A stretch of DNA of 52,487 nucleotides from Alphaproteobacteria bacterium (GCA_013288305.1 JABDCD010000004.1:1-52487); one strand, 5' to 3'. Positions 1 through 52,487 are shown, counted from the stretch's first letter. Program-made: numbers and translations. The notes: generated by a model not told the origin, from the sequence alone.

Positions 1-160
1 CAAGGAAGCGCGATTGATAAAAATGGACGAGGCGCTGCCATTAACCGGAATTTAACCGGGGAGCGCTATATCTGGCGTGGAGTAAATTATGCGACTGCTA
101 TTCCTGTTTACCTGCGGGCGGCAATCGGGTATAAGGAAAAAAATAGTGAAAGGGTGTGTT

Positions 161-673
161 ATGCCAAAATTAAATTATGCCATTCCGGCGGCGTTTGCCG
201 CGCTGCTGTTTTCTGCACCGGCGCTGGCCGCTGATTATTTAAGCGTGAACGCGGGCTATTACGATGCATTGCGCAGCAATCAGAAGGCCGGGCAATTCGG
301 CGCCGAATATCGTTTCGATACCATCGAATACGGCATAAGGCCGATTATCGGCGGTTTCGTGACGTCCAAAAGCAGCACCTATGGCTATGCCGGGTTTAAC
401 TGGGACGTGGCGCTGCTGCCGCAGCAGCTTTATATCGTTCCCAGTTTCGCCGTCGGCGCGTATGGCGAGGGCAGCGGCAAGGATCTCGGCGGCACGCTGG
501 AATTCCGCTCGGGCATCGAGTTGGATTACCAGTTCCGTAACGCCCAGCAGGTCGGCGTCGCCATCAACCATCTTTCCAATGCCGGCATCTATAGCCATAA
601 CCCGGGCGAAGAAACCATTATGGCCACCTATTCCGTGCCGGTGAGTACGCTTACGCGCTGGATCAGCCGCTGA
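161..673 (+). CDS. Outer-membrane acyloxyacyl hydrolase / lipid A 3-O-deacylase (PagL)-like protein
   Basis: ORF 89..673. The internal ATG at 161 gives the signal peptide MPKLNYAIPAAFAALLFSAPALA. The sequence has a beta-barrel-like alternating pattern and a C-terminal HLSNAG...NPGEE motif resembling the PagL-family catalytic region. Confidence 0.6.
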   Translation: MPKLNYAIPAAFAALLFSAPALAADYLSVNAGYYDALRSNQKAGQFGAEYRFDTIEYGIRPIIGGFVTSKSSTYGYAGFNWDVALLPQQLYIVPSFAVGAYGEGSGKDLGGTLEFRSGIELDYQFRNAQQVGVAINHLSNAGIYSHNPGEETIMATYSVPVSTLTRWISR

Positions 674-674
674 T

Positions 675-1091
675 TTACTGCGGGGGAAATTTTATGATTG
701 CCACCGTGGGAAGGTTACAGGTTACATGGGCGCAGTTGCGCTTCGGATTGCTGTTATAGTTATCCACCGCATCGTTACATACCGTCTGGCAGCGCTGGAC
801 GAAAAGCCTAGCCGCGGTGGTATCGTCCACGCTGCTGTCCTCCCACACGACCATTGAGTTCGACGCCGTTGTTACGGGACTCGTGACCCATAGGCATGTC
901 CCCCTGTATTGCCATACCATCTTGCCATCAATAATGGGATGATCGCGGCCTGTATTGGTCAGGCTGTTCACAACGGAAGCGATGCAGGGAAGGGCTGCGT
1001 TATCCGTTTCATCGGACGAATCGGCGCCGTTTGCCGCGGCGGCAAAAAACAGCAGGAGCAAGGCCGGAAGCGTTTTGCATAGTATTTTCAT
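675..1091 (-). CDS. Hypothetical secreted cysteine-containing protein
   Basis: ORF 675..1115. The likely start MKILCKTLPALLLLFFAAAANGA gives a clear signal peptide. No family recognised. Confidence 0.45.
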   Translation of the reverse strand: MKILCKTLPALLLLFFAAAANGADSSDETDNAALPCIASVVNSLTNTGRDHPIIDGKMVWQYRGTCLWVTSPVTTASNSMVVWEDSSVDDTTAARLFVQRCQTVCNDAVDNYNSNPKRNCAHVTCNLPTVAIIKFPPQ

Positions 1092-1279
1092 GCGCGCTCC
1101 TCCAGTTGCGTTCACAGGATATTAGATGCAAGTTTTCATAGTATCACAAGAGGGAAATACATTTATTCCGGCCAGCGTCAGTCGCCCAGGCGTTACCCAA
1201 CCGATAAATTCGGCTTCAGGGTCAGTAAAACATGGGAAAATGTGGCCAGGAAGGAGGAAATTTATTGACGAACACTGCC

Positions 1280-2413
1280 CTAAAACTGCTGTTTTTTGGG
1301 GGTGCCGAAACCGGCGGGGGCTTCCCGGAACGGGCCGGCATTCTTGCCCATGTTATGCTGCTTGATCGACAGCAGCAAGTTGGCCGGGTTGTCGGATTCG
1401 GCCAGCGCCGCCTCTTCGGCGATGACGTCGTGCACGTATAGATCCATCAGGGCCTGGTCGAAGGTCTGCATCCCGCTCTCATGGCCTTTCTCGATGCATT
1501 CGCGGATTTCCTTGATGCGGCCTTCGCGGATCAGGTTTTTGATCAGCCCCTGGTTCAGCATGATTTCGATGGCGATGGAGCGGCTGTCCTTCTTGTTGCG
1601 CACCAGGCGCTGCGACAGGATGCCCTTGAGATTGAACGACAGGTTGAGTAGAATCTGCTGGTGCCGTTCTTCCGGGAAGAAATTGATGACGCGCTCGATG
1701 GTCTGGTGGGTGTTGTTGGCGTGCAGCGTCGCTACGCATAAATGGCCGGTTTCGGCGAAGACGATGGCGTGCTCCATGGTTTCCTTGTCACGGATTTCGC
1801 CGATGACGATGACGTCGGGCGTCTGGCGCAAGGCGTTTTTCAGGCCGATGCCGAACGAGTAGGTGTCGATGCCGACGTCGCGCTGGGTGATGATGCAGCG
1901 GCGATGATTATGGATGAATTCCACCGGGTCTTCGATGGTGACGATGTGGCCGGAGCCGTTGAGGTTGCGGTACTCCAGCATCGCCGCCAGCGAAGTGGAT
2001 TTGCCGGAGCCGGTGGGGCCGACGACGAGAATCAGCCCCCGTTTTTCCATGATAAGGTCGCCGTAGATTTTAGGCAGGGCGAGCGATTCGAGCGAAGGAA
2101 TATCGGTGCGGATGCGGCGCATGACGATGCCGGTATGCTGCCGCTGCCGGAACAGGTTGACGCGGAAACGCGCCTTGCCCTGCCAGTCGATGGCGGTGTT
2201 GTATTCCAGCGTCGAGTCGAATTCCTCGATGATCTCCGGGCTGACGATGACTCCCAGTATATCCCGCAGGTCTTTTTCCGTAAGCATTTCAGAGCCATAG
2301 GGCTGGATGTCGTGGCCGAAACGCAGGGACGGCCGCGTTCCCATCGTCAGATAAAGGTCGGTAGCTCCTTTATCGATGAATTCCTGGATGAGATTGTTGA
2401 CATTGATGACCAT
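1280..2413 (-). CDS. pilU: Type IV pilus retraction ATPase, PilU-like (PilT/PilU family)
   Basis: 377 aa with Walker A GPTGSGKST, Walker B-like VIVIGEIRD and LIKNLIREGR near the C-terminus. Lies immediately downstream of pilT. Confidence 0.85.
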   Translation of the reverse strand: MVINVNNLIQEFIDKGATDLYLTMGTRPSLRFGHDIQPYGSEMLTEKDLRDILGVIVSPEIIEEFDSTLEYNTAIDWQGKARFRVNLFRQRQHTGIVMRRIRTDIPSLESLALPKIYGDLIMEKRGLILVVGPTGSGKSTSLAAMLEYRNLNGSGHIVTIEDPVEFIHNHRRCIITQRDVGIDTYSFGIGLKNALRQTPDVIVIGEIRDKETMEHAIVFAETGHLCVATLHANNTHQTIERVINFFPEERHQQILLNLSFNLKGILSQRLVRNKKDSRSIAIEIMLNQGLIKNLIREGRIKEIRECIEKGHESGMQTFDQALMDLYVHDVIAEEAALAESDNPANLLLSIKQHNMGKNAGPFREAPAGFGTPKKQQF

Positions 2414-2420
2414 ACGCTGC

Positions 2421-3530
2421 CTAGAATCCGCCGTTAGCAGGCCTTACGGCGGACGCTGCCATTTTTTTAGGGGAATCGCGCAATTGATCTTCACTGTCCT
2501 CGCTTGCGCTGGTGATAAGCACGGCGCGCGCGGTCTGCTCGGAAATAATATCCTGCGAGACCAGTTCGAAGACGCTTTCCTTCATCGTGCGCATGCCGAG
2601 CTTGCTGCCCATTTGTATCAACGAATAAAGCTGCGGCACTTTGCCCTCGCGGATGAGGTTACGCACGGCGGGCGTACCCAGCATGATTTCGTGGGCGGCG
2701 ACGCGGCCCTTGTCCTTGCGCTTGAGCAGCGTCTGGGTAACGACGGCTTCCAGCGATACCGACAGCATGGCGCGCACCATTTCCTTATCGTCGGCCGGAA
2801 AGACGTCGATGACGCGGTCGATGGTTTTGGGTGCCGAGTTGGTGTGCAGGGTGCCCAATACCAAGTGGCCGGTTTCGGCGGCGGTCAGCGCCAGCTGGAT
2901 GGTTTCGATGTCGCGCAACTCGCCGACCAGGATCACGTCGGGGTCTTCGCGCAGGGCGGATCTCAGCGCCTTGGCGAAGGATTTGGTATTCCTGCCGACT
3001 TCGCGCTGGTTGATCAGCGATTTTTTCGATACGTGAATGAACTCGATCGGGTCTTCGATGGTGATGATGTGCTTGGCGAAATTGCTGTTGATGTGGTTGA
3101 CCATGGCGGCCAGGGTGGTGGATTTGCCGCTGCCGGTCGGGCCGGTGAGCAGGATCAGCCCCTTATGCAGCTGGCACAGATGTTTGAGTATTTCGGGCGC
3201 GCCCAGCTCTTCCAGCGATTGGATGTAGTTGGGAATGGCGCGCAGCACGGCCGCTGGCCCGTTGAACGTGTTGAAAGCGTTGACGCGGAAACGCAGATTC
3301 TCGCCGAAGGAAATGGCGAAATCCAGCTCGAAATCACGCTCGTAATCCGACCGCTGTTGTTCGGTCATGATCGAATAAAGCATATTCTTGACGCTGTCGG
3401 CCGTCAGCGGGTCGGTTTTATAGGGCATCATCTCACCGTGGACGCGCAACACCGGAGGGTTGCTCGTCGACAGGTGCAAGTCCGAGGCATTGTTTTTCTG
3501 CGTGAAGATCAGTAAGTCGGTGATTTCCAT
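2421..3530 (-). CDS. pilT: Twitching motility ATPase PilT
   Basis: 369 aa with N-terminal ASDLHL, Walker A GPTGSGKSTT, ILVGELRD and the PilT signature AVRNLIREGKVPQ. Confidence 0.9.
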   Translation of the reverse strand: MEITDLLIFTQKNNASDLHLSTSNPPVLRVHGEMMPYKTDPLTADSVKNMLYSIMTEQQRSDYERDFELDFAISFGENLRFRVNAFNTFNGPAAVLRAIPNYIQSLEELGAPEILKHLCQLHKGLILLTGPTGSGKSTTLAAMVNHINSNFAKHIITIEDPIEFIHVSKKSLINQREVGRNTKSFAKALRSALREDPDVILVGELRDIETIQLALTAAETGHLVLGTLHTNSAPKTIDRVIDVFPADDKEMVRAMLSVSLEAVVTQTLLKRKDKGRVAAHEIMLGTPAVRNLIREGKVPQLYSLIQMGSKLGMRTMKESVFELVSQDIISEQTARAVLITSASEDSEDQLRDSPKKMAASAVRPANGGF

Positions 3531-3553
3531 TGAAACTCCCTGGAACCCTGCGC

Positions 3554-5386
3554 TTACTGTCTATTAGAACTGATAAAAGTTAACCTTTGCTGAATTTTTT
3601 GAATATTTCCGGGGATAACTTCGCCGCGTTTATAAGCTTCCACGATCTGCCGGTACAGCTTGGCCGCTTCTTCATATTTTTTCTGTTTATCCAGCATGAT
3701 AGCAAGGTTGTAGCGGTAGGTCAGGTTTTCCGGTGCCAGCTCGACGGCGCGGAACATTTTTTCGCTGGCTTTGTCGGAATTACCAAGTTTTTCATAGATA
3801 ACTGCCATTTGCGCCGGGATGGGACTGAACTGCGGGTTGCGCCCTTCCAATTGCTCCAGCTGCGCCAGCGCTTCCTCTGGCGCCTCGTCAGCCAGCAATA
3901 CGAGGAAATTATTGAGCCCGTCGCGGTTATTGGGGTCGATGGCGAGCAACTTGGCATAGAGAGGCCGCGCCATATCGATCTGTCCGGCGCGGTGATAGGC
4001 AGTGGCCAGCCCGAACAGCGCGCTTTTATTCTTCGGATCGTTGCTCAATATATTTTTGTAAAGGTCGATGGCCTCGGAAGTGTGACCGGTGCTCATGGCG
4101 TTATAGGCCTGTTCGAGCTGGTAGTTCGAATCGACCTTGGGCGTCTTGGACTCGACACTGATGTTCATGCCGTCATGCTTGACCGATTTTACTGCCGGTT
4201 CGGCGTTACCCAGGTCGTTCTTATCCTTGGCATGATCGATGGCGATCTTTTTGAGCTTTTCTTTTTTATGATCGAGGTTGGTGGGGATTTTAGCGGCGAT
4301 CGCCTTGCTTTCCGGAGAGAGAGAAGGCGCCGGCTCCTGCATAACGGGAACAGGAGTATCCTGGTGGGGCGGCTCATTTTTCACGGCGGCGGCGACCTCG
4401 GGCGGTACGGCGGCTGGCGGCAATGGTGCCGGTTCGGAGGGCTTGCCTGCTGATTGCAGCAACGTATCGATGGAGGCATCCGGCGGCGGCGCGGCAGTGG
4501 GTGGTGGCGGCGGGGCTGCTGCTACCGGTGGTAGCGGCTGCGGCGCGGTTTCGAGCAACGGCTTGACGTCCGATAGCGGCGCCGCGGGCGCGGCAGGCGG
4601 GACACTTTCAGCGGTGGGAGGAGGCGCGGGCGGCACGGCTGGAGGAGGAGCGGGTGGTATGGCCGGAGGCGGTGGGGGTGGCGCTTCCGCGGGAATCTGG
4701 ATCAGGGGTGCATCCTCGCCGGCGGCGGGTGCCAGTGCCGCCAACTGCACCGGCGTCAGGGAAGGAATGATCGACGGCGGCGCGGCCTGCGCCATTTCCG
4801 GTTGTTCAGTCGCCATGTGCAGCGTTTCTTTTTTGACGATGACCGGCGGCGATTGATACACATTGGTGGAAGCGACCGGTATTCTGGCGGGCGGTGCGGC
4901 GGGAACCTGCTGTTTTTCCGACGGGGAGAATTTGGCGAATAGCTGGTCGAATACGTTGTCCGAGGGCGCGGCGGCGGCCAATGCCAGCGGCGCCGGGTTA
5001 TCCGGCAGCGGCGTATAGAGCGGGCGGCCATTGCCGGAGCCGCTTCTGGCGATCAGGGTGGCGGCGGGGTGCCGCGCCTGGCTGATGTTGCTTATATTGG
5101 GGATGGTGACTTTCAGCGGCTGGCGGGAGATTTTTTTCTCCGGAAGCGGCAGCGCCACGATATCCAGCGCGGAATCTTCATCGGCATCGGCGTGTGAGGA
5201 AATCCGTTCTATTTTTTGCTCGCGCACCTTGAGGCGGCGTTGCTCGTAGGGATTCATCGTTGAGGAAACATCCGCGTCGTAAGGCGCGGCTGCGGCCGCT
5301 GCGGAAGCATAGAGAGCATAAAACACCAGCCCGCCCCACAAGGCATTCCGTAAGCATCGGAGTTTCGATAAGCAGGCGGACGTCAT
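3554..5386 (-). CDS. Signal/TM-anchored proline/alanine-rich protein with C-terminal TPR repeats
   Basis: 610 aa. It has an N-terminal hydrophobic segment (LWGGLVFYALYASAAAAAAP) and a long PPPPP/APPP low-complexity centre. C-terminal TPR-like repeats include AIDLYKNILSNDPKN and ARPLYAKLLAIDPNN. Its stop is 24 nt upstream of the pilT start. Confidence 0.7.
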   Translation of the reverse strand: MTSACLSKLRCLRNALWGGLVFYALYASAAAAAAPYDADVSSTMNPYEQRRLKVREQKIERISSHADADEDSALDIVALPLPEKKISRQPLKVTIPNISNISQARHPAATLIARSGSGNGRPLYTPLPDNPAPLALAAAAPSDNVFDQLFAKFSPSEKQQVPAAPPARIPVASTNVYQSPPVIVKKETLHMATEQPEMAQAAPPSIIPSLTPVQLAALAPAAGEDAPLIQIPAEAPPPPPPAIPPAPPPAVPPAPPPTAESVPPAAPAAPLSDVKPLLETAPQPLPPVAAAPPPPPTAAPPPDASIDTLLQSAGKPSEPAPLPPAAVPPEVAAAVKNEPPHQDTPVPVMQEPAPSLSPESKAIAAKIPTNLDHKKEKLKKIAIDHAKDKNDLGNAEPAVKSVKHDGMNISVESKTPKVDSNYQLEQAYNAMSTGHTSEAIDLYKNILSNDPKNKSALFGLATAYHRAGQIDMARPLYAKLLAIDPNNRDGLNNFLVLLADEAPEEALAQLEQLEGRNPQFSPIPAQMAVIYEKLGNSDKASEKMFRAVELAPENLTYRYNLAIMLDKQKKYEEAAKLYRQIVEAYKRGEVIPGNIQKIQQRLTFISSNRQ

Positions 5387-5543
5387 GCCGATATATTACA
5401 CCACTTTATCCAAAATAAACATGATATTGTGATCCACTCACCATCTATACACCACAAATAGCATTAAGAAAAGGTTATCATGGGTAGATTTTATCGTCGG
5501 CATGTAAATTGCTTTCCAAGTGTGACATTTTTAGGGAGAGGCG

Positions 5544-5873
5544 ATGTATTATTGTTGGATAGCATGGGCGGTCATGGTGCTGGCGGCGGGCGATGCGTTT
5601 GCCGAGACGGACGATGCGGCGGCGGCGAAGAATTTCATTCCGCTGGCGGCGGCACATCACGTCGTGCCGGGTGTTTCCTCGCCACCGCATTTTTTCCCCC
5701 TGAAATCGCGGCAGATGGGGAAATTTCCGCTGCGCCTTACGCATGTGACGCAACAGGCGGAAGCCATACCGACGCTGCAGGCCAGCTCGTTGCCGCATGA
5801 TGCGTCCGCCGCAACGCCGATGACGCCCGAGCAGGCCAGGCAAATACTTTCCCTTTTCGGTAATGGCGAGTAG
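5544..5873 (+). CDS. Hypothetical small secreted protein
   Basis: 109-aa ORF preceded by SD-like GGGAGAGG. The N-terminal sequence MYYCWIAWAVMVLAAGDAFA looks like a signal peptide. No family recognised. Confidence 0.4.
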   Translation: MYYCWIAWAVMVLAAGDAFAETDDAAAAKNFIPLAAAHHVVPGVSSPPHFFPLKSRQMGKFPLRLTHVTQQAEAIPTLQASSLPHDASAATPMTPEQARQILSLFGNGE

Positions 5874-5884
5874 AATCGTCGCGC

Positions 5885-6952
5885 ATGACCGACTATTTTA
5901 CCCTGCTACGCCCGCTGATCCATCGCCTGCCGCCGGAGTCGGCACATGCGCTGGGCTTATGGGCGCTGCGCTGCGGGCTGGTGCCGCCGGCTCCGGTGCC
6001 GCGTTCTTCATTGCTGCAGGTGAATGCGTTTGGTTTGGAGTTCGCCAACCCGATCGGGCTGGCCGCCGGGTTCGATAAAAACGCCGTGGCCATTAATGCT
6101 TTGCTCGATATGGGATTCGGCTTCGTCGAAGCAGGAACGGTGACGCCGCGGCCGCAAGCGGGCAATCCTACGCCGCGGCTGTTCCGGCTGCCGGAAGACG
6201 AGGCCGTCATCAACCGGCTCGGGTTCAATAATGACGGGCTGGAATTGTTCATGGAACATTTCAGCCGGCGGGATAAAAGCAAAGGCATCGCCGGAGTCAA
6301 TATCGGCAAAAACAAAGATGCCGCCGACGCCGATGCCGATTATGTGGCGGGGCTCAAGGCAGCCTATGTTCATGCCGATTACATTACGGTCAATGTTTCG
6401 TCGCCCAATACCCCGGGCTTGCGCGATCTGCAACAGCGCGGGAAACTGAGCTCTCTGCTGGAAGCGTTGCGCCAGGCGCGACGGGAATGCGCGCAAACAT
6501 ATGTTCGCAACGTGCCGGTGCTGCTGAAGGTCGCGCCCGATCTCGACCGGAAAGAAATGGAGGACATCGCGGAAGCGGCGCTGACGTATGGTGTCGACGG
6601 GTTGATCGTCGGTAATACGACCGTTACGAGGCCGGAACGATTACGCAACTCTCATCGCGGCGAGACGGGGGGATTAAGCGGCAGGCCGTTGTTCGCATTG
6701 TCCACTGAACGCCTCAAAGATTTTTATCGGCTGGTCGGCGGCAGGATGCCGCTGATCGGGGCAGGGGGCGTGTTTTCCGCTGCCGATGCCTATGCGAAAA
6801 TCCGCGCCGGGGCGACGCTGGTGCAGCTCTATACGGCACTGGTTTACCGGGGGTTTTCCGCCGTGCGTGACATTCAAACGGGGCTGGCGAAATTGCTGGA
6901 AAAGGATGGGTTTGCGAATGTGCAGGAGGCGGTGGGGGTAGATTGTTGCTGA
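5885..6952 (+). CDS. pyrD: Dihydroorotate dehydrogenase (quinone), class 2
   Basis: 355 aa with typical PyrD motifs: GLAAGFDKN, GFGFVEAGTVTP, NRLGFNN, NVSSPNTPGLR, GLIVGNTT and IGAGGV. Confidence 0.95.
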   Translation: MTDYFTLLRPLIHRLPPESAHALGLWALRCGLVPPAPVPRSSLLQVNAFGLEFANPIGLAAGFDKNAVAINALLDMGFGFVEAGTVTPRPQAGNPTPRLFRLPEDEAVINRLGFNNDGLELFMEHFSRRDKSKGIAGVNIGKNKDAADADADYVAGLKAAYVHADYITVNVSSPNTPGLRDLQQRGKLSSLLEALRQARRECAQTYVRNVPVLLKVAPDLDRKEMEDIAEAALTYGVDGLIVGNTTVTRPERLRNSHRGETGGLSGRPLFALSTERLKDFYRLVGGRMPLIGAGGVFSAADAYAKIRAGATLVQLYTALVYRGFSAVRDIQTGLAKLLEKDGFANVQEAVGVDCC

Positions 6953-6983
6953 TTTTGCGCGTTTTTTGCGCTATAATAAGGGT

Positions 6984-7247
6984 ATGAGCGAGCTACATCT
7001 CATGCTGCACGACTACCGGCTGACCACTGCCGAAATCCTGTATCATCTTCCCGACCATCCGGCGCTGCTGCAAAGTTATGTCTGGCAGGATCTGGATATT
7101 GCCCCGAAATTCCCGGTGCTAAACCGTTTTCTAAATTTCTGGGAAAATGAGATCGAGGGAAAGTTGCACTCGGTCAAAGTCGCCAGTGCCCGGCTCGTCG
7201 TTCCGGCGCAGTTTACGTTCTGCAAGGGCGAATTGAGTATACATTGA
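6984..7247 (+). CDS. Usg family protein
   Basis: ORF 6966..7247; ATG at 6984. The sequence YRLTTAEILYHLPDHPALLQSYVWQDLDIAPKFPVLNRFLNFWENEIEGKLHSVKVA matches the conserved Usg-like family pattern. Confidence 0.75.
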   Translation: MSELHLMLHDYRLTTAEILYHLPDHPALLQSYVWQDLDIAPKFPVLNRFLNFWENEIEGKLHSVKVASARLVVPAQFTFCKGELSIH

Positions 7248-7253
7248 ATATAT

Positions 7254-7285
7254 ATCCTGTGGGACGCGAAGCGTCAGCACAGGAT
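7254..7285. repeat. Palindromic REP-like element (ATCCTGTG...CACAGGAT) with GCGAAGC mini-hairpin core
   Basis: ATCCTGTGGGACGCGAAGCGTCAGCACAGGAT has outer 8-bp arms and a nested GACGC-GAA-GCGTC stem. It lies 7 nt after the usg stop, between convergent genes. Confidence 0.7.
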
Positions 7286-7310
7286 TTCATGTCCATTCTT
7301 ATTCCCCGGG

Positions 7311-7342
7311 ATCCTGTGCCTCGGCGTTGCCTCGCACAGGAT
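7311..7342. repeat. Palindromic REP-like element (ATCCTGTGC...GCACAGGAT), second copy
   Basis: ATCCTGTGCCTCGGCGTTGCCTCGCACAGGAT has 9-bp arms identical to those of the element at 7254..7285. It sits just 3' of the stop of the minus-strand gene 7351..7683. Confidence 0.7.
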
Positions 7343-7350
7343 TGAATAAA

Positions 7351-7683
7351 CTAGGCCTCTTCGCTCTCGGTCTCTTCTTCTTCAACCGAAGGCGCCGAAC
7401 GAACTTTGCGGCCAGCTTCGGGCTTGGTTTTGACCAGTTTGCCTTTGGCTTCGTCCCACGCATACTGGTAGACGACCGTCTTGGTTCCGGTGGTGACGAT
7501 GTCGCCGTTGGCCAGTTGCAGCACGTCGAAACCTTTCTGCAACGCGTCCTGGATCAGCGACGAGGACTGCCGCAAATAGCGCGGGTCCAACATCATATTG
7601 GTGATTTCCGGTTCTCCCTCCACCGTTTTTTTAGGAGTTTGAGACATAATGCGCTTGGACATCTGATCGTTTTTTTTCATCAC
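7351..7683 (-). CDS. Hypothetical conserved-looking small protein with acidic C-terminal tail
   Basis: 110-aa ORF (MMKKNDQMSKR...EEEETESEEA). The composition looks coding. No family confidently recognised. Confidence 0.55.
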   Translation of the reverse strand: MMKKNDQMSKRIMSQTPKKTVEGEPEITNMMLDPRYLRQSSSLIQDALQKGFDVLQLANGDIVTTGTKTVVYQYAWDEAKGKLVKTKPEAGRKVRSAPSVEEEETESEEA

Positions 7684-7891
7684 CGGATCCTTATGTAAAT
7701 GTGAGCGATTCTCTCACATCATTGGAAAAATACCATAGGTAGGTTAGCGTATTTAACCCTACACTTACCGTAGTAGATAAATCAGGGCCGTTTGTCAACC
7801 TCTATCAACAAAGAATTTACACTTAAGCGCCAAGTTATTAACGGCGCCACCCGCATAAAACATCTTTCATATTCCCGCGTCAAGAGGGAAA

Positions 7892-10702
7892 TTACTGAAT
7901 GATCTGGTTGAGGGCCTGCAGGAGGTTATCCGCCGTCGAAATCACTTTGGTGTTGGCCTGGTAGGCGCGTTGCGCGACGATCATCTGCGTCAGCTGGTCG
8001 GCCAATTCGACGTTGGATTGTTCAAGCGAGGAAGATGATATGGTGCCGACGCCGCTGTTGCCCGCTTGTTTCAGGTTGACCTGGCCGGATCCTGACGTTT
8101 GGGCGAAGACGTTGCCGGAGACTGACTCCAATTGATCCGGATCGGAAAAACTCGCCAGCGGAATCTGGTAGAGATTCTGGGTCTGGCCGTTGCTGAAACT
8201 GGCGGTAATCAATCCGGTCGAGCTAATGCTTACCGCGGTCAGACCGCCGACGGGCGCGCCGTTCTGGTTAACGAAGTTCACGGCAAACGCGCTGTTAAAC
8301 TGGCTAAGGCCGTCGGTTTTGCCGGTGCCGATAGCGCCCTCGGTGCCCCAGTTCATGGTGATCCTGCTGGCGGTAGCGCCGCCGGCCCAGTCGATGGTGA
8401 TCGGTTGCGACAGCAATGAGCTTACGCTTTGCAGGCTGCCGTCGCCGTTGAACTTGATGGTGCCGTAGGCGACCAAGCCGGTGGTCGAGGCGCCCGAGGT
8501 GCCGTCAAGGGAGGCGGAACTGACATCCGTGCCGGGCTGGGCATAGATTTCCACTGCCCAGGAATTGCTGCCCGTCTTGATGAAGCCTACGTTCAGGTTA
8601 TGCGACGTGCCCAGCGAATCGAATACGGTTATGGGCCGGCTGAATTGCGGAGTGATGTTGCCCGATGCCATATTTTTGCTGCTAGTGGTGGCCCCGTAGG
8701 CCGGTCCGAGTGCGCCAGTAGTGAGCGGCACGGTCTGACTGCCGAGCGTTGCCGTCAAGCCCAGTTCGGCCAGCAGACTGCCGGTATTAGTGCCGCCGTC
8801 GGTAAATGTGATTGTATCCAGCGGGTCGTTGACGTTGATCTTGACATCGGCAGCGCCCAGCGGGTTGTTGACAGTGGCGGTCAAGCCAGCGGAATTGTTG
8901 ACCAGATTGGCTAATCCCTGCAAGGTTGAAAAACGGCTGGCACTGCCGGAACTGGCGACATTGGCCACTCCCAGCTCGCCGACCCAGTCAATGCCTGCCA
9001 GCGGTGGCGCTCCGTTGATGCCGGTCGCCGATCCATTGGCGAGGGTAATGGCGTCGTTGCCGTTGATGGCGGCGATATAGAGGCGATTATTGACGACCCG
9101 CGCCGAAAGCCCGCTTACATCACTGATAGCCGTGGCAAGGTTATCAAGCGTGCTGAACTGTCCCAGCGTTGCATTAGGCGCCGACGCCGTATAGGTAAAG
9201 GTCGAGGTACCGGTGGTCGTCGTCGTGATGGTGAAACTGAGCGCTGCCGAGGTAAAATTGGCAGGTGTGGTAATGAGTGCCGTGGTCGCGCTGGTGGCGT
9301 CCAGTATGTCGCCGGAAAAGAGGCGTGGGGTTAAGATTGCGCCGGGAGTGCCGCCGGTAGTGACAAATTGCGTAACCGAAGCGCCGCCTTGAGTACTGCT
9401 GCCGCCGCTGTTGGTGCCGGTGCCGCCGGCTGCGGCGGTGGTGATGACATAGCTGCCGCCGGCCACCGACACCACGGTATGGACGGTGTTCATCTGACCA
9501 GCGGTTAGCATCGTGGCGCCGGTTGAATCGAGAATGGCGCCCGAACCGGCGATGGTCACGGTATCGCCAGCCACCAGGCCGGTCGGCGGCGTTCCGGCAA
9601 CGGTGACGGAAGTGCTGCCGGACGTGACGGTAAAAGGATTGGCCGCCAGCGCTGTTGCCGCCGGTGCAGTGACGCCGGTGGGAAGGGTTAGGGTGAAGCT
9701 GCCGCCGCTCACCGAATTTACATAAAATTTGCCGTCAAGAGCGCTTGACGACAGGCCATCGAAAGCAGTGGTATTGCCTGATATGCTGACGACTTGATGT
9801 GCCAGCAATCCTGCAGGGGGCGCCTGGTTAACAGTAATGGTATTGCTGCCTGGGGTGAAGGTAAAGGGATGGGTGCCAAGCGTAATGGCTACCGGCACAG
9901 CAGAACCGCTATCGCCGTAGTCGCCGGCGCCTGTCGCCTGATCGACCCTGCGGCTGGTAGCGAATCCGCCGTAGGTATAGGTGAAGCCGGTCGGGTTCAA
10001 CCCAGTGGTTACGGTCATTTTGTCGTTTTTGGTCAGATTATCGGTGCTGCTCGGCAAGATGATAGTATCGGCGGTGATGCCGAAATTCGTTGCATCCTGG
10101 CTGTCCATGATGGCATCGCCCGATGCGCCCGGGAAGGCCGTTTCTCCGGCATTGAGGTTGGCGCTTAAAGCGACGGTGCTGGTCGCCGAAGCGGTGCCGG
10201 CGACGCTCTGGACGTTGACGGTCCGCAAGCTGCTAAGGTTGGCGCTGGAAGTAGTATTAGCGTTGCCGGGCGCTCCCGGCAGCCGGCCGTTGCGGTCGAG
10301 CGGCCAGGCCTGCAGGAAATAGCCGGCGGCATTGACGAAATTGCCCGACGAATCCTGGGTGAAGGAGCCGGCGCGCGTATAGAGCACCTGTCCGCTGCCG
10401 GTCGAATTTTGGTTGACGACGAACAGGCCGCTGCCCTGAATGGCGATGTCGGTCGATGAGCTGGTGGATTGCAATAGCCCCTGCTGGTCAACCAGCTGGC
10501 GATTGCCTGCCAAGACGCCGCCTGGCGAAAAGCTGGTGCTGCTGGAAGCGCCGGTGACCAGCGTTTGAAACTCTACTTCCGTTTGCTTGTAGCCGGGCGT
10601 GTTGGCGTTGGAAATGTTGTTCGCCTCGATGCTGAGATTGCTGGCCTGAGCATCAAGTCCCGATACGCCTGCGAATAATGCGCCTAATAAACCACCGCTC
10701 AT
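7892..10702 (-). CDS. flgE: Flagellar hook protein FlgE (unusually long, 936 aa)
   Basis: The N-terminus GLDAQASNLSIEANNISNANTPGYK and the C-terminus LEQSNVELADQLTQMIVAQRAYQANTKVISTADNLLQALNQI are canonical FlgE/rod-family termini. There is a very large S/T/G-rich central insert. Confidence 0.9.
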   Translation of the reverse strand: MSGGLLGALFAGVSGLDAQASNLSIEANNISNANTPGYKQTEVEFQTLVTGASSSTSFSPGGVLAGNRQLVDQQGLLQSTSSSTDIAIQGSGLFVVNQNSTGSGQVLYTRAGSFTQDSSGNFVNAAGYFLQAWPLDRNGRLPGAPGNANTTSSANLSSLRTVNVQSVAGTASATSTVALSANLNAGETAFPGASGDAIMDSQDATNFGITADTIILPSSTDNLTKNDKMTVTTGLNPTGFTYTYGGFATSRRVDQATGAGDYGDSGSAVPVAITLGTHPFTFTPGSNTITVNQAPPAGLLAHQVVSISGNTTAFDGLSSSALDGKFYVNSVSGGSFTLTLPTGVTAPAATALAANPFTVTSGSTSVTVAGTPPTGLVAGDTVTIAGSGAILDSTGATMLTAGQMNTVHTVVSVAGGSYVITTAAAGGTGTNSGGSSTQGGASVTQFVTTGGTPGAILTPRLFSGDILDATSATTALITTPANFTSAALSFTITTTTTGTSTFTYTASAPNATLGQFSTLDNLATAISDVSGLSARVVNNRLYIAAINGNDAITLANGSATGINGAPPLAGIDWVGELGVANVASSGSASRFSTLQGLANLVNNSAGLTATVNNPLGAADVKINVNDPLDTITFTDGGTNTGSLLAELGLTATLGSQTVPLTTGALGPAYGATTSSKNMASGNITPQFSRPITVFDSLGTSHNLNVGFIKTGSNSWAVEIYAQPGTDVSSASLDGTSGASTTGLVAYGTIKFNGDGSLQSVSSLLSQPITIDWAGGATASRITMNWGTEGAIGTGKTDGLSQFNSAFAVNFVNQNGAPVGGLTAVSISSTGLITASFSNGQTQNLYQIPLASFSDPDQLESVSGNVFAQTSGSGQVNLKQAGNSGVGTISSSSLEQSNVELADQLTQMIVAQRAYQANTKVISTADNLLQALNQIIQ

Positions 10703-10744
10703 ATATTGTCTCCTTCTCTATAATAATGGTACATTACGTTTTGA

Positions 10745-11452
10745 TCAGCTGCCCGGGTTCGTGCCGGGGTTGTACACCGCCTGTACAGTGGCGAGCGGCA
10801 CCGACATGGTTCCGCCGAACGACAGGCTGGTCGTCCCGTTCTGCGTATCCACCGCTGTCACGACGCCGGTTGTCACCGCCGTCGCGGTCAGCGCATTGCC
10901 GCTGGAATCGGCGGCGGCGACGGTAAAGTTATAGGTGCCGCTCGGCACGGCCACTCCCGTTGTGCTGTTGGTTCCGTCCCATATGACCTGGTTGCGTCCG
11001 GCAATGGTCGTGCCGGGGCCGGAGAATACCGGCTGGCCAGCGCTGTTGGTGATGGTGACGTTGGCGCTCGACACCCCGGCGGGCAGGGTATACACCAGCG
11101 TCGCCTGGCCGCCCGCAAGTTCGGTCTGGGCCGGGCTGCCGCCGGCATCGATCTGCTTGCCGATATAGGAGACGGCGTTACTGGTCTGGCTGGCGCTAAA
11201 CGCTGCAGTCATCTGCTGAAGAAGAGCGTTGGTCTGGACCTGCTGTTCGACCTGGCTGAGTTGTGCCAGCTGGCCGACCATTTGCGTAGGATCTATCGGC
11301 GAGGTGGGATCCTGGTTTTGCAACTCGGTGGTCAAGATACGCAAAAATTCCTGATAATTGGCGTTGAGACCCTGTTGGGCCTGAGTGATGTTGTTGTTCG
11401 TGCTCGCGGCGCTGCTTGCCGTATTGATGATGTTGTTGACGCTGGTGCTCAT
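10745..11452 (-). CDS. flgD: Flagellar hook capping/assembly protein FlgD
   Basis: YQEFLRILTTELQNQDPTSPIDPTQMVGQLAQLSQVEQ is the FlgD signature. The C-terminal part looks like a FlgD Ig-like domain (YNFTVAAAD). Confidence 0.9.
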   Translation of the reverse strand: MSTSVNNIINTASSAASTNNNITQAQQGLNANYQEFLRILTTELQNQDPTSPIDPTQMVGQLAQLSQVEQQVQTNALLQQMTAAFSASQTSNAVSYIGKQIDAGGSPAQTELAGGQATLVYTLPAGVSSANVTITNSAGQPVFSGPGTTIAGRNQVIWDGTNSTTGVAVPSGTYNFTVAAADSSGNALTATAVTTGVVTAVDTQNGTTSLSFGGTMSVPLATVQAVYNPGTNPGS

Positions 11453-11467
11453 GGCATTCTCCTTCTT

Positions 11468-13210
11468 TTAAATAGTAATATCCAGGCCTTCGACCAGGTT
11501 CACGACATAGCTCCTGGATAGGCTGGCGATGGCGGGGTTGTCTTCCTCGGGCTGCGCCTGCTGATAGGTGGCTGCCGCCTGCTGGCTGGGTTGTCCCTGC
11601 TGCTGCCCGCCGCCGCTTAAAGAGAAATTGAGGCTGCCGCTGTCGGTGGTCAAACCGGCATCGTTCAGCGCGCGCGTGAGCCCTTGCGTGTCGCGCTGCA
11701 ACAGGTCGAGCGTGTTTTTATTGTCGGCGGTGATGGTTATGCCGCTGGCCTTGCCGTCGGCGCTGACATCGAGCTTGACATTGACGGTGCCCAGTTCCGG
11801 CGGGCTGAGCTTAATGGTAATGGTACTGCTGCCGTCGCCTAAGGCCGTTTTCACCTGGAACCGCACCTGCTCCAGCACTTCACCTTGCGACACTTGGTTC
11901 AATATCTTCGCAAAAGATGCGCTGCCGGCAGCGGAAGATGCGGGCGAGGAAGAAGCCGCGGCGATGACCGGTTGCGGCGCCTGGTTCTGGCTCTGGTCTT
12001 GATTGTTGCCGTTGCCGGAGTTGCCGGCGCTATCCTGCGGGACATTGGTCTGCAGGACGGCCTGTGCATTTACCGCCAGATTCACCAAGGTCGGTTTTTC
12101 CGGCGTTTCCTGCACTATCGGCGCGGTGGGGATGTTGATGGTGGGGGGCGCAACGCCGGATGCATCTTTGTTGCCCGCGTCAGTCTTGGGCGAGTCGGAT
12201 ATGTTCGCCATCGTTGTTTGCAGGCTGGCTTTGGCTTGCGCAAAGATAGTTTCGTTATTGGTTTTCAGGGTTTGCAACTGATTTTTTACCTGCTCGATGG
12301 AATTTTTAAGGAGGCTGCCCGGATCGCCAAACGGCTGTGCGTTGCCAAGCAACGGATCAGTGCTATTGCCGTTGCTGCCGGCAGTGGCGGATGGATGGAC
12401 CAGCTGCGATAATCGGGTCATATCGGACAGCAGCGAATCGCTGAGCGTCTGCACATTGCTGCGGTTGCCCGGTGTCGCCAATGATTGTTGCAGTTGCTGC
12501 AGCAGCGACTGCATGTCCTTGAGCAGGGCGATTTCCTGATCCTGCGCGGTTTGCGCGCCGGTTCCTGCCGATTGCGCAGGGTCGCTTGCACTGTTTGCGG
12601 TGGCGGAAGCCACCAGTTGCGTCGCCGGGCCGGCGGCTGCCTGTACCGGCATAGCGCCGCCGGACAAGGCCTGTATCATGCTGAGCAGGATATCGCTGAT
12701 AGCGCCGAGCTGGTTCTGGAGCTGCGCACGTAATTGCCTGGAGGCCTGGCCGTCAGTACCGCCCGCAGTCTGATCCGCTGTCGTTGGTGTCGAGGCCGGC
12801 TGCGAGGATGACGATGCTGCAGCGCCCTGGTCAGGCTTTGACGGTTTCAGCGTGGGTGCCGCGGGATGCGATGGATTGGCGGTATTGTCCTGCGCCTGAT
12901 TGGCGGGGGAAGAATTTTGCTGCGCCGCCGGTTTTTCGGGCGGAGCGGGCGCATGGTTATCCTGGCTGGAATTATTGGCGGCAAAAACTGCCGCAGGGAC
13001 ATGTGCCGGCGCCGTTAGGGACTGACCGGCGGTATCCTGGCCGCTATTTCCCGGTGCGGATTGATTGTTTCCCGACCATATGTCGTTGCCGCCGTTCCCC
13101 TGAATGTTCAGCAGGGCGAGAAAACCCTCCGCCGCATTCTGCGCCGGGGTGGCCTGCCCAAGGTTGGAAAGGTCCGGCACGGCTGTAGACAATAGCGGCA
13201 AGGTCAACAT
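11468..13210 (-). CDS. fliK: Flagellar hook-length control protein FliK
   Basis: 580 aa, Q/A/S/P-rich and disordered N-terminally. It has a conserved C-terminal FliK domain (ITIKLSPPELGTVNVKLDVSADGKASGITITADN...LLQRDTQGLTRALNDAGL). Position is upstream of flgD-flgE. Confidence 0.8.
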   Translation of the reverse strand: MLTLPLLSTAVPDLSNLGQATPAQNAAEGFLALLNIQGNGGNDIWSGNNQSAPGNSGQDTAGQSLTAPAHVPAAVFAANNSSQDNHAPAPPEKPAAQQNSSPANQAQDNTANPSHPAAPTLKPSKPDQGAAASSSSQPASTPTTADQTAGGTDGQASRQLRAQLQNQLGAISDILLSMIQALSGGAMPVQAAAGPATQLVASATANSASDPAQSAGTGAQTAQDQEIALLKDMQSLLQQLQQSLATPGNRSNVQTLSDSLLSDMTRLSQLVHPSATAGSNGNSTDPLLGNAQPFGDPGSLLKNSIEQVKNQLQTLKTNNETIFAQAKASLQTTMANISDSPKTDAGNKDASGVAPPTINIPTAPIVQETPEKPTLVNLAVNAQAVLQTNVPQDSAGNSGNGNNQDQSQNQAPQPVIAAASSSPASSAAGSASFAKILNQVSQGEVLEQVRFQVKTALGDGSSTITIKLSPPELGTVNVKLDVSADGKASGITITADNKNTLDLLQRDTQGLTRALNDAGLTTDSGSLNFSLSGGGQQQGQPSQQAAATYQQAQPEEDNPAIASLSRSYVVNLVEGLDITI

Positions 13211-13246
13211 GGCATATCCTCACAAACAATCTTTGTTTATAAGATA

Positions 13247-13262
13247 AGCAAGGACTGTGCCA
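13247..13262 (-). promoter_or_regulatory. Sigma54 (-24/-12) promoter upstream of fliK-flgD-flgE
   Basis: The minus strand reads TGGCACAGTCCTTGCT, a full match to TGGCAC-N5-TTGC(A/T). The -12 element lies ~37 nt upstream of the fliK ATG (13210). Confidence 0.75.
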
Positions 13263-13307
13263 AGCCGGTGGGTGAAAGAGGGGTGATTTTGCCCTGAGTA
13301 TCCAACG

Positions 13308-13778
13308 TTACGCGGAAAGTGCTACGTTATCCGTGCCGTTGGCGGGAGGGGTGGTGGAAGGATCGGCGGGCATGGGGGAATTTTCCACCGGTGCGCTCGC
13401 GGAACTGTTTTTATCGATCTCATGCCATGCATCGCGCATCTGTTTCAGGTCGGCAATGACGTCATCGCAGGTTTCCAGGCTATTGGTGCGATGGATGGAG
13501 AAGATGCGGCTGTCGATGCTGGAGTAAAAGCCATGTAATATCGGCGCGATGTCGCCGCCGTTTTCAAAATCGAGGCAGGCCTGGAGGCCGTTGATGATAT
13601 CCGTAGCTTTGATCAGCAGGTGGTAGCGTTCCTCGATGCGTTTGCCGCGGATGGCATCCTTGGCTTGCTGCAAGAGGCGGATGACGCCGTCATAGAGCAT
13701 GACGATCTGCCGCGTCTTGGCCACCGTTTGCGTGGCGGCGGCATAGGCCTGATATTTTTTCTGCGTCGGTTGGGTCAT
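13308..13778 (-). CDS. fliS: Flagellin-specific export chaperone FliS
   Basis: YQAYAAATQTVAKTRQIVMLYDGVIRLLQQAKDAI...INGLQACLDFENGGDIAPILHGFYSSI is the typical FliS four-helix pattern. Lies 3 nt downstream of fliD. Confidence 0.9.
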   Translation of the reverse strand: MTQPTQKKYQAYAAATQTVAKTRQIVMLYDGVIRLLQQAKDAIRGKRIEERYHLLIKATDIINGLQACLDFENGGDIAPILHGFYSSIDSRIFSIHRTNSLETCDDVIADLKQMRDAWHEIDKNSSASAPVENSPMPADPSTTPPANGTDNVALSA

Positions 13779-13780
13779 GT

Positions 13781-15904
13781 TTAGTGGCCGGAAGCAGTGA
13801 GCGCCGCATTCTGGTTTGCCGTGATGCCGTTAATCAGCGTATTGGTATTTGAAATTGCCTGCTCCAGCGCCGCGAATTCATTGAGCAGCTGCTGCTGGTA
13901 TTGCGTCACCTGGGCATTGACCCGCGTGATGTCGTTAGTCAGCGTCGTATTGTTGGTCTGTATTCCCTTCAGGGCCACGGCCAGCGTGCCGGTATTGGCG
14001 GTGGTGGCGGCATTGCTGGTATTGAATGTTTTATCGGCCACTCCCTGCGTTACGCCCACGCTGATGGTGGCGTCGGCGGTGCTGGCATAGATCATCTCCA
14101 ATCCGTCCAGCGCCGATCCGGCCGGGCCGCTCAGAAAATAACCTTCGCCGCCGGGCAGGAGCGTGGCCGTCAGGGTAATCGGCGGATTGCTGCCGATGGT
14201 CGCCGTGAAGACGCCGCCGGTGTTATTCAAGGTGAAAGCCGTTGCCGCCAGCGCGTTGGTCTCCGAGAATACGGTCAATGCGGCATTGTTCGAGGTCAGG
14301 TGGAATCCGAACAGATTATTGACCGCCTGAAAATTACTGGAGAGCGCCGACGCTAGCTGGCCGTCATTGACGGTAAGAATATTATCTACCTCCGGCGTGG
14401 TGCTAGTGGCGGCCTGCTTGGTAAAGGTGATGCCGACATCGCTAAGGCTGGTGATGGTTCCGGTAAGCCCCGACACCTGCGAGATGATTTTCTGATTGAT
14501 GTCGTCCATGGTTTGCCGGAACGTCGGGTTGTTGGCGAGGATGGCCGTAGCGGCATAGGTGCCGTCGCTATTCAGTTGGGTCTGCTGGGCGGCAAAGGTC
14601 TTGAGGGCGTTATAGGCATTGACGTAACCCACGATCGAATTCTGGATCGTGGTGGTGTCCGGCGAAATCGTTACCGGATACGCCGTGTTGCTGCCGCCGG
14701 GCGTCGTTTGCAGCAGGTTGAAGGTCAGGCCGCTGATGACGTCGTTGATGTTATTGGTCGAGCGTGTAATTGAGATGCCGTTTATTTTAAAAATCGCATC
14801 GGTGCCGGCGGTTGGTGTTGTGGCTGCCACTATCGATCCCATGCTGACGCCGGTGAGTGTGGCCGCAAGATTGAGTGGAGCCAGGGCGCCCGCGCCGGGA
14901 TTCTGGGTGAACGTCAATTTATATTGGTTGGTGCCAGCCTTCACAATATGCGCCGTGACGCCGGTGCCGGCGACGGTGTTGAAATCGGATGCCACCTGGG
15001 TGAGCGTATCGCCTTCGCTGATGGTGACGGTGTGGCCGTTTACTGAATACATGCCGGGGGTGAACTGAATGCCGGTACTTCCGGTGATATTACTGTTCGA
15101 TGCTACAATCACGCTGGGACTGGCAATGGTAAAAATGCCCGTGCTCTGCTGTTCGGTCAGGCCGATATTGCCGAGCACGCCGGAAGGATCGCTGGTGATG
15201 GTGGTGTTATTGGCTAAGTTGAAGTTGTTGGCCGTGCCGGTGCTGGCGGCATTGAACGATAGCTGGTAATGCGTGGCGTCTATCTGGATAACGGTCGCAC
15301 CGACGCCGGTGATGCCGGAAATGGAGTTGAAATCGTTGGCCACGGCATTAAGGCTGTCGCCTTCATGGAGTGTGATGGTTTGACCGTCGGAGAAAGTGAT
15401 GGTGCCCGGTGCGAACTGGTAGGGGCTACCCGATATGGGATTAGCCGATACGGCGGATGCATTGGCGCTGGCAACGTTGAAGATTCCCGTTGTTTGCGCT
15501 GCTGCCGTGGCAAGACTGCTGATATTGCTGATGTTATAGGATTGAAGCGCCGCGCCGGGCGACGTCGTGACTGAAACATAGGTACTGCCGCCGTTGCCGA
15601 CGCTGCCGGTGGTAAAATCAAAGGCATTGTTGGCTTCATTGCCGACGCCGGGGGGATTGCGCAGGGCATCGGCGGAGCTCTGGAAGCTGCTGAGCAGGCT
15701 TTGGAACTGGTTCAGTGCGTCGCTGATCTTGCCGTTGGCCGTAATCTGGGTCTGGTCATTGGTGGCGGGCTGGCTTCTGATGGCTACCAGCGAAGCGATC
15801 AAGGTTTGCGTGTCCAGCCCGGAACCGCCGGCGCCGAACAGCACATTTTTTTTGCTGCCATCCGGATTAGTAATGGAAGAAAAATTGCCTAAGGTTATCG
15901 ACAT
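13781..15904 (-). CDS. fliD: Flagellar filament cap protein FliD (707 aa)
   Basis: N-terminal GLDTQTLIASLVAIRSQPATNDQTQI and C-terminal VTQYQQQLLNEFAALEQAISNTNTLINGI coiled-coil segments. The centre contains repeated flagellin-IN-like motifs (ITFSDGQTITLHEGDSLNAVANDFN / YSVNGHTVTISEGDTLTQVASDFN). Confidence 0.9.
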   Translation of the reverse strand: MSITLGNFSSITNPDGSKKNVLFGAGGSGLDTQTLIASLVAIRSQPATNDQTQITANGKISDALNQFQSLLSSFQSSADALRNPPGVGNEANNAFDFTTGSVGNGGSTYVSVTTSPGAALQSYNISNISSLATAAAQTTGIFNVASANASAVSANPISGSPYQFAPGTITFSDGQTITLHEGDSLNAVANDFNSISGITGVGATVIQIDATHYQLSFNAASTGTANNFNLANNTTITSDPSGVLGNIGLTEQQSTGIFTIASPSVIVASNSNITGSTGIQFTPGMYSVNGHTVTISEGDTLTQVASDFNTVAGTGVTAHIVKAGTNQYKLTFTQNPGAGALAPLNLAATLTGVSMGSIVAATTPTAGTDAIFKINGISITRSTNNINDVISGLTFNLLQTTPGGSNTAYPVTISPDTTTIQNSIVGYVNAYNALKTFAAQQTQLNSDGTYAATAILANNPTFRQTMDDINQKIISQVSGLTGTITSLSDVGITFTKQAATSTTPEVDNILTVNDGQLASALSSNFQAVNNLFGFHLTSNNAALTVFSETNALAATAFTLNNTGGVFTATIGSNPPITLTATLLPGGEGYFLSGPAGSALDGLEMIYASTADATISVGVTQGVADKTFNTSNAATTANTGTLAVALKGIQTNNTTLTNDITRVNAQVTQYQQQLLNEFAALEQAISNTNTLINGITANQNAALTASGH

Positions 15905-15989
15905 ACCATCCCCTCAAAGACTATAATAGCCCACCTATATTAACTATAAGTAAAATTATCATCTAACATATAATAATTAATATTATTAG

Positions 15990-16005
15990 AGCAAGAAACG
16001 TGCCT
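15990..16005 (-). promoter_or_regulatory. Sigma54 (-24/-12) promoter upstream of fliD-fliS
   Basis: The minus strand reads AGGCACGTTTCTTGCT (GGCACG-N4-TTGCT). It overlaps the flaG stop codon and lies ~85 nt upstream of the fliD ATG across an AT-rich leader. Confidence 0.7.
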
Positions 16006-16366
16006 ACGCCTGTATTTTAAGCAGGGGCGCGCTGCCGGATGCCCCGCTCAATTTGAACAGCGCAGGCTCCGGGACGTAAGTGACCTTGCCGTCGCGCAAG
16101 CTCGTATACCGGGTGATATATTGGCCGGTGGCGTCCTTGAAAATAGTGAATTTCTGGTCGCTGACGACGTATACGTTAGCGACGCTCTGGGCCATTTGCT
16201 GTACGGCTTGATAGTGTGCCTGCTCCATCGCCTGGGCATCGGGATCTGCCTGAACGGGCGCCGGAGTGGGTGAAGGAATAATCGGCATGCTTTGACCGGC
16301 AGGCACAGAAATCGCCTGTACCGGTGTCGATATAACAATGGGTGGCGTGATTCCAATGGGATCCAT
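16004..16366 (-). CDS. flaG: Flagellar protein FlaG
   Basis: 120 aa. The C-terminal FTIFKDATGQYITRYTSLRDGKVTYVPEP matches the FlaG-family core. Lies immediately downstream of flagellin. Confidence 0.75.
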   Translation of the reverse strand: MDPIGITPPIVISTPVQAISVPAGQSMPIIPSPTPAPVQADPDAQAMEQAHYQAVQQMAQSVANVYVVSDQKFTIFKDATGQYITRYTSLRDGKVTYVPEPALFKLSGASGSAPLLKIQA

Positions 16367-16385
16367 GGTATCCTCCTTACGGGGT

Positions 16386-16415
16386 TACCCGGGATGGATT
16401 GCTCCATCCCGGGTA
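16386..16415 (-). terminator. Perfect 12-bp-stem hairpin between fliC and flaG (terminator/attenuator or protein-binding palindrome)
   Basis: TACCCGGGATGG-attgct-CCATCCCGGGTA has no mismatches. It starts 16 nt after the fliC stop. No U-tract follows on the sense (minus) strand, so intrinsic-terminator function is uncertain. Confidence 0.45.
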
Positions 16416-16430
16416 GTGGTCCGTACAGTC

Positions 16431-18140
16431 TTAAGCGATCAGCTTCAGCAAGGCTTGTACTTGCGTGTTAGCTTGCGCCAGCACCGAGATACCGGCTTGC
16501 AGCTTAACCTGGTTGGTCGCAAACGCCGCGGATTCGGTCGCGATATTGACATCCAACAGCTGGCTGCGCGCGGCATCCTGGTTCTGAACGCTGTTCTGCA
16601 ATGCCGAGATGGCGAAGCCGACCTGCGATTCCAGGGCACCGATGCCGGAGCGCGTGGCCGTCGCGGTGTTGATGGCCGTGCTGACCGCCGTTGCCGACGT
16701 CGCCGCCGTGCCCGCCGTTTTGACGTCGAGCGTGGCGCCGTTGAACAGGGCGCTGCTTTGCGTGTTGGCGATGTTGACGGTGACGTTGGCGTCTGACGTG
16801 CTTCCGAGCTGGAAGGTCAAACCACCCTGGTTGCCGCCGCTGCCGAAGGCAGTGTTCAGCGCGTTGACGAGGTTGGTAACGTTGGACGCCGTATCGATTC
16901 TGGCGCTGGTGCTGATAGCGCCAAGGGCTACCTGCAGCACTTCATTGCTGGAGGTGTTACCTTGTGCGTATAATTGCAACAGACCAGCGGCGCCGCCGTT
17001 GAACGTGGCGGTTTTAACCGTGGTATCGGTTCCGGCGACGGCTCCTGCGGTAGAATAGGTGGTGCCGTTAACGACGACGGAAAAGACCACGCCGCTGCCG
17101 ATGCCGGTGGCCGACCAGTCGGAAATCGACGGCAATTTCTGCGCCGTTCCGGTAGTGAATAGCTGCGACTGGATCGTGACATTGCTGCCGCTGAAGCTGT
17201 CGAGCAAGGTGCCGGCGGTCGAAGAAGCGGTAATGGCCGAACCGGCGATGTTATTGCCGGCACTGTCGGTCGCAAGCGTTGTTGCAACCGTATGGATGGC
17301 AAAGCCCTTTGCGCTGGCAAGAGAAGTCGTGAGCTGCGTCCCGAACTGGGTTGCAGTCACGCCGGCAGCAAGAGCATTAACAGAAAATGTAATGGTGCTG
17401 GTGCCGTTATCGAGTGCCAGTGTAGTAGCATCCACCGCCAGGGTGCCGTTCCACACCGAGCCGTTGAGTGCAAGGGATACGGTATAGGCATGTTGGGTAT
17501 TGTCCGTGGTGCCGGTCGAGAGGAAGATGCCTTTGGACAAATCGCCCTGGAAAGCGGTGTCGTTTTGAGTGGCGCCGGACGCAACATCGAGCACGAAGCT
17601 CTTGAATTGACCCACGTTAGTCGTTGCGGTGAAACCGGTTACCGTAAGGGCGGCATTGGCGGTAACGGTGGCGATGCTGGCGGTGCGCAGCGGGTTGTTG
17701 GAGCCGCCGGTGGCGATCGAGCCGTCGATCAAATTCACGCCGTTGAACTGCGTGCCTTTGGCCAAAGAGTTGATTTCGCTTGTCAGCGCCTGGAATTCCT
17801 GGTCGAGGAAGCCGCGGTTAGTATCGGTCAACGAACCGGATTGCGCCTGGTTGGCGACGGATTCCATCGTCTGCAGGATGGACTGGATCTGCGCCACTGC
17901 GCCGTCGGCCACCTGGAGGAGGCTGTTGGCTGCCGAAGCGTTGGTTTGCGCCGTTTGCAACGTGCTTACCTGCGTCGCCAGCGAAGTACCTACAGCGAGC
18001 GCCGCCACGTTGTCAGAGGCCTGAATGATGGCGTTGCCGCTTGAGAGGCGGGCGACGTTGAGGGCTGCCGCTCTAGACGCTGTATCAATGTTACCTTGCG
18101 CGTAATAGGCAGCGATATTGGTGTTGATTGAATTTGACAT
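16431..18140 (-). CDS. fliC: Flagellin (569 aa)
   Basis: N-terminal INTNIAAYYAQGNI...LSSGNAIIQASDNVAALAVG...LQTMESVANQAQSGSLTDTNRGFLDQEFQALTSEINSLAKGTQFNGVNLIDG. C-terminal RSGIGALESQVGFAISALQNSVQNQDAARSQLLDVNIATESAAFATNQVKLQAGISVLAQAN. The central domain is S/T/A/G-rich. Confidence 0.95.
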   Translation of the reverse strand: MSNSINTNIAAYYAQGNIDTASRAAALNVARLSSGNAIIQASDNVAALAVGTSLATQVSTLQTAQTNASAANSLLQVADGAVAQIQSILQTMESVANQAQSGSLTDTNRGFLDQEFQALTSEINSLAKGTQFNGVNLIDGSIATGGSNNPLRTASIATVTANAALTVTGFTATTNVGQFKSFVLDVASGATQNDTAFQGDLSKGIFLSTGTTDNTQHAYTVSLALNGSVWNGTLAVDATTLALDNGTSTITFSVNALAAGVTATQFGTQLTTSLASAKGFAIHTVATTLATDSAGNNIAGSAITASSTAGTLLDSFSGSNVTIQSQLFTTGTAQKLPSISDWSATGIGSGVVFSVVVNGTTYSTAGAVAGTDTTVKTATFNGGAAGLLQLYAQGNTSSNEVLQVALGAISTSARIDTASNVTNLVNALNTAFGSGGNQGGLTFQLGSTSDANVTVNIANTQSSALFNGATLDVKTAGTAATSATAVSTAINTATATRSGIGALESQVGFAISALQNSVQNQDAARSQLLDVNIATESAAFATNQVKLQAGISVLAQANTQVQALLKLIA

Positions 18141-18302
18141 GACTGTCTCCTACATGGATGGTTAAGTTTCGAAAGCTACATGCTTTCACCAATTTTGCAG
18201 CCTACTCAGGCCACATTACCTCGATAATACGCGGTAATAATTAATATTGAGTTAATGCCAGGAAAATATTGTGAGTTTATTATCAACCCGCTGTTTTTTA
18301 AT

Positions 18303-19481
18303 TTATATTTCAAGCAGCCCGCGCATCCGTTTTTCCTGCGTCCAGCCGGGTTCCGTATAAATTTGCATCGAAAAAGCCGGATCGCCCAGATGATCCATGA
18401 ACCGTGAGATGCTTTGCATGATGCGAACCGCCGCATCCTGCGGCAATGTTGCTCCATATATATTGTAACTGCACATCAGCGCAAGTTTTATGGTGGCTAG
18501 CCGCACGCCGATGACGGTGATGCGTTCCGAAAGTTTATCCCCCAGCCCGGCATAGGGGAAGAGCGCCAGCGCCAGTTGCATCTGCAGCCAGCGGCGCAAG
18601 TGCGGCGCATATTTCGCCGCAGCTTCCTTTTGCCACAGCGCTTTTACCTTCTGATAGGCGGCGGCGCTTTGGACGGTGGTGTTGATTCTTACCGTGTCCC
18701 AATCCAGCGTGGCCGCCAATGCTTTTTCCATATCACCGATGGTTTGTTTCAGGCGCGGCGATGGTCGTTTTTTCGAGGCGACGATCAATCCGCATAGCGC
18801 ATGTAACAGGTTGAACGGGTCGGCGGCATCGCTCTCGGGGGGCGGCAGGCGCCCGTCGGCATGGGTGAGATAAAACGGCGCAGCCTGCGGCCAGCCTTTG
18901 CGGTCGATGCGCTCAAAGGAACGGCTGACATTGGCGATGCGCAAAAAAATACGCTCGGCACTTGCTTGTTTGTCTTCCGTCGCTTTGAGAAATGCCTGGT
19001 GCACTGCCAGCGCATCCCCGGCTGCGGTGTCCTCCGGCAGATAATTTTTCAGCGAATGCGGCAGGCGTTCGGCTGCCGCTTCTTCCCATGCGCAGGCATT
19101 CTCATCGGCCAGGGCGAGCCGGACGATTTCGGGGCAGGACATGGCGGCGGTCATGACAACCTGGTTACCCAGCGCGCGCGTCACGCGCGGATAAAAATAA
19201 CAGGCGTCGCCGAGAAATTTTTCACCGTGTGTTTTATGGATGCCGCACAGGCCGCCTTCCAGCTTGACGCAAAAACTCGTCTGCGGATCTTTGCGCATGA
19301 TGTGCGATCCGTCCGGCTCGGCTTCGACCGCGCCCAGCAGTTCCGGTGCTTCTTTTTTATAGCGTGCCAGCGTCGGCTCGTCCATCTGCATCGACCAGCC
19401 TTGGCAGCAGGTATCTTCGCACTTGTCGCCGAGACAGGAAAATTTTGAAAGCAGTTGGGAACGCAGAATGGCTGTCATCAT
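18303..19481 (-). CDS. fliB: Flagellin lysine-N-methylase FliB-like (CxxCxxCC / YkgJ-type Cys cluster)
   Basis: The likely start is ATGATG at 19481, preceded by AAGGAGG. The N-terminal FSCLGDKCEDTCCQGWSMQMDEPTLARYKK matches the Salmonella FliB pattern F-C-G--C-D-CC-GW---D. The ORF extension to 19688 overlaps the upstream gene and is Arg/His-rich. Confidence 0.75.
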   Translation of the reverse strand: MMTAILRSQLLSKFSCLGDKCEDTCCQGWSMQMDEPTLARYKKEAPELLGAVEAEPDGSHIMRKDPQTSFCVKLEGGLCGIHKTHGEKFLGDACYFYPRVTRALGNQVVMTAAMSCPEIVRLALADENACAWEEAAAERLPHSLKNYLPEDTAAGDALAVHQAFLKATEDKQASAERIFLRIANVSRSFERIDRKGWPQAAPFYLTHADGRLPPPESDAADPFNLLHALCGLIVASKKRPSPRLKQTIGDMEKALAATLDWDTVRINTTVQSAAAYQKVKALWQKEAAAKYAPHLRRWLQMQLALALFPYAGLGDKLSERITVIGVRLATIKLALMCSYNIYGATLPQDAAVRIMQSISRFMDHLGDPAFSMQIYTEPGWTQEKRMRGLLEI

Positions 19482-21040
19482 AACCTCCTTGCAACGCGCA
19501 GCAACACCGGCAGCCAATCCATCAATGTTTCCTGGCGCTCTACAGTCACGCTGGTATACCAGCGGCTGTCGGTGCGCACCAGTCCCCAGCGCCAATCCGA
19601 GGCGGCGGAAAGCATGATGGTGGTTTTGACGCCGAGCGCGCCGGCCATGTGCACGGTGGTGTTCTGGATGGACACTACTTCGTCGCACGCTGCAATCTGC
19701 GCCGCCAGCCCGTCGATATTCTGGAAACCGTCGATGTCGGGGTCGGCATAAAGCGCGCCGGGGAAGGCGCGGTTCGCCGCTTCCATTTCTCCCGCCGGAG
19801 GGCTGTATTGCAGCGATATATACCGGACATGCGGCAGCGAAAAAAGCGGCGCCCAGTCCGAAAGCGGAATATTGCGCTGGCTGGAATTGTCATTGTTTTT
19901 GGAATGCCAGGAAATGCCCACCAGCTTTTTGCGTTGACCCTGAGATAACGCCAGATATTTTTCCCGTAGCGTTCGCACGCGCGGGCTATCGGCTTTAAGA
20001 TAAGGCGGATGCTGCGACGGCGTATAGTGCGGCAGTGCCAGGCGCATGAGCTGGCTCATGGCCAGCTGGAAATCGCATTTGTTCGTATAGCGGTCGAATA
20101 ATTGCTGCGCGAGCTGAGGCGTTTCGGGTGTATGAGGAACGACGGAGACGTTGGGAAATGAGCGGGCGAACAGCGGAATCAGCTTGGGATAAAGTGCGAG
20201 CGTCACCTGCGCGCCTTGCGCAAACAGCCAGGGAAGTAGGCCGGCGAACATGAAAGCATCGCCGATGCCTTCGTTGCACCATAGCAGCAGATGCTTGCCC
20301 GCGAGCGGCTGACCGCTCCATTCGGGGATGGAAGTGTTGCACATGCATTGGTAAAAGACGCGGTCGCGCACGGCGGCGTAATCCTCGAAACCGTCCTTGC
20401 CATCGCTTAAGAGGAGTTTGATCTGGCCGGTCAGCATGCGCGCCTGGATATCTCCCGGTTTCAGTTCCAGCACTTTTGCCCAGCAGGCCAGAGCCTGTTC
20501 GTTTTCTCCCTTTACGCCGTGCATGCTGGCGCGCACGCGGTAGGGCCCCGGCGAGTCGGGATAGGCTTTCAGCGCCTCTTCGCATATTTCGATGCAGCGC
20601 TCATACTGGCCGTTATAGCTCAGCATCGCAGCGTATTCGGTGTAAAAATCGGCACCCTTCACGCCATGATGATAGATCGCCTCCAGATGTTTCATCCGCT
20701 CGGCGCGCTCATCCACCTTCCGGCATAGCTGTATGGCTACCGAGTGCAGGGCGATAATATCGGGATAGAGGGCGATGAGGCGGTTGATGGCGCTGCCGCT
20801 GATGTCCTTAGGCCTGGTTCCCGCTGTGCACAGATCGCTCAGCATGTCGATCGCTTCGCTATGGTTGGGATCCAAGGCCAGCAGCCGCGCCAGTACGTTC
20901 ATCGCCTGTTCGGTGTTGCTTAAGCGGAGGTGAGCTTGCGCCAGCGGCAGCAGCGAACGCGGATTCTGCGGTTCGGCCAGCGCCAGCTGCTCCAGCCGTT
21001 TCGCCACGGCTTCCCATCCTTCGGCTAATTGCCCTTTCAT
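19478..21040 (-). CDS. TPR-repeat + GT9-like (GT-B) glycosyltransferase, FlmG-like architecture (paralog 1)
   Basis: 520 aa. The N-terminal half has TPR repeats (LPLAQAHLRLSNTEQAMNVLARLLALDPNHSEA). The C-terminal half is heptosyltransferase-like (LLLWCNEGIGDAFMFAGLLPWL; LVGISWHS; DEVVSIQNTTVHMAGALGVKTTIML). The ATGA overlap with fliB suggests translational coupling. Confidence 0.7.
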   Translation of the reverse strand: MKGQLAEGWEAVAKRLEQLALAEPQNPRSLLPLAQAHLRLSNTEQAMNVLARLLALDPNHSEAIDMLSDLCTAGTRPKDISGSAINRLIALYPDIIALHSVAIQLCRKVDERAERMKHLEAIYHHGVKGADFYTEYAAMLSYNGQYERCIEICEEALKAYPDSPGPYRVRASMHGVKGENEQALACWAKVLELKPGDIQARMLTGQIKLLLSDGKDGFEDYAAVRDRVFYQCMCNTSIPEWSGQPLAGKHLLLWCNEGIGDAFMFAGLLPWLFAQGAQVTLALYPKLIPLFARSFPNVSVVPHTPETPQLAQQLFDRYTNKCDFQLAMSQLMRLALPHYTPSQHPPYLKADSPRVRTLREKYLALSQGQRKKLVGISWHSKNNDNSSQRNIPLSDWAPLFSLPHVRYISLQYSPPAGEMEAANRAFPGALYADPDIDGFQNIDGLAAQIAACDEVVSIQNTTVHMAGALGVKTTIMLSAASDWRWGLVRTDSRWYTSVTVERQETLMDWLPVLLRVARRL

Positions 21041-22752
21041 GATGTCAGCCTTTCGCGCACGCGCTGCAATACCGGCTGCCAGTCGAGGAGTTTTTCCTGC
21101 CGCTCGATATGCACGCTTTCATACCAGCGGCTGTCGCTGCGTTTCAATCCCCAGCGCCAATCGGAGGCGGCGCACAGCATCAGCGTCGTTTTTACGCCGA
21201 GCGCGCCGGCCAGATGCACCGTGGAATTCTGGACAGAGATTATTTCATCCATAGCTGCCATCTGCGCTGCCAACCCGTCGATATTCTCGAACGCGTCGAT
21301 ATCGGGATCGACATGGAGCATGTTGGGGAAAGTGCGGCCTACGGCCTCTATCTCAGCGGCATGATCGCCATATTGCAGCGAAACATATTGGATGTCCGGC
21401 AGCAAAAAAAGCGGCGACCATTCCGCCAGCGGAATATTGCGCATCCCGGCGGTGTCGTAGTTGATGGTATGCCAGGAAATGCCCACCAGTTTTTTGATTT
21501 TCCCCGGCGGGCGTAATGCCAGGTATTTTTCGCGCAGGCTTTGCGTCTTTGCCGCATCGACCTTGAGGAAAGGCGGATGCTGCGCCGGCGTGTAATGCGT
21601 CACGCCGTAGGCCATGAGCTGGCCGAAGACGGCCTGCAGGTCGCATTTGGATGCATAGACCTGCAGATTATTTTTGCTGTAGGGAATGATGCCTACGCCG
21701 GGAAAAGATCGCGCAAAAAGCGGAATCATCTTGGGATAAAGCGCGAGTGTAATCTGCGCGCCCTGCGCCATGACCCAGGGCAGGAGGCTGGCGAACATGA
21801 CGACGTCGCCGATGCCCTGGCTCGACCATAGCAGCAGGCGCTTATCTTTAAGCGACTCGCCATGCCATTCCGGTAGCGGAATGACCAATGCTTCCTTGAC
21901 CATGGCGTAATCGCGGTGCGCGGCATATTCCTCGTAGCCCTCGCGGCAATCGCTGGTGAGCAGTTTGATGATGCCGATCGCCACGTGCGACGCATGATCC
22001 TCCGGCGTCATTTTCCCCGCATCGCCCGGCAATTGCGCAACGACGCGCGCCCACTCCGCCAGCGCTTCGTCGTAGCGCCCGAGATTGGTATAGACATTGG
22101 CGCGCATCTTGAGCACGCCCAGCGAGCCGGGATAGGCGGCCAGCGCATCTTTGCACACGGTCAGGCAGCGGTCGAACCGGGCGTTCTGGCTTAAGCACAG
22201 GGTATAGGCGCAGTAGAATGATTCGGTGCGAACGCCCAGAGCATATAGCGCATCCAGATGCACCAGGCGTTCGGCATAATCGCCCACGGTTTGCGCCAGC
22301 CGCGCCGCGACGGAACGCACGCCGATATTCTTCGGATAGTCTTTTGCCAACCGTTTCATGCTGGCATTTTCCGCCAGGCAGAGATCATGCAGCAGGTTCG
22401 AGGCCTCGGCACGATCGGAATCGAGAGCAAGCAATTTGGCCAATACCGCCGTGGCTTTTTCCGGCTGTTTAGCTTGAGCGTAAGCCTGCGCCAGCGGCAG
22501 CATGTGACGACTCTGGCGGGGATTGGCGGCAAGCGCTTTTTGGAAATAGTCCGCGGCAGCTTCCCATCGCTGTGCTTGCAGATGAATCGTTCCCAGCGCG
22601 TGTAAAATATCGGGCTGGCCGGGATAATCCGCCAGCAGCGCTTCGTAGGCGCTTTGCGCGTCGGCGTTTTTCCCATCCACATGCAGCCGCATCGCCGCCA
22701 CCAGGCGCTGTTTCAAATGGTCGCCGGAGGCTAGGGAAGAGCCGCTCATCAT
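21037..22752 (-). CDS. TPR-repeat + GT9-like (GT-B) glycosyltransferase, FlmG-like architecture (paralog 2)
   Basis: 571 aa with the same architecture. The C-terminal domain is highly similar to the 19478..21040 product (LLLWSSQGIGDVVMFASLLPWV; LVGISWHT; DEIISVQNSTVHLAGALGVKTTLML), while the N-terminal TPR part is more divergent. ATGA overlaps at both ends. Confidence 0.7.
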   Translation of the reverse strand: MMSGSSLASGDHLKQRLVAAMRLHVDGKNADAQSAYEALLADYPGQPDILHALGTIHLQAQRWEAAADYFQKALAANPRQSRHMLPLAQAYAQAKQPEKATAVLAKLLALDSDRAEASNLLHDLCLAENASMKRLAKDYPKNIGVRSVAARLAQTVGDYAERLVHLDALYALGVRTESFYCAYTLCLSQNARFDRCLTVCKDALAAYPGSLGVLKMRANVYTNLGRYDEALAEWARVVAQLPGDAGKMTPEDHASHVAIGIIKLLTSDCREGYEEYAAHRDYAMVKEALVIPLPEWHGESLKDKRLLLWSSQGIGDVVMFASLLPWVMAQGAQITLALYPKMIPLFARSFPGVGIIPYSKNNLQVYASKCDLQAVFGQLMAYGVTHYTPAQHPPFLKVDAAKTQSLREKYLALRPPGKIKKLVGISWHTINYDTAGMRNIPLAEWSPLFLLPDIQYVSLQYGDHAAEIEAVGRTFPNMLHVDPDIDAFENIDGLAAQMAAMDEIISVQNSTVHLAGALGVKTTLMLCAASDWRWGLKRSDSRWYESVHIERQEKLLDWQPVLQRVRERLTS

Positions 22753-23456
22753 TGCCGCTTATCCGCGTAGATCATGGCGTAATATTCCTTGAACCATTTG
22801 TCGGCGTAGTCGCATTCCTCGTAGCCTTTGAAATAGGGGCCGCCCAGCGTGTAATGCAAATTGGCGATCTGCGACAGCGGCACCGGGTCGTATTCGCTGA
22901 CCAGGAAGTTCCAACGGATGGAGAGTTCGCCGATTTCCGCCTCGTTCTTCAGCCACTGGAAGCGGTGCAGCTCCAGGCCGGAAGCGGTATTGACGTAGTC
23001 CGGCGTAAGCCGCGTGCACTTGGCGCAGTTCATCAGCATGACGCTCGACCAGTTCTTTTTTTCGTAACTGGTTTGCTTCTGGCCGAGGAATTTCGCATCC
23101 GTTTTGGGCGTGTAATTATGCTTGGCCACCATCACGGCATAACGGTCGTCGCGTAAGCTCCATAATTTGGCGATGTCGTCCAGCACCAGCATGTCGCAAT
23201 CCATGAAGATCGCCCACCCTTCGTAATTGCACAGATACGGCGTGAGGAAACGGGTGAAGGCGAATTCGGTGGATTGCAGCGAGTTGCGCTCGCGGGTGAA
23301 GATTTTGGACAGCTGTGGCAGCGCCAGCGGCGTGATGGCGGTGGGCAGCGAGGAACGCGAGAGGATGCTATGCGTCAGCACGTGGTAGGCGACGGTTTCG
23401 CGCTGGTCGAAGCCGATGAAGACGCGGATGCTGTCGGCTTTGTCGGTGTTTTGCAT
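22749..23456 (-). CDS. GT-A fold glycosyltransferase, family 8-like (DxD)
   Basis: 235 aa. The sequence VFIGFDQRETVAYHVLTHSI...TEFAFTRFLTPYLCNYEGWAIFMDCDMLVLDDIAKLW contains a DxD motif (DCD) in a nucleotide-diphospho-sugar-transferase-like context. Confidence 0.6.
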   Translation of the reverse strand: MQNTDKADSIRVFIGFDQRETVAYHVLTHSILSRSSLPTAITPLALPQLSKIFTRERNSLQSTEFAFTRFLTPYLCNYEGWAIFMDCDMLVLDDIAKLWSLRDDRYAVMVAKHNYTPKTDAKFLGQKQTSYEKKNWSSVMLMNCAKCTRLTPDYVNTASGLELHRFQWLKNEAEIGELSIRWNFLVSEYDPVPLSQIANLHYTLGGPYFKGYEECDYADKWFKEYYAMIYADKRQ

Positions 23457-23475
23457 AGGATCCTTTTTTTTGCGG

Positions 23476-24732
23476 TTACAGGGTTGCGGCGATGGGTTGT
23501 TTTTCGGCGCCTGCGGAGGCGCAGAATTTATAGATAAAGTATTCGTACACTCCGTTCAATACCTCCTGGCTGACATGGCGGGAGGCGGCGTCTTCCTTCC
23601 CGAACACGGCGCTGCCGATGTTGGGCGCGATCCAGCGGACGATTTCGAAGGACGGGAAATAGAATAGCTTATCATCGGCTTGATGTTTTTCCAGGAACTC
23701 GTTCAGCGCCGCGCGCAACAGCGACTTGCTGACGCAATCGATTTCCACGGCGCTTAAGTTAGCCGAATGTTTGATGCCGATGGCGCTGTCGATGGGTACC
23801 GGCGACAGTGTGAGCAGCAAACGGGCGGTGGGGTTGATGGTGCGGATGGCCTTGTACAGGGCGTCGAGAGCTTCGCTGACTTCGGCGTAGCTGCCGATGC
23901 GGAATTCGGCGCCTGCCGTTTTCAGCTTGCCGGTCAGGTGCGAGCGCAAAGCGATGTCCTCGTTGGTGGAGATGGTCAGGAATTTAGGCGCGATCGCCGG
24001 ACCGACTTCGAATTCCGCTGGTGTTGGCGGCAGGAAATAATCGAGCACGTTGCCGTAAGTGACGATCAGAAATTCGCTGGCCTTCAGCGCCGCCAGCAAG
24101 GCCTCCAGCCGTTGCAGCTCCATTTTCACCACGGCGGCCAGATCGACGCCGGCGTCTTTGGGATATAAAACGTCTACCCAATGTTCGATATAGGCGCGCT
24201 GCAGCCGCGGCGCGGCGGTGCACACGGCCAGCAGCTTGGCGTTGGAAAAGGGGGAATTCAGATCCTCGGCCTGGATGAACGGCGATATAGTGAAGCCGCG
24301 GTGCTGCAGGTAATTGGCGATGTTGCGGGCGAAGCAGGAGCCCATGGTGAAGATGCGGGTGGCGGGGTCGATAAAATCGAAACGCCGCGATCCGAAGGCG
24401 GCGTCGAGAAAGGCAACGGTGGTGGAAAATTCATCGCTGCAATGCGGGTAGACTTCGACCAGCCGGTCGTTGCGCTTTTTGCGTTTGTGAACCAGCGTTT
24501 CTTCGATTTGCCGCGTTTCGCTTGCGCTCAGGCCGGGGTTGACGGCGGAGACGGGCAGGCACCATTTCATTTTCTGCCAGTCGCCTTCGAGCTTGAGATC
24601 GGCGATGAACTGGCAAAACTTGTTCACCAGCTCGCCGCGGGCCGCAGCGCTCGAATCTTTTGCCAGCAGGTCGAAGAAATTCCTGTAGATAAATCTTGAC
24701 AAGTCCCGGCTTTTATCCGCATAAAATTCCAT
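23476..24732 (-). CDS. GSCFA-family (SGNH/GDSL-like) protein with ~130-aa N-terminal extension
   Basis: 418 aa. Contains the eponymous motif IFTMGSCFARNIA and a C-terminal EDAASRHV (D..H-like block). It is a paralog of the N-terminal two-thirds of 25493..27472. Confidence 0.75.
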   Translation of the reverse strand: MEFYADKSRDLSRFIYRNFFDLLAKDSSAAARGELVNKFCQFIADLKLEGDWQKMKWCLPVSAVNPGLSASETRQIEETLVHKRKKRNDRLVEVYPHCSDEFSTTVAFLDAAFGSRRFDFIDPATRIFTMGSCFARNIANYLQHRGFTISPFIQAEDLNSPFSNAKLLAVCTAAPRLQRAYIEHWVDVLYPKDAGVDLAAVVKMELQRLEALLAALKASEFLIVTYGNVLDYFLPPTPAEFEVGPAIAPKFLTISTNEDIALRSHLTGKLKTAGAEFRIGSYAEVSEALDALYKAIRTINPTARLLLTLSPVPIDSAIGIKHSANLSAVEIDCVSKSLLRAALNEFLEKHQADDKLFYFPSFEIVRWIAPNIGSAVFGKEDAASRHVSQEVLNGVYEYFIYKFCASAGAEKQPIAATL

Positions 24733-24766
24733 GGTTTTACCTTGAAAACATTGGCGTTAGATCCTC

Positions 24767-25486
24767 ATGCACTCGAACCCTGAGCTGGAACTGACGTATA
24801 AAATCGCCAATGTCCCGGTGTCCTATTTTCCTTTTCCGCATTTTTATATCCGGGATATTTTCCCGGCGGATTTTTACCGCGACTTGATCGCCAACCTTCC
24901 CGATCATTCCGCGATGCTGCCGATCGGCGAGGTGCGTCCGGTCAAGGGGTATAAGGAGCGTTTCGTGCTGCAGATGAGCCCGCAGTATCTTGCAGCGCTG
25001 CCCGAAGCGAAAAGAAAATTCTGGGAGGAATGCGCGCAGTGGATGATGACTGGAAAACTCACCAATTATCTGCTCAATAAATTTTCCGCCCACATCAATG
25101 AGCGCTTCAAAAACGTTCAGAGCCCCATATTTTATAATGAGTGTATGCTTATCGAGGATATCACCAATTATTCCATAGGGCCGCATAGCGATTCTCCGAA
25201 AAAAGTCATTTCCGTTCTTTTTTACCTGCCGAAAGATGATTCCCAGGCCAACCTCGGCACGTCCATTTATGTTCCCAAGGAGGCGAGCTTTACCTGTCCG
25301 GGCGGACCTCACTACGGGTTCGAGAATTTCAGCAAAGTCCATACCATGCCCTTCCTTCCCAATTCGGTATTCGTATTCCTGAAAACGGCCAATTCCTTTC
25401 ATGGCGTGGAACCGGTGACTACGCCGGATCGCAGCCGATGGGTCTTTCTTTTCGACATTTACGTTAAACAACCTCCCGTTTCATAA
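24767..25486 (+). CDS. 2OG-Fe(II) oxygenase superfamily protein (prolyl-hydroxylase-like)
   Basis: 239 aa. It has an HxD...H facial-triad-like arrangement: YSIGPHSDSPKKVISVLFYLPKD ... NSFHGVEP. The composition is more coding-like than the antisense ORF. It is the only plus-strand gene inside the island and looks visibly more AT-rich than its neighbours. Confidence 0.6.
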   Translation: MHSNPELELTYKIANVPVSYFPFPHFYIRDIFPADFYRDLIANLPDHSAMLPIGEVRPVKGYKERFVLQMSPQYLAALPEAKRKFWEECAQWMMTGKLTNYLLNKFSAHINERFKNVQSPIFYNECMLIEDITNYSIGPHSDSPKKVISVLFYLPKDDSQANLGTSIYVPKEASFTCPGGPHYGFENFSKVHTMPFLPNSVFVFLKTANSFHGVEPVTTPDRSRWVFLFDIYVKQPPVS

Positions 25487-25492
25487 GCCTCG

Positions 25493-27472
25493 TCAGCGGC
25501 GGAAAATGCGCTCGATAACGCTTTCTTTCCTGATGACGGCGCCGTCGTCGCCCAGCGCTACTTCCGTGACGACAAACTGATACTGTACTTGCGGGAAACC
25601 AGAGGCGATGCGTTCGATCGTTGTTTTCCACCAGGCGGGCGGCTGTATGGTGCAATGCGCATTTTCGCCGTTGGGAAGAATTCTTTTCGCGGCATAGCAG
25701 GCGATGTTGGCGAAGACAAAATGTCTGGCATAGGAAAATAGTTCGGCCAGAATCCACGGCAAGTCTTCTTCTGGGCAATGCTCCAGCACGTCGGTGCAGA
25801 TGACGCCGTCGAACTTTCCCTGCGGCAGCTCCGTATAGGGCGGGTAGGCCGGATCGTAGAGCGTGATCTCCTTCACGCCCCAGAAGGCCTTGATCGATGG
25901 ATACTCTGCATTTCCTGCCGTAATTGAAGCAACTTGATATAATTTTCCTTTGCCGCAGCCGTAATCGAGCAGGGTTTGGGCTTTGGTGCGTTTGGCCAAC
26001 ATACCGATGCGCGGCGCCTGATGCGGCAGGCTGATACCGGCGAACATTTCCTCCGGCTTGGTGTCGGTGGTGCCATGCAGGTGCAAATGCTGATACTGCT
26101 CCAGCAATTGGCGGTAGCGTTCGCTTGGCTGCTGGCGGCTGTATTCTGTTTTTACGGCTGTATGTTCCATGACACTCTCCTGATCGGGCGCTGCGCCGCG
26201 GCCGAATTTATGAATAAAGTATTCGTATACGCCGGTGAGCACATGCTCGCTGACATGCCGGGAAGAAGCGTCTTCCTTTCCCAGCACGGCGGCATCCATG
26301 CACGGTCCCACCCAGCGCACGATTTCAAACGAAGGGAAATAAAAAAGTTTTCTATCCGATTTTTTTCGCTCCATCACATCGTCGAGCGCGGCCTTCAGGA
26401 GCGATTTGCTGAGACAATCGATTTCGATGGCGCCCAGCTTTCTGGCGTGAACGATACCCAGCGCGTTGCCGATGGGAACGGGAGAAAGCGTGAGCAATAT
26501 GGGGGCGTGCGGATTGATGTTTCTGATCGCCGCATATAAAGCATCCAGGGCTGCCACGGCTTCCGGGTAGGTGCCGAGGCGGAATTCGGAGCCGGCTTCT
26601 TTCAGCTTGTGCGTCAGGTGCGAGCGCAGGTCGATGTCTTCATCATGGGATATGGATAGGAACTTCGGCGCTACGGGCGGGCCGATTTCATATCCGGCAG
26701 ACGCCGCGGCGGCGGTCATGAAATAATCCAGGACGTTGCCGCAGGTGATAATTAAAAATTCGGCGGATTTCAGGGATTCGGCCAGCTTTTCGAGCCGATG
26801 CAGCTCGTTTTTTATGACCGCTTCAAAATCCACACCCTTATCCGCCGGGTAGAGAAACCTGACCCAATGTTCGACGTAGGCTGCCTTGAGCGGCGCCGGG
26901 GCGGCGCAGACGGCGAGCATTTTCGCATTGGAAAAAGGCGAGTTCAAATCCTCTGCCTGGTCGCAATGCCCGACGGCAAATCCTTTCTGGCGCAGATGCT
27001 CAGCGATATTGAGCGCAAAGCAGGAGCCGAGAGTGAATATGCGGCTGGTCTCATCAAACAGGCCGTATCGCTCCGACCCGAAAGCCGCATCGAGGAATTC
27101 AATCCGCGTGGAAAATTCGTCGCTGCAGTGAGGATAGACTTCGAGCAGCTTTTCATTGCGCCTTTTGCGCTTCTGCGCCAGGGCATTTTCCACTTTCCCG
27201 ATCTCGTCCCCGCTCAGGCCGGCACGGGCATAATCGGGCAGGAAAAATTTCATTTTCTGCCAGTCGCCTTCGAGTTTCAAATCGGCGAGGGACTTGCAAA
27301 ACTCGTCTATAAACCCCCTGCGCGCCGCATCGTTAGGGCAATCGGCGGCCGATTTGGAAAACTTCCTATAGGTGACCCTGGGCAGGTTTTTTCCCGTAAA
27401 AGAATGGAAATAACACTCCCTGAGGTTGGCGCGGCTATAGTCGTCATAGGCAATGGCGGGGTCGGTGGTCAT
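25493..27472 (-). CDS. Fusion protein: GSCFA-family domain + C-terminal class I SAM-dependent methyltransferase
   Basis: 659 aa. Residues 1-~425 parallel the 23476..24732 product (IFTLGSCFALNIA; EDASSRHV). Residues ~445-659 carry MTase motif I LLDYGCGKGK and FDGVICTDVLEHCPEEDL. The start codon lies 3 nt after the fliW stop. Confidence 0.75.
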   Translation of the reverse strand: MTTDPAIAYDDYSRANLRECYFHSFTGKNLPRVTYRKFSKSAADCPNDAARRGFIDEFCKSLADLKLEGDWQKMKFFLPDYARAGLSGDEIGKVENALAQKRKRRNEKLLEVYPHCSDEFSTRIEFLDAAFGSERYGLFDETSRIFTLGSCFALNIAEHLRQKGFAVGHCDQAEDLNSPFSNAKMLAVCAAPAPLKAAYVEHWVRFLYPADKGVDFEAVIKNELHRLEKLAESLKSAEFLIITCGNVLDYFMTAAAASAGYEIGPPVAPKFLSISHDEDIDLRSHLTHKLKEAGSEFRLGTYPEAVAALDALYAAIRNINPHAPILLTLSPVPIGNALGIVHARKLGAIEIDCLSKSLLKAALDDVMERKKSDRKLFYFPSFEIVRWVGPCMDAAVLGKEDASSRHVSEHVLTGVYEYFIHKFGRGAAPDQESVMEHTAVKTEYSRQQPSERYRQLLEQYQHLHLHGTTDTKPEEMFAGISLPHQAPRIGMLAKRTKAQTLLDYGCGKGKLYQVASITAGNAEYPSIKAFWGVKEITLYDPAYPPYTELPQGKFDGVICTDVLEHCPEEDLPWILAELFSYARHFVFANIACYAAKRILPNGENAHCTIQPPAWWKTTIERIASGFPQVQYQFVVTEVALGDDGAVIRKESVIERIFRR

Positions 27473-27474
27473 GG

Positions 27475-27903
27475 CTACAGCATGTGCTGGACTTTATAAT
27501 GATCCTGCTGAAACACATACTGCACGCCGGTTTTGCGATCAGCATCGATCAGGAGCGGCGCGCGCGCGTTGACCGACAGCTTGACCTGCTCCAGGCCGCG
27601 ATGCACCGATACGATCAGCAGCAGCGCCAGGTTCGGCGGGTCGATCTGCAGGTCGCGGCAGGCGGCACCCAGGTCGGCTTCGGCGATGATGGCGTTACGC
27701 GTTTCCAGCGGCAGGGTGATGAACGACAGGGCGATGTCGTCGAGCGATTGCAGCAGGGTGAATTGCTGCATTTTCGGGCTGGGGAATTTGGTCAGCACGA
27801 AACGGAATTTGTCCGGCATCCCGAGCAGGCCGCGCGGGAACACGATCGCCTTGTCCGTATCCACGGTAATCTCGCCGAAACGCGATGCGATGGTTTCCAT
27901 CAT
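27475..27903 (-). CDS. fliW: Flagellar assembly factor FliW
   Basis: The likely start is MMETIASRFGEITVD (ATG at 27903). FPRGLLGMPDKFRFVL...FTLLQSLDD..LSFITLP...NARAPLLIDADRKTGVQYVF..DHY matches the FliW family pattern. Confidence 0.85.
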   Translation of the reverse strand: MMETIASRFGEITVDTDKAIVFPRGLLGMPDKFRFVLTKFPSPKMQQFTLLQSLDDIALSFITLPLETRNAIIAEADLGAACRDLQIDPPNLALLLIVSVHRGLEQVKLSVNARAPLLIDADRKTGVQYVFQQDHYKVQHML

Positions 27904-27983
27904 GACGGTACCAGAAGCTATAAACCCGGTTGAATTTGCCGATTGGTGTAGCATATGTACCGCCTTTTGTGAATAGAGGCTAG

Positions 27984-28124
27984 GTTCTATTGATAAATTC
28001 TACTAGCCTGGCCAACTTGCTTGGTTTTCTGCGCTTCCGGTGCTCACGTACAAGTGTACGCTCCGCTCCGGTTCTTAAAAACCGGCGCATTTGGCTCAGC
28101 CTAGCGAATTTCTCAACAGAACCC
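27984..28124. repeat. Imperfect ~29-bp inverted repeats flanking an 83-bp core in the flgL-fliW intergenic region
   Basis: GGTTCTATTGATAAATTCTACTAGCCTGG (27984..28012) pairs with the reverse complement of 28096..28124 (GGTTCTGTTGAGAAATTCGCTAGGCTGAG). The core holds two short hairpins (GTACAagTGTAC and CCGGTTcttaaaAACCGG). Confidence 0.55.
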
Positions 28125-28137
28125 ATATTGTAATTTG

Positions 28138-29046
28138 TTACTTTAAATAATCCGAAAGCCTCAGAGCAGAAATTTTGGCGAATGCCGCGAAAGATGCCTG
28201 CAGGATGCCCTGGTTGACCGCCACCTGCGTCGACACCGAGACGATATCGGTATTGCCGATGCTCTGCTGCAATCCCTGCCAGTAGAGTTTCTGGTTATTC
28301 AGGACGGTGTCGCTATTGGTAAGCTGCCCCGCCGTCGCCCCTACCGTCGCCTGCAATGCCGTTATCTGCGCTATGCCCTGCTGCACGAAGTTTTCCGCAT
28401 TCTGGAGATCGGTGGTGTTATTGCCCTGGTCGCCTTTTTGCGCCGTGGCCAGCCCGGCGAAAAGCTGCTGGAAACCGGAGGCATCGGCGCGCACGTTGTA
28501 GGTAATGACGGTATTGTCGTCGATGCGCGTGGTCATGTCCTGCCCGCTGCCCTGGTAATAGCCGGTATCGGGTGTGCCCGGCACTTGCAGCGTGGGGAAG
28601 GTATTTTTGACCGCCGGCGTATTGGTGGCGGTGCCGGAAAATAGGTACTGGTTGTTCACGCTGGTGTTGAGCTGCCCGACCAGCGTTTGCCAGATGCCTT
28701 GAAGCTGGGTGCTGAAGCCGGCGCTCGACGTGCCGCTCATGCGCTGCGAGATCAGGCTCTGCAAATCAGTAGCCGTTTTGATAATCTGGCCAAGCACCGT
28801 GCTTGCCGTATTTACGCTGGCTTCTATGGTCTGGTGGTTCTCGACATACTGCGTCGTGCGGGCAATGGTGTCGGAGAGCGACAGGTATTGCTGGGTCTGG
28901 CCGGTCGCCGCCATGCCGGCGAAATCCTGGAAGGCATTTCCGCTGGACAGTTGTTCCTGCTCTTTGGTCAAGTTGGTTTCCACCGTATTCACATCATTCA
29001 GCGTCGACTGGAAAGCCGCATAGGTGCTGACAGTTCCCACTCCCAT
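28138..29046 (-). CDS. flgL: Flagellar hook-associated protein 3 FlgL
   Basis: The likely start is MGVGTVSTYAAFQ (ATG at 29046, with AAGGAGAGG upstream). It has flagellin-like termini, with C-terminal VSTQVAVNQGILQASFAAFAKISALRLSDYL. Lies downstream of flgK. Confidence 0.8.
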   Translation of the reverse strand: MGVGTVSTYAAFQSTLNDVNTVETNLTKEQEQLSSGNAFQDFAGMAATGQTQQYLSLSDTIARTTQYVENHQTIEASVNTASTVLGQIIKTATDLQSLISQRMSGTSSAGFSTQLQGIWQTLVGQLNTSVNNQYLFSGTATNTPAVKNTFPTLQVPGTPDTGYYQGSGQDMTTRIDDNTVITYNVRADASGFQQLFAGLATAQKGDQGNNTTDLQNAENFVQQGIAQITALQATVGATAGQLTNSDTVLNNQKLYWQGLQQSIGNTDIVSVSTQVAVNQGILQASFAAFAKISALRLSDYLK

Positions 29047-29065
29047 AGTTCCTCTCCTTTTCCCG

Positions 29066-31795
29066 TTACGCAATCGATTGCAGCAGGGCGTCGAACAAGG
29101 TGCTGGTCACCGAGATCACGCGCGCCGAAGCGGTATAAGCATTCTGGTAAATGACCGTGTTGGCCAGTTCGGTATCGAGATTGACGCCGCTGATGGTGGA
29201 AGCTTGCTTCGTAAAGCCGTCGAGCAATGTCTGCGCATTGGTTTGGGTGGTGGTAGCCGTGGCGGCGTTGCTCGAGGCCGATCCGATGATGGCGCCGGCA
29301 TAGCCGCCGAAGCTCTGGGTGGTGGCGCCCAGGCCGCCGGCGATGGGAAAATTGACCGAGGCGGTGCCCAGCGAAGCCAATTGCTGAATGACGCTGTTGT
29401 CCCCGGGATTGCGCACATAGGTATAATTGGGCAAGGCCGTGGGGTCGGCGGGCTGAGCACCCTGCGTCAGGGTGCCGAGCGAAATCAGGCCGGGATTGTC
29501 CCGCAGGCGCTGTTCGACCTGCAGGTTGGCGGCGCTGCCGGCCACCGCATCGCCGGTGGTGGTCAGGCTGTTGCTCTTAAAAAAATTATTGAGGTTGAAA
29601 TATTGCGAAAATCCCTGGTTGCTGCCGGCTATCGGCGGATCATTGGCCGGTTGTCCCTGCTGGGAGCTGTTTAAGCTGTCGATAGCGATGAGATTGCTGC
29701 TGTTACCGGCTTTGATCTTAAGAAAACCGTTCTGCGTCGTGATGTAGTTGCCATTGCTGTCTTTGGGCAATTCGTTGCCATTGGCATCGACCAGCAGCGC
29801 CTGGGCGAGAGGCTGGTGGGTGGTGGGTTTGACGATAACGCCGTCGCCGTTGGCCGTCTGCGGCGCGTAATAGGTATTAAGCAGATTCGACTGGTTGTTG
29901 GTGATCTGGTAGGTGATCTGCGAGGTTTTGACCGGGCCTTTCCCGTCATCGACGGCGACGTCCAGCGTGACGGTGTAATAATCCGCGCTGGAATTGCTGC
30001 CGAGCGCAACGTTGAAGAGGCCGCTGTTCACCGTGCGGCCGTTCTGGCCGGCGGGCATGGCGGCGTAGGGCGGCGTGACCGTTGCCGTGCCGACGGGAGG
30101 GACGGTGCCGCTGCTCGATGCCTGGCCGGCGGCGGTGATGGTGAAGCTGTTGGCGCCGACGTTCGAGATAACGAACGTGCCGGTCAGGGCGGATTCCGCA
30201 ATGCCGTCGACCGACGTGCCGGGGTCAGAGAGATATACGGTCTCGCCGTTGGTCAGGCCGGCGGTGCTGCCGGTGGTATGGACGGTCACCGTCCCGCTGT
30301 CCATCGTGGTTTGATAGTTGCTGATGGCGATGGTGGGGGCAGGCAATGTTACCGTCGTGGTATTGGCTCCGCCGCTGGGCTGTACCGTCACGCCGCTGAC
30401 ATAGAGGTTGGCTGTGCTGGCCGAAATGTTATCGAGACCCAGATCGAAATTGAATTGCGCCGACGATCCGGGGAGACTGCTGCTGTCGGACACGACCTGG
30501 ATATTGTTGAGGTTGCCGACTTCCACTTTATTCTGCGGCGGGCCGTAATACTGGTTGATGGCGTCGATAATGTCCTGCGTCGACACGTTGCCCTCGCCGT
30601 GGCCGGAATTGAGCGTCGAAAGGTCGAGATTGAGCGGCGCCTTGCCGTTGGTTTCGTCAGCATAGGGCGACGTGGCGGCCTGGCCGGTTGAATTCAGCAC
30701 GGCGATGTGCACACTGCCGTTCCATTGACTCAAGGTCTGCGCGCCCACGGCGCGTTCGCCGGTGAGGCTGCCCGCGCCGGGGAAGCCGCTGCCGGAATTC
30801 TCGACGATGTTGACCTGATCGCGCAGGTTTGCTGCCAGCGTATCGAGCTGGGTCAGGAGACCCGGTATCTGCTGATCGCGCATGGACAGCAATCCGGCGA
30901 TTTTCCCGGACGTCAGCGTGCTGGTGATCTGCGCTGGCGTGCCGCCGGAAGCCAGCTGCACCGGCGTACCGATCCGGTTGCCCGCCTCGTCGGTGCGGTA
31001 GACCAGCAACGACGACAGCGATCCATTGTTGGCGAAGACGCCGACCGATGATGCCGCAGTATAGCTCAACTGGTAGGTGGTGGCACTGTCGAGCAAGCTG
31101 GTGCCGTTGCCGGTGGTGATGCTGATCGCGCCGTCGCTCTGGGTAGTGGTCTGGATATTGATATATTGCGCCAGGTTGTTCAGCAGAGTGTCGCGCTGGT
31201 CGCTCAGGCCGCCCACGGATTGGCCGAGCAGCGTGGCGTCGCTGATGTTATGGTTGACCTCCGCCAGGTTGGTAAGGTCGCTATTGACGTTGTCGATGGC
31301 GCTTTTAATGTCGCCGTCGGCCTGAAATTGCAGGCTCTGAAGTCCCTGCGCCGTTTGTTGTATCTGCCCGGCCAGCGTGACGCCGCTATTGACAGCAGCC
31401 TGTTGCAGCGCCGTGTTCTGCGGCGTCTGCGCCAGCGACTGCATGTTATTGAAAAAATCGCTGACGAAGGTATCAAGGCTGTTGTTATTGCCCGGCTGGC
31501 CGAGCAATAGCTGGATGCGGTTGTGGTAATCGCTAAGGACGCTTGCCTGCCCGACCGTCGAGTTCTGCTGCCGCACGGCGCCGACCAGGTTCTGGTTGAC
31601 CTGGCGGGTGACGTCCGTCACGCTGACGCCGGCGCCTTCCCCGCTGAGATAGACGGCCTGCTGATTGCCGATTTCACGGCTGTAGCCCTGGGTATTGGCA
31701 TTGGCGATATTCTGCGACACCACCGCCAGCTGCTGCTGGTTGATGTTGAGGCCGGAAAGCGCCGTAGTCAGAGCTGTTGAAAGGCCGGCTACCAT
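29066..31795 (-). CDS. flgK: Flagellar hook-associated protein 1 FlgK (unusually long, 909 aa)
   Basis: N-terminal ALSGLNINQQQLAVVSQNIANANTQGYSRE and C-terminal GVNLDTELANTVIYQNAYTASARVISVTSTLFDALLQ are canonical FlgK termini. There is a very large central insert. Confidence 0.9.
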   Translation of the reverse strand: MVAGLSTALTTALSGLNINQQQLAVVSQNIANANTQGYSREIGNQQAVYLSGEGAGVSVTDVTRQVNQNLVGAVRQQNSTVGQASVLSDYHNRIQLLLGQPGNNNSLDTFVSDFFNNMQSLAQTPQNTALQQAAVNSGVTLAGQIQQTAQGLQSLQFQADGDIKSAIDNVNSDLTNLAEVNHNISDATLLGQSVGGLSDQRDTLLNNLAQYINIQTTTQSDGAISITTGNGTSLLDSATTYQLSYTAASSVGVFANNGSLSSLLVYRTDEAGNRIGTPVQLASGGTPAQITSTLTSGKIAGLLSMRDQQIPGLLTQLDTLAANLRDQVNIVENSGSGFPGAGSLTGERAVGAQTLSQWNGSVHIAVLNSTGQAATSPYADETNGKAPLNLDLSTLNSGHGEGNVSTQDIIDAINQYYGPPQNKVEVGNLNNIQVVSDSSSLPGSSAQFNFDLGLDNISASTANLYVSGVTVQPSGGANTTTVTLPAPTIAISNYQTTMDSGTVTVHTTGSTAGLTNGETVYLSDPGTSVDGIAESALTGTFVISNVGANSFTITAAGQASSSGTVPPVGTATVTPPYAAMPAGQNGRTVNSGLFNVALGSNSSADYYTVTLDVAVDDGKGPVKTSQITYQITNNQSNLLNTYYAPQTANGDGVIVKPTTHQPLAQALLVDANGNELPKDSNGNYITTQNGFLKIKAGNSSNLIAIDSLNSSQQGQPANDPPIAGSNQGFSQYFNLNNFFKSNSLTTTGDAVAGSAANLQVEQRLRDNPGLISLGTLTQGAQPADPTALPNYTYVRNPGDNSVIQQLASLGTASVNFPIAGGLGATTQSFGGYAGAIIGSASSNAATATTTQTNAQTLLDGFTKQASTISGVNLDTELANTVIYQNAYTASARVISVTSTLFDALLQSIA

Positions 31796-31796
31796 A

Positions 31797-32255
31797 TTAG
31801 ACTCTCTTGTTAAGCGTTACGGATAAAGTTTCGTAGGGTGCGATGCCGGTCAATCCTTTGCCGTCATAGGCCATGCGGCGAGTGTTTTTCATCACGACGT
31901 CAGTGATGGCCTGCACGATCTTATGGTTGACTTCCTTGGCCAGCAGCAGCTTGCGGTGGTTTTCGGCAAGAATGTTGTTGAACACTTCCACTACCTCCTT
32001 CAAATCCTGCTTGTCCTGCGAGGGAATGGTTTCGACCAGGTGCGGGTGCTTGTCGATCAGCTTGCGCTGCGCTTCCAGGGCATTCACCAGGAACAACTTT
32101 TCATTTTGCAGCGCCTCGATCTTCGACACTTTCATCTCGGACAGAAAATCGACTTCCTCGGCCAGCAGCTGCGCCAGCCGTGCCGTCAAAGTGATGACGT
32201 TCTGCATTTTCAATGCGGGTATCGCCGGTTTTTTCGTTTCGCTGCTCATCGTCAT
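31797..32255 (-). CDS. FlgN-like flagellar chaperone (occupies the position of Caulobacter flbY)
   Basis: 152 aa, helical, with LTARLAQLLAEEVDFLSEMKVSKIEALQNEKLFLVNALEA resembling the FlgN family. Sits between the rod-binding gene and flgK, 1 nt before the flgK start. Confidence 0.5.
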   Translation of the reverse strand: MTMSSETKKPAIPALKMQNVITLTARLAQLLAEEVDFLSEMKVSKIEALQNEKLFLVNALEAQRKLIDKHPHLVETIPSQDKQDLKEVVEVFNNILAENHRKLLLAKEVNHKIVQAITDVVMKNTRRMAYDGKGLTGIAPYETLSVTLNKRV

Positions 32256-32578
32256 CCCCTTTGTGTTTCCTGCAATTTGAGTAATTCCTGCTTAACGTAA
32301 TCCGCAATTCCTATGCCGCCGGAGCGGGTGATCTGCTTGCCGTACTCGTCCATCATCAGGCCTTTATAGACCTCGCTGCTCTGGCTATCGCCGAACGCTT
32401 CCGTTCCTTCGGAATCGCCGAACATCTGTTCGAGCATCTGCCCCACGAACATCGATTCGAAATCCTTCGACACTTTATCGATCTGGTCGTTGCTCATCGA
32501 TGCGACAGAACCCATTCCCCCTTGAGGGTTAGGGGCGGGGAAGGGGGTAATAGCCGCATTGGTATTTAGTGAAACCAC
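32252..32578 (-). CDS. Rod-binding protein (FlgJ N-terminal domain only; CheL-like)
   Basis: 108 aa. KDFESMFVGQMLEQMF...EVYKGLMMDEYGKQITRSGGIGIADYV matches the rod-binding (FlgJ-N) family. There is no muramidase domain. The GTG start is uncertain; an alternative ATG lies at 32515. Confidence 0.7.
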   Translation of the reverse strand: MVSLNTNAAITPFPAPNPQGGMGSVASMSNDQIDKVSKDFESMFVGQMLEQMFGDSEGTEAFGDSQSSEVYKGLMMDEYGKQITRSGGIGIADYVKQELLKLQETQRG

Positions 32579-32589
32579 ATCATTTCTTT

Positions 32590-33771
32590 CTATCTGGTCT
32601 GTATATCGGCCTGCAGCGCGCCGGCCGATTTGATCGTCTGCAAAATGGTGATGAGGTCGCGCGGGGTGACGCCCAGCGCGTTCAGCCCTGCCACCAGGTC
32701 TTTCAGCGTCGCGCCATGCTGCATCACTGCCATGCGCTTGCCGGGACCGGTTTCTTCGACGCTGACGTTTGTTTGCTGCGTTACCACCGTTTGTGCGCTG
32801 TCGGGCGCCAGCGGGTTAGGCTGCGACACCACCGGCGTCTGCTCGATCTTGACGACGAGGTTGCCCTGCGCCACCGCTACCGTGTCGATGCGCACGTTCT
32901 CGCCCATGACGATGGTGCCCGACGCCTCGTCGATGACGATCTTGGCCACCTGATCGGTGGCGACCGGCAGTTTTTCGATGTCGGCCAGCAGCTGCGTCAC
33001 GTTATTGTGGTAGGCCGCCGGTATGGCCAGGACGACGGTGCCCGGATCGGATACGGTGGCTAGCCCCGGCCCGACCTGCTCGTTGATGACGTTGGCGATT
33101 TCCTGCGCCGTCGATATGTCGGGATTGCGCAGCGCCATTTTCAGTTCGGACAGGCTATTCAGCGCGAAATTGATTTCTTTTTCGACCATGCCACCGTCGG
33201 CGATAAAGCCTGAGGTCGGCACGCCCTTGGTGATGGTGACGCCGGCCGCGTCGCTTCCTGCCTTGAAGCCGCCGATGGAGATCGATCCTTGCGCCACGGC
33301 ATAGACTTCATTGTCGGCGCCGTACATCGATGTTGCCAGCAGCGTGCCGCCGGTTAAATCCTTGGCATCGCCCATGGCGCTGACGGTGACGTCGATTTTT
33401 CCGCCGGTGCGGGCGAAGGGCGGCAGCATGGCCGTCACGGTGACGGCGGCGACGTTCTTGGTTTTAAGCGAGGTGCCGCGCGTATTGACGCCCTGGCGTT
33501 CCAGGAAGGCGATCAGGCTCTGCTCGGTAAACGCGTTATTGGTGAGCTTATCGCCGGTGCCGTTTAAACCCACCACCAGCCCGTAGCCCATCAGCATGTT
33601 CGGACGTATGCCCTCGAAACTGACGATGTCCTTGATGCGCGCCTCGGCATGGGCGCTGCTGGGGAAGGACAGCAGGTAGCTCCATAATATCAGCGTGAAC
33701 AGCACGGTCAGGCAAATGAACCGGCCGGCTATGGCCGTTACGATAACGGTGGCGTTGCGCTGCGGCGTCAT
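32590..33771 (-). CDS. flgI: Flagellar P-ring protein FlgI
   Basis: 393 aa with a signal peptide. ARIKDIVSFEGIRPNMLMGYGLVVGLNGTGDK...SLIAFLERQGVNTRG... is the canonical FlgI sequence. Confidence 0.95.
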   Translation of the reverse strand: MTPQRNATVIVTAIAGRFICLTVLFTLILWSYLLSFPSSAHAEARIKDIVSFEGIRPNMLMGYGLVVGLNGTGDKLTNNAFTEQSLIAFLERQGVNTRGTSLKTKNVAAVTVTAMLPPFARTGGKIDVTVSAMGDAKDLTGGTLLATSMYGADNEVYAVAQGSISIGGFKAGSDAAGVTITKGVPTSGFIADGGMVEKEINFALNSLSELKMALRNPDISTAQEIANVINEQVGPGLATVSDPGTVVLAIPAAYHNNVTQLLADIEKLPVATDQVAKIVIDEASGTIVMGENVRIDTVAVAQGNLVVKIEQTPVVSQPNPLAPDSAQTVVTQQTNVSVEETGPGKRMAVMQHGATLKDLVAGLNALGVTPRDLITILQTIKSAGALQADIQTR

Positions 33772-33803
33772 AAGCGTCCCTTTATTATTTCACTCTATTT
33801 AGT

Positions 33804-33819
33804 AGCGATTCCCGTGCCA
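33804..33819 (-). promoter_or_regulatory. Sigma54 (-24/-12) promoter upstream of the flgI operon
   Basis: The minus strand reads TGGCACGGGAATCGCT (TGGCACG-N4-TCGC). The -12 element is ~33 nt upstream of the flgI ATG (33771). Confidence 0.7.
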
Positions 33820-33989
33820 CGCCGGACAGCTTGTCAAATATCAGCTATTACAACAGCTTGTTATGCTTTCACCGCTTTCGCTGCGGGGCGGTGGATTCAT
33901 GCGGCATCGTGACCGGGCATTTTTTGCCCCCTGCTTTATTTACCCGCTATTAAACCGTATTATGGTAATATGGTAAAAGAGAGTCTGGT

Positions 33990-34445
33990 ATGAATGAAAT
34001 TACGAAAGTCAGCGGTTACGGTTCGATCGGCGGCGCCGGCGCTATTAAAAAACGCGGAGAGGCCTCGCCGGCGGGGAATTTTGCCGATCTGCTGGCGGCG
34101 TCCGGGGCGGAGGAATCGGGAGCGGTTTCGGCGACGGGCGATGTCGCTGCCGCTGCGCTTTCCAATTTATTGGCGCTGCAGGAAATCTCGGAAGAAGACA
34201 TCCAGCGCCGCAAGCTGGTGCAGCAGGGTAAAACCATGCTCGAAGTGTTGGAGAATCTGCGCCGGCAGTTGCTGATCGGCACGCTGCCGCCGCATCTCCT
34301 GCAGGATTTGAACCGCCAGCTTTCTTTGCACAGGCAAAAGACCGCCGATCCGCAGCTTAACGCGCTGATCGAGGATATCGAGCTTCGCGCCGCCGTCGAA
34401 CTGGCCAAGCTCGAAATGGCGACAAAAGGGGCGGAGGCATCGTAA
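33990..34445 (+). CDS. fliX: Flagellar assembly/regulatory protein FliX
   Basis: 151 aa. The low-complexity N-terminus, LLALQE...RRK...L..L..L...LL.G.L segment and C-terminal DPQLNALIEDIELRAAVELAKLE fit the FliX family. It is divergent from flgI, as in Caulobacter. Confidence 0.65.
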   Translation: MNEITKVSGYGSIGGAGAIKKRGEASPAGNFADLLAASGAEESGAVSATGDVAAAALSNLLALQEISEEDIQRRKLVQQGKTMLEVLENLRRQLLIGTLPPHLLQDLNRQLSLHRQKTADPQLNALIEDIELRAAVELAKLEMATKGAEAS

Positions 34446-34546
34446 ATACTTTCTTAAGGAAATAATGCCATGATCGCACGTAAAATTTCCGGTTGCGATT
34501 GCGAGTAGAGGAAGTCATAGAATAGCAGTAACGTTTTGTAATAGTC

Positions 34547-35377
34547 ATGACCATCAAGAAACCACATACCGTTTATCTGCCGCTGCCGGGAAAGCAATGG
34601 CTGGGGCGCGCCGGCGTGGCGCTGATGGTGACGTTTGCGCTGACGCTGTTGATGATGAGCAAGGCCAATAATCCGGCGGCGCAGCGCCTGCGCACCAACA
34701 TTACCGATATGGCGGCGCCGGTGTTGGCGGTGGCGAGCAGCCCGATGGACGCGCTCTATAATGCCGGGATGTGGCTCACGGATATGTCGCAGTTGCGCGA
34801 GCAAAATGTTTTTTTGAAAAACCAGAATATCGAATTGCTGCAATGGCAGTCGGCGGCCAAGGAAATGGAGGCCGAGAACCGTTCGCTGCGCAGTCTGCTC
34901 AACGTCGTGCCGCCGAAAAAGAACAGCTACATCACGGCGCGCATCGTCTCCGACCTCGGCGGCCCTTACGTGCATTCGGCGCTGGTAGGCGGCGGCAGCG
35001 CGCAGGGCATTAAAAAAGACGAGGCGGTCACCAATGAAAACGGGCTGATCGGCCGCGTCATCGACGTGGGGGCGGCCAGCGCGCGCGTGCTGTTGCTTTC
35101 CGACATCAATTCGCGCGTGCCGGTAGTCACCGAGCATTCGCAGGAAAAAAGCATTCTCGCCGGCAACAACAGCGAGTGGCCGACGTTGTCGTATCTGGCC
35201 GTGGGTAGCAAGGTCGTCGTCGGCGAACGCGTCGTTACTTCGGGCGACGGCGGCATTTTCCCGCCGGGGATACCGGTGGGCGTCGTCACTGCCGTCGAAG
35301 CAGGAGAAGTCCGCGTGCAGCCGTTTGCCGATGCGGCGAAAGCGGAGTATGTAAGTATTATAGACTATGCGTTTTAG
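34547..35377 (+). CDS. mreC: Rod shape-determining protein MreC
   Basis: 276 aa with an N-terminal TM segment and a coiled-coil (LREQNVFLKNQNIELLQWQSAAKEMEAENRSLRSLL). Beta-domain motifs include GIKKDEAVTNENGLIGRVIDVGAASARVLLLSDINSRVPV and GIFPPGIPVG. Confidence 0.9.
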   Translation: MTIKKPHTVYLPLPGKQWLGRAGVALMVTFALTLLMMSKANNPAAQRLRTNITDMAAPVLAVASSPMDALYNAGMWLTDMSQLREQNVFLKNQNIELLQWQSAAKEMEAENRSLRSLLNVVPPKKNSYITARIVSDLGGPYVHSALVGGGSAQGIKKDEAVTNENGLIGRVIDVGAASARVLLLSDINSRVPVVTEHSQEKSILAGNNSEWPTLSYLAVGSKVVVGERVVTSGDGGIFPPGIPVGVVTAVEAGEVRVQPFADAAKAEYVSIIDYAF

Positions 35378-35385
35378 AGCGACCC

Positions 35386-35919
35386 TTGATTCCCGCCGCG
35401 CGCAGGCTTGAACTGTTGTTTCTGGCGGCGTTGCCCGGCCTCATCGCCACGGCTCTGGCGATTTTTTCCCTTTCGTGCAAACATATCAGCGGCCTCAGCC
35501 ACTTCATGCCGGCGCTGCCGCTGATACCGATATTTTACTGGGGGCTGACGCATAGCCGCGACATGCCGTACTGGTTCGTCTTCGCGCTGGGGCTGGTGAC
35601 GGATGCCGTCACCGGGCTCAATCTCGGCCTGTCGTCGTTATTGTATATGTTGTTCCTGAAGCTGCTGCATATGCAGCGCCGCTACATCCACAAGGAAGGC
35701 TTCATCGTCAAATGGATGTATTTCGCCGCGCTGCTGGCCGTAACCGACTTTCTGGGCGGCATCGCGCAGTCGTTTTTCAGCCCCGGCTCCGTGCATTTCG
35801 GCCCGGCGTTCCTGCAGTGGCTGCTCACCGTCTGCTTCTACCCCGTCCTGCATAAGGCCTTCGACGGGCTGGACGACTATATCCACTCGCGGAGGTGGCA
35901 GATTCTCCACGGGGGGTAG
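35386..35919 (+). CDS. mreD: Rod shape-determining protein MreD
   Basis: 177 aa, polytopic and hydrophobic. Position is between mreC and mrdA. It uses a TTG start at 35386. Confidence 0.7.
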   Translation: MIPAARRLELLFLAALPGLIATALAIFSLSCKHISGLSHFMPALPLIPIFYWGLTHSRDMPYWFVFALGLVTDAVTGLNLGLSSLLYMLFLKLLHMQRRYIHKEGFIVKWMYFAALLAVTDFLGGIAQSFFSPGSVHFGPAFLQWLLTVCFYPVLHKAFDGLDDYIHSRRWQILHGG

Positions 35920-35999
35920 GGTATAGGGGTTAGTGGACATTGCTGTTTTTATGTAATTCACTATACCCTATACCCTAATCACTATACCCTGACTTACCC
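35911..35999. repeat. TAGGG/CCCTA-type palindromic intercistronic element (copy A)
   Basis: The G-rich arm GGGTATAGGGGTTAGTG (35919..35935) pairs 15/17 with CACTATACCCTATACCC (35959..35975). A second CACTATACCCT lies at 35980..35990. The element spans from the mreD stop to the mrdA ATG. Confidence 0.75.
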
Positions 36000-37808
36000 A
36001 TGCCCAAGGAAAACGAAAAACAGCGCATCTTCACGCGGCGGGCCGTATTGTTCGGCGGGTTGCAGCTGGCGGCGTTTTCGGCGCTGGCAGGAAGGCTCTT
36101 TCAGTTGCAGTTCCTGCGGGAAAACGAATACGCTACCCTGTCCGAAAACAACCGCATCAAGCTGCAACTGATCGCTCCCGAGCGCGGGCACATCCTCGAT
36201 CGCTGGGGACAGCCGCTGGCGCTCAATGAAAAAAACTACCGGCTGTTTCTCGATTACAGTTCCCTGAATCAGCAGACGCTGCGCGCCAGCCTGCAAAAGC
36301 TGAACGCGCTGGTGCCGCTGCCGGAGAAAAAATTGAAAGCATTGGAGCATGTGCGCGCTTCGGCGGCAGCGATGCCGGAAATGCTGAAGGAACATCTGAC
36401 GTGGGAGGAAGTGTCGCTGGTGGAACTGCACCTGCTGGAGCTGGCGGGCATCTCCATCGATAGCGGGCAGATCCGGCATTATCCGTTTGCCGAGAAAGCG
36501 GCGCACCTGGCCGGTTATGTCGGCACGGTGTCGGAAGACGAAATCACCGATGACAGCCAGCCGTTGCTGCGCCTTCCCGAATTCAAGATCGGCAAGAACG
36601 GCGTCGAGAAAATGCTCGAAGACCGGCTGCGCGGCACCGCTGGCATCCGCCAGATGGAAGTCAACGTGCACGGCGTGCCGGTGCGCGAGGTCAGCAAGAA
36701 GGACAGTATCCCCGGCGAGACGGTGTCGCTTACCATCGACAGCAGGCTGCAGGAATACGCTGCCGGGCTGGTCGCCGCGGAAAGCGCGTCGGTGGTGGTG
36801 ATGGAGGTTGATACCGGGAATATACTGGCGCTGGTATCGATGCCCGCTTTCGATCCCGATATTTTCAGCAAAGGCATCGCCGCCGATTACTGGAAAATCC
36901 TGAGCACCGACAAGAAAAGCCCGCTGCTCGATAAATCGATTGCCGGGCAATATCCGCCCGGCTCGACGTTCAAGATGATGGTGGGGCTGGCCGGGCTGGA
37001 TGAAGGGGTCATCGAGCCGTCGTCGACGGTGTATTGCCCCGGCCAATTTTTCCTGGGCGATCACAAATTCAATTGCTGGAAGCAAGGCGGCCACGGCAGC
37101 GTGCGTTTCCACGAGGCGATACAGCAATCGTGCGACACGTTTTTTTATACGGTGGCCGAGCGGCTGGGCATCGACGCCTATGCCCAGATGGCGCGGCGCT
37201 TCGGCCTGGGGCATGTGCACGGGCTGGGATTGGAGGGCGAGAAACCCGGCATCATTCCCGATCCGGAATGGAAAATGAAACATACCAAGCAGCGCTGGAG
37301 CGGCGGCGATACCATCAACTGCGCCATCGGACAGGGCTTTGTGCTGGCGACGCCGCTGCAATTGGCGGTGATGGCGGCGCGCATCGCCGGCGGCACGGCG
37401 GTCAAGCCGCGCCTGCTCGTTGCCAAGGGCGAGGAGAATCCGGTCTTCGAGCCGGTCGGCGTCAAAAGCGAGTTGCTGCAGCTCACGCGCGAGGCGATGA
37501 TTGCCGTGGTCAACGAGCCAGGCGGCACCGCCTACGGCAAGCGCATCATGGAGCCGAGATTCGCCTTCGCCGGAAAGACCGGCACGTCGCAGGTGCGCCA
37601 TCTTATCCGCGAGGGCATGAACCAGAATCTGCTGCCGTGGGAATTCCGCCATCACGCGCTGTTCGTCGGCTTCGCCCCCGCCGACGCGCCCAAATACGCC
37701 TGCTGCGTCGCCATCGAGCATGGCGGCGGCGGCGCGGCGACGGCGGCGCCGGTGGCGCGGGACGTGCTATTGAAAATTCAGCAGCTGGACGAGGAAAAAA
37801 AGGCGTAG
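36000..37808 (+). CDS. mrdA: Penicillin-binding protein 2 (elongasome transpeptidase)
   Basis: 602 aa with an N-terminal anchor. Motifs include RGHILDRWGQPLA, the active site GSTFK and KTGTSQV. Confidence 0.95.
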   Translation: MPKENEKQRIFTRRAVLFGGLQLAAFSALAGRLFQLQFLRENEYATLSENNRIKLQLIAPERGHILDRWGQPLALNEKNYRLFLDYSSLNQQTLRASLQKLNALVPLPEKKLKALEHVRASAAAMPEMLKEHLTWEEVSLVELHLLELAGISIDSGQIRHYPFAEKAAHLAGYVGTVSEDEITDDSQPLLRLPEFKIGKNGVEKMLEDRLRGTAGIRQMEVNVHGVPVREVSKKDSIPGETVSLTIDSRLQEYAAGLVAAESASVVVMEVDTGNILALVSMPAFDPDIFSKGIAADYWKILSTDKKSPLLDKSIAGQYPPGSTFKMMVGLAGLDEGVIEPSSTVYCPGQFFLGDHKFNCWKQGGHGSVRFHEAIQQSCDTFFYTVAERLGIDAYAQMARRFGLGHVHGLGLEGEKPGIIPDPEWKMKHTKQRWSGGDTINCAIGQGFVLATPLQLAVMAARIAGGTAVKPRLLVAKGEENPVFEPVGVKSELLQLTREAMIAVVNEPGGTAYGKRIMEPRFAFAGKTGTSQVRHLIREGMNQNLLPWEFRHHALFVGFAPADAPKYACCVAIEHGGGGAATAAPVARDVLLKIQQLDEEKKA

Positions 37809-37907
37809 CGGCTTGGTTTTTAATGTTTTTTTATGGAAACCGGCGATTATGCTTGCATCTGCTTCCGGTTTGGGCTATTAAGCCCCTCCCAAATAAAGGA
37901 TTAGCCT

Positions 37908-38252
37908 ATGAAACAGGATATTCATCCCGATTACCATAAAATCACCGTCGTCATGACCGACGGCAGCAAATACGACACGCACTCGACCTGGGGCAAAGAG
38001 GGCGACGTGCTGCAGCTCGACGTCGATCCGAAAACGCATCCGGCGTGGGTCGGCGGCGTAAACTTACGCAAAACCGGCCAGATGGAAAAGTTCCAGAACA
38101 AATTCAAGGATTTCGGCGTCGCTTCCAGCAAGAAAGCCGCGCCTGCCGAAGCGCCTAAGAAAAAGGAAGCCAAGGCAGCCGCCCCCAAAGATGTTGCTCC
38201 GAAAAAAGAAGAGGCGGTTGCCGCGCCTGAGGCTGAAAAGAAAGAAGAATAA
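37908..38252 (+). CDS. rpmE: 50S ribosomal protein L31 with Lys/Ala/Pro/Glu-rich C-terminal extension
   Basis: [50 protein letters not shown] is a canonical L31 core without a CxxC motif. A further ~40 aa of AKP/E-rich tail follows. Confidence 0.9.
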
Positions 38253-38279
38253 TCACAAGAATTGGTTTTTTGTAACGAA

Positions 38280-38306
38280 GGCGGGCAGCAATGCCCGCCT
38301 TTTTTT
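38280..38306 (+). terminator. Rho-independent terminator of rpmE
   Basis: GGCGGGCA-gcaa-TGCCCGCC is a perfect 8-bp GC-rich stem followed by TTTTTTT, 28 nt after the rpmE stop. Confidence 0.85.
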
Positions 38307-38331
38307 ATCCGCTACGCGAAGCGTGGCGGAT
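38307..38331. repeat. Palindromic element ATCCGCTACGCGAAGCGTGGCGGAT (variant with GCGAAGC core)
   Basis: It has nested stems ATCCGC/GCGGAT and ACGC-GAA-GCGT. The ACGCGAAGCGT core is shared with the element at 7254..7285. Confidence 0.55.
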
Positions 38332-38408
38332 TGTGCACCGGTATCTGGGTTTGTTATGTTATAACATTTCTCTTTACAGGCGCCGCATGGCGGGATATGG
38401 TCGTCGGC

Positions 38409-39047
38409 ATGTTGAGCATTTCGAATATCGCGCTGGGATATGGTGACAAACCGGTGCTGCAACTCACCGGACTGGAGCTGCCGAAGGGTGGGCAATGCCT
38501 GATTACCGGCGCATCGGGTAGCGGCAAGACGACGCTGCTTTACGCCATTGCCGGGCTGATTTCGGTGATGAGCGGAAAAATGATGGTCGGGGGTGCCGAC
38601 ATTGGCAAGCTTTCGGAAGCTGAGCGCGATCATTTCCGCGGGCAACATATCGGCATGATTTTTCAGACGTTGCATCTGGTGAAATCGCTTACTGTATTGG
38701 ATAATTTGTTGCTCGCCTCGTATCTTGCCGGTGTGCCGCCGCAGCATCAACGCGCTTCCGAAGTGCTGAAAAAACTCGACATCCATGACAAGCGGGACGA
38801 ATTGCCGGAGCGCCTGAGCCAGGGGCAGGCGCAGCGCGTCGCCATCGCCCGCGCCGTGCTGCACCGCCCGGCATTGATACTGGCCGATGAGCCGACCTCC
38901 AGCCTCGACGATTCCGCCTGCGAAACGGTTATCAATCTTATTAAGGAGGTGGCGCAGGATACCGGGGCGGCGCTGGTGATTTCGACGCATGACAGTCGCG
39001 TGAAATCTCATTTCGGCAACGTAATCAATTTGGGGGATGGACGATGA
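38409..39047 (+). CDS. ABC transporter ATP-binding protein (MacB/LolD/FtsE-like)
   Basis: Walker A GASGSGKTT, Q-loop, signature LSQGQAQRVAIARA and Walker B ILADEPTSSLD. The start is ATG 38409 or 38397. The upstream part of ORF 38262.. covers the terminator and is not credible. Confidence 0.85.
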   Translation: MLSISNIALGYGDKPVLQLTGLELPKGGQCLITGASGSGKTTLLYAIAGLISVMSGKMMVGGADIGKLSEAERDHFRGQHIGMIFQTLHLVKSLTVLDNLLLASYLAGVPPQHQRASEVLKKLDIHDKRDELPERLSQGQAQRVAIARAVLHRPALILADEPTSSLDDSACETVINLIKEVAQDTGAALVISTHDSRVKSHFGNVINLGDGR

Positions 39048-40255
39048 ACACCCTCAAGCTCAGCGTTGCCAATCTCCGTTTCCGCGCGCTTGCCAGTTTT
39101 TTCAATGTGCTGATTTTGGCGCTGGGCATCGCTGCCATCGTCACGCTGCTGCATCTCAGCCGGCAAATCGAACAACGCTTCACCCGCGACCTTCAGGGCA
39201 TCGATCTCGTCGTCGGCGCCAAGGGCAGCCCGATTCAACTCATTCTCTCCAGCGTATTCCACCTCGATATTCCCAACGGCAATATCCCGCTGGCCGAAGC
39301 GGAAAAACTTGAAGCCAATCCGCTCATCCAGTCGGCAATCCCGATTGCGCTCGGCGATAATTATAACGGCTTCCGCATTGTCGGAACCACGCATGACTAT
39401 ATCGATCATTACGGCGGCAAACTGGCTGAGGGCAGGCTTTACGAGGTGCAGATGGAAGCAGTGCTGGGTAGCGAAGTCGTGCGAAAAAACCAGCTAAAGC
39501 TCAATGATAAAATTATCGGCGCGCACGGGTTAGCAAACAGCGACGATCTGCATACCGATTTTCCGTATACCATCGTCGGCATATTGCAACCGACGGGAAC
39601 GGTGCTCGACCGGCTGGTGCTGACGCCGGTGGAAAGCGTGTGGCACGTGCACGAGCATCCCGATGCGGACGATCCGGAAGAAGTTGCGTATAAAAAAGCG
39701 CATCCGGAAAAGGAAATCACCTCGCTGTTGATCAGCTATAAAACGCCGATGGCGGCGGTGGTGCTGCCGCGGCTGGTTGACAAAACCAGCTCGATGCAGG
39801 CTGCGAGTCCTGCCTTCGAGACGGCGCGGCTGCTGAAAATTCTTGGTATCGGCAGCGATGCCATCGAATTATTCGCCGGCATGCTGGTCGCCATCGCCGC
39901 CAGCGGGTTTTTTGTGACGCTATGGAGCGCCGTCAACGACCGGCGCTACGACATCGCCCTGATGCGCAGCCTGGGTGCGACACGGGGAAAAATATTCGCG
40001 CTTGTGCTGGCTGAGGGGCTGACGCTGGGCGCGCTCGGCACGGCGCTCGGCCTGCTGCTTGGGCATGGCTTCGCCTGCCTGGCGCAAAGCTGGATCGAGC
40101 GGACGCGGCACATGGCGCTTGGCGCCGTCGGGTTTCATCCGTATGAAATCTATGTCGTGCTGATTGCGCTTGCCATCAGCGCCGTTGCCGCCATACTTCC
40201 GGGCATGATGGCTTACCGCGTGAACGTCGCGAAAGTGTTGTCCAAAGGCTCATGA
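39044..40255 (+). CDS. ABC transporter permease, FtsX-like (MacB-type)
   Basis: 403 aa with an N-terminal TM, a large periplasmic loop and a C-terminal FtsX-type 3-TM bundle (RRYDIALMRSLGATRGKIFALVLAEG). ATGA overlap with the ATPase gene. Confidence 0.8.
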   Translation: MNTLKLSVANLRFRALASFFNVLILALGIAAIVTLLHLSRQIEQRFTRDLQGIDLVVGAKGSPIQLILSSVFHLDIPNGNIPLAEAEKLEANPLIQSAIPIALGDNYNGFRIVGTTHDYIDHYGGKLAEGRLYEVQMEAVLGSEVVRKNQLKLNDKIIGAHGLANSDDLHTDFPYTIVGILQPTGTVLDRLVLTPVESVWHVHEHPDADDPEEVAYKKAHPEKEITSLLISYKTPMAAVVLPRLVDKTSSMQAASPAFETARLLKILGIGSDAIELFAGMLVAIAASGFFVTLWSAVNDRRYDIALMRSLGATRGKIFALVLAEGLTLGALGTALGLLLGHGFACLAQSWIERTRHMALGAVGFHPYEIYVVLIALAISAVAAILPGMMAYRVNVAKVLSKGS

Positions 40256-40743
40256 ACACTACAAGAATTATTTTTATTTCGTTGGCGTTGCTGGCGCTGT
40301 GCGGCTTTACCGCCGAGCAGGCGCCGAAGTCGATCTCGCAGCCGGCGGATGAGCGCAAGGCGCAGGAAGCCTTGCCGAAATCGCGCGACCCGATGTGGAA
40401 GATTCTCGGCAAAACGCAGATTCATCTTGATGAGAAACAGGGTCTCTACAGCGCGACGTTTCCCGATGAGGTGAAAGCATTGGTCGGCAAGGAAGTGACC
40501 ATCAGCGGTTTCATGCTGCCGCTCGAAGCGACGGAAAAATTCCAGCATTTCATCATTTCCAAGCGCACGCCGACCTGCCCGTTCTGCCCGCCGGGCGAGC
40601 CGAACGAAATCGCCGATGTCTGGGTGGAAAAACCGGTGGCGTGGAGCGAGGATGTGGTCAAGGTCAGCGGCGTTTTCGGGCTGATGGACAATCCACAGCT
40701 GGGATTGTTTTTCAAAATCACCAAAGCCAAGCTTCTTAATTGA
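40252..40743 (+). CDS. DUF3299-like exported protein associated with the ABC/FtsX pair
   Basis: 163 aa with the signal peptide MNTTRIIFISLALLALCG. VTISGFMLPLEATEKFQHFIISKRTPTCPFCPPGEPNEI resembles the DUF3299 family. It overlaps the permease stop. Confidence 0.6.
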   Translation: MNTTRIIFISLALLALCGFTAEQAPKSISQPADERKAQEALPKSRDPMWKILGKTQIHLDEKQGLYSATFPDEVKALVGKEVTISGFMLPLEATEKFQHFIISKRTPTCPFCPPGEPNEIADVWVEKPVAWSEDVVKVSGVFGLMDNPQLGLFFKITKAKLLN

Positions 40744-42670
40744 GCTTCAGCGTAATTTCTTTTTTCCCATCCGCGGCGGCGGCAAGCGGCAGGTCGAAAC
40801 TCTTGATCAGGCACTGTGCGCCCTGTTTATCCTCGCAATAATAAAGCGTGCCCTGCAGGCGGTAAGCGCCGCTGGCCAGCGCGGGCAATGCGATTTGTTT
40901 CTGCCGGGTCGCCTTGCGATCGAACGAGGTGATGGCTTTCGGTTTGGCGGCCATGTCGAACAACGCTAAATAGCTAGGCGCTTCTTCGTTGATGTGCCAA
41001 CCATTTTGCAGCGCAATGTTGACCGTGATCGCCATATTTGCCGCCACATTAGTAGTATCGGTTTTTTCAAGATTGGGAAGTTGTTCGCTGAATTCAGGCG
41101 CGGCGGCGGCACGCGGCGGTTCGCTGATGGCCAGCGTTGATACGGTTTTGCCATCCAGGTCGGCGACGCGGATGGCGTTGTTGTTGGTGTCGGCGATGTA
41201 AAGTTTGTTCCCGATTTGCAGCACGTCGTTCGGTTCGTTGAACTCGGCCTCGGCGAATGTGCCGTCTTTGTTTCCGCGCGCGCCGTGACCGGCGAAGTTG
41301 GAGAGAACGCCGGTCGCCGGGTCGAAACGGCGGATGGAATGGTTATAGGAATCGGCGACAAAAATATCCGTGCTACCTGCGAAAACGCCGAGCGGGTGCT
41401 GCATAAGGGCGGTGCCCTTAACCCCTTCCTTGTAGCCGAAGTCGAACAGGCCGGTGCCGATCAGCGTTTTGACTTCGCCTTTCTCAAAGACGCGCAGGCT
41501 GCTGGTTTCTGAGTCTACAAAATAAAGCTTGCCTGCTGTTGCCGATAGCCCGCTCGGCTGCGACAGTGAATTCAGCGGATAGCGCCCGTCGTCGATGGAT
41601 TCGTTGCCGTTTCCGGCGACGATGCTGACGGTTTTTCCGTCGATGTCGTAACTCCATAGCTGGTGCGTTCCGGCCATGGCGATGACAATGTGCTTGTCGT
41701 CGGGATAAAAGGCCAGCGCCCACGGCGAGGCCAGCGCGGTGGACAACGCCGTTTTGTTGCGCGCGTTGCGCTCATGCCCTTGTTCGCCGGTGCCGGCCAG
41801 GGTGGTAACCTGCCGCGCGGCGAGGTCGGCGGCGCGAAGTTCGTGGTTATCGGTATCGGCGATGTATAGGATATTGTCTTTGTAGAGAATGCCCTGCGGC
41901 GTGTGGAAACTCGCTTGCGCGAAATCGCCGTCGTCATGGCCGGTTTTGCCGGAGCCGATGCTGTCGATGATGGTGCCGTCCAATGTCATCGCTACGATGC
42001 GCTGATGGCCCGAATCGGAGATGAATAGTTTGCCGTCGCCATAAGTCAGTTTGCCGGGGAAACTCAAGATACTCGGCGGTTGCTTGTCTTGTTCGAGCGC
42101 GATGGGAAGTTTTGATGTATTGATTTGTCCCTCATATTTCTTGCGCACGCCTTCGATGTCGCGTTCCACGGCGGCGCGGTTGCCTTCGCCGGAATAGGTT
42201 TTTTCGATGATGCCTTTGGGGTTGATGAGCACGAAGGTCGGCCAAGCGCGGATGCCGAAGCCCTGCCAGGTTGAAAAATCGAAATCGTTGACGACCGGGT
42301 GATGGATGCCGTAACGCAGGATGGCCTGGCGGATGTTTTCGCTGTCGCGCTCATTGGCGAATTTGGCGGAATGCACGCCGATGACGGTGAGATCGCTGCC
42401 GAATTTTTCTTCGAGATACTGGAGGTCGGGGATAACGTGCATACAGTTGATGCAGCAATAGGTCCAGAAATCGAGCAGGAGGATGCGCCCCTGCAAATCC
42501 TCAGGGGTCAACGGCCGCGACGTATTGAGCCAGCCGGTTTGATGGGTGATGAGACGGTGGAGGTTGGACATAGGGTATAGGGTAGAGGGGTTAGGGGATA
42601 GTGGCTCAGCCGCAGCAATGTTCGATAACGCACATAATATAACGAGACTAACAAAAAATCTCCAGCGCAT
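40736..42670 (-). CDS. Thioredoxin-like (TlpA/ResA-type CxxC) + NHL-repeat beta-propeller protein (NHLRC2-like)
   Basis: LLLDFWTYCCINCMH...IGVHSAKF...WPTFVLINPKG forms the Trx fold. Repeated NHL motifs follow (LYIADTDNHELR, IFVADSYNHSIRRFD, LYIADTNNNAIRV). The start is ambiguous: ATG 42670 gives a signal peptide, with ATG 42571 as the alternative. The extension to 42709 overlaps maiA. Confidence 0.8.
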   Translation of the reverse strand: MRWRFFVSLVILCALSNIAAAEPLSPNPSTLYPMSNLHRLITHQTGWLNTSRPLTPEDLQGRILLLDFWTYCCINCMHVIPDLQYLEEKFGSDLTVIGVHSAKFANERDSENIRQAILRYGIHHPVVNDFDFSTWQGFGIRAWPTFVLINPKGIIEKTYSGEGNRAAVERDIEGVRKKYEGQINTSKLPIALEQDKQPPSILSFPGKLTYGDGKLFISDSGHQRIVAMTLDGTIIDSIGSGKTGHDDGDFAQASFHTPQGILYKDNILYIADTDNHELRAADLAARQVTTLAGTGEQGHERNARNKTALSTALASPWALAFYPDDKHIVIAMAGTHQLWSYDIDGKTVSIVAGNGNESIDDGRYPLNSLSQPSGLSATAGKLYFVDSETSSLRVFEKGEVKTLIGTGLFDFGYKEGVKGTALMQHPLGVFAGSTDIFVADSYNHSIRRFDPATGVLSNFAGHGARGNKDGTFAEAEFNEPNDVLQIGNKLYIADTNNNAIRVADLDGKTVSTLAISEPPRAAAAPEFSEQLPNLEKTDTTNVAANMAITVNIALQNGWHINEEAPSYLALFDMAAKPKAITSFDRKATRQKQIALPALASGAYRLQGTLYYCEDKQGAQCLIKSFDLPLAAAADGKKEITLKLN

Positions 42671-42701
42671 CACTATACCCTGCACCCTAAACCCTATACC
42701 C
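42573..42701. repeat. TAGGG/CCCTA-type palindromic element (copy B)
   Basis: GGGTATAGGGTAGAGGGGTTAGGGGATAGTG (42573..42603) pairs 25/31 with CACTATACCCTGCACCCTAAACCCTATACCC (42671..42701). The spacer is 67 nt. Each arm carries four G3+ (or C3+) tracts. Confidence 0.75.
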
Positions 42702-42705
42702 TTTC

Positions 42706-43344
42706 TCATACCGCATCCGGCTGGTTTCTCGGGTGGGCGGCGACAAAGGCAGTGAGCGCGGCACAGGCGGCGTCGATGCTGAGTAGCGTCGGGTAGGGCG
42801 CGAGATCGATGTTATAGCGCCTGGCGTTATAGACCTGCGGCACCAGGCAGCAATCGGCCAGGCCGGGGGTTGCACCGTGGCAGAAGCTTCCGGTATAGGG
42901 GCTTTTTGCCAGCATCTGTTCCAGCGCGGTAAAGCCCGATGCGATCCAATGCTGCATCCATTCGTTTTTCTGCTCATCGGTGAGGCCGAATTGCCTGGTC
43001 AGGAAGGCCAGTGCGCCCAGCGTATTCAGCGGCGAAATATCGCACGCCACCGCCAGCGCCAGCGCCCGCACGCGCGCACGCTCATGCGGAACCAGCGGCA
43101 GGAGCGGCGTCCCGGGATATTTTTCGTCCAAATATTCGATGATCGCCAGCGATTGCGTCAGCGTATGTTCGCCGTCGATTAACGTCGGCAGCCGCATTTC
43201 CGGATTGATTCTGGCGTAAGCGCCGCCGCGGTGTTCCGCCTTGAGCAGGTTGACCGGTATAGTATCGGCGCTGAGTCCCTTGAGCTTCAGCGCGATGCGC
43301 ACGCGGTAGGAGGTGGAAGAACGCCAGTAGCCGTAGAGTTTCAT
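42706..43344 (-). CDS. maiA: Maleylacetoacetate isomerase (GST zeta class)
   Basis: MKLYGYWRSSTSYRVRIALKLKGL...INPEMRLPTLIDGEHTLTQSLAIIEYLDEKYP is the canonical MaiA N-terminus with the SSTSYRVR motif. Its context is the hmgA/FAH operon. Confidence 0.9.
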   Translation of the reverse strand: MKLYGYWRSSTSYRVRIALKLKGLSADTIPVNLLKAEHRGGAYARINPEMRLPTLIDGEHTLTQSLAIIEYLDEKYPGTPLLPLVPHERARVRALALAVACDISPLNTLGALAFLTRQFGLTDEQKNEWMQHWIASGFTALEQMLAKSPYTGSFCHGATPGLADCCLVPQVYNARRYNIDLAPYPTLLSIDAACAALTAFVAAHPRNQPDAV

Positions 43345-43348
43345 AAGA

Positions 43349-43415
43349 ACGTGGCAATCGTGATGCGTGGTACGTGATAATCGTAGAACAACTTCACGTT
43401 ACCACGTTGCCACGT
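43349..43415. repeat. ACGTGG/CCACGT-rich imperfect palindrome between the FAH-family gene and maiA
   Basis: The outer stem is ACGTGGCAA (43349..43357) with TTGCCACGT (43407..43415). The inner stem is CGTGGTACGTGA (43366..43377) with TCACGTTACCACG (43394..43406). Further CCACGT copies extend into the 3' end of the FAH gene. Confidence 0.65.
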
Positions 43416-43416
43416 T

Positions 43417-44409
43417 TCACGCTACCACGTACTTCACTACCCTCTGCTCAATCGCGCCGAAGATAGACATGCCTTTCGCATCCAGCATGTCGATTTTCAC
43501 CGTGTCGCCGTAACTCATGAACGGCGTCGTCGATTCGCCGGTTTCGAGTTTTTCGATGGTGCGTTTTTCGACGATGCACGACGATCCGGCACTTTTGTCT
43601 TTATTCGATACGGTGCCGGAACCGATGATGGTTCCTGCCGACAAGAACCGCGTGCGCGCGGCGTGGGCGATCAGCGTGGGGAAATTGAAAACCATGTCGA
43701 TGCCGGCGTTGGGACTGCCGAATTTTTTCCCGTTGTACCAGGACATCAGCGGCAAATGCAGCTTGCCGTCTTTCCAGGCATCGCCCAGCGAATCGGGCGT
43801 GACGGCACAGGGCGAAAAGGCCGTGGCCGGTTTGGCCTGCAGGAAGCCGAAGCCTTTGGCGATTTCGCTCATCGCGAGGTAGCGCAGCGACACGTCGTTG
43901 ACCAGCATGACCAGCTTGATGTGACTCGCCGCGTCTTCCGCGCTCACGCCCATCGGCACGTCGGAGGTCAATACCGCGACTTCGCCCTCGAAATCAATGC
44001 CGAATTTCTCGTCCGAAACGGGAATATCGTCGCGCGGCCCAAGCAGCCAGTCCGACTCACCCTGGTACATCAGCGGGTCAGTCCAGAAGCTCTCCGGCAT
44101 ATCGACGCCGCGGCTTTTGCGCACCAGCTCGACATGGTTGACGTAAGCCGAGCCGTCGAGCCACTGGTAGGCGCGGGGCAGGGGGGAGGCCAGCTTTTTC
44201 ATGTCCAGCGCAAAGGCGTCGCGCGCCTGGCCGGCGTTGAGCATGGCATAGACCTCGTCCAGCTCCGGCGCCACTTCGCGCCAATTCTCCAGCGCCTGCT
44301 GCAAGGTCGGGATCGTGCCTTCGACATTGACGGCGTGTTTCAGGTCGTCGCTGACGACGATTAATGTGCCGTCTCGACTTTCAGATGATTTTAGGGAGGC
44401 GAGTTTCAT
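43417..44409 (-). CDS. Fumarylacetoacetate hydrolase (FAH) family protein
   Basis: The likely start is MKLASLKSSESRDGTL. The sequence continues LPRAYQWLDGSAYVNHVELVRK...DFEGEVAVLTSDVP...GSGTVSN. This is the bacterial ~330-aa FAH type, located between hmgA and maiA. Confidence 0.85.
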   Translation of the reverse strand: MKLASLKSSESRDGTLIVVSDDLKHAVNVEGTIPTLQQALENWREVAPELDEVYAMLNAGQARDAFALDMKKLASPLPRAYQWLDGSAYVNHVELVRKSRGVDMPESFWTDPLMYQGESDWLLGPRDDIPVSDEKFGIDFEGEVAVLTSDVPMGVSAEDAASHIKLVMLVNDVSLRYLAMSEIAKGFGFLQAKPATAFSPCAVTPDSLGDAWKDGKLHLPLMSWYNGKKFGSPNAGIDMVFNFPTLIAHAARTRFLSAGTIIGSGTVSNKDKSAGSSCIVEKRTIEKLETGESTTPFMSYGDTVKIDMLDAKGMSIFGAIEQRVVKYVVA

Positions 44410-45533
44410 TTTTTCCCTTTCCAACTATCCACATATCCCTTCCACTCCACCCCGTGCGCTTGCGGGGAAATTTCCACCGCGTCGCGGGCGTCGATCATCA
44501 CCGCGACTTCATCGGTTTCCTTTTTCGCAGCCTTGGCGCCTGCCGCAAACGCCTTGGGATGCGGGCCGTGCGGGAAACCCGCGGGGTGTACGGTCATCAT
44601 GCCGGGATGGATGTTGTCGCGGCTGAAAAACTCGCCCTGATGGTAGAAAATAATTTCGTCGAAATCGTTGTTGGAATGGTAGAACGGGACTTTGAGCGCG
44701 CCGGGGTCGGACTCGATCGGGCGCGGCACGAAGGTGCAGACGACGAAGCAACTCGTCAGGAACGTCGTATGCGCCGAGGGTGGTAGATGATAGCGGTGGC
44801 TCATCAGCGGACGGATGTCGCGCCAGTTGATCCTGACCGGTAGATTGTCGCCGCGCCAGCCGACGGCATCGAGCGGGTTATAGGGGAAGGTCACCGTCGA
44901 AAAACGCTTATGCCGCTTGATGACGACTTTCCATGTTTTTTCGTTCTGCTGCGCTTTGAATTTTCCATTGATGGAGGGCACGTCGAGCATGGCCGGATCA
45001 AAAATCGCCTGCGGGCCAACCAATCCTTTATCGGGCAGCCGGTAGGCGTCGTTGGTGGCTTCGACCAGCAGAAAGATGGCGGCGCCCTTGCATTCGACGC
45101 GCCAGCGCGTGCCGCGCGGCAGGACGATGTAATCGCCCTCGCCAAACGCCATATGCCCGAAATCGCAATGTAAATCGCCCTTGCCCTGGTGCACGAACAG
45201 CAATTCATCGCCGTCGGCATTAGCGACCAGCCGGTCCATATTTCCCGACATGCGCCATAGCCGCACCTGCAAATGCGCATTATGGAGAATGGGCGTTGCT
45301 TGCCACGGCGACTTAACCGATTGTTTTAATTTAATTAAATCGAATGCACGCGGGCGGCAGTCGCCTTCCCACGCATTCCAGCCGGTGGGCGGATGGGCAT
45401 GGTAAAAATGGGTGACGGGGCCGAAAAATCCCTCACGGCCGAATTCGCGCTCATAGGTGCCTTTAGGCAGGTCACAATGCGCCTGGCGCGAGGCTGTGCC
45501 TTCGATGCGGGGGAAATTAATCCAGCTTTTCAT
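44406..45533 (-). CDS. hmgA: Homogentisate 1,2-dioxygenase-like cupin dioxygenase
   Basis: The likely start is MKSWINFPRIEG (ATG at 45533). DELLFVHQGKGDLHCDFG and FYHSNNDFDEIIFYHQG...HPAGFPHGPHP resemble the HGO family. ATGA overlap with the FAH gene, and maiA lies downstream. Confidence 0.8.
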   Translation of the reverse strand: MKSWINFPRIEGTASRQAHCDLPKGTYEREFGREGFFGPVTHFYHAHPPTGWNAWEGDCRPRAFDLIKLKQSVKSPWQATPILHNAHLQVRLWRMSGNMDRLVANADGDELLFVHQGKGDLHCDFGHMAFGEGDYIVLPRGTRWRVECKGAAIFLLVEATNDAYRLPDKGLVGPQAIFDPAMLDVPSINGKFKAQQNEKTWKVVIKRHKRFSTVTFPYNPLDAVGWRGDNLPVRINWRDIRPLMSHRYHLPPSAHTTFLTSCFVVCTFVPRPIESDPGALKVPFYHSNNDFDEIIFYHQGEFFSRDNIHPGMMTVHPAGFPHGPHPKAFAAGAKAAKKETDEVAVMIDARDAVEISPQAHGVEWKGYVDSWKGKK

Positions 45534-45660
45534 AAAAAAGCCATAAAAAATAAAATCATAAAGAAAAACATCATCGCAAATGAATATGAACCATGCTATA
45601 GCAAGCATAGTAAAAAGCAAGAAGGAGGCATAAATCCTGCGAATGGCGTAAGCGATTGCG

Positions 45661-45717
45661 CAGGATCATGCGAATAACCAACATGATCCTGTGCAGCGCC
45701 TGTGGCGCTTACAGGAT
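45661..45717. repeat. Compound palindromic REP-like element (CAGGATCATG...CATGATCCTG overlapping ATCCTGTG...ACAGGAT)
   Basis: CAGGATCATG-cgaataaccaa-CATGATCCTG lies at 45661..45691. ATCCTGTGCAGCGCCTGTGGCGCTTACAGGAT lies at 45686..45717 with a nested AGCGCC/GGCGCT stem. It shares the arm sequence of the elements at 7254 and 7311. Confidence 0.65.
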
Positions 45718-45737
45718 GTGAACACAGGAGGTTTGCT

Positions 45738-46346
45738 ATGTATTACTCTCGCCGTTATCTGAGCTATCTCAGCATCGTTGCGATGCTGGCCGCTGCGCCG
45801 GCCGTCGCACAGGAAAGCAATTCAGCGCCGGCAGCACAGCCGGGGCAGCTTGCCGTGCCGCCCGGCGCTTACCGTGAATGGCCGGGTGCGCCGGCGTTGG
45901 CCAACAGGCCGGAGACTGCCGGTTCCATGGTTGATTCGGAAGGCAGCGGCGCCATTCCGGCGTTGCCGCTGGAAGTGCAGACCCAGGGCGGCATCACCTA
46001 TATCACCGGCGGTATCGGCGATGAGGAAATCGCCCAGCTCAAGGCGTCCGAAAAAGAGTATAACCTGCGGATGCTGATGAGCGCCCCCGGCGGCGCTTTC
46101 GTCAGCGATGTCAGCCTGCACGCGGTCGATGCCACGGGCAAGGAAGTGTTGGCGGTCGATAGCGCCGGCCCGTATTTCTACGCCAGGCTTCCGGCGGGCG
46201 CTTATACCGTTACACTGAACGGCCACGGCGAAAGCAAGAAAATCGCTGTGAAGATAAAAGAAGGCGGCAGCGTGCGCCAGATGGTGCAGTTCAAGGAACA
46301 GGGCGGCGTTACCACGACGCATCAGCCGACGGCGACGGTGGATTAA
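45738..46346 (+). CDS. Hypothetical secreted protein (possible carboxypeptidase-regulatory-like beta-sandwich at the C-terminus)
   Basis: The start MYYSRRYLSYLSIVAMLAAAPAVAQ follows an AGGAGG SD and gives a signal peptide. The C-terminal ARLPAGAYTVTLNGHGESKKIAVKIKEGG resembles CarboxypepD_reg-like folds (tentative). Confidence 0.5.
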   Translation: MYYSRRYLSYLSIVAMLAAAPAVAQESNSAPAAQPGQLAVPPGAYREWPGAPALANRPETAGSMVDSEGSGAIPALPLEVQTQGGITYITGGIGDEEIAQLKASEKEYNLRMLMSAPGGAFVSDVSLHAVDATGKEVLAVDSAGPYFYARLPAGAYTVTLNGHGESKKIAVKIKEGGSVRQMVQFKEQGGVTTTHQPTATVD

Positions 46347-47665
46347 AACTTCACCTTCATCTCCGACAGCTTGCACGGATAGCAAAATTTGATGCTGTCG
46401 ATTTTATCCGCCGTCAGTGGCCACGGGCCGACGGCGGGATCCTTGTCATAGAGCGCCGCTGATTTGCTTAAGAAGACGCCGGAAAAACCGGATGGCATTG
46501 TGAACGCGGTGCCGGAAGGAACGGCGACGGCCACGACTTCGTCTTTGGCCATCGCTTCCATTTCTTCGTATTGGCAGATAGCATAGACCAGTTCGCCCGC
46601 CGGATCGACAAGAAATTCGAGGATGGGTTGCAGCTTATAATTTCCGTCTTCCTTGCGCACTACTACTACGGCGCTGTTTTTGGGGATGGCCTCGATGGTG
46701 GGGCAGGCTTTGGCCATATAGATTTTGTCGTCGTCCTGCAGCGTATCCTCATGTTCCAAATTACCGTAAGTCAGGCGCGGCTGCACTTCATAGCGCGCAA
46801 AGACGCCGGTTTCTTTGTCATAAAGCGGCATGATGGAAGTCAGGCCGAGCGTGTGCAGCAACGACAGGGTGAACGATGCGGCGATCTGCAGCGTTTCCGG
46901 CAATTCATGCCGCCCGGCTTCGATGCCGGTCTGGCTTTCGATGGTGGGCAGCTTGCTTAAAATAGTTTTGAATGTTTGTACCGTTACGGCGGCGGACGCG
47001 TTGGCGGAAATGGCTTCGGCCAGTCCGGTCAGCACGTTGCGGATGGGGGAATCTTTTAAGTCTCGGTCATGCTTGTGATCGGTGATGCAGACCATGTTGC
47101 CGCGCGCCGAATGAATATCGACGATGCCGCTGATATGTTGCCCGATGGCATAAAGCTCCTGCGCGCGCTTGATGTGCGGATCGGCGGCGTTGCGTTTCAG
47201 GAAATCAACGGAAATGCGGTTCATGTCGGGCAGCAATTCGCCGTTTTTATCTAATCCGCAGCGATAGGCATCGCGGCTTTCCTGCCGCGCTTTCGGCGCG
47301 TCCGCCCAGGCCTCGAAATATTGTGCAGCGGCCAATGGATTGCCGATAATACCGATGACGTCGCGCTCAAGCTTACCCGCCGCCGACAGCGCCATGGCCA
47401 GCAGAATGCCTGCCAGCCCGGCCGGTTCGTTGCCGTGCAGTTGCGCCAGGATGGCGAAGGGTTTTTCTTTGCCTTTGCCTTTGATGCGGATGGCGGCGGG
47501 GATGGTTTTGCCGCCGATTTCGATGTGGGCGGCGCGCACGGCATCACAGGTTTTTTTGAGATCGGCGAGGGTCAGCGGCTTTTTAAAAAAACGCGCGTAG
47601 AACTGCGTCGCATTGGCGACGTCGGGAAAATCGTGATTGAATATTTCGGTTAAAAGCGTTCTCAT
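46343..47665 (-). CDS. Succinylglutamate desuccinylase/aspartoacylase (AstE/ASPA) family zinc hydrolase, long form
   Basis: 440 aa. FAILAQLHGNEPAG and VDIHSA are typical of the family. It has a ~120-aa C-terminal extension relative to a typical AstE. Confidence 0.7.
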   Translation of the reverse strand: MRTLLTEIFNHDFPDVANATQFYARFFKKPLTLADLKKTCDAVRAAHIEIGGKTIPAAIRIKGKGKEKPFAILAQLHGNEPAGLAGILLAMALSAAGKLERDVIGIIGNPLAAAQYFEAWADAPKARQESRDAYRCGLDKNGELLPDMNRISVDFLKRNAADPHIKRAQELYAIGQHISGIVDIHSARGNMVCITDHKHDRDLKDSPIRNVLTGLAEAISANASAAVTVQTFKTILSKLPTIESQTGIEAGRHELPETLQIAASFTLSLLHTLGLTSIMPLYDKETGVFARYEVQPRLTYGNLEHEDTLQDDDKIYMAKACPTIEAIPKNSAVVVVRKEDGNYKLQPILEFLVDPAGELVYAICQYEEMEAMAKDEVVAVAVPSGTAFTMPSGFSGVFLSKSAALYDKDPAVGPWPLTADKIDSIKFCYPCKLSEMKVKF

Positions 47666-47687
47666 GCGGGGTATGGTATCCGATCAT

Positions 47688-48974
47688 ATGCAAGAAGTCA
47701 TCTTCATTGGCTTGCCCGGGCCGACGCATCATTACGGCGGCCTTTCGCTCGATAATGTCGCGGCGACGGCCAACCGCGGCAGCCGGTCCAGCCCCAGGCA
47801 GGCGGCGCTGCAGGTGCTGGAATTGGCGAGGCTGCTGGTGTCGCTGGGGCTGGAGGCGGCCATCCTGCCGCCGCAGCTGCGCCCGCAGGTGGGGTTGCTG
47901 CGCCAGCATTTCTCAGGCGATGACGATAAGGTGATCGCTCAGGCGGCGCGGCTGGCGCCGGAATTGCTGGAAAAAGCCTCATCGGCGTCGGCGATGTGGG
48001 TGGCCAATGCCGCGACGGTCGCGCCCGCCGTCGATTGCACCGATGGCAAGCTGCATATTAGCACGGCCAATCTGTTCACCCATCTGCACCGGCGCATCGA
48101 GGCGGGGGATACGTATCATGCGCTGCAGGCGATATTCAAGGGTACGCCGCAGTGCGAGGTGCATCCGCCACTTTTTTCAAATCTGCACGATGAAGGCGCG
48201 GCCAACCATATGCGGCTTTCGCCCAGCCATTCGGACGTGGGGTTGCATATATTCGTCTATGGCGAGGAGGGGCGGCAAACGCTGGCGGCATCCCAGGCCA
48301 TCGCCGCGCAGCATCACCTGCCGGAGCGGCAGACGCTGTTCCTCCGGCAAAATCCCGACATCATCCGCGCCGGGGTTTTTCATAACGATGTGATTGCCGT
48401 CAGCAATGAACAGGTGTTGCTGGCGCATGAAAAAGCCTATGCCGATAAGGAGGATATGGCGCGCCTTGTGGAGGCTTATCGGGCGCTGCATCCTGACGTG
48501 CCATTGACGACGATTATTATTACGGAGGCGGAATTGTCGGTCGAGGAGGCCGTAGGTACGTACCTGTTTAACAGCCAGATCGTAACCAAGCCGGAGGGGG
48601 CGATGGCGATGATTGCGCCCATCGAGGCCGGATCGGGAAAGGCGGCGGCGGTGCTGGAGCGCATTCGCACCGATATGAGCAATCCCATCGATGAGATAGT
48701 GTATATCGATTTGCGCCAGAGTATGCGTAACGGCGGCGGCCCGGCCTGCCTGCGCCTGCGCGTGCCGATGAATGTGGCGCAGCTGTCGGCGGTGAAAAAT
48801 TCGGTGAATGTGTTTGCGGATGACGCCTTGCTGGCGGCGATAACGAAGCTCATCGAGACCTATTACCCGCAGGAATTATCGCCGCAGGATCTGGGCGATC
48901 CGGTGCTGTACCATCAAGGCAAGGCGATGATGGTGGAGTTATCAGAGGTGATGCGGTTGCCTTTATTGCCCTGA
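47688..48974 (+). CDS. astB: N-succinylarginine dihydrolase
   Basis: The start MQEVIFIGLPGPTHHYGGLSLDNVAA aligns with the AstB N-terminus (EVNFDGLVGLTHHYAGLS). The C-terminal MRNGGGPACLRLRV contains the catalytic Cys region. Confidence 0.9.
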   Translation: MQEVIFIGLPGPTHHYGGLSLDNVAATANRGSRSSPRQAALQVLELARLLVSLGLEAAILPPQLRPQVGLLRQHFSGDDDKVIAQAARLAPELLEKASSASAMWVANAATVAPAVDCTDGKLHISTANLFTHLHRRIEAGDTYHALQAIFKGTPQCEVHPPLFSNLHDEGAANHMRLSPSHSDVGLHIFVYGEEGRQTLAASQAIAAQHHLPERQTLFLRQNPDIIRAGVFHNDVIAVSNEQVLLAHEKAYADKEDMARLVEAYRALHPDVPLTTIIITEAELSVEEAVGTYLFNSQIVTKPEGAMAMIAPIEAGSGKAAAVLERIRTDMSNPIDEIVYIDLRQSMRNGGGPACLRLRVPMNVAQLSAVKNSVNVFADDALLAAITKLIETYYPQELSPQDLGDPVLYHQGKAMMVELSEVMRLPLLP

Positions 48975-49751
48975 GGTTGCATCCTTTGCCGGCAACCGCG
49001 AAAACAGTGGGTCGGTGAGCCACACCGGCAGGCAGGAGAAGAATCGCATCGGATAATAGAGCATCCACGGGAAGGCGATGCGCGCTTTGTTTTTGGCGAG
49101 TCCGCGCGCGATAATGCGTGCCGCTTTTTCAGCGCTCATCATGAACGGCATCGGGAAGGTGTTGATGGCCGTCATGGCGGTCGCGACATAGCCCGGGCAG
49201 ATGACCGACACCTCGACGCCCTGCGCCGCCAACCAGCCGCGCAAACCTTCGCCGTAAGCGCGTACGCAGCTTTTGCTGGCGCTGTAGGCCGGGCAGCTGG
49301 GCAGGCCGCGCAGTCCGGCCAGCGAACTCATGATGGCGATCTGTCCGGATTTTCGCGCTATCATGGCGGAAAGCAGCGGCGTTACCGTATTGACCACGCC
49401 GCCGATATTGGCGGCGAAAATCTCGCGCACCTGTTTGCCGTTTTCGCCGTGGATGCCGGTGCCCGCCGATATGCCCGCATTGGCGATAATCAGATCTATG
49501 GGCGTATTCGCATCGATAGAGGAAAGCCATTGATTCATGCCTGCCTCATGGGTGACGTCGAGAATGCGGCTATGGACGATGGCCCCGCGGGCGCGGCATT
49601 TTTCGGCAATCTGTTCAAGGCGTTGCGCGTTGCGGCCCTGCAAATGCAGCGTGATGCCGGGGGTGGCGTAATGCCCGGCCAGCCCTGCCCCGATGCCGCT
49701 GCTGGCGCCGGTGATGACAATATTTTTTGGCCCGGAACGGGACATTTTCAT
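48963..49751 (-). CDS. Short-chain dehydrogenase/reductase (SDR) family oxidoreductase
   Basis: Cofactor motif ITGASSGIGAG, NAG (IIANAGI) and the catalytic S...YSASK. Confidence 0.85.
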   Translation of the reverse strand: MKMSRSGPKNIVITGASSGIGAGLAGHYATPGITLHLQGRNAQRLEQIAEKCRARGAIVHSRILDVTHEAGMNQWLSSIDANTPIDLIIANAGISAGTGIHGENGKQVREIFAANIGGVVNTVTPLLSAMIARKSGQIAIMSSLAGLRGLPSCPAYSASKSCVRAYGEGLRGWLAAQGVEVSVICPGYVATAMTAINTFPMPFMMSAEKAARIIARGLAKNKARIAFPWMLYYPMRFFSCLPVWLTDPLFSRLPAKDATSGQ

Positions 49752-49846
49752 AAAAAAGTAACCATATTTGTTGTATATTATACTAAACTAGCTTAGCAGA
49801 ACAAAAAAATAAATCTTTGGCAAAAAATAGTCTTTGGCAGGAAATC

Positions 49847-50392
49847 ATGACAGGTAAAAAATCGGTATGCGTCTTTTGCGGCGCATCCAATAATATTCCC
49901 AAAAAATTCCTCGATATCGGCGCCGCCTTCGGCCAAATCCTCGCACAAAAAAACATCACGCTGGTCTATGGCGGCGGCGATTGCGGCGTCATGGGCGCGG
50001 TGGCCAATTCCACCATGAAGCACGGCGGGCACGTCACCGGCGTCTTCCCGGTGTCATTGCGCAACATCGAAAACGAGCACCAGTCGCTTTCCGAAATCAT
50101 CATCGTCGATACCATGCACGAACGCAAGATGGGCATGTTCGAGCGCTCGGACGCCTTTATCGTCTTCCCCGGCGGCTTCGGCACTATGGATGAGATGTTC
50201 GAGATATTGACGTGGAAGCAGCTCAAGCTGCATCACAAGCCGGTGGTGATTTTCAATTACGAGCATTACTGGGATCCGTTGATCAACCTGATGGGCAACA
50301 TCGTCGATACCGGCTTCGCCCAGCCGGAAACCGCGGGTTATTATGCCGTCGTCGATCGCGTCGAGGCGATTTTAGAGGTGCTGAACTTTTAA
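49847..50392 (+). CDS. LOG family / TIGR00730 Rossmann-fold nucleotide phosphoribohydrolase
   Basis: VCVFCGAS, LVYGGGDCGVMG and the signature PGGFGTMDEMFE. The start is ATG 49847. Confidence 0.85.
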   Translation: MTGKKSVCVFCGASNNIPKKFLDIGAAFGQILAQKNITLVYGGGDCGVMGAVANSTMKHGGHVTGVFPVSLRNIENEHQSLSEIIIVDTMHERKMGMFERSDAFIVFPGGFGTMDEMFEILTWKQLKLHHKPVVIFNYEHYWDPLINLMGNIVDTGFAQPETAGYYAVVDRVEAILEVLNF

Positions 50393-50430
50393 CTGTTCCC
50401 CCTTACGCGGAAATCCATTATGGTGCCGGC

Positions 50431-52197
50431 ATGGAATCCGCGCTTGCCATTTCCGCTCCCGTATCGACTTCGCTGACCGGCCGCCAGTGGGTGTTCCGTA
50501 ACGCCGACGAGCGGCAGGTGGCGGCGCTGGCGCAGAAACATGAGTTACCGGATGTCGTGGCGCGTATCCTGGCCGGGCGCGGCGTGGCGCTGGAAGAGGC
50601 GGAACAGTTTTTACATCCCAGCCTTAAAAATTCGCTACCCGATCCGTCGCACCTACTCGATATGGATGCGGCGGCGGAGCGTGTGGCGGGGGCGATCGTG
50701 AGCGGCGAGCGCATCGCCATTTTCGGCGATTACGATGTCGACGGCGCAACATCCTCGGCGCTATTGGCGCGCTATTTCCGTAGTGTAGGTGCCGATCCGA
50801 TCCTCTATATTCCCGACCGCATGACGGAGGGTTACGGTCCCAACGCCGCGGCCCTGCTTGCATTGCAGAAGCGCGGCGCGACATTGGTCATCACGGTGGA
50901 TTGCGGCACGATGGCGTTTGAGCCGCTGGCGGCGGCACATGAGGCCGGGCTCGACGTCATCGTCATCGACCATCATATCGGCGAGGCGCGGCTGCCCAAA
51001 GCATACGGCGTCGTCAATCCCAACCGCCTCGACGAAACCTCACCGCACCGGCAACTGGCGGCGGTGGGCCTGGCATTTTTACTGGTGATCGCCGTCAATC
51101 GCAAGCTGCGCGAGAGGGGCTTCTTCGCTGATAAAGCCGAGCCCGACCTCAAGCAATGGCTGGATATCGTGGCGCTGGGGACGGTGTGCGACGTCGTGCC
51201 GCTCACCGGCGTCAACCGCGCGCTGGTGGCGCAGGGGCTGAAAGTGATGGTGGCGCGGGGAAATTGCGGCATCCGTACCGTGCTCGATATGGCGAGCGTT
51301 ACCGAAAAGCCGGGCGTGTATGCGTGCGGGTTTATCATCGGCCCGCGCATCAATGCCGGCGGGCGTGTGGGGAAATCCGACCTCGGCGTGCGGCTTTTAA
51401 CGACGGAAGATGAGGCGGAGGCGCTGTCGCTGGCGCGCGAGCTTGAGCAGCATAACACCGAGCGCAAAGCCATCGAGGTGATGGTGCTGGAGGAGGCGAC
51501 GGCGCTGGCGGAAGCGGCTGATGCGGCTGCGCCTTGCCTCATCATCGCGGGCAAAGGCTGGCACCAGGGCGTCATCGGCATCGTCGCCGGGAGGTTGAAA
51601 GAACGCTTCCATAAGCCGGTGGCGGTGATCGCTGTGGCGGACGGCATCGGCAAGGCGTCGACTCGTTCCGTATCCGGAATCGATGTGGGCGCGGCGGTGA
51701 TTGCGGCGCGCGAAGCCGGGCTGCTGCTGGCCGGAGGCGGCCATGCCATGGCGGCGGGATTTACGGTGGAAGAGGGGAAAATTCCGGCGCTGGAGCAATT
51801 TTTGCTGCAGCGGTTTCATTCCGCTACCGAAACAAACGGAGCGAGGCGATTGATGCTCGACGGTGCGGCAAGCCTCGGCGGGGCGACGGCGGAACTGGCC
51901 GCCCAACTCGAGCGGCTGGGGCCGTTCGGGCAGGGCAATCCGCAGGTGCGGCTGGCTATCCGGAACGCTGTGAATCTAAAGCCGGAATGGGTGAAAGAAC
52001 AACACGTCAAGACGCTGCTCATCTGCCGCCTCAGCAATGCGCGGCTCTCAGCCATCGCTTTCCGCGTGGCGGGCACCAAGCTGGGCGACGCGCTGATGGC
52101 CACGCGCGGCAAGGAAATCAACGTTGCCGGCCAGCTACGGCTTCAGGAATGGAACGGCAAGCAACAGGTGAGTTTGCAGATTGAGGATGTGGGTTAG
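50431..52197 (+). CDS. recJ: Single-stranded-DNA-specific exonuclease RecJ
   Basis: DHH motifs (IAIFGDYDVDGATSSALL; ITVDCG; VIDHH), the DHHA1 motif GGGHAMAAGFTV and a C-terminal OB-like region. The start is ATG 50431; the upstream part of the ORF overlaps the LOG gene. Confidence 0.95.
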   Translation: MESALAISAPVSTSLTGRQWVFRNADERQVAALAQKHELPDVVARILAGRGVALEEAEQFLHPSLKNSLPDPSHLLDMDAAAERVAGAIVSGERIAIFGDYDVDGATSSALLARYFRSVGADPILYIPDRMTEGYGPNAAALLALQKRGATLVITVDCGTMAFEPLAAAHEAGLDVIVIDHHIGEARLPKAYGVVNPNRLDETSPHRQLAAVGLAFLLVIAVNRKLRERGFFADKAEPDLKQWLDIVALGTVCDVVPLTGVNRALVAQGLKVMVARGNCGIRTVLDMASVTEKPGVYACGFIIGPRINAGGRVGKSDLGVRLLTTEDEAEALSLARELEQHNTERKAIEVMVLEEATALAEAADAAAPCLIIAGKGWHQGVIGIVAGRLKERFHKPVAVIAVADGIGKASTRSVSGIDVGAAVIAAREAGLLLAGGGHAMAAGFTVEEGKIPALEQFLLQRFHSATETNGARRLMLDGAASLGGATAELAAQLERLGPFGQGNPQVRLAIRNAVNLKPEWVKEQHVKTLLICRLSNARLSAIAFRVAGTKLGDALMATRGKEINVAGQLRLQEWNGKQQVSLQIEDVG

Positions 52198-52469
52198 CGA
52201 GTAGTTGTTGCTGGCTTCCTGGTCCGGTGTTGCATTTCGTGTAATATATCGCCAGCGGCTTGATGTGTTGGAAGGCGATTTGCTTTAGTTAAGTCTTCAA
52301 CCAAGGCAGTATGTGTGCCGGTCAAGCTCGTCCTTCCTTTGGGTTTAATAAAAACGTCTCCTCGCGGTTCGTGAGGTTTATTGGCCGCGAAGCCTTCATC
52401 TGATTCCACAACAGTAAAGCGAGTATCTCTGGTAAGGCGATCTATTAGCTTCGCCGCCTTTTCATGCAT
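52194..52469 (-). CDS. Hypothetical small protein
   Basis: 91-aa ORF with GAGGGAA ~8 nt upstream of the ATG. It lies in a visibly more AT-rich stretch at the window edge. No family recognised. Confidence 0.35.
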   Translation of the reverse strand: MHEKAAKLIDRLTRDTRFTVVESDEGFAANKPHEPRGDVFIKPKGRTSLTGTHTALVEDLTKANRLPTHQAAGDILHEMQHRTRKPATTTR

Positions 52470-52487
52470 CGTGGTAATTCCCTCTGA

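Follow-up and report, generated by a model that had tools for sequence, protein, structure and literature searches.

Whether flagellin is glycosylated and methylated matters for filament assembly and motility, as well as for adsorption of phages and recognition by the immune system. Flagellin glycosylation islands lie between flgL and fliC in Pseudomonas aeruginosa and P. syringae, and the enterobacterial islands (FGIs) between fliC and fliA (PMC4875605). In those islands, as in the locus described here, the late flagellar cluster is interrupted next to the flagellin gene by genes for glycosyltransferases and tailoring enzymes; genes for methyl and acyl tailoring are frequent there too, and enterobacterial FGIs encode TPR GT-B enzymes fused to a methyltransferase, annotated as GT41 + AdoMet_MTase (PMC4875605). 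FlmG of Caulobacter and Brevundimonas is a soluble alphaproteobacterial TPR + GT-B protein whose TPR half binds flagellins (PMC7591256) and which transfers pseudaminic or legionaminic acid made by a dedicated pathway (PMC7591256; bioRxiv 10.1101/2022.03.25.485807). FliB, known from Salmonella enterica (PMC8598068) and from flagellin methylation islands (PMC4875605), carries a CX4CX3CC motif that binds a [4Fe-4S] cluster (PMC8598068). The TibC/AAH autotransporter heptosyltransferases (PDB 4rap, 4rb4) are GT9-like GT-B enzymes that act in the cytoplasm, where they O-glycosylate Ser of a protein destined for secretion, with housekeeping ADP-heptose as donor. The known flagellin systems mostly run on dedicated nonulosonic-acid or deoxy-sugar pathways. 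In streptococci, serine-rich-repeat adhesins provide a further case: these Ser/Thr-rich exported proteins are O-glycosylated in the cytoplasm, first by a GT-B initiator and then by GT8-type extension.

We analysed a 52,487-nt stretch of alphaproteobacterial DNA (GCA_013288305.1 JABDCD010000004.1:1-52487; hereafter the window), in which the gene order is flgK, flgL, fliW, a GSCFA–methyltransferase (GSCFA-MT) fusion, a 2OG-Fe(II) oxygenase, a GSCFA protein, a GT8-like enzyme, two TPR + GT-B proteins, FliB and fliC, all but the oxygenase on the minus strand (Table 1). Several features set this locus apart from the FGIs: (i) it has none of the sugar-biosynthesis genes usual in those islands (PMC4875605), (ii) the GT-B half of its TPR proteins is nearest to GT9/TibC, rather than being annotated GT41 or GT2, (iii) it contains a GT8-like gene, two GSCFA genes and a 2OG oxygenase gene, none of which is reported in those islands, (iv) FliB and glycosyltransferases occur together, which in Enterobacteriaceae they hardly ever do (2 strains; PMC4875605), and (v) its GC content is not deviant. 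The likeness to FlmG is one of domain architecture; the window has two tandem paralogues and no pathway for pseudaminic or legionaminic acid. Its FliB resembles that of Salmonella in equivalog match, [4Fe-4S] motif and adjacency to fliC, but is alphaproteobacterial, translationally coupled to glycosyltransferase genes and paired with a flagellin of only nine lysines. TibC, unlike the TPR proteins of the window, has no TPR, is dodecameric and carries an iron finger (about 13% identity, TM-score about 0.5), and the streptococcal system differs in its initiating enzyme family, substrate and export route and includes neither oxygenase nor GSCFA protein. The cluster joins FliB to GT9-like, GT8-like, oxygenase, methyltransferase and SGNH enzymes and would be a variant free of a donor pathway.

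Table 1. Genes of the cluster between fliW and fliC, with both neighbours; positions are counted from the first letter of the window.
Feature	Position	Strand	Evidence
fliC, flagellin, 569 aa, presumed substrate	16431-18140	-	Flagellin_N + Flagellin_C matches
fliB, flagellin lysine-N-methylase, 392 aa	18303-19481	-	NF038110 equivalog; CX4CX3CC motif
TPR + GT9-like GT-B glycosyltransferase copy 1, 520 aa	19478-21040	-	TPR repeats; AF2 model/Foldseek; ATGA overlap at each end
TPR + GT9-like GT-B glycosyltransferase copy 2, 571 aa	21037-22752	-	TPR matches; 51% identity to copy 1
GT8-like glycosyltransferase, 235 aa	22749-23456	-	PF01501; DCD (DxD) motif
GSCFA-family (SGNH clan) protein, 418 aa	23476-24732	-	PF08885; GSCFA motif
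2OG-Fe(II) oxygenase, 239 aa, convergent with the GSCFA-MT gene	24767-25486	+	Sub-cut-off PF13640; AF2 fold; HxD...H
GSCFA + class I SAM methyltransferase fusion, 659 aa	25493-27472	-	PF08885 + PF13489
fliW, upstream neighbour of the cluster	27475-27954	-	PF02623, 57 bits

Given this strand arrangement, the cluster lies transcriptionally upstream of fliC and downstream of fliW; an earlier note on this DNA had rightly placed it beside both genes, but downstream of fliC. That note also spoke of eight genes, although the open reading frames, like its own list, number seven, and of a 3-nt fliW/GSCFA-MT junction, where the gap to the GSCFA-MT start codon is 2 nt. Its three ATGA overlaps (19478-19481, 21037-21040 and 22749-22752) are present in the sequence; other spacings are 19 nt between the GT8-like and GSCFA genes and 162 nt between fliB and fliC. 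Three glycosyltransferase-like genes fall within 5.3 kb upstream of fliC. In composition the cluster is no ‘island’, as it had been called: its GC3 (0.60–0.81) is close to that of the flanking genes (0.69–0.82). We rejected recent horizontal transfer, as GC and GC3 are like those of the flanks and only the oxygenase gene is lower (GC 0.49, GC3 0.60). Lying on the opposite strand, the oxygenase gene also breaks up a simple single-operon reading. Promoter and terminator scans gave counts no higher than shuffled controls, Rfam and tRNA scans gave no matches, and no CsrA motif was found across the window.

Neither membrane segments nor signal peptides were predicted in any of the seven products, and all seven are predicted to be soluble, which fits cytoplasmic modification of flagellin ahead of export. 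As previously claimed, nucleotide-sugar biosynthesis genes, including those of pse, leg or neu type, are absent from the whole 52-kb window; pse/leg/neu-type genes could sit elsewhere in the genome. The window likewise contains no exporter, flippase, polymerase or priming transferase genes. A self-contained surface-polysaccharide locus was considered and rejected, there being no membrane proteins, exporter or priming transferase.

FliB is a genuine family member adjoining fliC: it passes the equivalog cut-off of NCBIfam NF038110 (132.5 bits, cut-off 85; profile positions 5–365 of 373). It carries an N-terminal CX4CX3CC motif (CLGDKCEDTCC, residues about 16–27). PF03692, named in the earlier note for a profile search, gave no match at E<0.01. 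Its presumed substrate has nine lysines and is 25% Ser+Thr overall, rising to 28% over residues 146–480, in line with the Ser/Thr-rich central domain described before.

Both TPR proteins contain Pfam TPR repeats (residues 10–210 in copy 1), and their 51% identity extends over the full length. Residues 218–520 of copy 1 were modelled with confidence (AF2, pLDDT 93.7), and the best Foldseek matches of this C-terminal half in the PDB were the GT9 enzymes 3tov, WaaF (1psw) and WaaC (2h1h), together with TibC (4rap), at E values of 7e-8 to 1e-6, probability 1.0 and TMq 0.5–0.62. Pfam, on the other hand, does not place them in GT9: PF01075 matched neither protein at E<0.01 and is carried by distant homologues only (P0149, P0158–P0160). 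For the ‘GT9-like’ label of the earlier description, support comes only from the structure model and from these distant homologues. The architecture is FlmG-like, with TPR repeats in the N-terminal half of a soluble protein and a GT-B fold in its C-terminal half; names given to homologues include ‘FlbA-like’ and ‘ADP-heptose:LPS heptosyltransferase’, and none is named FlmG.

The GT8-like enzyme matched PF01501 marginally and partially (25.2 bits, cut-off 24.3; profile positions 76–169 of 253). Its DCD (DxD) motif at 86–88 is conserved, D86 and D88 being invariant in five homologues, and H201 is likewise invariant among homologues; at least 430 metagenome relatives are about 60% identical, and sequence and profile searches found no PDB relative. 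Taken over the TPR protein and the GT8-like, oxygenase and GSCFA products, PDB sequence and profile searches returned only TPR matches or none.

GSCFA membership is clear for the stand-alone protein and for the fusion (92 and 89 bits against PF08885, cut-off 25), which are 59% identical to each other. The former has the GSCFA motif at 131–135 behind a conserved 125-residue N-terminal extension; of its candidate catalytic residues, S132, D381 and H386 do not vary across 26 homologues and N228 is conserved in at least 90%. The methyltransferase half of the fusion matched PF13489 (29.9 bits, cut-off 27), with motif I (DYGCGKG) at residue 503. Both GSCFA gene assignments of the earlier note are borne out. 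The fusion of the two domains was seen in the window alone: in a set of 1.84 billion proteins, not one of the 150 best representatives matched both halves, and an exact look-up of the protein in public assemblies gave no record. Relatives of the methyltransferase domain (42–57% identical) occur elsewhere in other fusions, to GT8-like domains (P0314, P0330) or to between one and three TPR-GT9 units (P0304, P0348, P0340, P0325, P0345). The GSCFA family has no characterised member (PMC9487903, PMC12828459), and a search of a literature library gave no link between GSCFA and flagellin, in keeping with the earlier remark that the combination matches no recognised pathway.

The oxygenase had only one Pfam match, PF13640, at 23.4 bits and thus under the cut-off of 27. 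The assignment is nonetheless upheld by the double-stranded beta-helix fold of the AF2 model (pLDDT 87.5), which 2OG oxygenases in the PDB match with a probability of 1.0, and by the HxD...H iron triad, H140 and H212 being invariant and D142 conserved in at least 90% of homologues. Its structural matches are headed by PasI and PolD, followed by Tpa1, OGFOD1, PHD2 and P4H, and its family has at least 1476 detected members.

When about 120 related loci were compared, the enzyme set was found mostly in housekeeping or polysaccharide contexts. Members lie by flagellin genes in only three independent cases, the window included, and by type IV pilin genes in two loci (L085 and L086, with the pilin genes inside the module). 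Scans for flagellar genes, run on all stop-to-stop frames, found a flagellin-family gene in only two of 110 loci (L008 and L098). The Mesorhizobium locus (L008/L010) reads flhA, 2OG, GSCFA, sulfotransferase ... flgL, flgK, flgE, and the marine contig (L098) flgK, flgL, flagellin, sulfotransferase, flbT, flaF, GT8. GSCFA and 2OG genes occur side by side, in all orientations, in at least nine lineages, and their pairing is conserved in L001, L002, L008, L010–L015, L115 and L116. Flanks of 6 kb or more were available for 43 GT8 loci, of which 18 carry TPR-GT9 genes and seven the methyltransferase; the nearest GT8/TPR-GT9 pairs (L028, L029, L031; GT8 81–83% identical) lie among housekeeping genes. 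No flagellin was found within 10 kb of the TPR-GT9 homologues on a Ralstonia megaplasmid and a Burkholderia plasmid. Apart from FliB, none of these families (GT8, TPR-GT9, methyltransferase, 2OG and GSCFA) is specific to flagella, and their linkage to flagellin recurs only weakly. With some of these members in glycan clusters as well, the evidence goes half of the way towards refuting the earlier view of a flagellin-modification cluster. Judged by their fusions and conserved neighbourhoods, the methyltransferase, GT8, TPR-GT9, GSCFA and 2OG genes are one functionally linked set, and what is new here is that the non-FliB genes of the window belong to this widespread set of orphan enzymes.

We lean, by a little, towards a resident cytoplasmic cluster that decorates flagellin before export by lysine methylation and O-glycosylation. 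FliB, whose activity is predicted from its family membership, would methylate surface lysines of FliC; for the other products flagellin is probably the target too, from position alone. The two TPR-GT9-like paralogues may hold flagellin by their TPR halves, as FlmG does, and put the first sugar on Ser/Thr of the central domain. As no donor pathway is encoded nearby, we propose a housekeeping nucleotide sugar as donor; the fold points to one of ADP-heptose type, and a CMP-ulosonic acid or UDP-hexose would also be possible. The GT8-like enzyme might then add a hexose, and the glycan might be tailored through O-methylation by the SAM methyltransferase domain, hydroxylation or oxidation by the 2OG oxygenase, and transfer or removal of O-acyl groups by the two GSCFA SGNH-type proteins.

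It is also conceivable, though we consider it rather unlikely, that FliB alone acts on flagellin and that the other six genes form a general glycoconjugate module directed at LPS or capsule sugars or at other cytoplasmic or secreted proteins. The majority of related loci are non-flagellar, and homologues of several members lie in polysaccharide- or LPS-like clusters: GSCFA-2OG-MT genes accompany ABC exporters, GT2 enzymes and Kdo-kinase-like genes (L001, L115), the GT8 homologue on S. meliloti pSymB lies amid kpsF, a CMP-Kdo synthetase gene and polysaccharide genes, and a TPR-GT9 gene lies on Azospirillum p6 and adjoins genes for a nucleotide-sugar dehydrogenase, a sulfotransferase and an ABC transporter. 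One GSCFA-2OG pair even interrupts the dcw cluster, with ddl on one side and murB on the other. Such a module sits poorly, however, with a window whose products are all soluble and which has none of the export, polymerization and priming genes listed above, with overlapping genes packed between fliW and fliB/fliC at a GC3 like that of flagellar genes, with enzymes fused to TPR units, which fit protein-directed targeting, and with two independent flagellar and two pilin linkages.

Less probable still, and in our judgement a long shot, is that the oxygenase hydroxylates Lys, Pro, Asp or Asn of flagellin and that the new hydroxyl then receives a sugar from the GT8-like enzyme, a methyl group from the methyltransferase or an acyl group from GSCFA, much as hydroxyproline of cytoplasmic Skp1 and hydroxylysine of collagen are glycosylated. 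The Skp1 pathway pairs a PF13640-type hydroxylase with a GT8-family enzyme, and PF13640 is the sole Pfam match here; protein prolyl hydroxylases (Tpa1, OGFOD1, PHD2 and Pseudomonas P4H) follow PasI and PolD among the structural matches, and the oxygenase is always accompanied by a candidate for derivatising a hydroxyl, be it GSCFA, an FkbM-type methyltransferase (L111–L114, L001) or the MT-GT8 set. Against this, PasI and PolD, which head the matches, have sugar-nucleoside phosphates rather than proteins as their substrates, the oxygenase-GSCFA-MT trio is also found in polysaccharide-type clusters, and two GT9-like enzymes would be left without a specific role.

The flagellin-decorating reading may extend beyond the window. 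We put forward, as a doubtful but consequential idea, a widespread cytoplasmic protein-glycosylation system, (TPR-GT9)n + methyltransferase + GT8 ± 2OG oxygenase ± GSCFA, which would be directed by TPR units to exported filament subunits (flagellin in the window, the marine contig and Mesorhizobium; type IV pilin in L085/L086) and would draw on housekeeping donors, for instance ADP-heptose or CMP-Kdo, to make a glycan that is then methylated, oxidised and acylated. If true, this would give GSCFA and the oxygenase family their first substrate. The window is the sole place we found where the whole set stands beside an obvious, easily purified candidate substrate, which makes the unknown function of GSCFA (PMC9487903) directly testable. 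Against the flagellin reading, TPR-GT9 homologues are also present in MAGs of Moraxellaceae, which are generally non-flagellated.

The window is a late-flagellar region of alphaproteobacterial type, in which FliX adjoins flgI and the minus strand carries, in order, flgI, a rod-binding protein gene, flgN, flgK, flgL, fliW, the cluster under study, fliC, a 120-aa ORF, fliD, fliS, fliK, flgD and flgE; in the sense of transcription, fliW lies upstream of the cluster and fliC downstream. The cluster comprises seven ORFs, not the eight non-structural genes counted in the earlier note. The three ATGA overlaps reported there are all present in the sequence, and the junction of fliW with the GSCFA-methyltransferase gene, given as 3 nt, measures 2 nt. 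Nor is this an 'island' in the compositional sense, as its genes are close in GC and GC3 to the flagellar and housekeeping genes on either side, the oxygenase gene alone being lower. Between that gene and the divergently oriented GSCFA start there are 34 nt (24732-24767), and between it and the convergent GSCFA-methyltransferase stop 6 nt (25486-25493), implying either promoters within coding sequence or a fliW-fliB transcript running antisense across it. No membrane segments or signal peptides are predicted in the seven products, whose solubility is as expected of modification before type III export. The window holds no nucleotide-sugar genes, as the earlier note had it, and a search of it outside the cluster found no flippase, polymerase or exporter genes either.

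Genes of the cluster between fliW and fliC, with fliW
Feature	Position	Strand
GSCFA-methyltransferase fusion	25493-27472	-
2OG-Fe(II) oxygenase	24767-25486	+
GSCFA	23476-24732	-
GT8-like	22749-23456	-
TPR protein, copy 2	21037-22752	-
TPR protein, copy 1	19478-21040	-
FliB	18303-19481	-
fliW	27475-27954	

FliB scores 132.5 bits against a cut-off of 85 on the NCBI FliB equivalog model and carries the CX4CX3CC motif, which binds a [4Fe-4S] cluster in Salmonella FliB (PMC8598068). Its gene is coupled translationally, through an ATGA overlap, to those of the two TPR proteins, which are paralogues (51% identical) with TPR repeats (Pfam) in their N-terminal halves. Their C-terminal halves (~300 residues) have no Pfam match, but an AlphaFold model of this region (pLDDT 93.7, built with 58 homologues) has as its best PDB neighbours GT9 enzymes (Veillonella GT9, WaaF, WaaC) and the autotransporter O-heptosyltransferase TibC. 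The 'GT9-like' label thus holds for the fold and not for the profile. The 235-aa protein barely clears the GT8 Pfam cut-off, matching part of the profile only, and the DCD motif is invariant among its homologues. A homologue on S. meliloti pSymB (CP140934.1 1164993-1165682) is 58% identical to it, is conserved in 63 Sinorhizobium records, has kpsF, a CMP-Kdo synthetase gene, GT39 and other glycosyltransferase genes as neighbours, and offers a GT8-like homologue in a genetically tractable host.

Both GSCFA proteins are clear members of PF08885, a family in which no member has been characterised (PMC9487903; PMC12828459). Of the candidate SGNH residues, S, D and H are invariant and N is present in at least 90% of sequences. 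The two proteins are 59% identical and share a conserved 125-residue N-terminal extension that only ~40 database proteins possess. The fusion ends in a class I SAM methyltransferase (PF13489 match, DYGCGKG motif) that makes up its C-terminal third, and among the best 150 matches of an exhaustive HMMER search with the whole fusion protein no other protein matched both halves. The plus-strand gene encodes a 2OG-Fe(II) oxygenase (model pLDDT 87.5), in whose HxD...H triad both His are invariant and the Asp occurs in at least 90% of sequences.

Elsewhere, several fusions contain the methyltransferase domain (42-57% identical), joined to GT8-like domains (homologues P0314, P0330) or to one, two or three TPR-GT9 units (P0304, P0348, P0340, P0325, P0345; up to 2357 residues). 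Of 43 metagenome loci around GT8 homologues, all with flanks of 6 kb or more, TPR-GT9 genes occurred in 18 (up to six in a row, at locus L050), the methyltransferase in seven and the oxygenase in three. The long-type GSCFA gene adjoins the oxygenase gene, in several orientations, in Mesorhizobium, Pseudorhodoplanes, Phenylobacterium, Xanthobacteraceae and several metagenome lineages; at some other loci the oxygenase partner is an FkbM-type methyltransferase. Taken jointly, fusions and neighbourhoods link the methyltransferase, GT8, TPR-GT9, GSCFA and oxygenase families into one pathway. Among the loci found, only the window has all five together.

Several observations point to flagellin as the target. 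The cluster has fliW on one side and fliC on the other, FliB is flagellin-specific, and the window's TPR proteins share the TPR + GT-B architecture of FlmG, in which it is the TPR half that binds flagellins (PMC7591256). The flagellin central domain is indeed Ser/Thr-rich (Ser + Thr, 28%). In Mesorhizobium, 2OG and GSCFA genes lie between flhA and a sulfotransferase gene, with flgL, flgK and flgE beyond, while marine contig L098 carries flgK, flgL, flagellin, sulfotransferase, flbT, flaF and GT8 genes. However, when 110 related loci were scanned for flagellin, FlgL, FliW and FliB, these two were the only flagellar cases; the linkage in relatives that the earlier note asked about thus recurs only weakly. 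The closest GT8/TPR-GT9 pairs (GT8 81-83% identical) sit among housekeeping genes, homologues at loci L001 and L115 in polysaccharide/LPS-type clusters with ABC exporters and GT2 genes, and those of Azospirillum p6 and S. meliloti pSymB also in polysaccharide or LPS-type clusters; Ralstonia and Burkholderia homologues have no flagellin nearby. In two further loci, type IVa pilin genes (called from a GFTLIE motif and PF00114) lie inside a 2OG/methyltransferase/GT8/TPR-GT9/TylF-methyltransferase module (L085:12086-13442, L086:10419-10850), an arrangement that points to pilin as the target there. Given such housekeeping and polysaccharide/LPS-type contexts, and the rarity of flagellar linkage, the families other than FliB are generic glycoconjugate-building tools, and we infer their action on flagellin here from position and FliB, not from family membership.

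That the six non-fliB genes modify another glycoconjugate is possible, if rather unlikely: the LPS or capsule assignment that the earlier note had weighed against flagellin fits some homologues, whereas flagellar linkage exists in two other lineages. Still less probable is that the oxygenase hydroxylates flagellin itself, the other enzymes then derivatising the new hydroxyl. In structure the oxygenase is nearest to PasI and PolD, whose substrates are octosyl-acid nucleoside phosphates, and next to protein prolyl hydroxylases, and we therefore assign it no substrate class. The likeliest mechanism, in which we place slightly better than even confidence, is methylation, glycosylation and tailoring of flagellin by the cluster enzymes. 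FliB would methylate lysines; both TPR-GT9 enzymes would dock on flagellin and transfer a first sugar from a housekeeping donor to Ser/Thr; the GT8 enzyme would extend the glycan; and the methyltransferase, oxygenase and two GSCFA proteins would tailor it. The analysis establishes the folds, the motifs, the linkage of the set and the predicted solubility of the products; substrate, donor and order of steps we infer.

Flagellin glycosylation islands beside the flagellin gene, FliB and FlmG are already well known (PMC4875605, PMC7591256, PMC8598068). Unlike known flagellin systems, this cluster lacks a donor pathway, has a GT9/TibC-like GT-B half and includes GT8-like, GSCFA and 2OG enzymes, for none of which did our literature search find a described flagellin system, in keeping with the earlier note's view of the combination as no described pathway. 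It also joins FliB with glycosyltransferases, two things that hardly ever occurred together in Enterobacteriaceae (PMC4875605). The cluster is most valuable as a tractable way into the GSCFA family and into an orphan enzyme set that is widespread.

Other arrangements of these families were also seen. Giant proteins of 1581-2357 aa (P0325, P0345, P0340, P0346, P0351, P0358) carry TPR-GT9 units, two or three in a row, ahead of a terminal methyltransferase domain of the same kind. In Hyphomicrobiales and Pseudorhodoplanes MAGs, the GSCFA-2OG pair lies within the dcw cluster between ddl and murB (L011:9935-12036, L012:9516-11740). Oxygenase homologues 54-57% identical to the window's overlap an upstream FkbM-family methyltransferase gene by 17 nt in two unrelated contexts (L111-L114, 8001-8789 and the preceding gene). 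L046 and L084 have TPR-sulfotransferase fusions alongside their TPR-GT9 genes (L084:3696-5624), and sulfotransferase genes adjoin flagellin-family genes in Mesorhizobium (L008:11424-12173) and the marine contig (L098:8203-9015); with Azospirillum p6 (L119) as a further locus, these hint that sulfated modifications may be made by the same systems.

Within the window, a motif search found no CsrA-like ORF, though fliW is present. The 120-aa ORF (16004-16366), without Pfam match, occupies the slot between fliC and fliD that is the usual place of flaG; a 119-aa ORF in another frame (16048-16407) overlaps it and makes the call uncertain. At 1280-5386, two PilT-like T2SSE ATPase genes precede that of a 610-aa protein, which is TPR in its C-terminal third and has no Pfam match over its first 410 residues. 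Three axial proteins are unusually long, namely FlgE (936 aa, 7892-10702), FliD (707 aa, 13781-15904) and FlgK (909 aa, 29066-31795), the last also being Ser/Thr-rich.

What the first reader, a model, noticed from the sequence alone, without database searches (positions are those of the whole stretch)
23476..27472. Two paralogous GSCFA-family proteins sharing an unrecognised ~130-aa N-terminal module in a flagellar locus
Both products carry the family-defining G-S-C-F-A block (IFTMGSCFARNIA / IFTLGSCFALNIA). Both also carry a distal E-D-A-x-S-R-H block, which suggests an SGNH/GDSL-like Ser...Asp/His site.

They are collinear and clearly paralogous over ~420 aa. This includes an N-terminal region I cannot assign to any family: F(I/V)..FC...ADLKLEGDWQKMK...KRK(K/R)RN..L(L/V)EVYPHCSDEFST..(A/E)FLDAAFGS.R.

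GSCFA is, to my knowledge, a domain of unknown function. Placement between flagellin glycosyltransferases and fliW suggests an acyl (for example O-acetyl) transferase or esterase acting on a flagellin glycan, or on flagellin itself.
Basis: partly seen in the sequence, partly recalled or inferred. Interest (0 to 1): 0.7.

Follow-up and report, generated by a model that had tools for sequence, protein, structure and literature searches.

The report
Paired GSCFA enzymes in flagellar locus
Two duplicated enzymes of a barely studied hydrolase/acyltransferase family (GSCFA) sit inside a flagellar operon with a hydroxylase, a methyltransferase and sugar transferases, so they probably decorate the flagellin sugar coat, but related genes elsewhere are usually not next to flagellar genes.

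Summary
ORFs 23476-24732(-) (418 aa) and 25493-27472(-) (659 aa) are 59% identical over 414 aa. Both score far above threshold for Pfam GSCFA (PF08885), and both carry a ~125-143-aa N-terminal region with no Pfam, PDB-sequence or Foldseek match.

The AlphaFold model (pLDDT 90.9) matches GDSL/SGNH esterases, in line with Pfam's own clan assignment. The SGNH idea is therefore right but not new.

- The longer paralog ends in a fused class I SAM methyltransferase.
- The opposite-strand gene between the paralogs is a 2OG-Fe(II) oxygenase (HxD...H...R). It is the family's conserved partner, lying within 1 kb in 53 of 63 assessable genes.
- The N-terminal region is not a free module. Among 1.84 billion representative proteins it occurs only as the N-terminus of these long-form GSCFA proteins.

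Flagellar linkage is local. Only 3 of 30 well-flanked related loci, from two lineages, carry flagellar genes.

The best precedent is PipG, a GSCFA protein needed to O-acetylate a hydroxyl installed by a dioxygenase; the Cys of its GSCFA motif is essential. My best reading is a cytoplasmic hydroxylate / O-acylate / methylate tailoring cassette recruited to flagellin glycosylation. It is a new variant of a known kind, of moderate interest.

The parts
23476..24732 (-). GSCFA-1, 418 aa, long-form GSCFA-family (SGNH-fold) protein
   Evidence: ORF; PF08885 92 bits; AF2 pLDDT 90.9, pTM 0.89; Foldseek SGNH hits
24358..24732 (-). N-terminal helical extension of GSCFA-1 (aa 1-125); invariant R13, Y16, R17, P60, P96, D100, E101
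   Evidence: Alignments A1 and A4. No Pfam, PDB or Foldseek match. Found only on GSCFA proteins.
24328..24342 (-). G131-S132-C133-F134-A135 motif (block I; candidate nucleophile is Ser132 or Cys133) at the junction of strand 127-131 and helix 133-144
23575..23595 (-). E-D-A-A-S-R-H (D381 and H386 invariant), the candidate block V acid/His
24767..25486 (+). 239-aa 2OG-Fe(II) oxygenase (H140-x-D142...H212...R224), the conserved partner of long-form GSCFA genes
   Evidence: PF13640 at 23.4 bits, below the cut-off of 27. Invariant triad in A3. PDB profile hits 9blq at 2.7e-6 and 9ei6 at 1.4e-5. Within 1 kb of 53 of 63 GSCFA genes.
25493..27472 (-). GSCFA-2::methyltransferase fusion, 659 aa; its start codon lies 2 nt after the fliW stop codon
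27044..27472 (-). N-terminal helical extension of GSCFA-2 (aa 1-143)
27014..27028 (-). GSCFA motif of GSCFA-2 (aa 149-153)
26255..26275 (-). E-D-A-S-S-R-H block of GSCFA-2 (aa 400-406)
25496..26152 (-). C-terminal class I SAM methyltransferase domain (aa 441-659; DYGCGKG motif)
   Evidence: Methyltransf_23 at 32 bits against a cut-off of 27. More than 2600 stand-alone ~220-aa homologs at 50-64% identity. Adjacent as a separate gene in L017 and L018 at 49% identity.
22749..23456 (-). GT8-like glycosyltransferase (235 aa, DxD motif FMDCDM), 19 nt downstream of GSCFA-1
   Evidence: PF01501 at 25.2 bits against a cut-off of 24.3. Co-occurs with GSCFA or the methyltransferase in L015-L018, L035, L076 and L077.
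19478..22752 (-). Two TPR proteins (571 and 520 aa) with a conserved ~300-aa C-terminal domain. Their architecture resembles FlmG; glycosyltransferase homology is not confirmed.
27475..27954 (-). fliW, immediately upstream of GSCFA-2 in the same direction
   Evidence: PF02623, E = 1.7e-15
16431..18140 (-). Flagellin (569 aa), the presumed target of the glycosylation genes
   Evidence: Flagellin_N and Flagellin_C

Best explanation
The two genes encode soluble, cytoplasmic SGNH-fold enzymes of the GSCFA family. They belong to a small 'long-form' subfamily that carries its own helical N-terminal domain. They are part of a tailoring cassette inserted into the late flagellar operon. The cassette comprises two FlmG-like TPR proteins, a GT8-like glycosyltransferase, a P4H-like 2OG-Fe(II) hydroxylase and a SAM methyltransferase fused to GSCFA-2.

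Proposed mechanism (inferred, not shown): the oxygenase installs a hydroxyl on the flagellin-linked glycan, its precursor, or a flagellin side chain. A GSCFA enzyme then forms an acyl-enzyme on the invariant Ser132/Cys133-His386 site and transfers the acyl group (for example acetyl) to, or removes it from, a hydroxyl. The fused methyltransferase methylates the same substrate.

Shown here: family membership, fold, conserved candidate active-site residues, the gene fusion, the conserved oxygenase partnership and the operon packing.

Inferred only: the chemistry (by analogy to PipE followed by PipDFG) and the substrate (from this locus alone).
For: Family and fold:
- PF08885 scores of 92 and 89 bits.
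- AF2 model with pLDDT 90.9, whose best PDB matches are GDSL/SGNH esterases, the acyl-CoA-using acyltransferase SsfX3 and the OafA SGNH domain.
- GSCFA is listed in SGNH clan CL0264.

Candidate catalytic residues:
- G131, S132, C133, N137, G227, D381 and H386 are invariant in 44 homologs sharing as little as ~35% identity; N228 is conserved in at least 90% of them.
- The motif sits at the junction of a strand and a helix.

Partnership and fusion:
- An oxygenase homolog lies within 1 kb of 53 of 63 assessable GSCFA genes and keeps HxD...H...R.
- The methyltransferase is fused here and is a separate neighbouring gene in 14 loci.

Localisation: no signal peptide or transmembrane segment, consistent with cytoplasmic flagellin glycosylation as described for FlmG (PMC7591256).

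Operon packing:
- 2 nt between the fliW stop and the GSCFA-2 start.
- 19 nt between GSCFA-1 and the GT8-like gene.
- 4-nt overlaps between the following genes.

Independent flagellar case: Mesorhizobium has flhA, oxygenase, GSCFA, a sulfotransferase, then flgD.

Precedent: deleting the GSCFA gene pipG abolishes O-acetylation of the hydroxyl made by the dioxygenase PipE, and Cys47 of its GSCFA motif is required (PMC12828459).
Against: - No biochemical activity is known for any long-form GSCFA protein.
- In PipDFG the catalytic Ser/His that were proven to matter lie in PipF, a canonical SGNH protein. No such partner is present in this island.
- The acid-His spacing is D-x4-H, not DxxH.
- I could not inspect model coordinates, so the triad geometry is untested. 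hhalign against E. coli TesA gave no alignment of the core.
- Most related loci lack flagellar genes (27 of 30). They include the dcw cluster, an mreBCD neighbourhood, polysaccharide-type clusters and a conjugative element. The family's general substrate is therefore not flagellar.
- No sugar-nucleotide or acyl-donor genes were found among the larger ORFs of the window that I scanned against Pfam.
Confidence: 0.45

Rival explanations
1. The GSCFA-oxygenase pair is a general-purpose, horizontally mobile cassette that acts on a non-flagellar substrate, such as an envelope glycan, lipid, small metabolite or another protein. Its position in this flagellar locus is an insertion with no role in flagellin modification.
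For: - Only 3 of 30 well-flanked loci have flagellar genes.
- The pair sits between ddl and murB in one clade, next to mreCD, in clusters with an ABC transporter, GT2 glycosyltransferases and methyltransferases, and on a conjugative element with TrwC, a type IV coupling protein (T4CP) and ParB.
- It is present in AT-rich Methylophilaceae and marine alphaproteobacterial MAGs.
- In the closest relative, L005, the GSCFA and GT8 genes are truncated remnants while the flagellar genes are intact.
Against: - In the window the genes are co-directional with fliW, the GT8-like gene, the TPR proteins and flagellin, with gaps of 2 to 19 nt or overlaps.
- Mesorhizobium provides a second, independent flagellar embedding.
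- Flagellin-glycosylation genes need not lie in flagellar loci at all (FlmG paper), so the absence of flagellar neighbours elsewhere is weak evidence.
Confidence: 0.25
2. The GSCFA proteins are hydrolases (esterases or deacylases), not transferases. They would remove an O-acyl or similar protecting group from a nucleotide-sugar or glycan intermediate during assembly of the flagellin glycan.
For: The nearest structural matches are mostly esterases: 7e16, 8ik1, Est2A, PAF-AH and CE2. Hydrolysis is the default chemistry of the SGNH fold (PMC9487903).
Against: The only genetic evidence for a GSCFA protein points to acetyl addition, not removal. An invariant Cys next to the Ser, together with a cytoplasmic location, fits thioester-based transfer.
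Confidence: 0.15
3. One or both paralogs are non-catalytic scaffold or specificity subunits. For example, GSCFA-1 could pair with GSCFA-2 as PipG pairs with PipF, with the helical N-domain binding flagellin, the oxygenase or the TPR proteins.
For: - The role of PipG in the PipDFG complex is unclear, and it needs PipF for complementation.
- Paralog pairs arose independently at least twice, in the window and in L015.
- The N-domain has a conserved basic helix and resembles no known enzymatic fold.
Against: Both paralogs keep every invariant candidate catalytic residue: GSC, GN, D and H. Most genomes carry only a single copy.
Confidence: 0.1

Closest known systems
PipG, the GSCFA-domain protein of the pseudotetraivprolide / detoxin-rimosamide clusters in Pseudomonas entomophila (PMC12828459)
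   Same: Same Pfam family (GSCFA, SGNH clan). It acts after an Fe/2OG dioxygenase and is required for O-acetylation of the newly made hydroxyl. The Cys of its GSCFA motif is functionally essential; the corresponding Cys is invariant here.
   Different: - PipG has its motif at residues 46-47, so it lacks the ~125-aa N-domain.
- It needs PipF (a canonical SGNH protein) and PipD, for which no counterparts are seen in this island.
- Its dioxygenase is reported as a taurine-dioxygenase homolog, not P4H-like.
- Its substrate is an NRPS-PKS peptide, not a flagellar component.
- PipG His51 corresponds to an invariant Asn137 here.
Canonical SGNH/GDSL hydrolases (E. coli TesA/TAP; PDB 7e16, 4h08, 8ik1)
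   Same: Same core alpha/beta/alpha fold (Foldseek probability 1.0, TM-score on the target of about 0.5-0.56). The nucleophile motif follows strand 1, a Gly-Asn follows strand 3, and an invariant His precedes the last helix.
   Different: - G-S-C instead of G-D-S.
- D-x4-H instead of D-x-x-H.
- Large insertions and an extra N-terminal helical domain; sequence identity is only about 10%.
- No alignment of the core was detectable by hhalign.
SsfX3 salicylyl-acyltransferase (PDB 3skv) and the glycan O-acetyltransferase SGNH domains (OafA 6se1, PatB, AlgX)
   Same: These are SGNH-fold enzymes that transfer acyl groups rather than hydrolyse them. From my own knowledge, SsfX3 is cytoplasmic, uses an acyl-CoA donor and has an accessory N-terminal domain. 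Both 3skv and 6se1 appear among the Foldseek hits.
   Different: From my own knowledge, the N-domain of SsfX3 is a beta-sandwich, not helical. OafA, PatB and AlgX act outside the cytoplasm with a membrane AT3 or MBOAT partner; no such partner is present here.
FlmG-type flagellin O-glycosylation systems (Caulobacter; PMC7591256)
   Same: Cytoplasmic modification of flagellin. The transferases have an N-terminal TPR region plus a C-terminal domain, and are similar in size (596 aa against 520 and 571 aa here).
   Different: No pseudaminic or legionaminic acid synthesis genes were found among the larger ORFs of the window scanned against Pfam. The FlmG paper does not mention a GSCFA protein, and I know of no 2OG-oxygenase or GT8 component in those systems. 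Homology of the TPR proteins' C-terminal domain to a glycosyltransferase was not confirmed.

Membership tests
Pfam GSCFA (PF08885) | Profile HMM score above the gathering cut-off (25 bits) | tested here: met
   92.0 bits (aa 126-399) and 89.2 bits (aa 144-397)
Pfam GSCFA (PF08885) | G-S-C-F-A motif at the start of the domain | tested here: met
   IFTMGSCFA and IFTLGSCFA; all five residues are invariant in 44 homologs
SGNH hydrolase superfamily (CL0264) | Flavodoxin-like alpha/beta/alpha fold resembling solved SGNH structures | tested here: met
   AF2 pLDDT 90.9. The top Foldseek PDB hits are SGNH/GDSL enzymes at probability 1.0 and E = 2e-4. Clan listing in PMC9487903.
SGNH hydrolase superfamily (CL0264) | Block I nucleophile directly after strand 1, at the N-terminus of helix 1 | tested here: met
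   Strand 127-131, then S132/C133, then helix 133-144. Which of Ser or Cys is the nucleophile is unresolved.
SGNH hydrolase superfamily (CL0264) | Block II Gly and block III Asn as oxyanion-hole residues | tested here: inconclusive
   G227-N228 follow strand 221-226 and are conserved. There is no invariant Gly after strand 149-152; instead E156, D157, S163 and N164 are invariant. No structural superposition was available.
SGNH hydrolase superfamily (CL0264) | Block V D-x-x-H | tested here: not met
   The invariant D381 and H386 are spaced D-x4-H; position -3 from the His is Ala or Ser.
SGNH hydrolase superfamily (CL0264) | Catalytic triad geometry (nucleophile-His-acid within bonding distance) | not testable with these tools
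   Model coordinates are not exposed, and hhalign against TesA failed to align the core.
PipDFG-type O-acetyltransferase system | GSCFA subunit with an essential Cys in the motif | tested here: met
   The Cys is present and invariant. Whether it is essential was not tested.
PipDFG-type O-acetyltransferase system | Obligate partners PipF (canonical SGNH) and PipD encoded alongside | tested here: not met
   No other SGNH/GDSL-type Pfam hit among the island ORFs.
PipDFG-type O-acetyltransferase system | Acts on a hydroxyl installed by a co-encoded Fe/2OG dioxygenase | not testable with these tools
   A co-encoded 2OG oxygenase is present and conserved, but the chemistry needs experiments.
2OG-Fe(II) oxygenase (partner gene 24767-25486) | HxD...H facial triad plus a 2OG-binding Arg; profile similarity | tested here: met
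   H140, D142, H212 and R224 are invariant in 23 homologs. PDB profile hits 9blq at 2.7e-6 and 9ei6 (P4H-like) at 1.4e-5. Pfam PF13640 scores only 23.4 bits against a cut-off of 27.
Class I SAM methyltransferase (C-terminus of GSCFA-2) | Profile score above cut-off and a GxGxG SAM-binding motif | tested here: met
   Methyltransf_23 at 29.9-32 bits against a cut-off of 27; DYGCGKG motif.
Flagellin glycosylation island | Glycosyltransferase and tailoring genes co-oriented and contiguous with flagellin and late flagellar genes | tested here: met
   Gene order and spacing. The GT8-like gene scores above its cut-off. The glycosyltransferase nature of the TPR proteins is unconfirmed.
Flagellin glycosylation island | Flagellin actually carries a glycan that depends on these genes | not testable with these tools
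   Needs mass spectrometry of flagellin from wild type and mutants.

The most novel reading that the evidence does not exclude
Long-form GSCFA plus a P4H-like 2OG oxygenase is an undescribed, horizontally mobile two-enzyme 'hydroxylate-then-acylate' system of alpha-, beta- and gammaproteobacteria. An SGNH scaffold uses the invariant Cys (G-S-C in place of G-D-S) as a thioester-forming nucleophile, and the private helical N-domain selects the substrate. In this genome the system was duplicated, fused to a methyltransferase and recruited to create a new kind of flagellin or flagellin-glycan decoration.
Probability: 0.2. Interest if true: 0.65.

Novelty: new variant of a known kind. Interest (0 to 1): 0.45.

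Why it matters
GSCFA is one of five SGNH-clan families that a 2022 review listed as having no characterised member and, in this case, no solved structure either. The only functional data since then are genetic (PipG, December 2025).

This locus and its relatives add three testable leads:
- A conserved GSCFA / 2OG-oxygenase gene pair that mirrors the PipE-then-PipG logic in a completely different setting.
- A natural fusion to a SAM methyltransferase.
- A subfamily-specific helical N-domain with no known fold relative.

If the cassette modifies flagellin, it offers a tractable read-out, namely mass shifts on an abundant secreted protein. That could establish what GSCFA enzymes do and whether they use Cys or Ser as the nucleophile. 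Acyl and methyl decoration of flagellin glycans can also affect filament assembly, phage adsorption and immune recognition.

Tried and rejected
- Sequence searches of the PDB with GSCFA-1 and with the 44-sequence profile gave no meaningful hit. The weak 1yb3 and DUF3201 matches to aa 42-75 are a single sub-threshold signal and I dismissed them.
- hhalign of the profile against E. coli TesA, meant to map catalytic residues, aligned only 50 columns of the N-region at probability 0.9%. It was useless.
- Foldseek with the isolated N-domain model (pLDDT 84.8) gave a best E of 3.2, so there is no fold assignment.
- The promoter and terminator scan of 22500-28200 found nothing above shuffled expectation.
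- A literature look-up of PDB codes 9BLQ and 9EI6 returned irrelevant papers. Searches linking flagellin glycosylation with SGNH or 2OG enzymes found nothing relevant.
- I tried to confirm that the C-terminal domain of the TPR proteins is a glycosyltransferase. There was no PDB hit with a single sequence or with an 8-sequence profile, and only one of eight members touched Glyco_transf_9, at E = 0.067. 'FlmG-like' therefore rests on architecture alone.
- I rejected the idea that the N-terminal region is a shuffled, independent domain. All 31 hits in 1.84 billion representatives are N-termini of GSCFA proteins or fragments of them.
- I rejected the idea that the two paralogs are a very recent tandem duplicate. 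GSCFA-1 is closer to P0002 from another sample (69% identity) than to GSCFA-2 (59%).

Full report

Yes. The window holds two minus-strand ORFs, 23476-24732 (418 aa, 'GSCFA-1') and 25493-27472 (659 aa, 'GSCFA-2'). BLASTP between them gives 59% identity over 414 collinear residues, E = 8e-177.

Both match Pfam PF08885 (GSCFA) at 92 and 89 bits against a cut-off of 25. The domain begins exactly at the IFT(M/L)GSCFA block. Translation confirmed the coordinates of the GSCFA and E-D-A-x-S-R-H blocks in both genes.

The regions upstream of the Pfam domain (aa 1-125 and 1-143) are 51% identical to each other. They match nothing in Pfam even at E <= 10, nothing in NCBIfam and nothing in PDB sequences.

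The flagellar context is confirmed. All of the following genes lie on the minus strand: flgE, flgD, fliK, fliD, flagellin, an unknown ORF, two TPR proteins, a GT8-like transferase, GSCFA-1, GSCFA-2, fliW, flgL, flgK and flgI. One plus-strand gene lies between GSCFA-1 and GSCFA-2. Packing is tight:
- The GSCFA-2 start codon lies 2 nt after the fliW stop.
- GSCFA-1 is followed after 19 nt by the GT8-like gene.
- The next genes overlap by 4 nt.

**2.

- GSCFA-2 carries a C-terminal class I SAM methyltransferase domain (aa ~441-659). It scores 30-32 bits for Methyltransf_23 against a cut-off of 27 and has a DYGCGKG motif.
- The plus-strand ORF 24767-25486 between the paralogs encodes a 239-aa 2OG-Fe(II) oxygenase. 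Its Pfam score is sub-threshold (PF13640, 23.4 against 27). However, an alignment of 23 homologs keeps H140-x-D142, H212 and R224 invariant. Its profile hits PDB 9blq ('putative hydroxylase', 2.7e-6) and 9ei6 (a P4H-alpha-like protein, 1.4e-5).

**3. Fold and candidate active site**

With a 44-sequence alignment, AlphaFold2 gives a confident single-body model: pLDDT 90.9, pTM 0.89. Foldseek against the PDB returns GDSL/SGNH esterases first (7e16, 4h08, 8ik1; E about 2e-4, probability 1.0, TM-score on the target 0.5-0.56). These are followed by Est2A, the acyltransferase SsfX3, PAF-AH, CE2 esterases and the OafA SGNH domain.

This agrees with Pfam, which already lists GSCFA in SGNH clan CL0264. 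A 2022 review names GSCFA among the families with no known function, and its table lists no solved structure for it (PMC9487903).

Residues invariant across 44 homologs, which share as little as ~35% identity, include G131, S132, C133, F134, A135, N137, E156, D157, G227, D231, D381 and H386; N228 is conserved in at least 90% of them. In the model the motif sits at the junction of strand 127-131 and helix 133-144, and G227-N228 follow strand 221-226.

Two departures from the textbook SGNH pattern:
- The acid-His spacing is D-x4-H, not D-x-x-H.
- G-S-C aligns position for position with G-D-S. This puts the invariant Cys, not the Ser, at the classical nucleophile position.

The second point is an inference. 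I could not superpose structures because coordinates are not exposed, and hhalign against TesA failed.

All island proteins lack signal peptides and transmembrane segments. They are therefore predicted to be cytoplasmic.

**4. The N-terminal 'module'**

It is a real, conserved, folded region. Six helices are predicted with pLDDT 86-96 in the full-length model. On its own it still folds at pLDDT 84.8 and pTM 0.78. Residues R13, Y16, R17, P60, P96, D100 and E101 are invariant. Foldseek finds no relative in the PDB; the best E is 3.2.

It is not, however, an independent module. A profile of the two window copies, searched against 1.84 billion representative proteins, found only 31 proteins. In every one the match is at the N-terminus. 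All are ~395-460-aa GSCFA proteins or contig-end fragments that run into the GSCFA motif.

It is best described as the defining N-terminal extension of a small 'long-form' GSCFA subfamily. That subfamily comprises about 210 clusters at 90% identity, from proteobacteria.

**5. Genomic associations**

I collected 81 related loci in all; the neighbourhood statistics below were computed on the 74 in hand. Using a profile built from oxygenase homologs, 53 of 63 assessable long-form GSCFA genes have an oxygenase homolog within 1 kb. A further group has a more divergent ~310-aa relative beside it.

A homolog of the GSCFA-2 methyltransferase domain is a neighbour in 14 loci. The GT8-like gene is a neighbour in 6.

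Flagellar genes are rare neighbours. They occur in 3 of the 30 loci that have at least 8 kb of flank:
- L005 is a close relative of the window. There the GSCFA and GT8 genes are truncated remnants.
- Two Mesorhizobium loci have the order flhA, oxygenase, GSCFA, sulfotransferase, then flgD, flgL, flgK and flgE.

Other settings:
- Inserted between ddl and murB in a Pseudorhodoplanes-like clade.
- Next to mreCD.
- In clusters with an ABC transporter, GT2 glycosyltransferases and methyltransferases.
- On a conjugative element with TrwC, a type IV coupling protein (T4CP) and ParB.
- Alone, with no oxygenase.

A neighbour-joining tree places GSCFA-2 as sister to GSCFA-1 plus one metagenomic homolog. 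It also shows that the paralog pair in L015 arose independently (no bootstrap support was computed).

The methyltransferase domain has more than 2600 stand-alone ~220-aa homologs at 50-64% identity. Among the hits listed, the fusion to GSCFA appears only in this window. In gammaproteobacterial MAG loci the methyltransferase, a GT8-like protein (53-62% identical to the window's) and several TPR proteins with the same C-terminal domain occur together without GSCFA or the oxygenase.

The window therefore combines two partly independent gene sets. One is TPR proteins plus GT8-like plus methyltransferase. The other is GSCFA plus oxygenase.

**6. Closest functional precedent**

In Pseudomonas entomophila the GSCFA protein PipG, together with PipD and PipF, is genetically required for O-acetylation of a hydroxyl that the Fe/2OG dioxygenase PipE places on a proline ring. 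Mutating Cys47 of the GSCFA motif abolishes the function (PMC12828459).

PipG has its motif at residues 46-47, so it cannot contain the 125-aa N-domain. Its proven Ser/His partner PipF has no counterpart in this island.

The logic 'dioxygenase makes the hydroxyl, the GSCFA system acylates it' nonetheless matches the conserved gene pair found here, although the oxygenase appears to belong to a different family (the Pip-type enzyme is reported as a taurine-dioxygenase homolog).

**7. Most likely mechanism (confidence about 0.45)**

I propose a cytoplasmic tailoring cassette for flagellin glycosylation with these steps:
- TPR-domain proteins, which resemble the flagellin glycosyltransferase FlmG in architecture (PMC7591256), and the GT8-like enzyme attach sugar.
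- The oxygenase hydroxylates the glycan, its precursor or a flagellin residue.
- The GSCFA enzymes form an acyl-enzyme on Ser132/Cys133 with His386 and transfer an acyl group to a hydroxyl, or remove one.
- The fused methyltransferase methylates the same substrate.

Shown here: family, fold, conserved residues, the fusion, the partnership and the operon packing.

Inferred only: the chemistry and the substrate.

Rival explanations:
- A general non-flagellar cassette that happens to be inserted here (0.25).
- An esterase rather than a transferase (0.15).
- A non-catalytic scaffold role for one paralog (0.10).

**8. Novelty and score**

The family, the clan and a first functional hint are already known. 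As far as the searchable literature shows, the following are not described:
- The long-form subfamily with its private N-domain.
- Its strong pairing with a P4H-like oxygenase.
- The methyltransferase fusion.
- The embedding in a flagellar operon.

I rate this a new variant of a known kind, with interest 0.45. It is not very surprising to a specialist. It does offer a convenient experimental handle on a long-uncharacterised enzyme family.

Noticed in passing
window 24767-25486 (+): A 2OG-Fe(II) oxygenase gene lies on the opposite strand between the two GSCFA paralogs. It is only 34 nt from the GSCFA-1 start and 6 nt from the GSCFA-2 stop. Any read-through from fliW and GSCFA-2 into GSCFA-1 would therefore be antisense to it. 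It turned out to be the family's conserved partner.
   Followed up: yes
window 25496-26152 (-): The C-terminal methyltransferase domain of GSCFA-2 belongs to a very large family of stand-alone ~220-aa proteins (more than 2600 hits at 50-64% identity), nearly all annotated as hypothetical. The fusion to GSCFA was seen only here.
   Followed up: partly
L077 2757-12851; L076 8001-16520: In gammaproteobacterial MAGs the same methyltransferase, a GT8-like protein (53-62% identical to the window's) and up to four TPR proteins sharing the window's C-terminal domain form a cluster. That cluster has no GSCFA, oxygenase or flagellar genes. This looks like a widespread, unnamed TPR / GT8 / methyltransferase gene set.
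   Followed up: partly
window 19478-22752 (-): The ~300-aa C-terminal domain of the two TPR proteins is conserved (23 invariant columns in 8 sequences). It has no Pfam or PDB match; only one relative touches Glyco_transf_9, at E = 0.067. Calling them glycosyltransferases rests only on their FlmG-like architecture.
   Followed up: partly
window 18303-19688 (-); L005 10812-12035: An ORF of up to 461 aa between the TPR genes and flagellin has no Pfam hit. It is 59% identical to a 407-aa ORF in the same position next to flagellin in the closest relative, L005. The window ORF overlaps the upstream gene by ~210 nt, so its true start is probably internal.
   Followed up: no
L005 9370-10900: In the closest relative (MAG REEB114) the island has decayed. 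Only the C-terminal half of a GSCFA gene (matching aa 190-411, 68% identity) and a 77-aa GT8 fragment remain between fliW and the unknown ORF. No TPR, oxygenase or methyltransferase genes are present.
   Followed up: partly
L002 6748-13343; L004: In two Mesorhizobium species, the oxygenase-GSCFA pair is embedded between flhA and flgD. In L002 a Sulfotransfer_2 gene lies next to the pair; in L004 the contig ends ~1.4 kb past the GSCFA gene, so this could not be checked there. This is an independent flagellar association with a different tailoring partner.
   Followed up: partly
L006, L009, L019, L037, L071: In a Pseudorhodoplanes-like clade, the GSCFA-oxygenase pair is inserted inside the otherwise conserved dcw cell-division cluster, between ddl and murB.
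   Followed up: partly
L081 732-12011: A GSCFA-oxygenase pair lies on a contig with a TrwC relaxase, a type IV coupling protein and ParB. This suggests the pair moves on conjugative elements.
   Followed up: no
window 34547-40255; L020 7999-14434: The window has mreC, a probable mreD, PBP2 and an ABC/FtsX (MacB-like) pair a few kb beyond the flagellar genes. In L020 the GSCFA-oxygenase pair sits directly between a MacB-like ABC/FtsX pair and mreD-mreC-mreB. This may be remnant synteny or coincidence.
   Followed up: no
window 1280-5386 (-): Two adjacent PilT/T2SSE-type ATPase genes and a 610-aa TPR protein lie at the left end of the window. They are unrelated to the finding.
   Followed up: no
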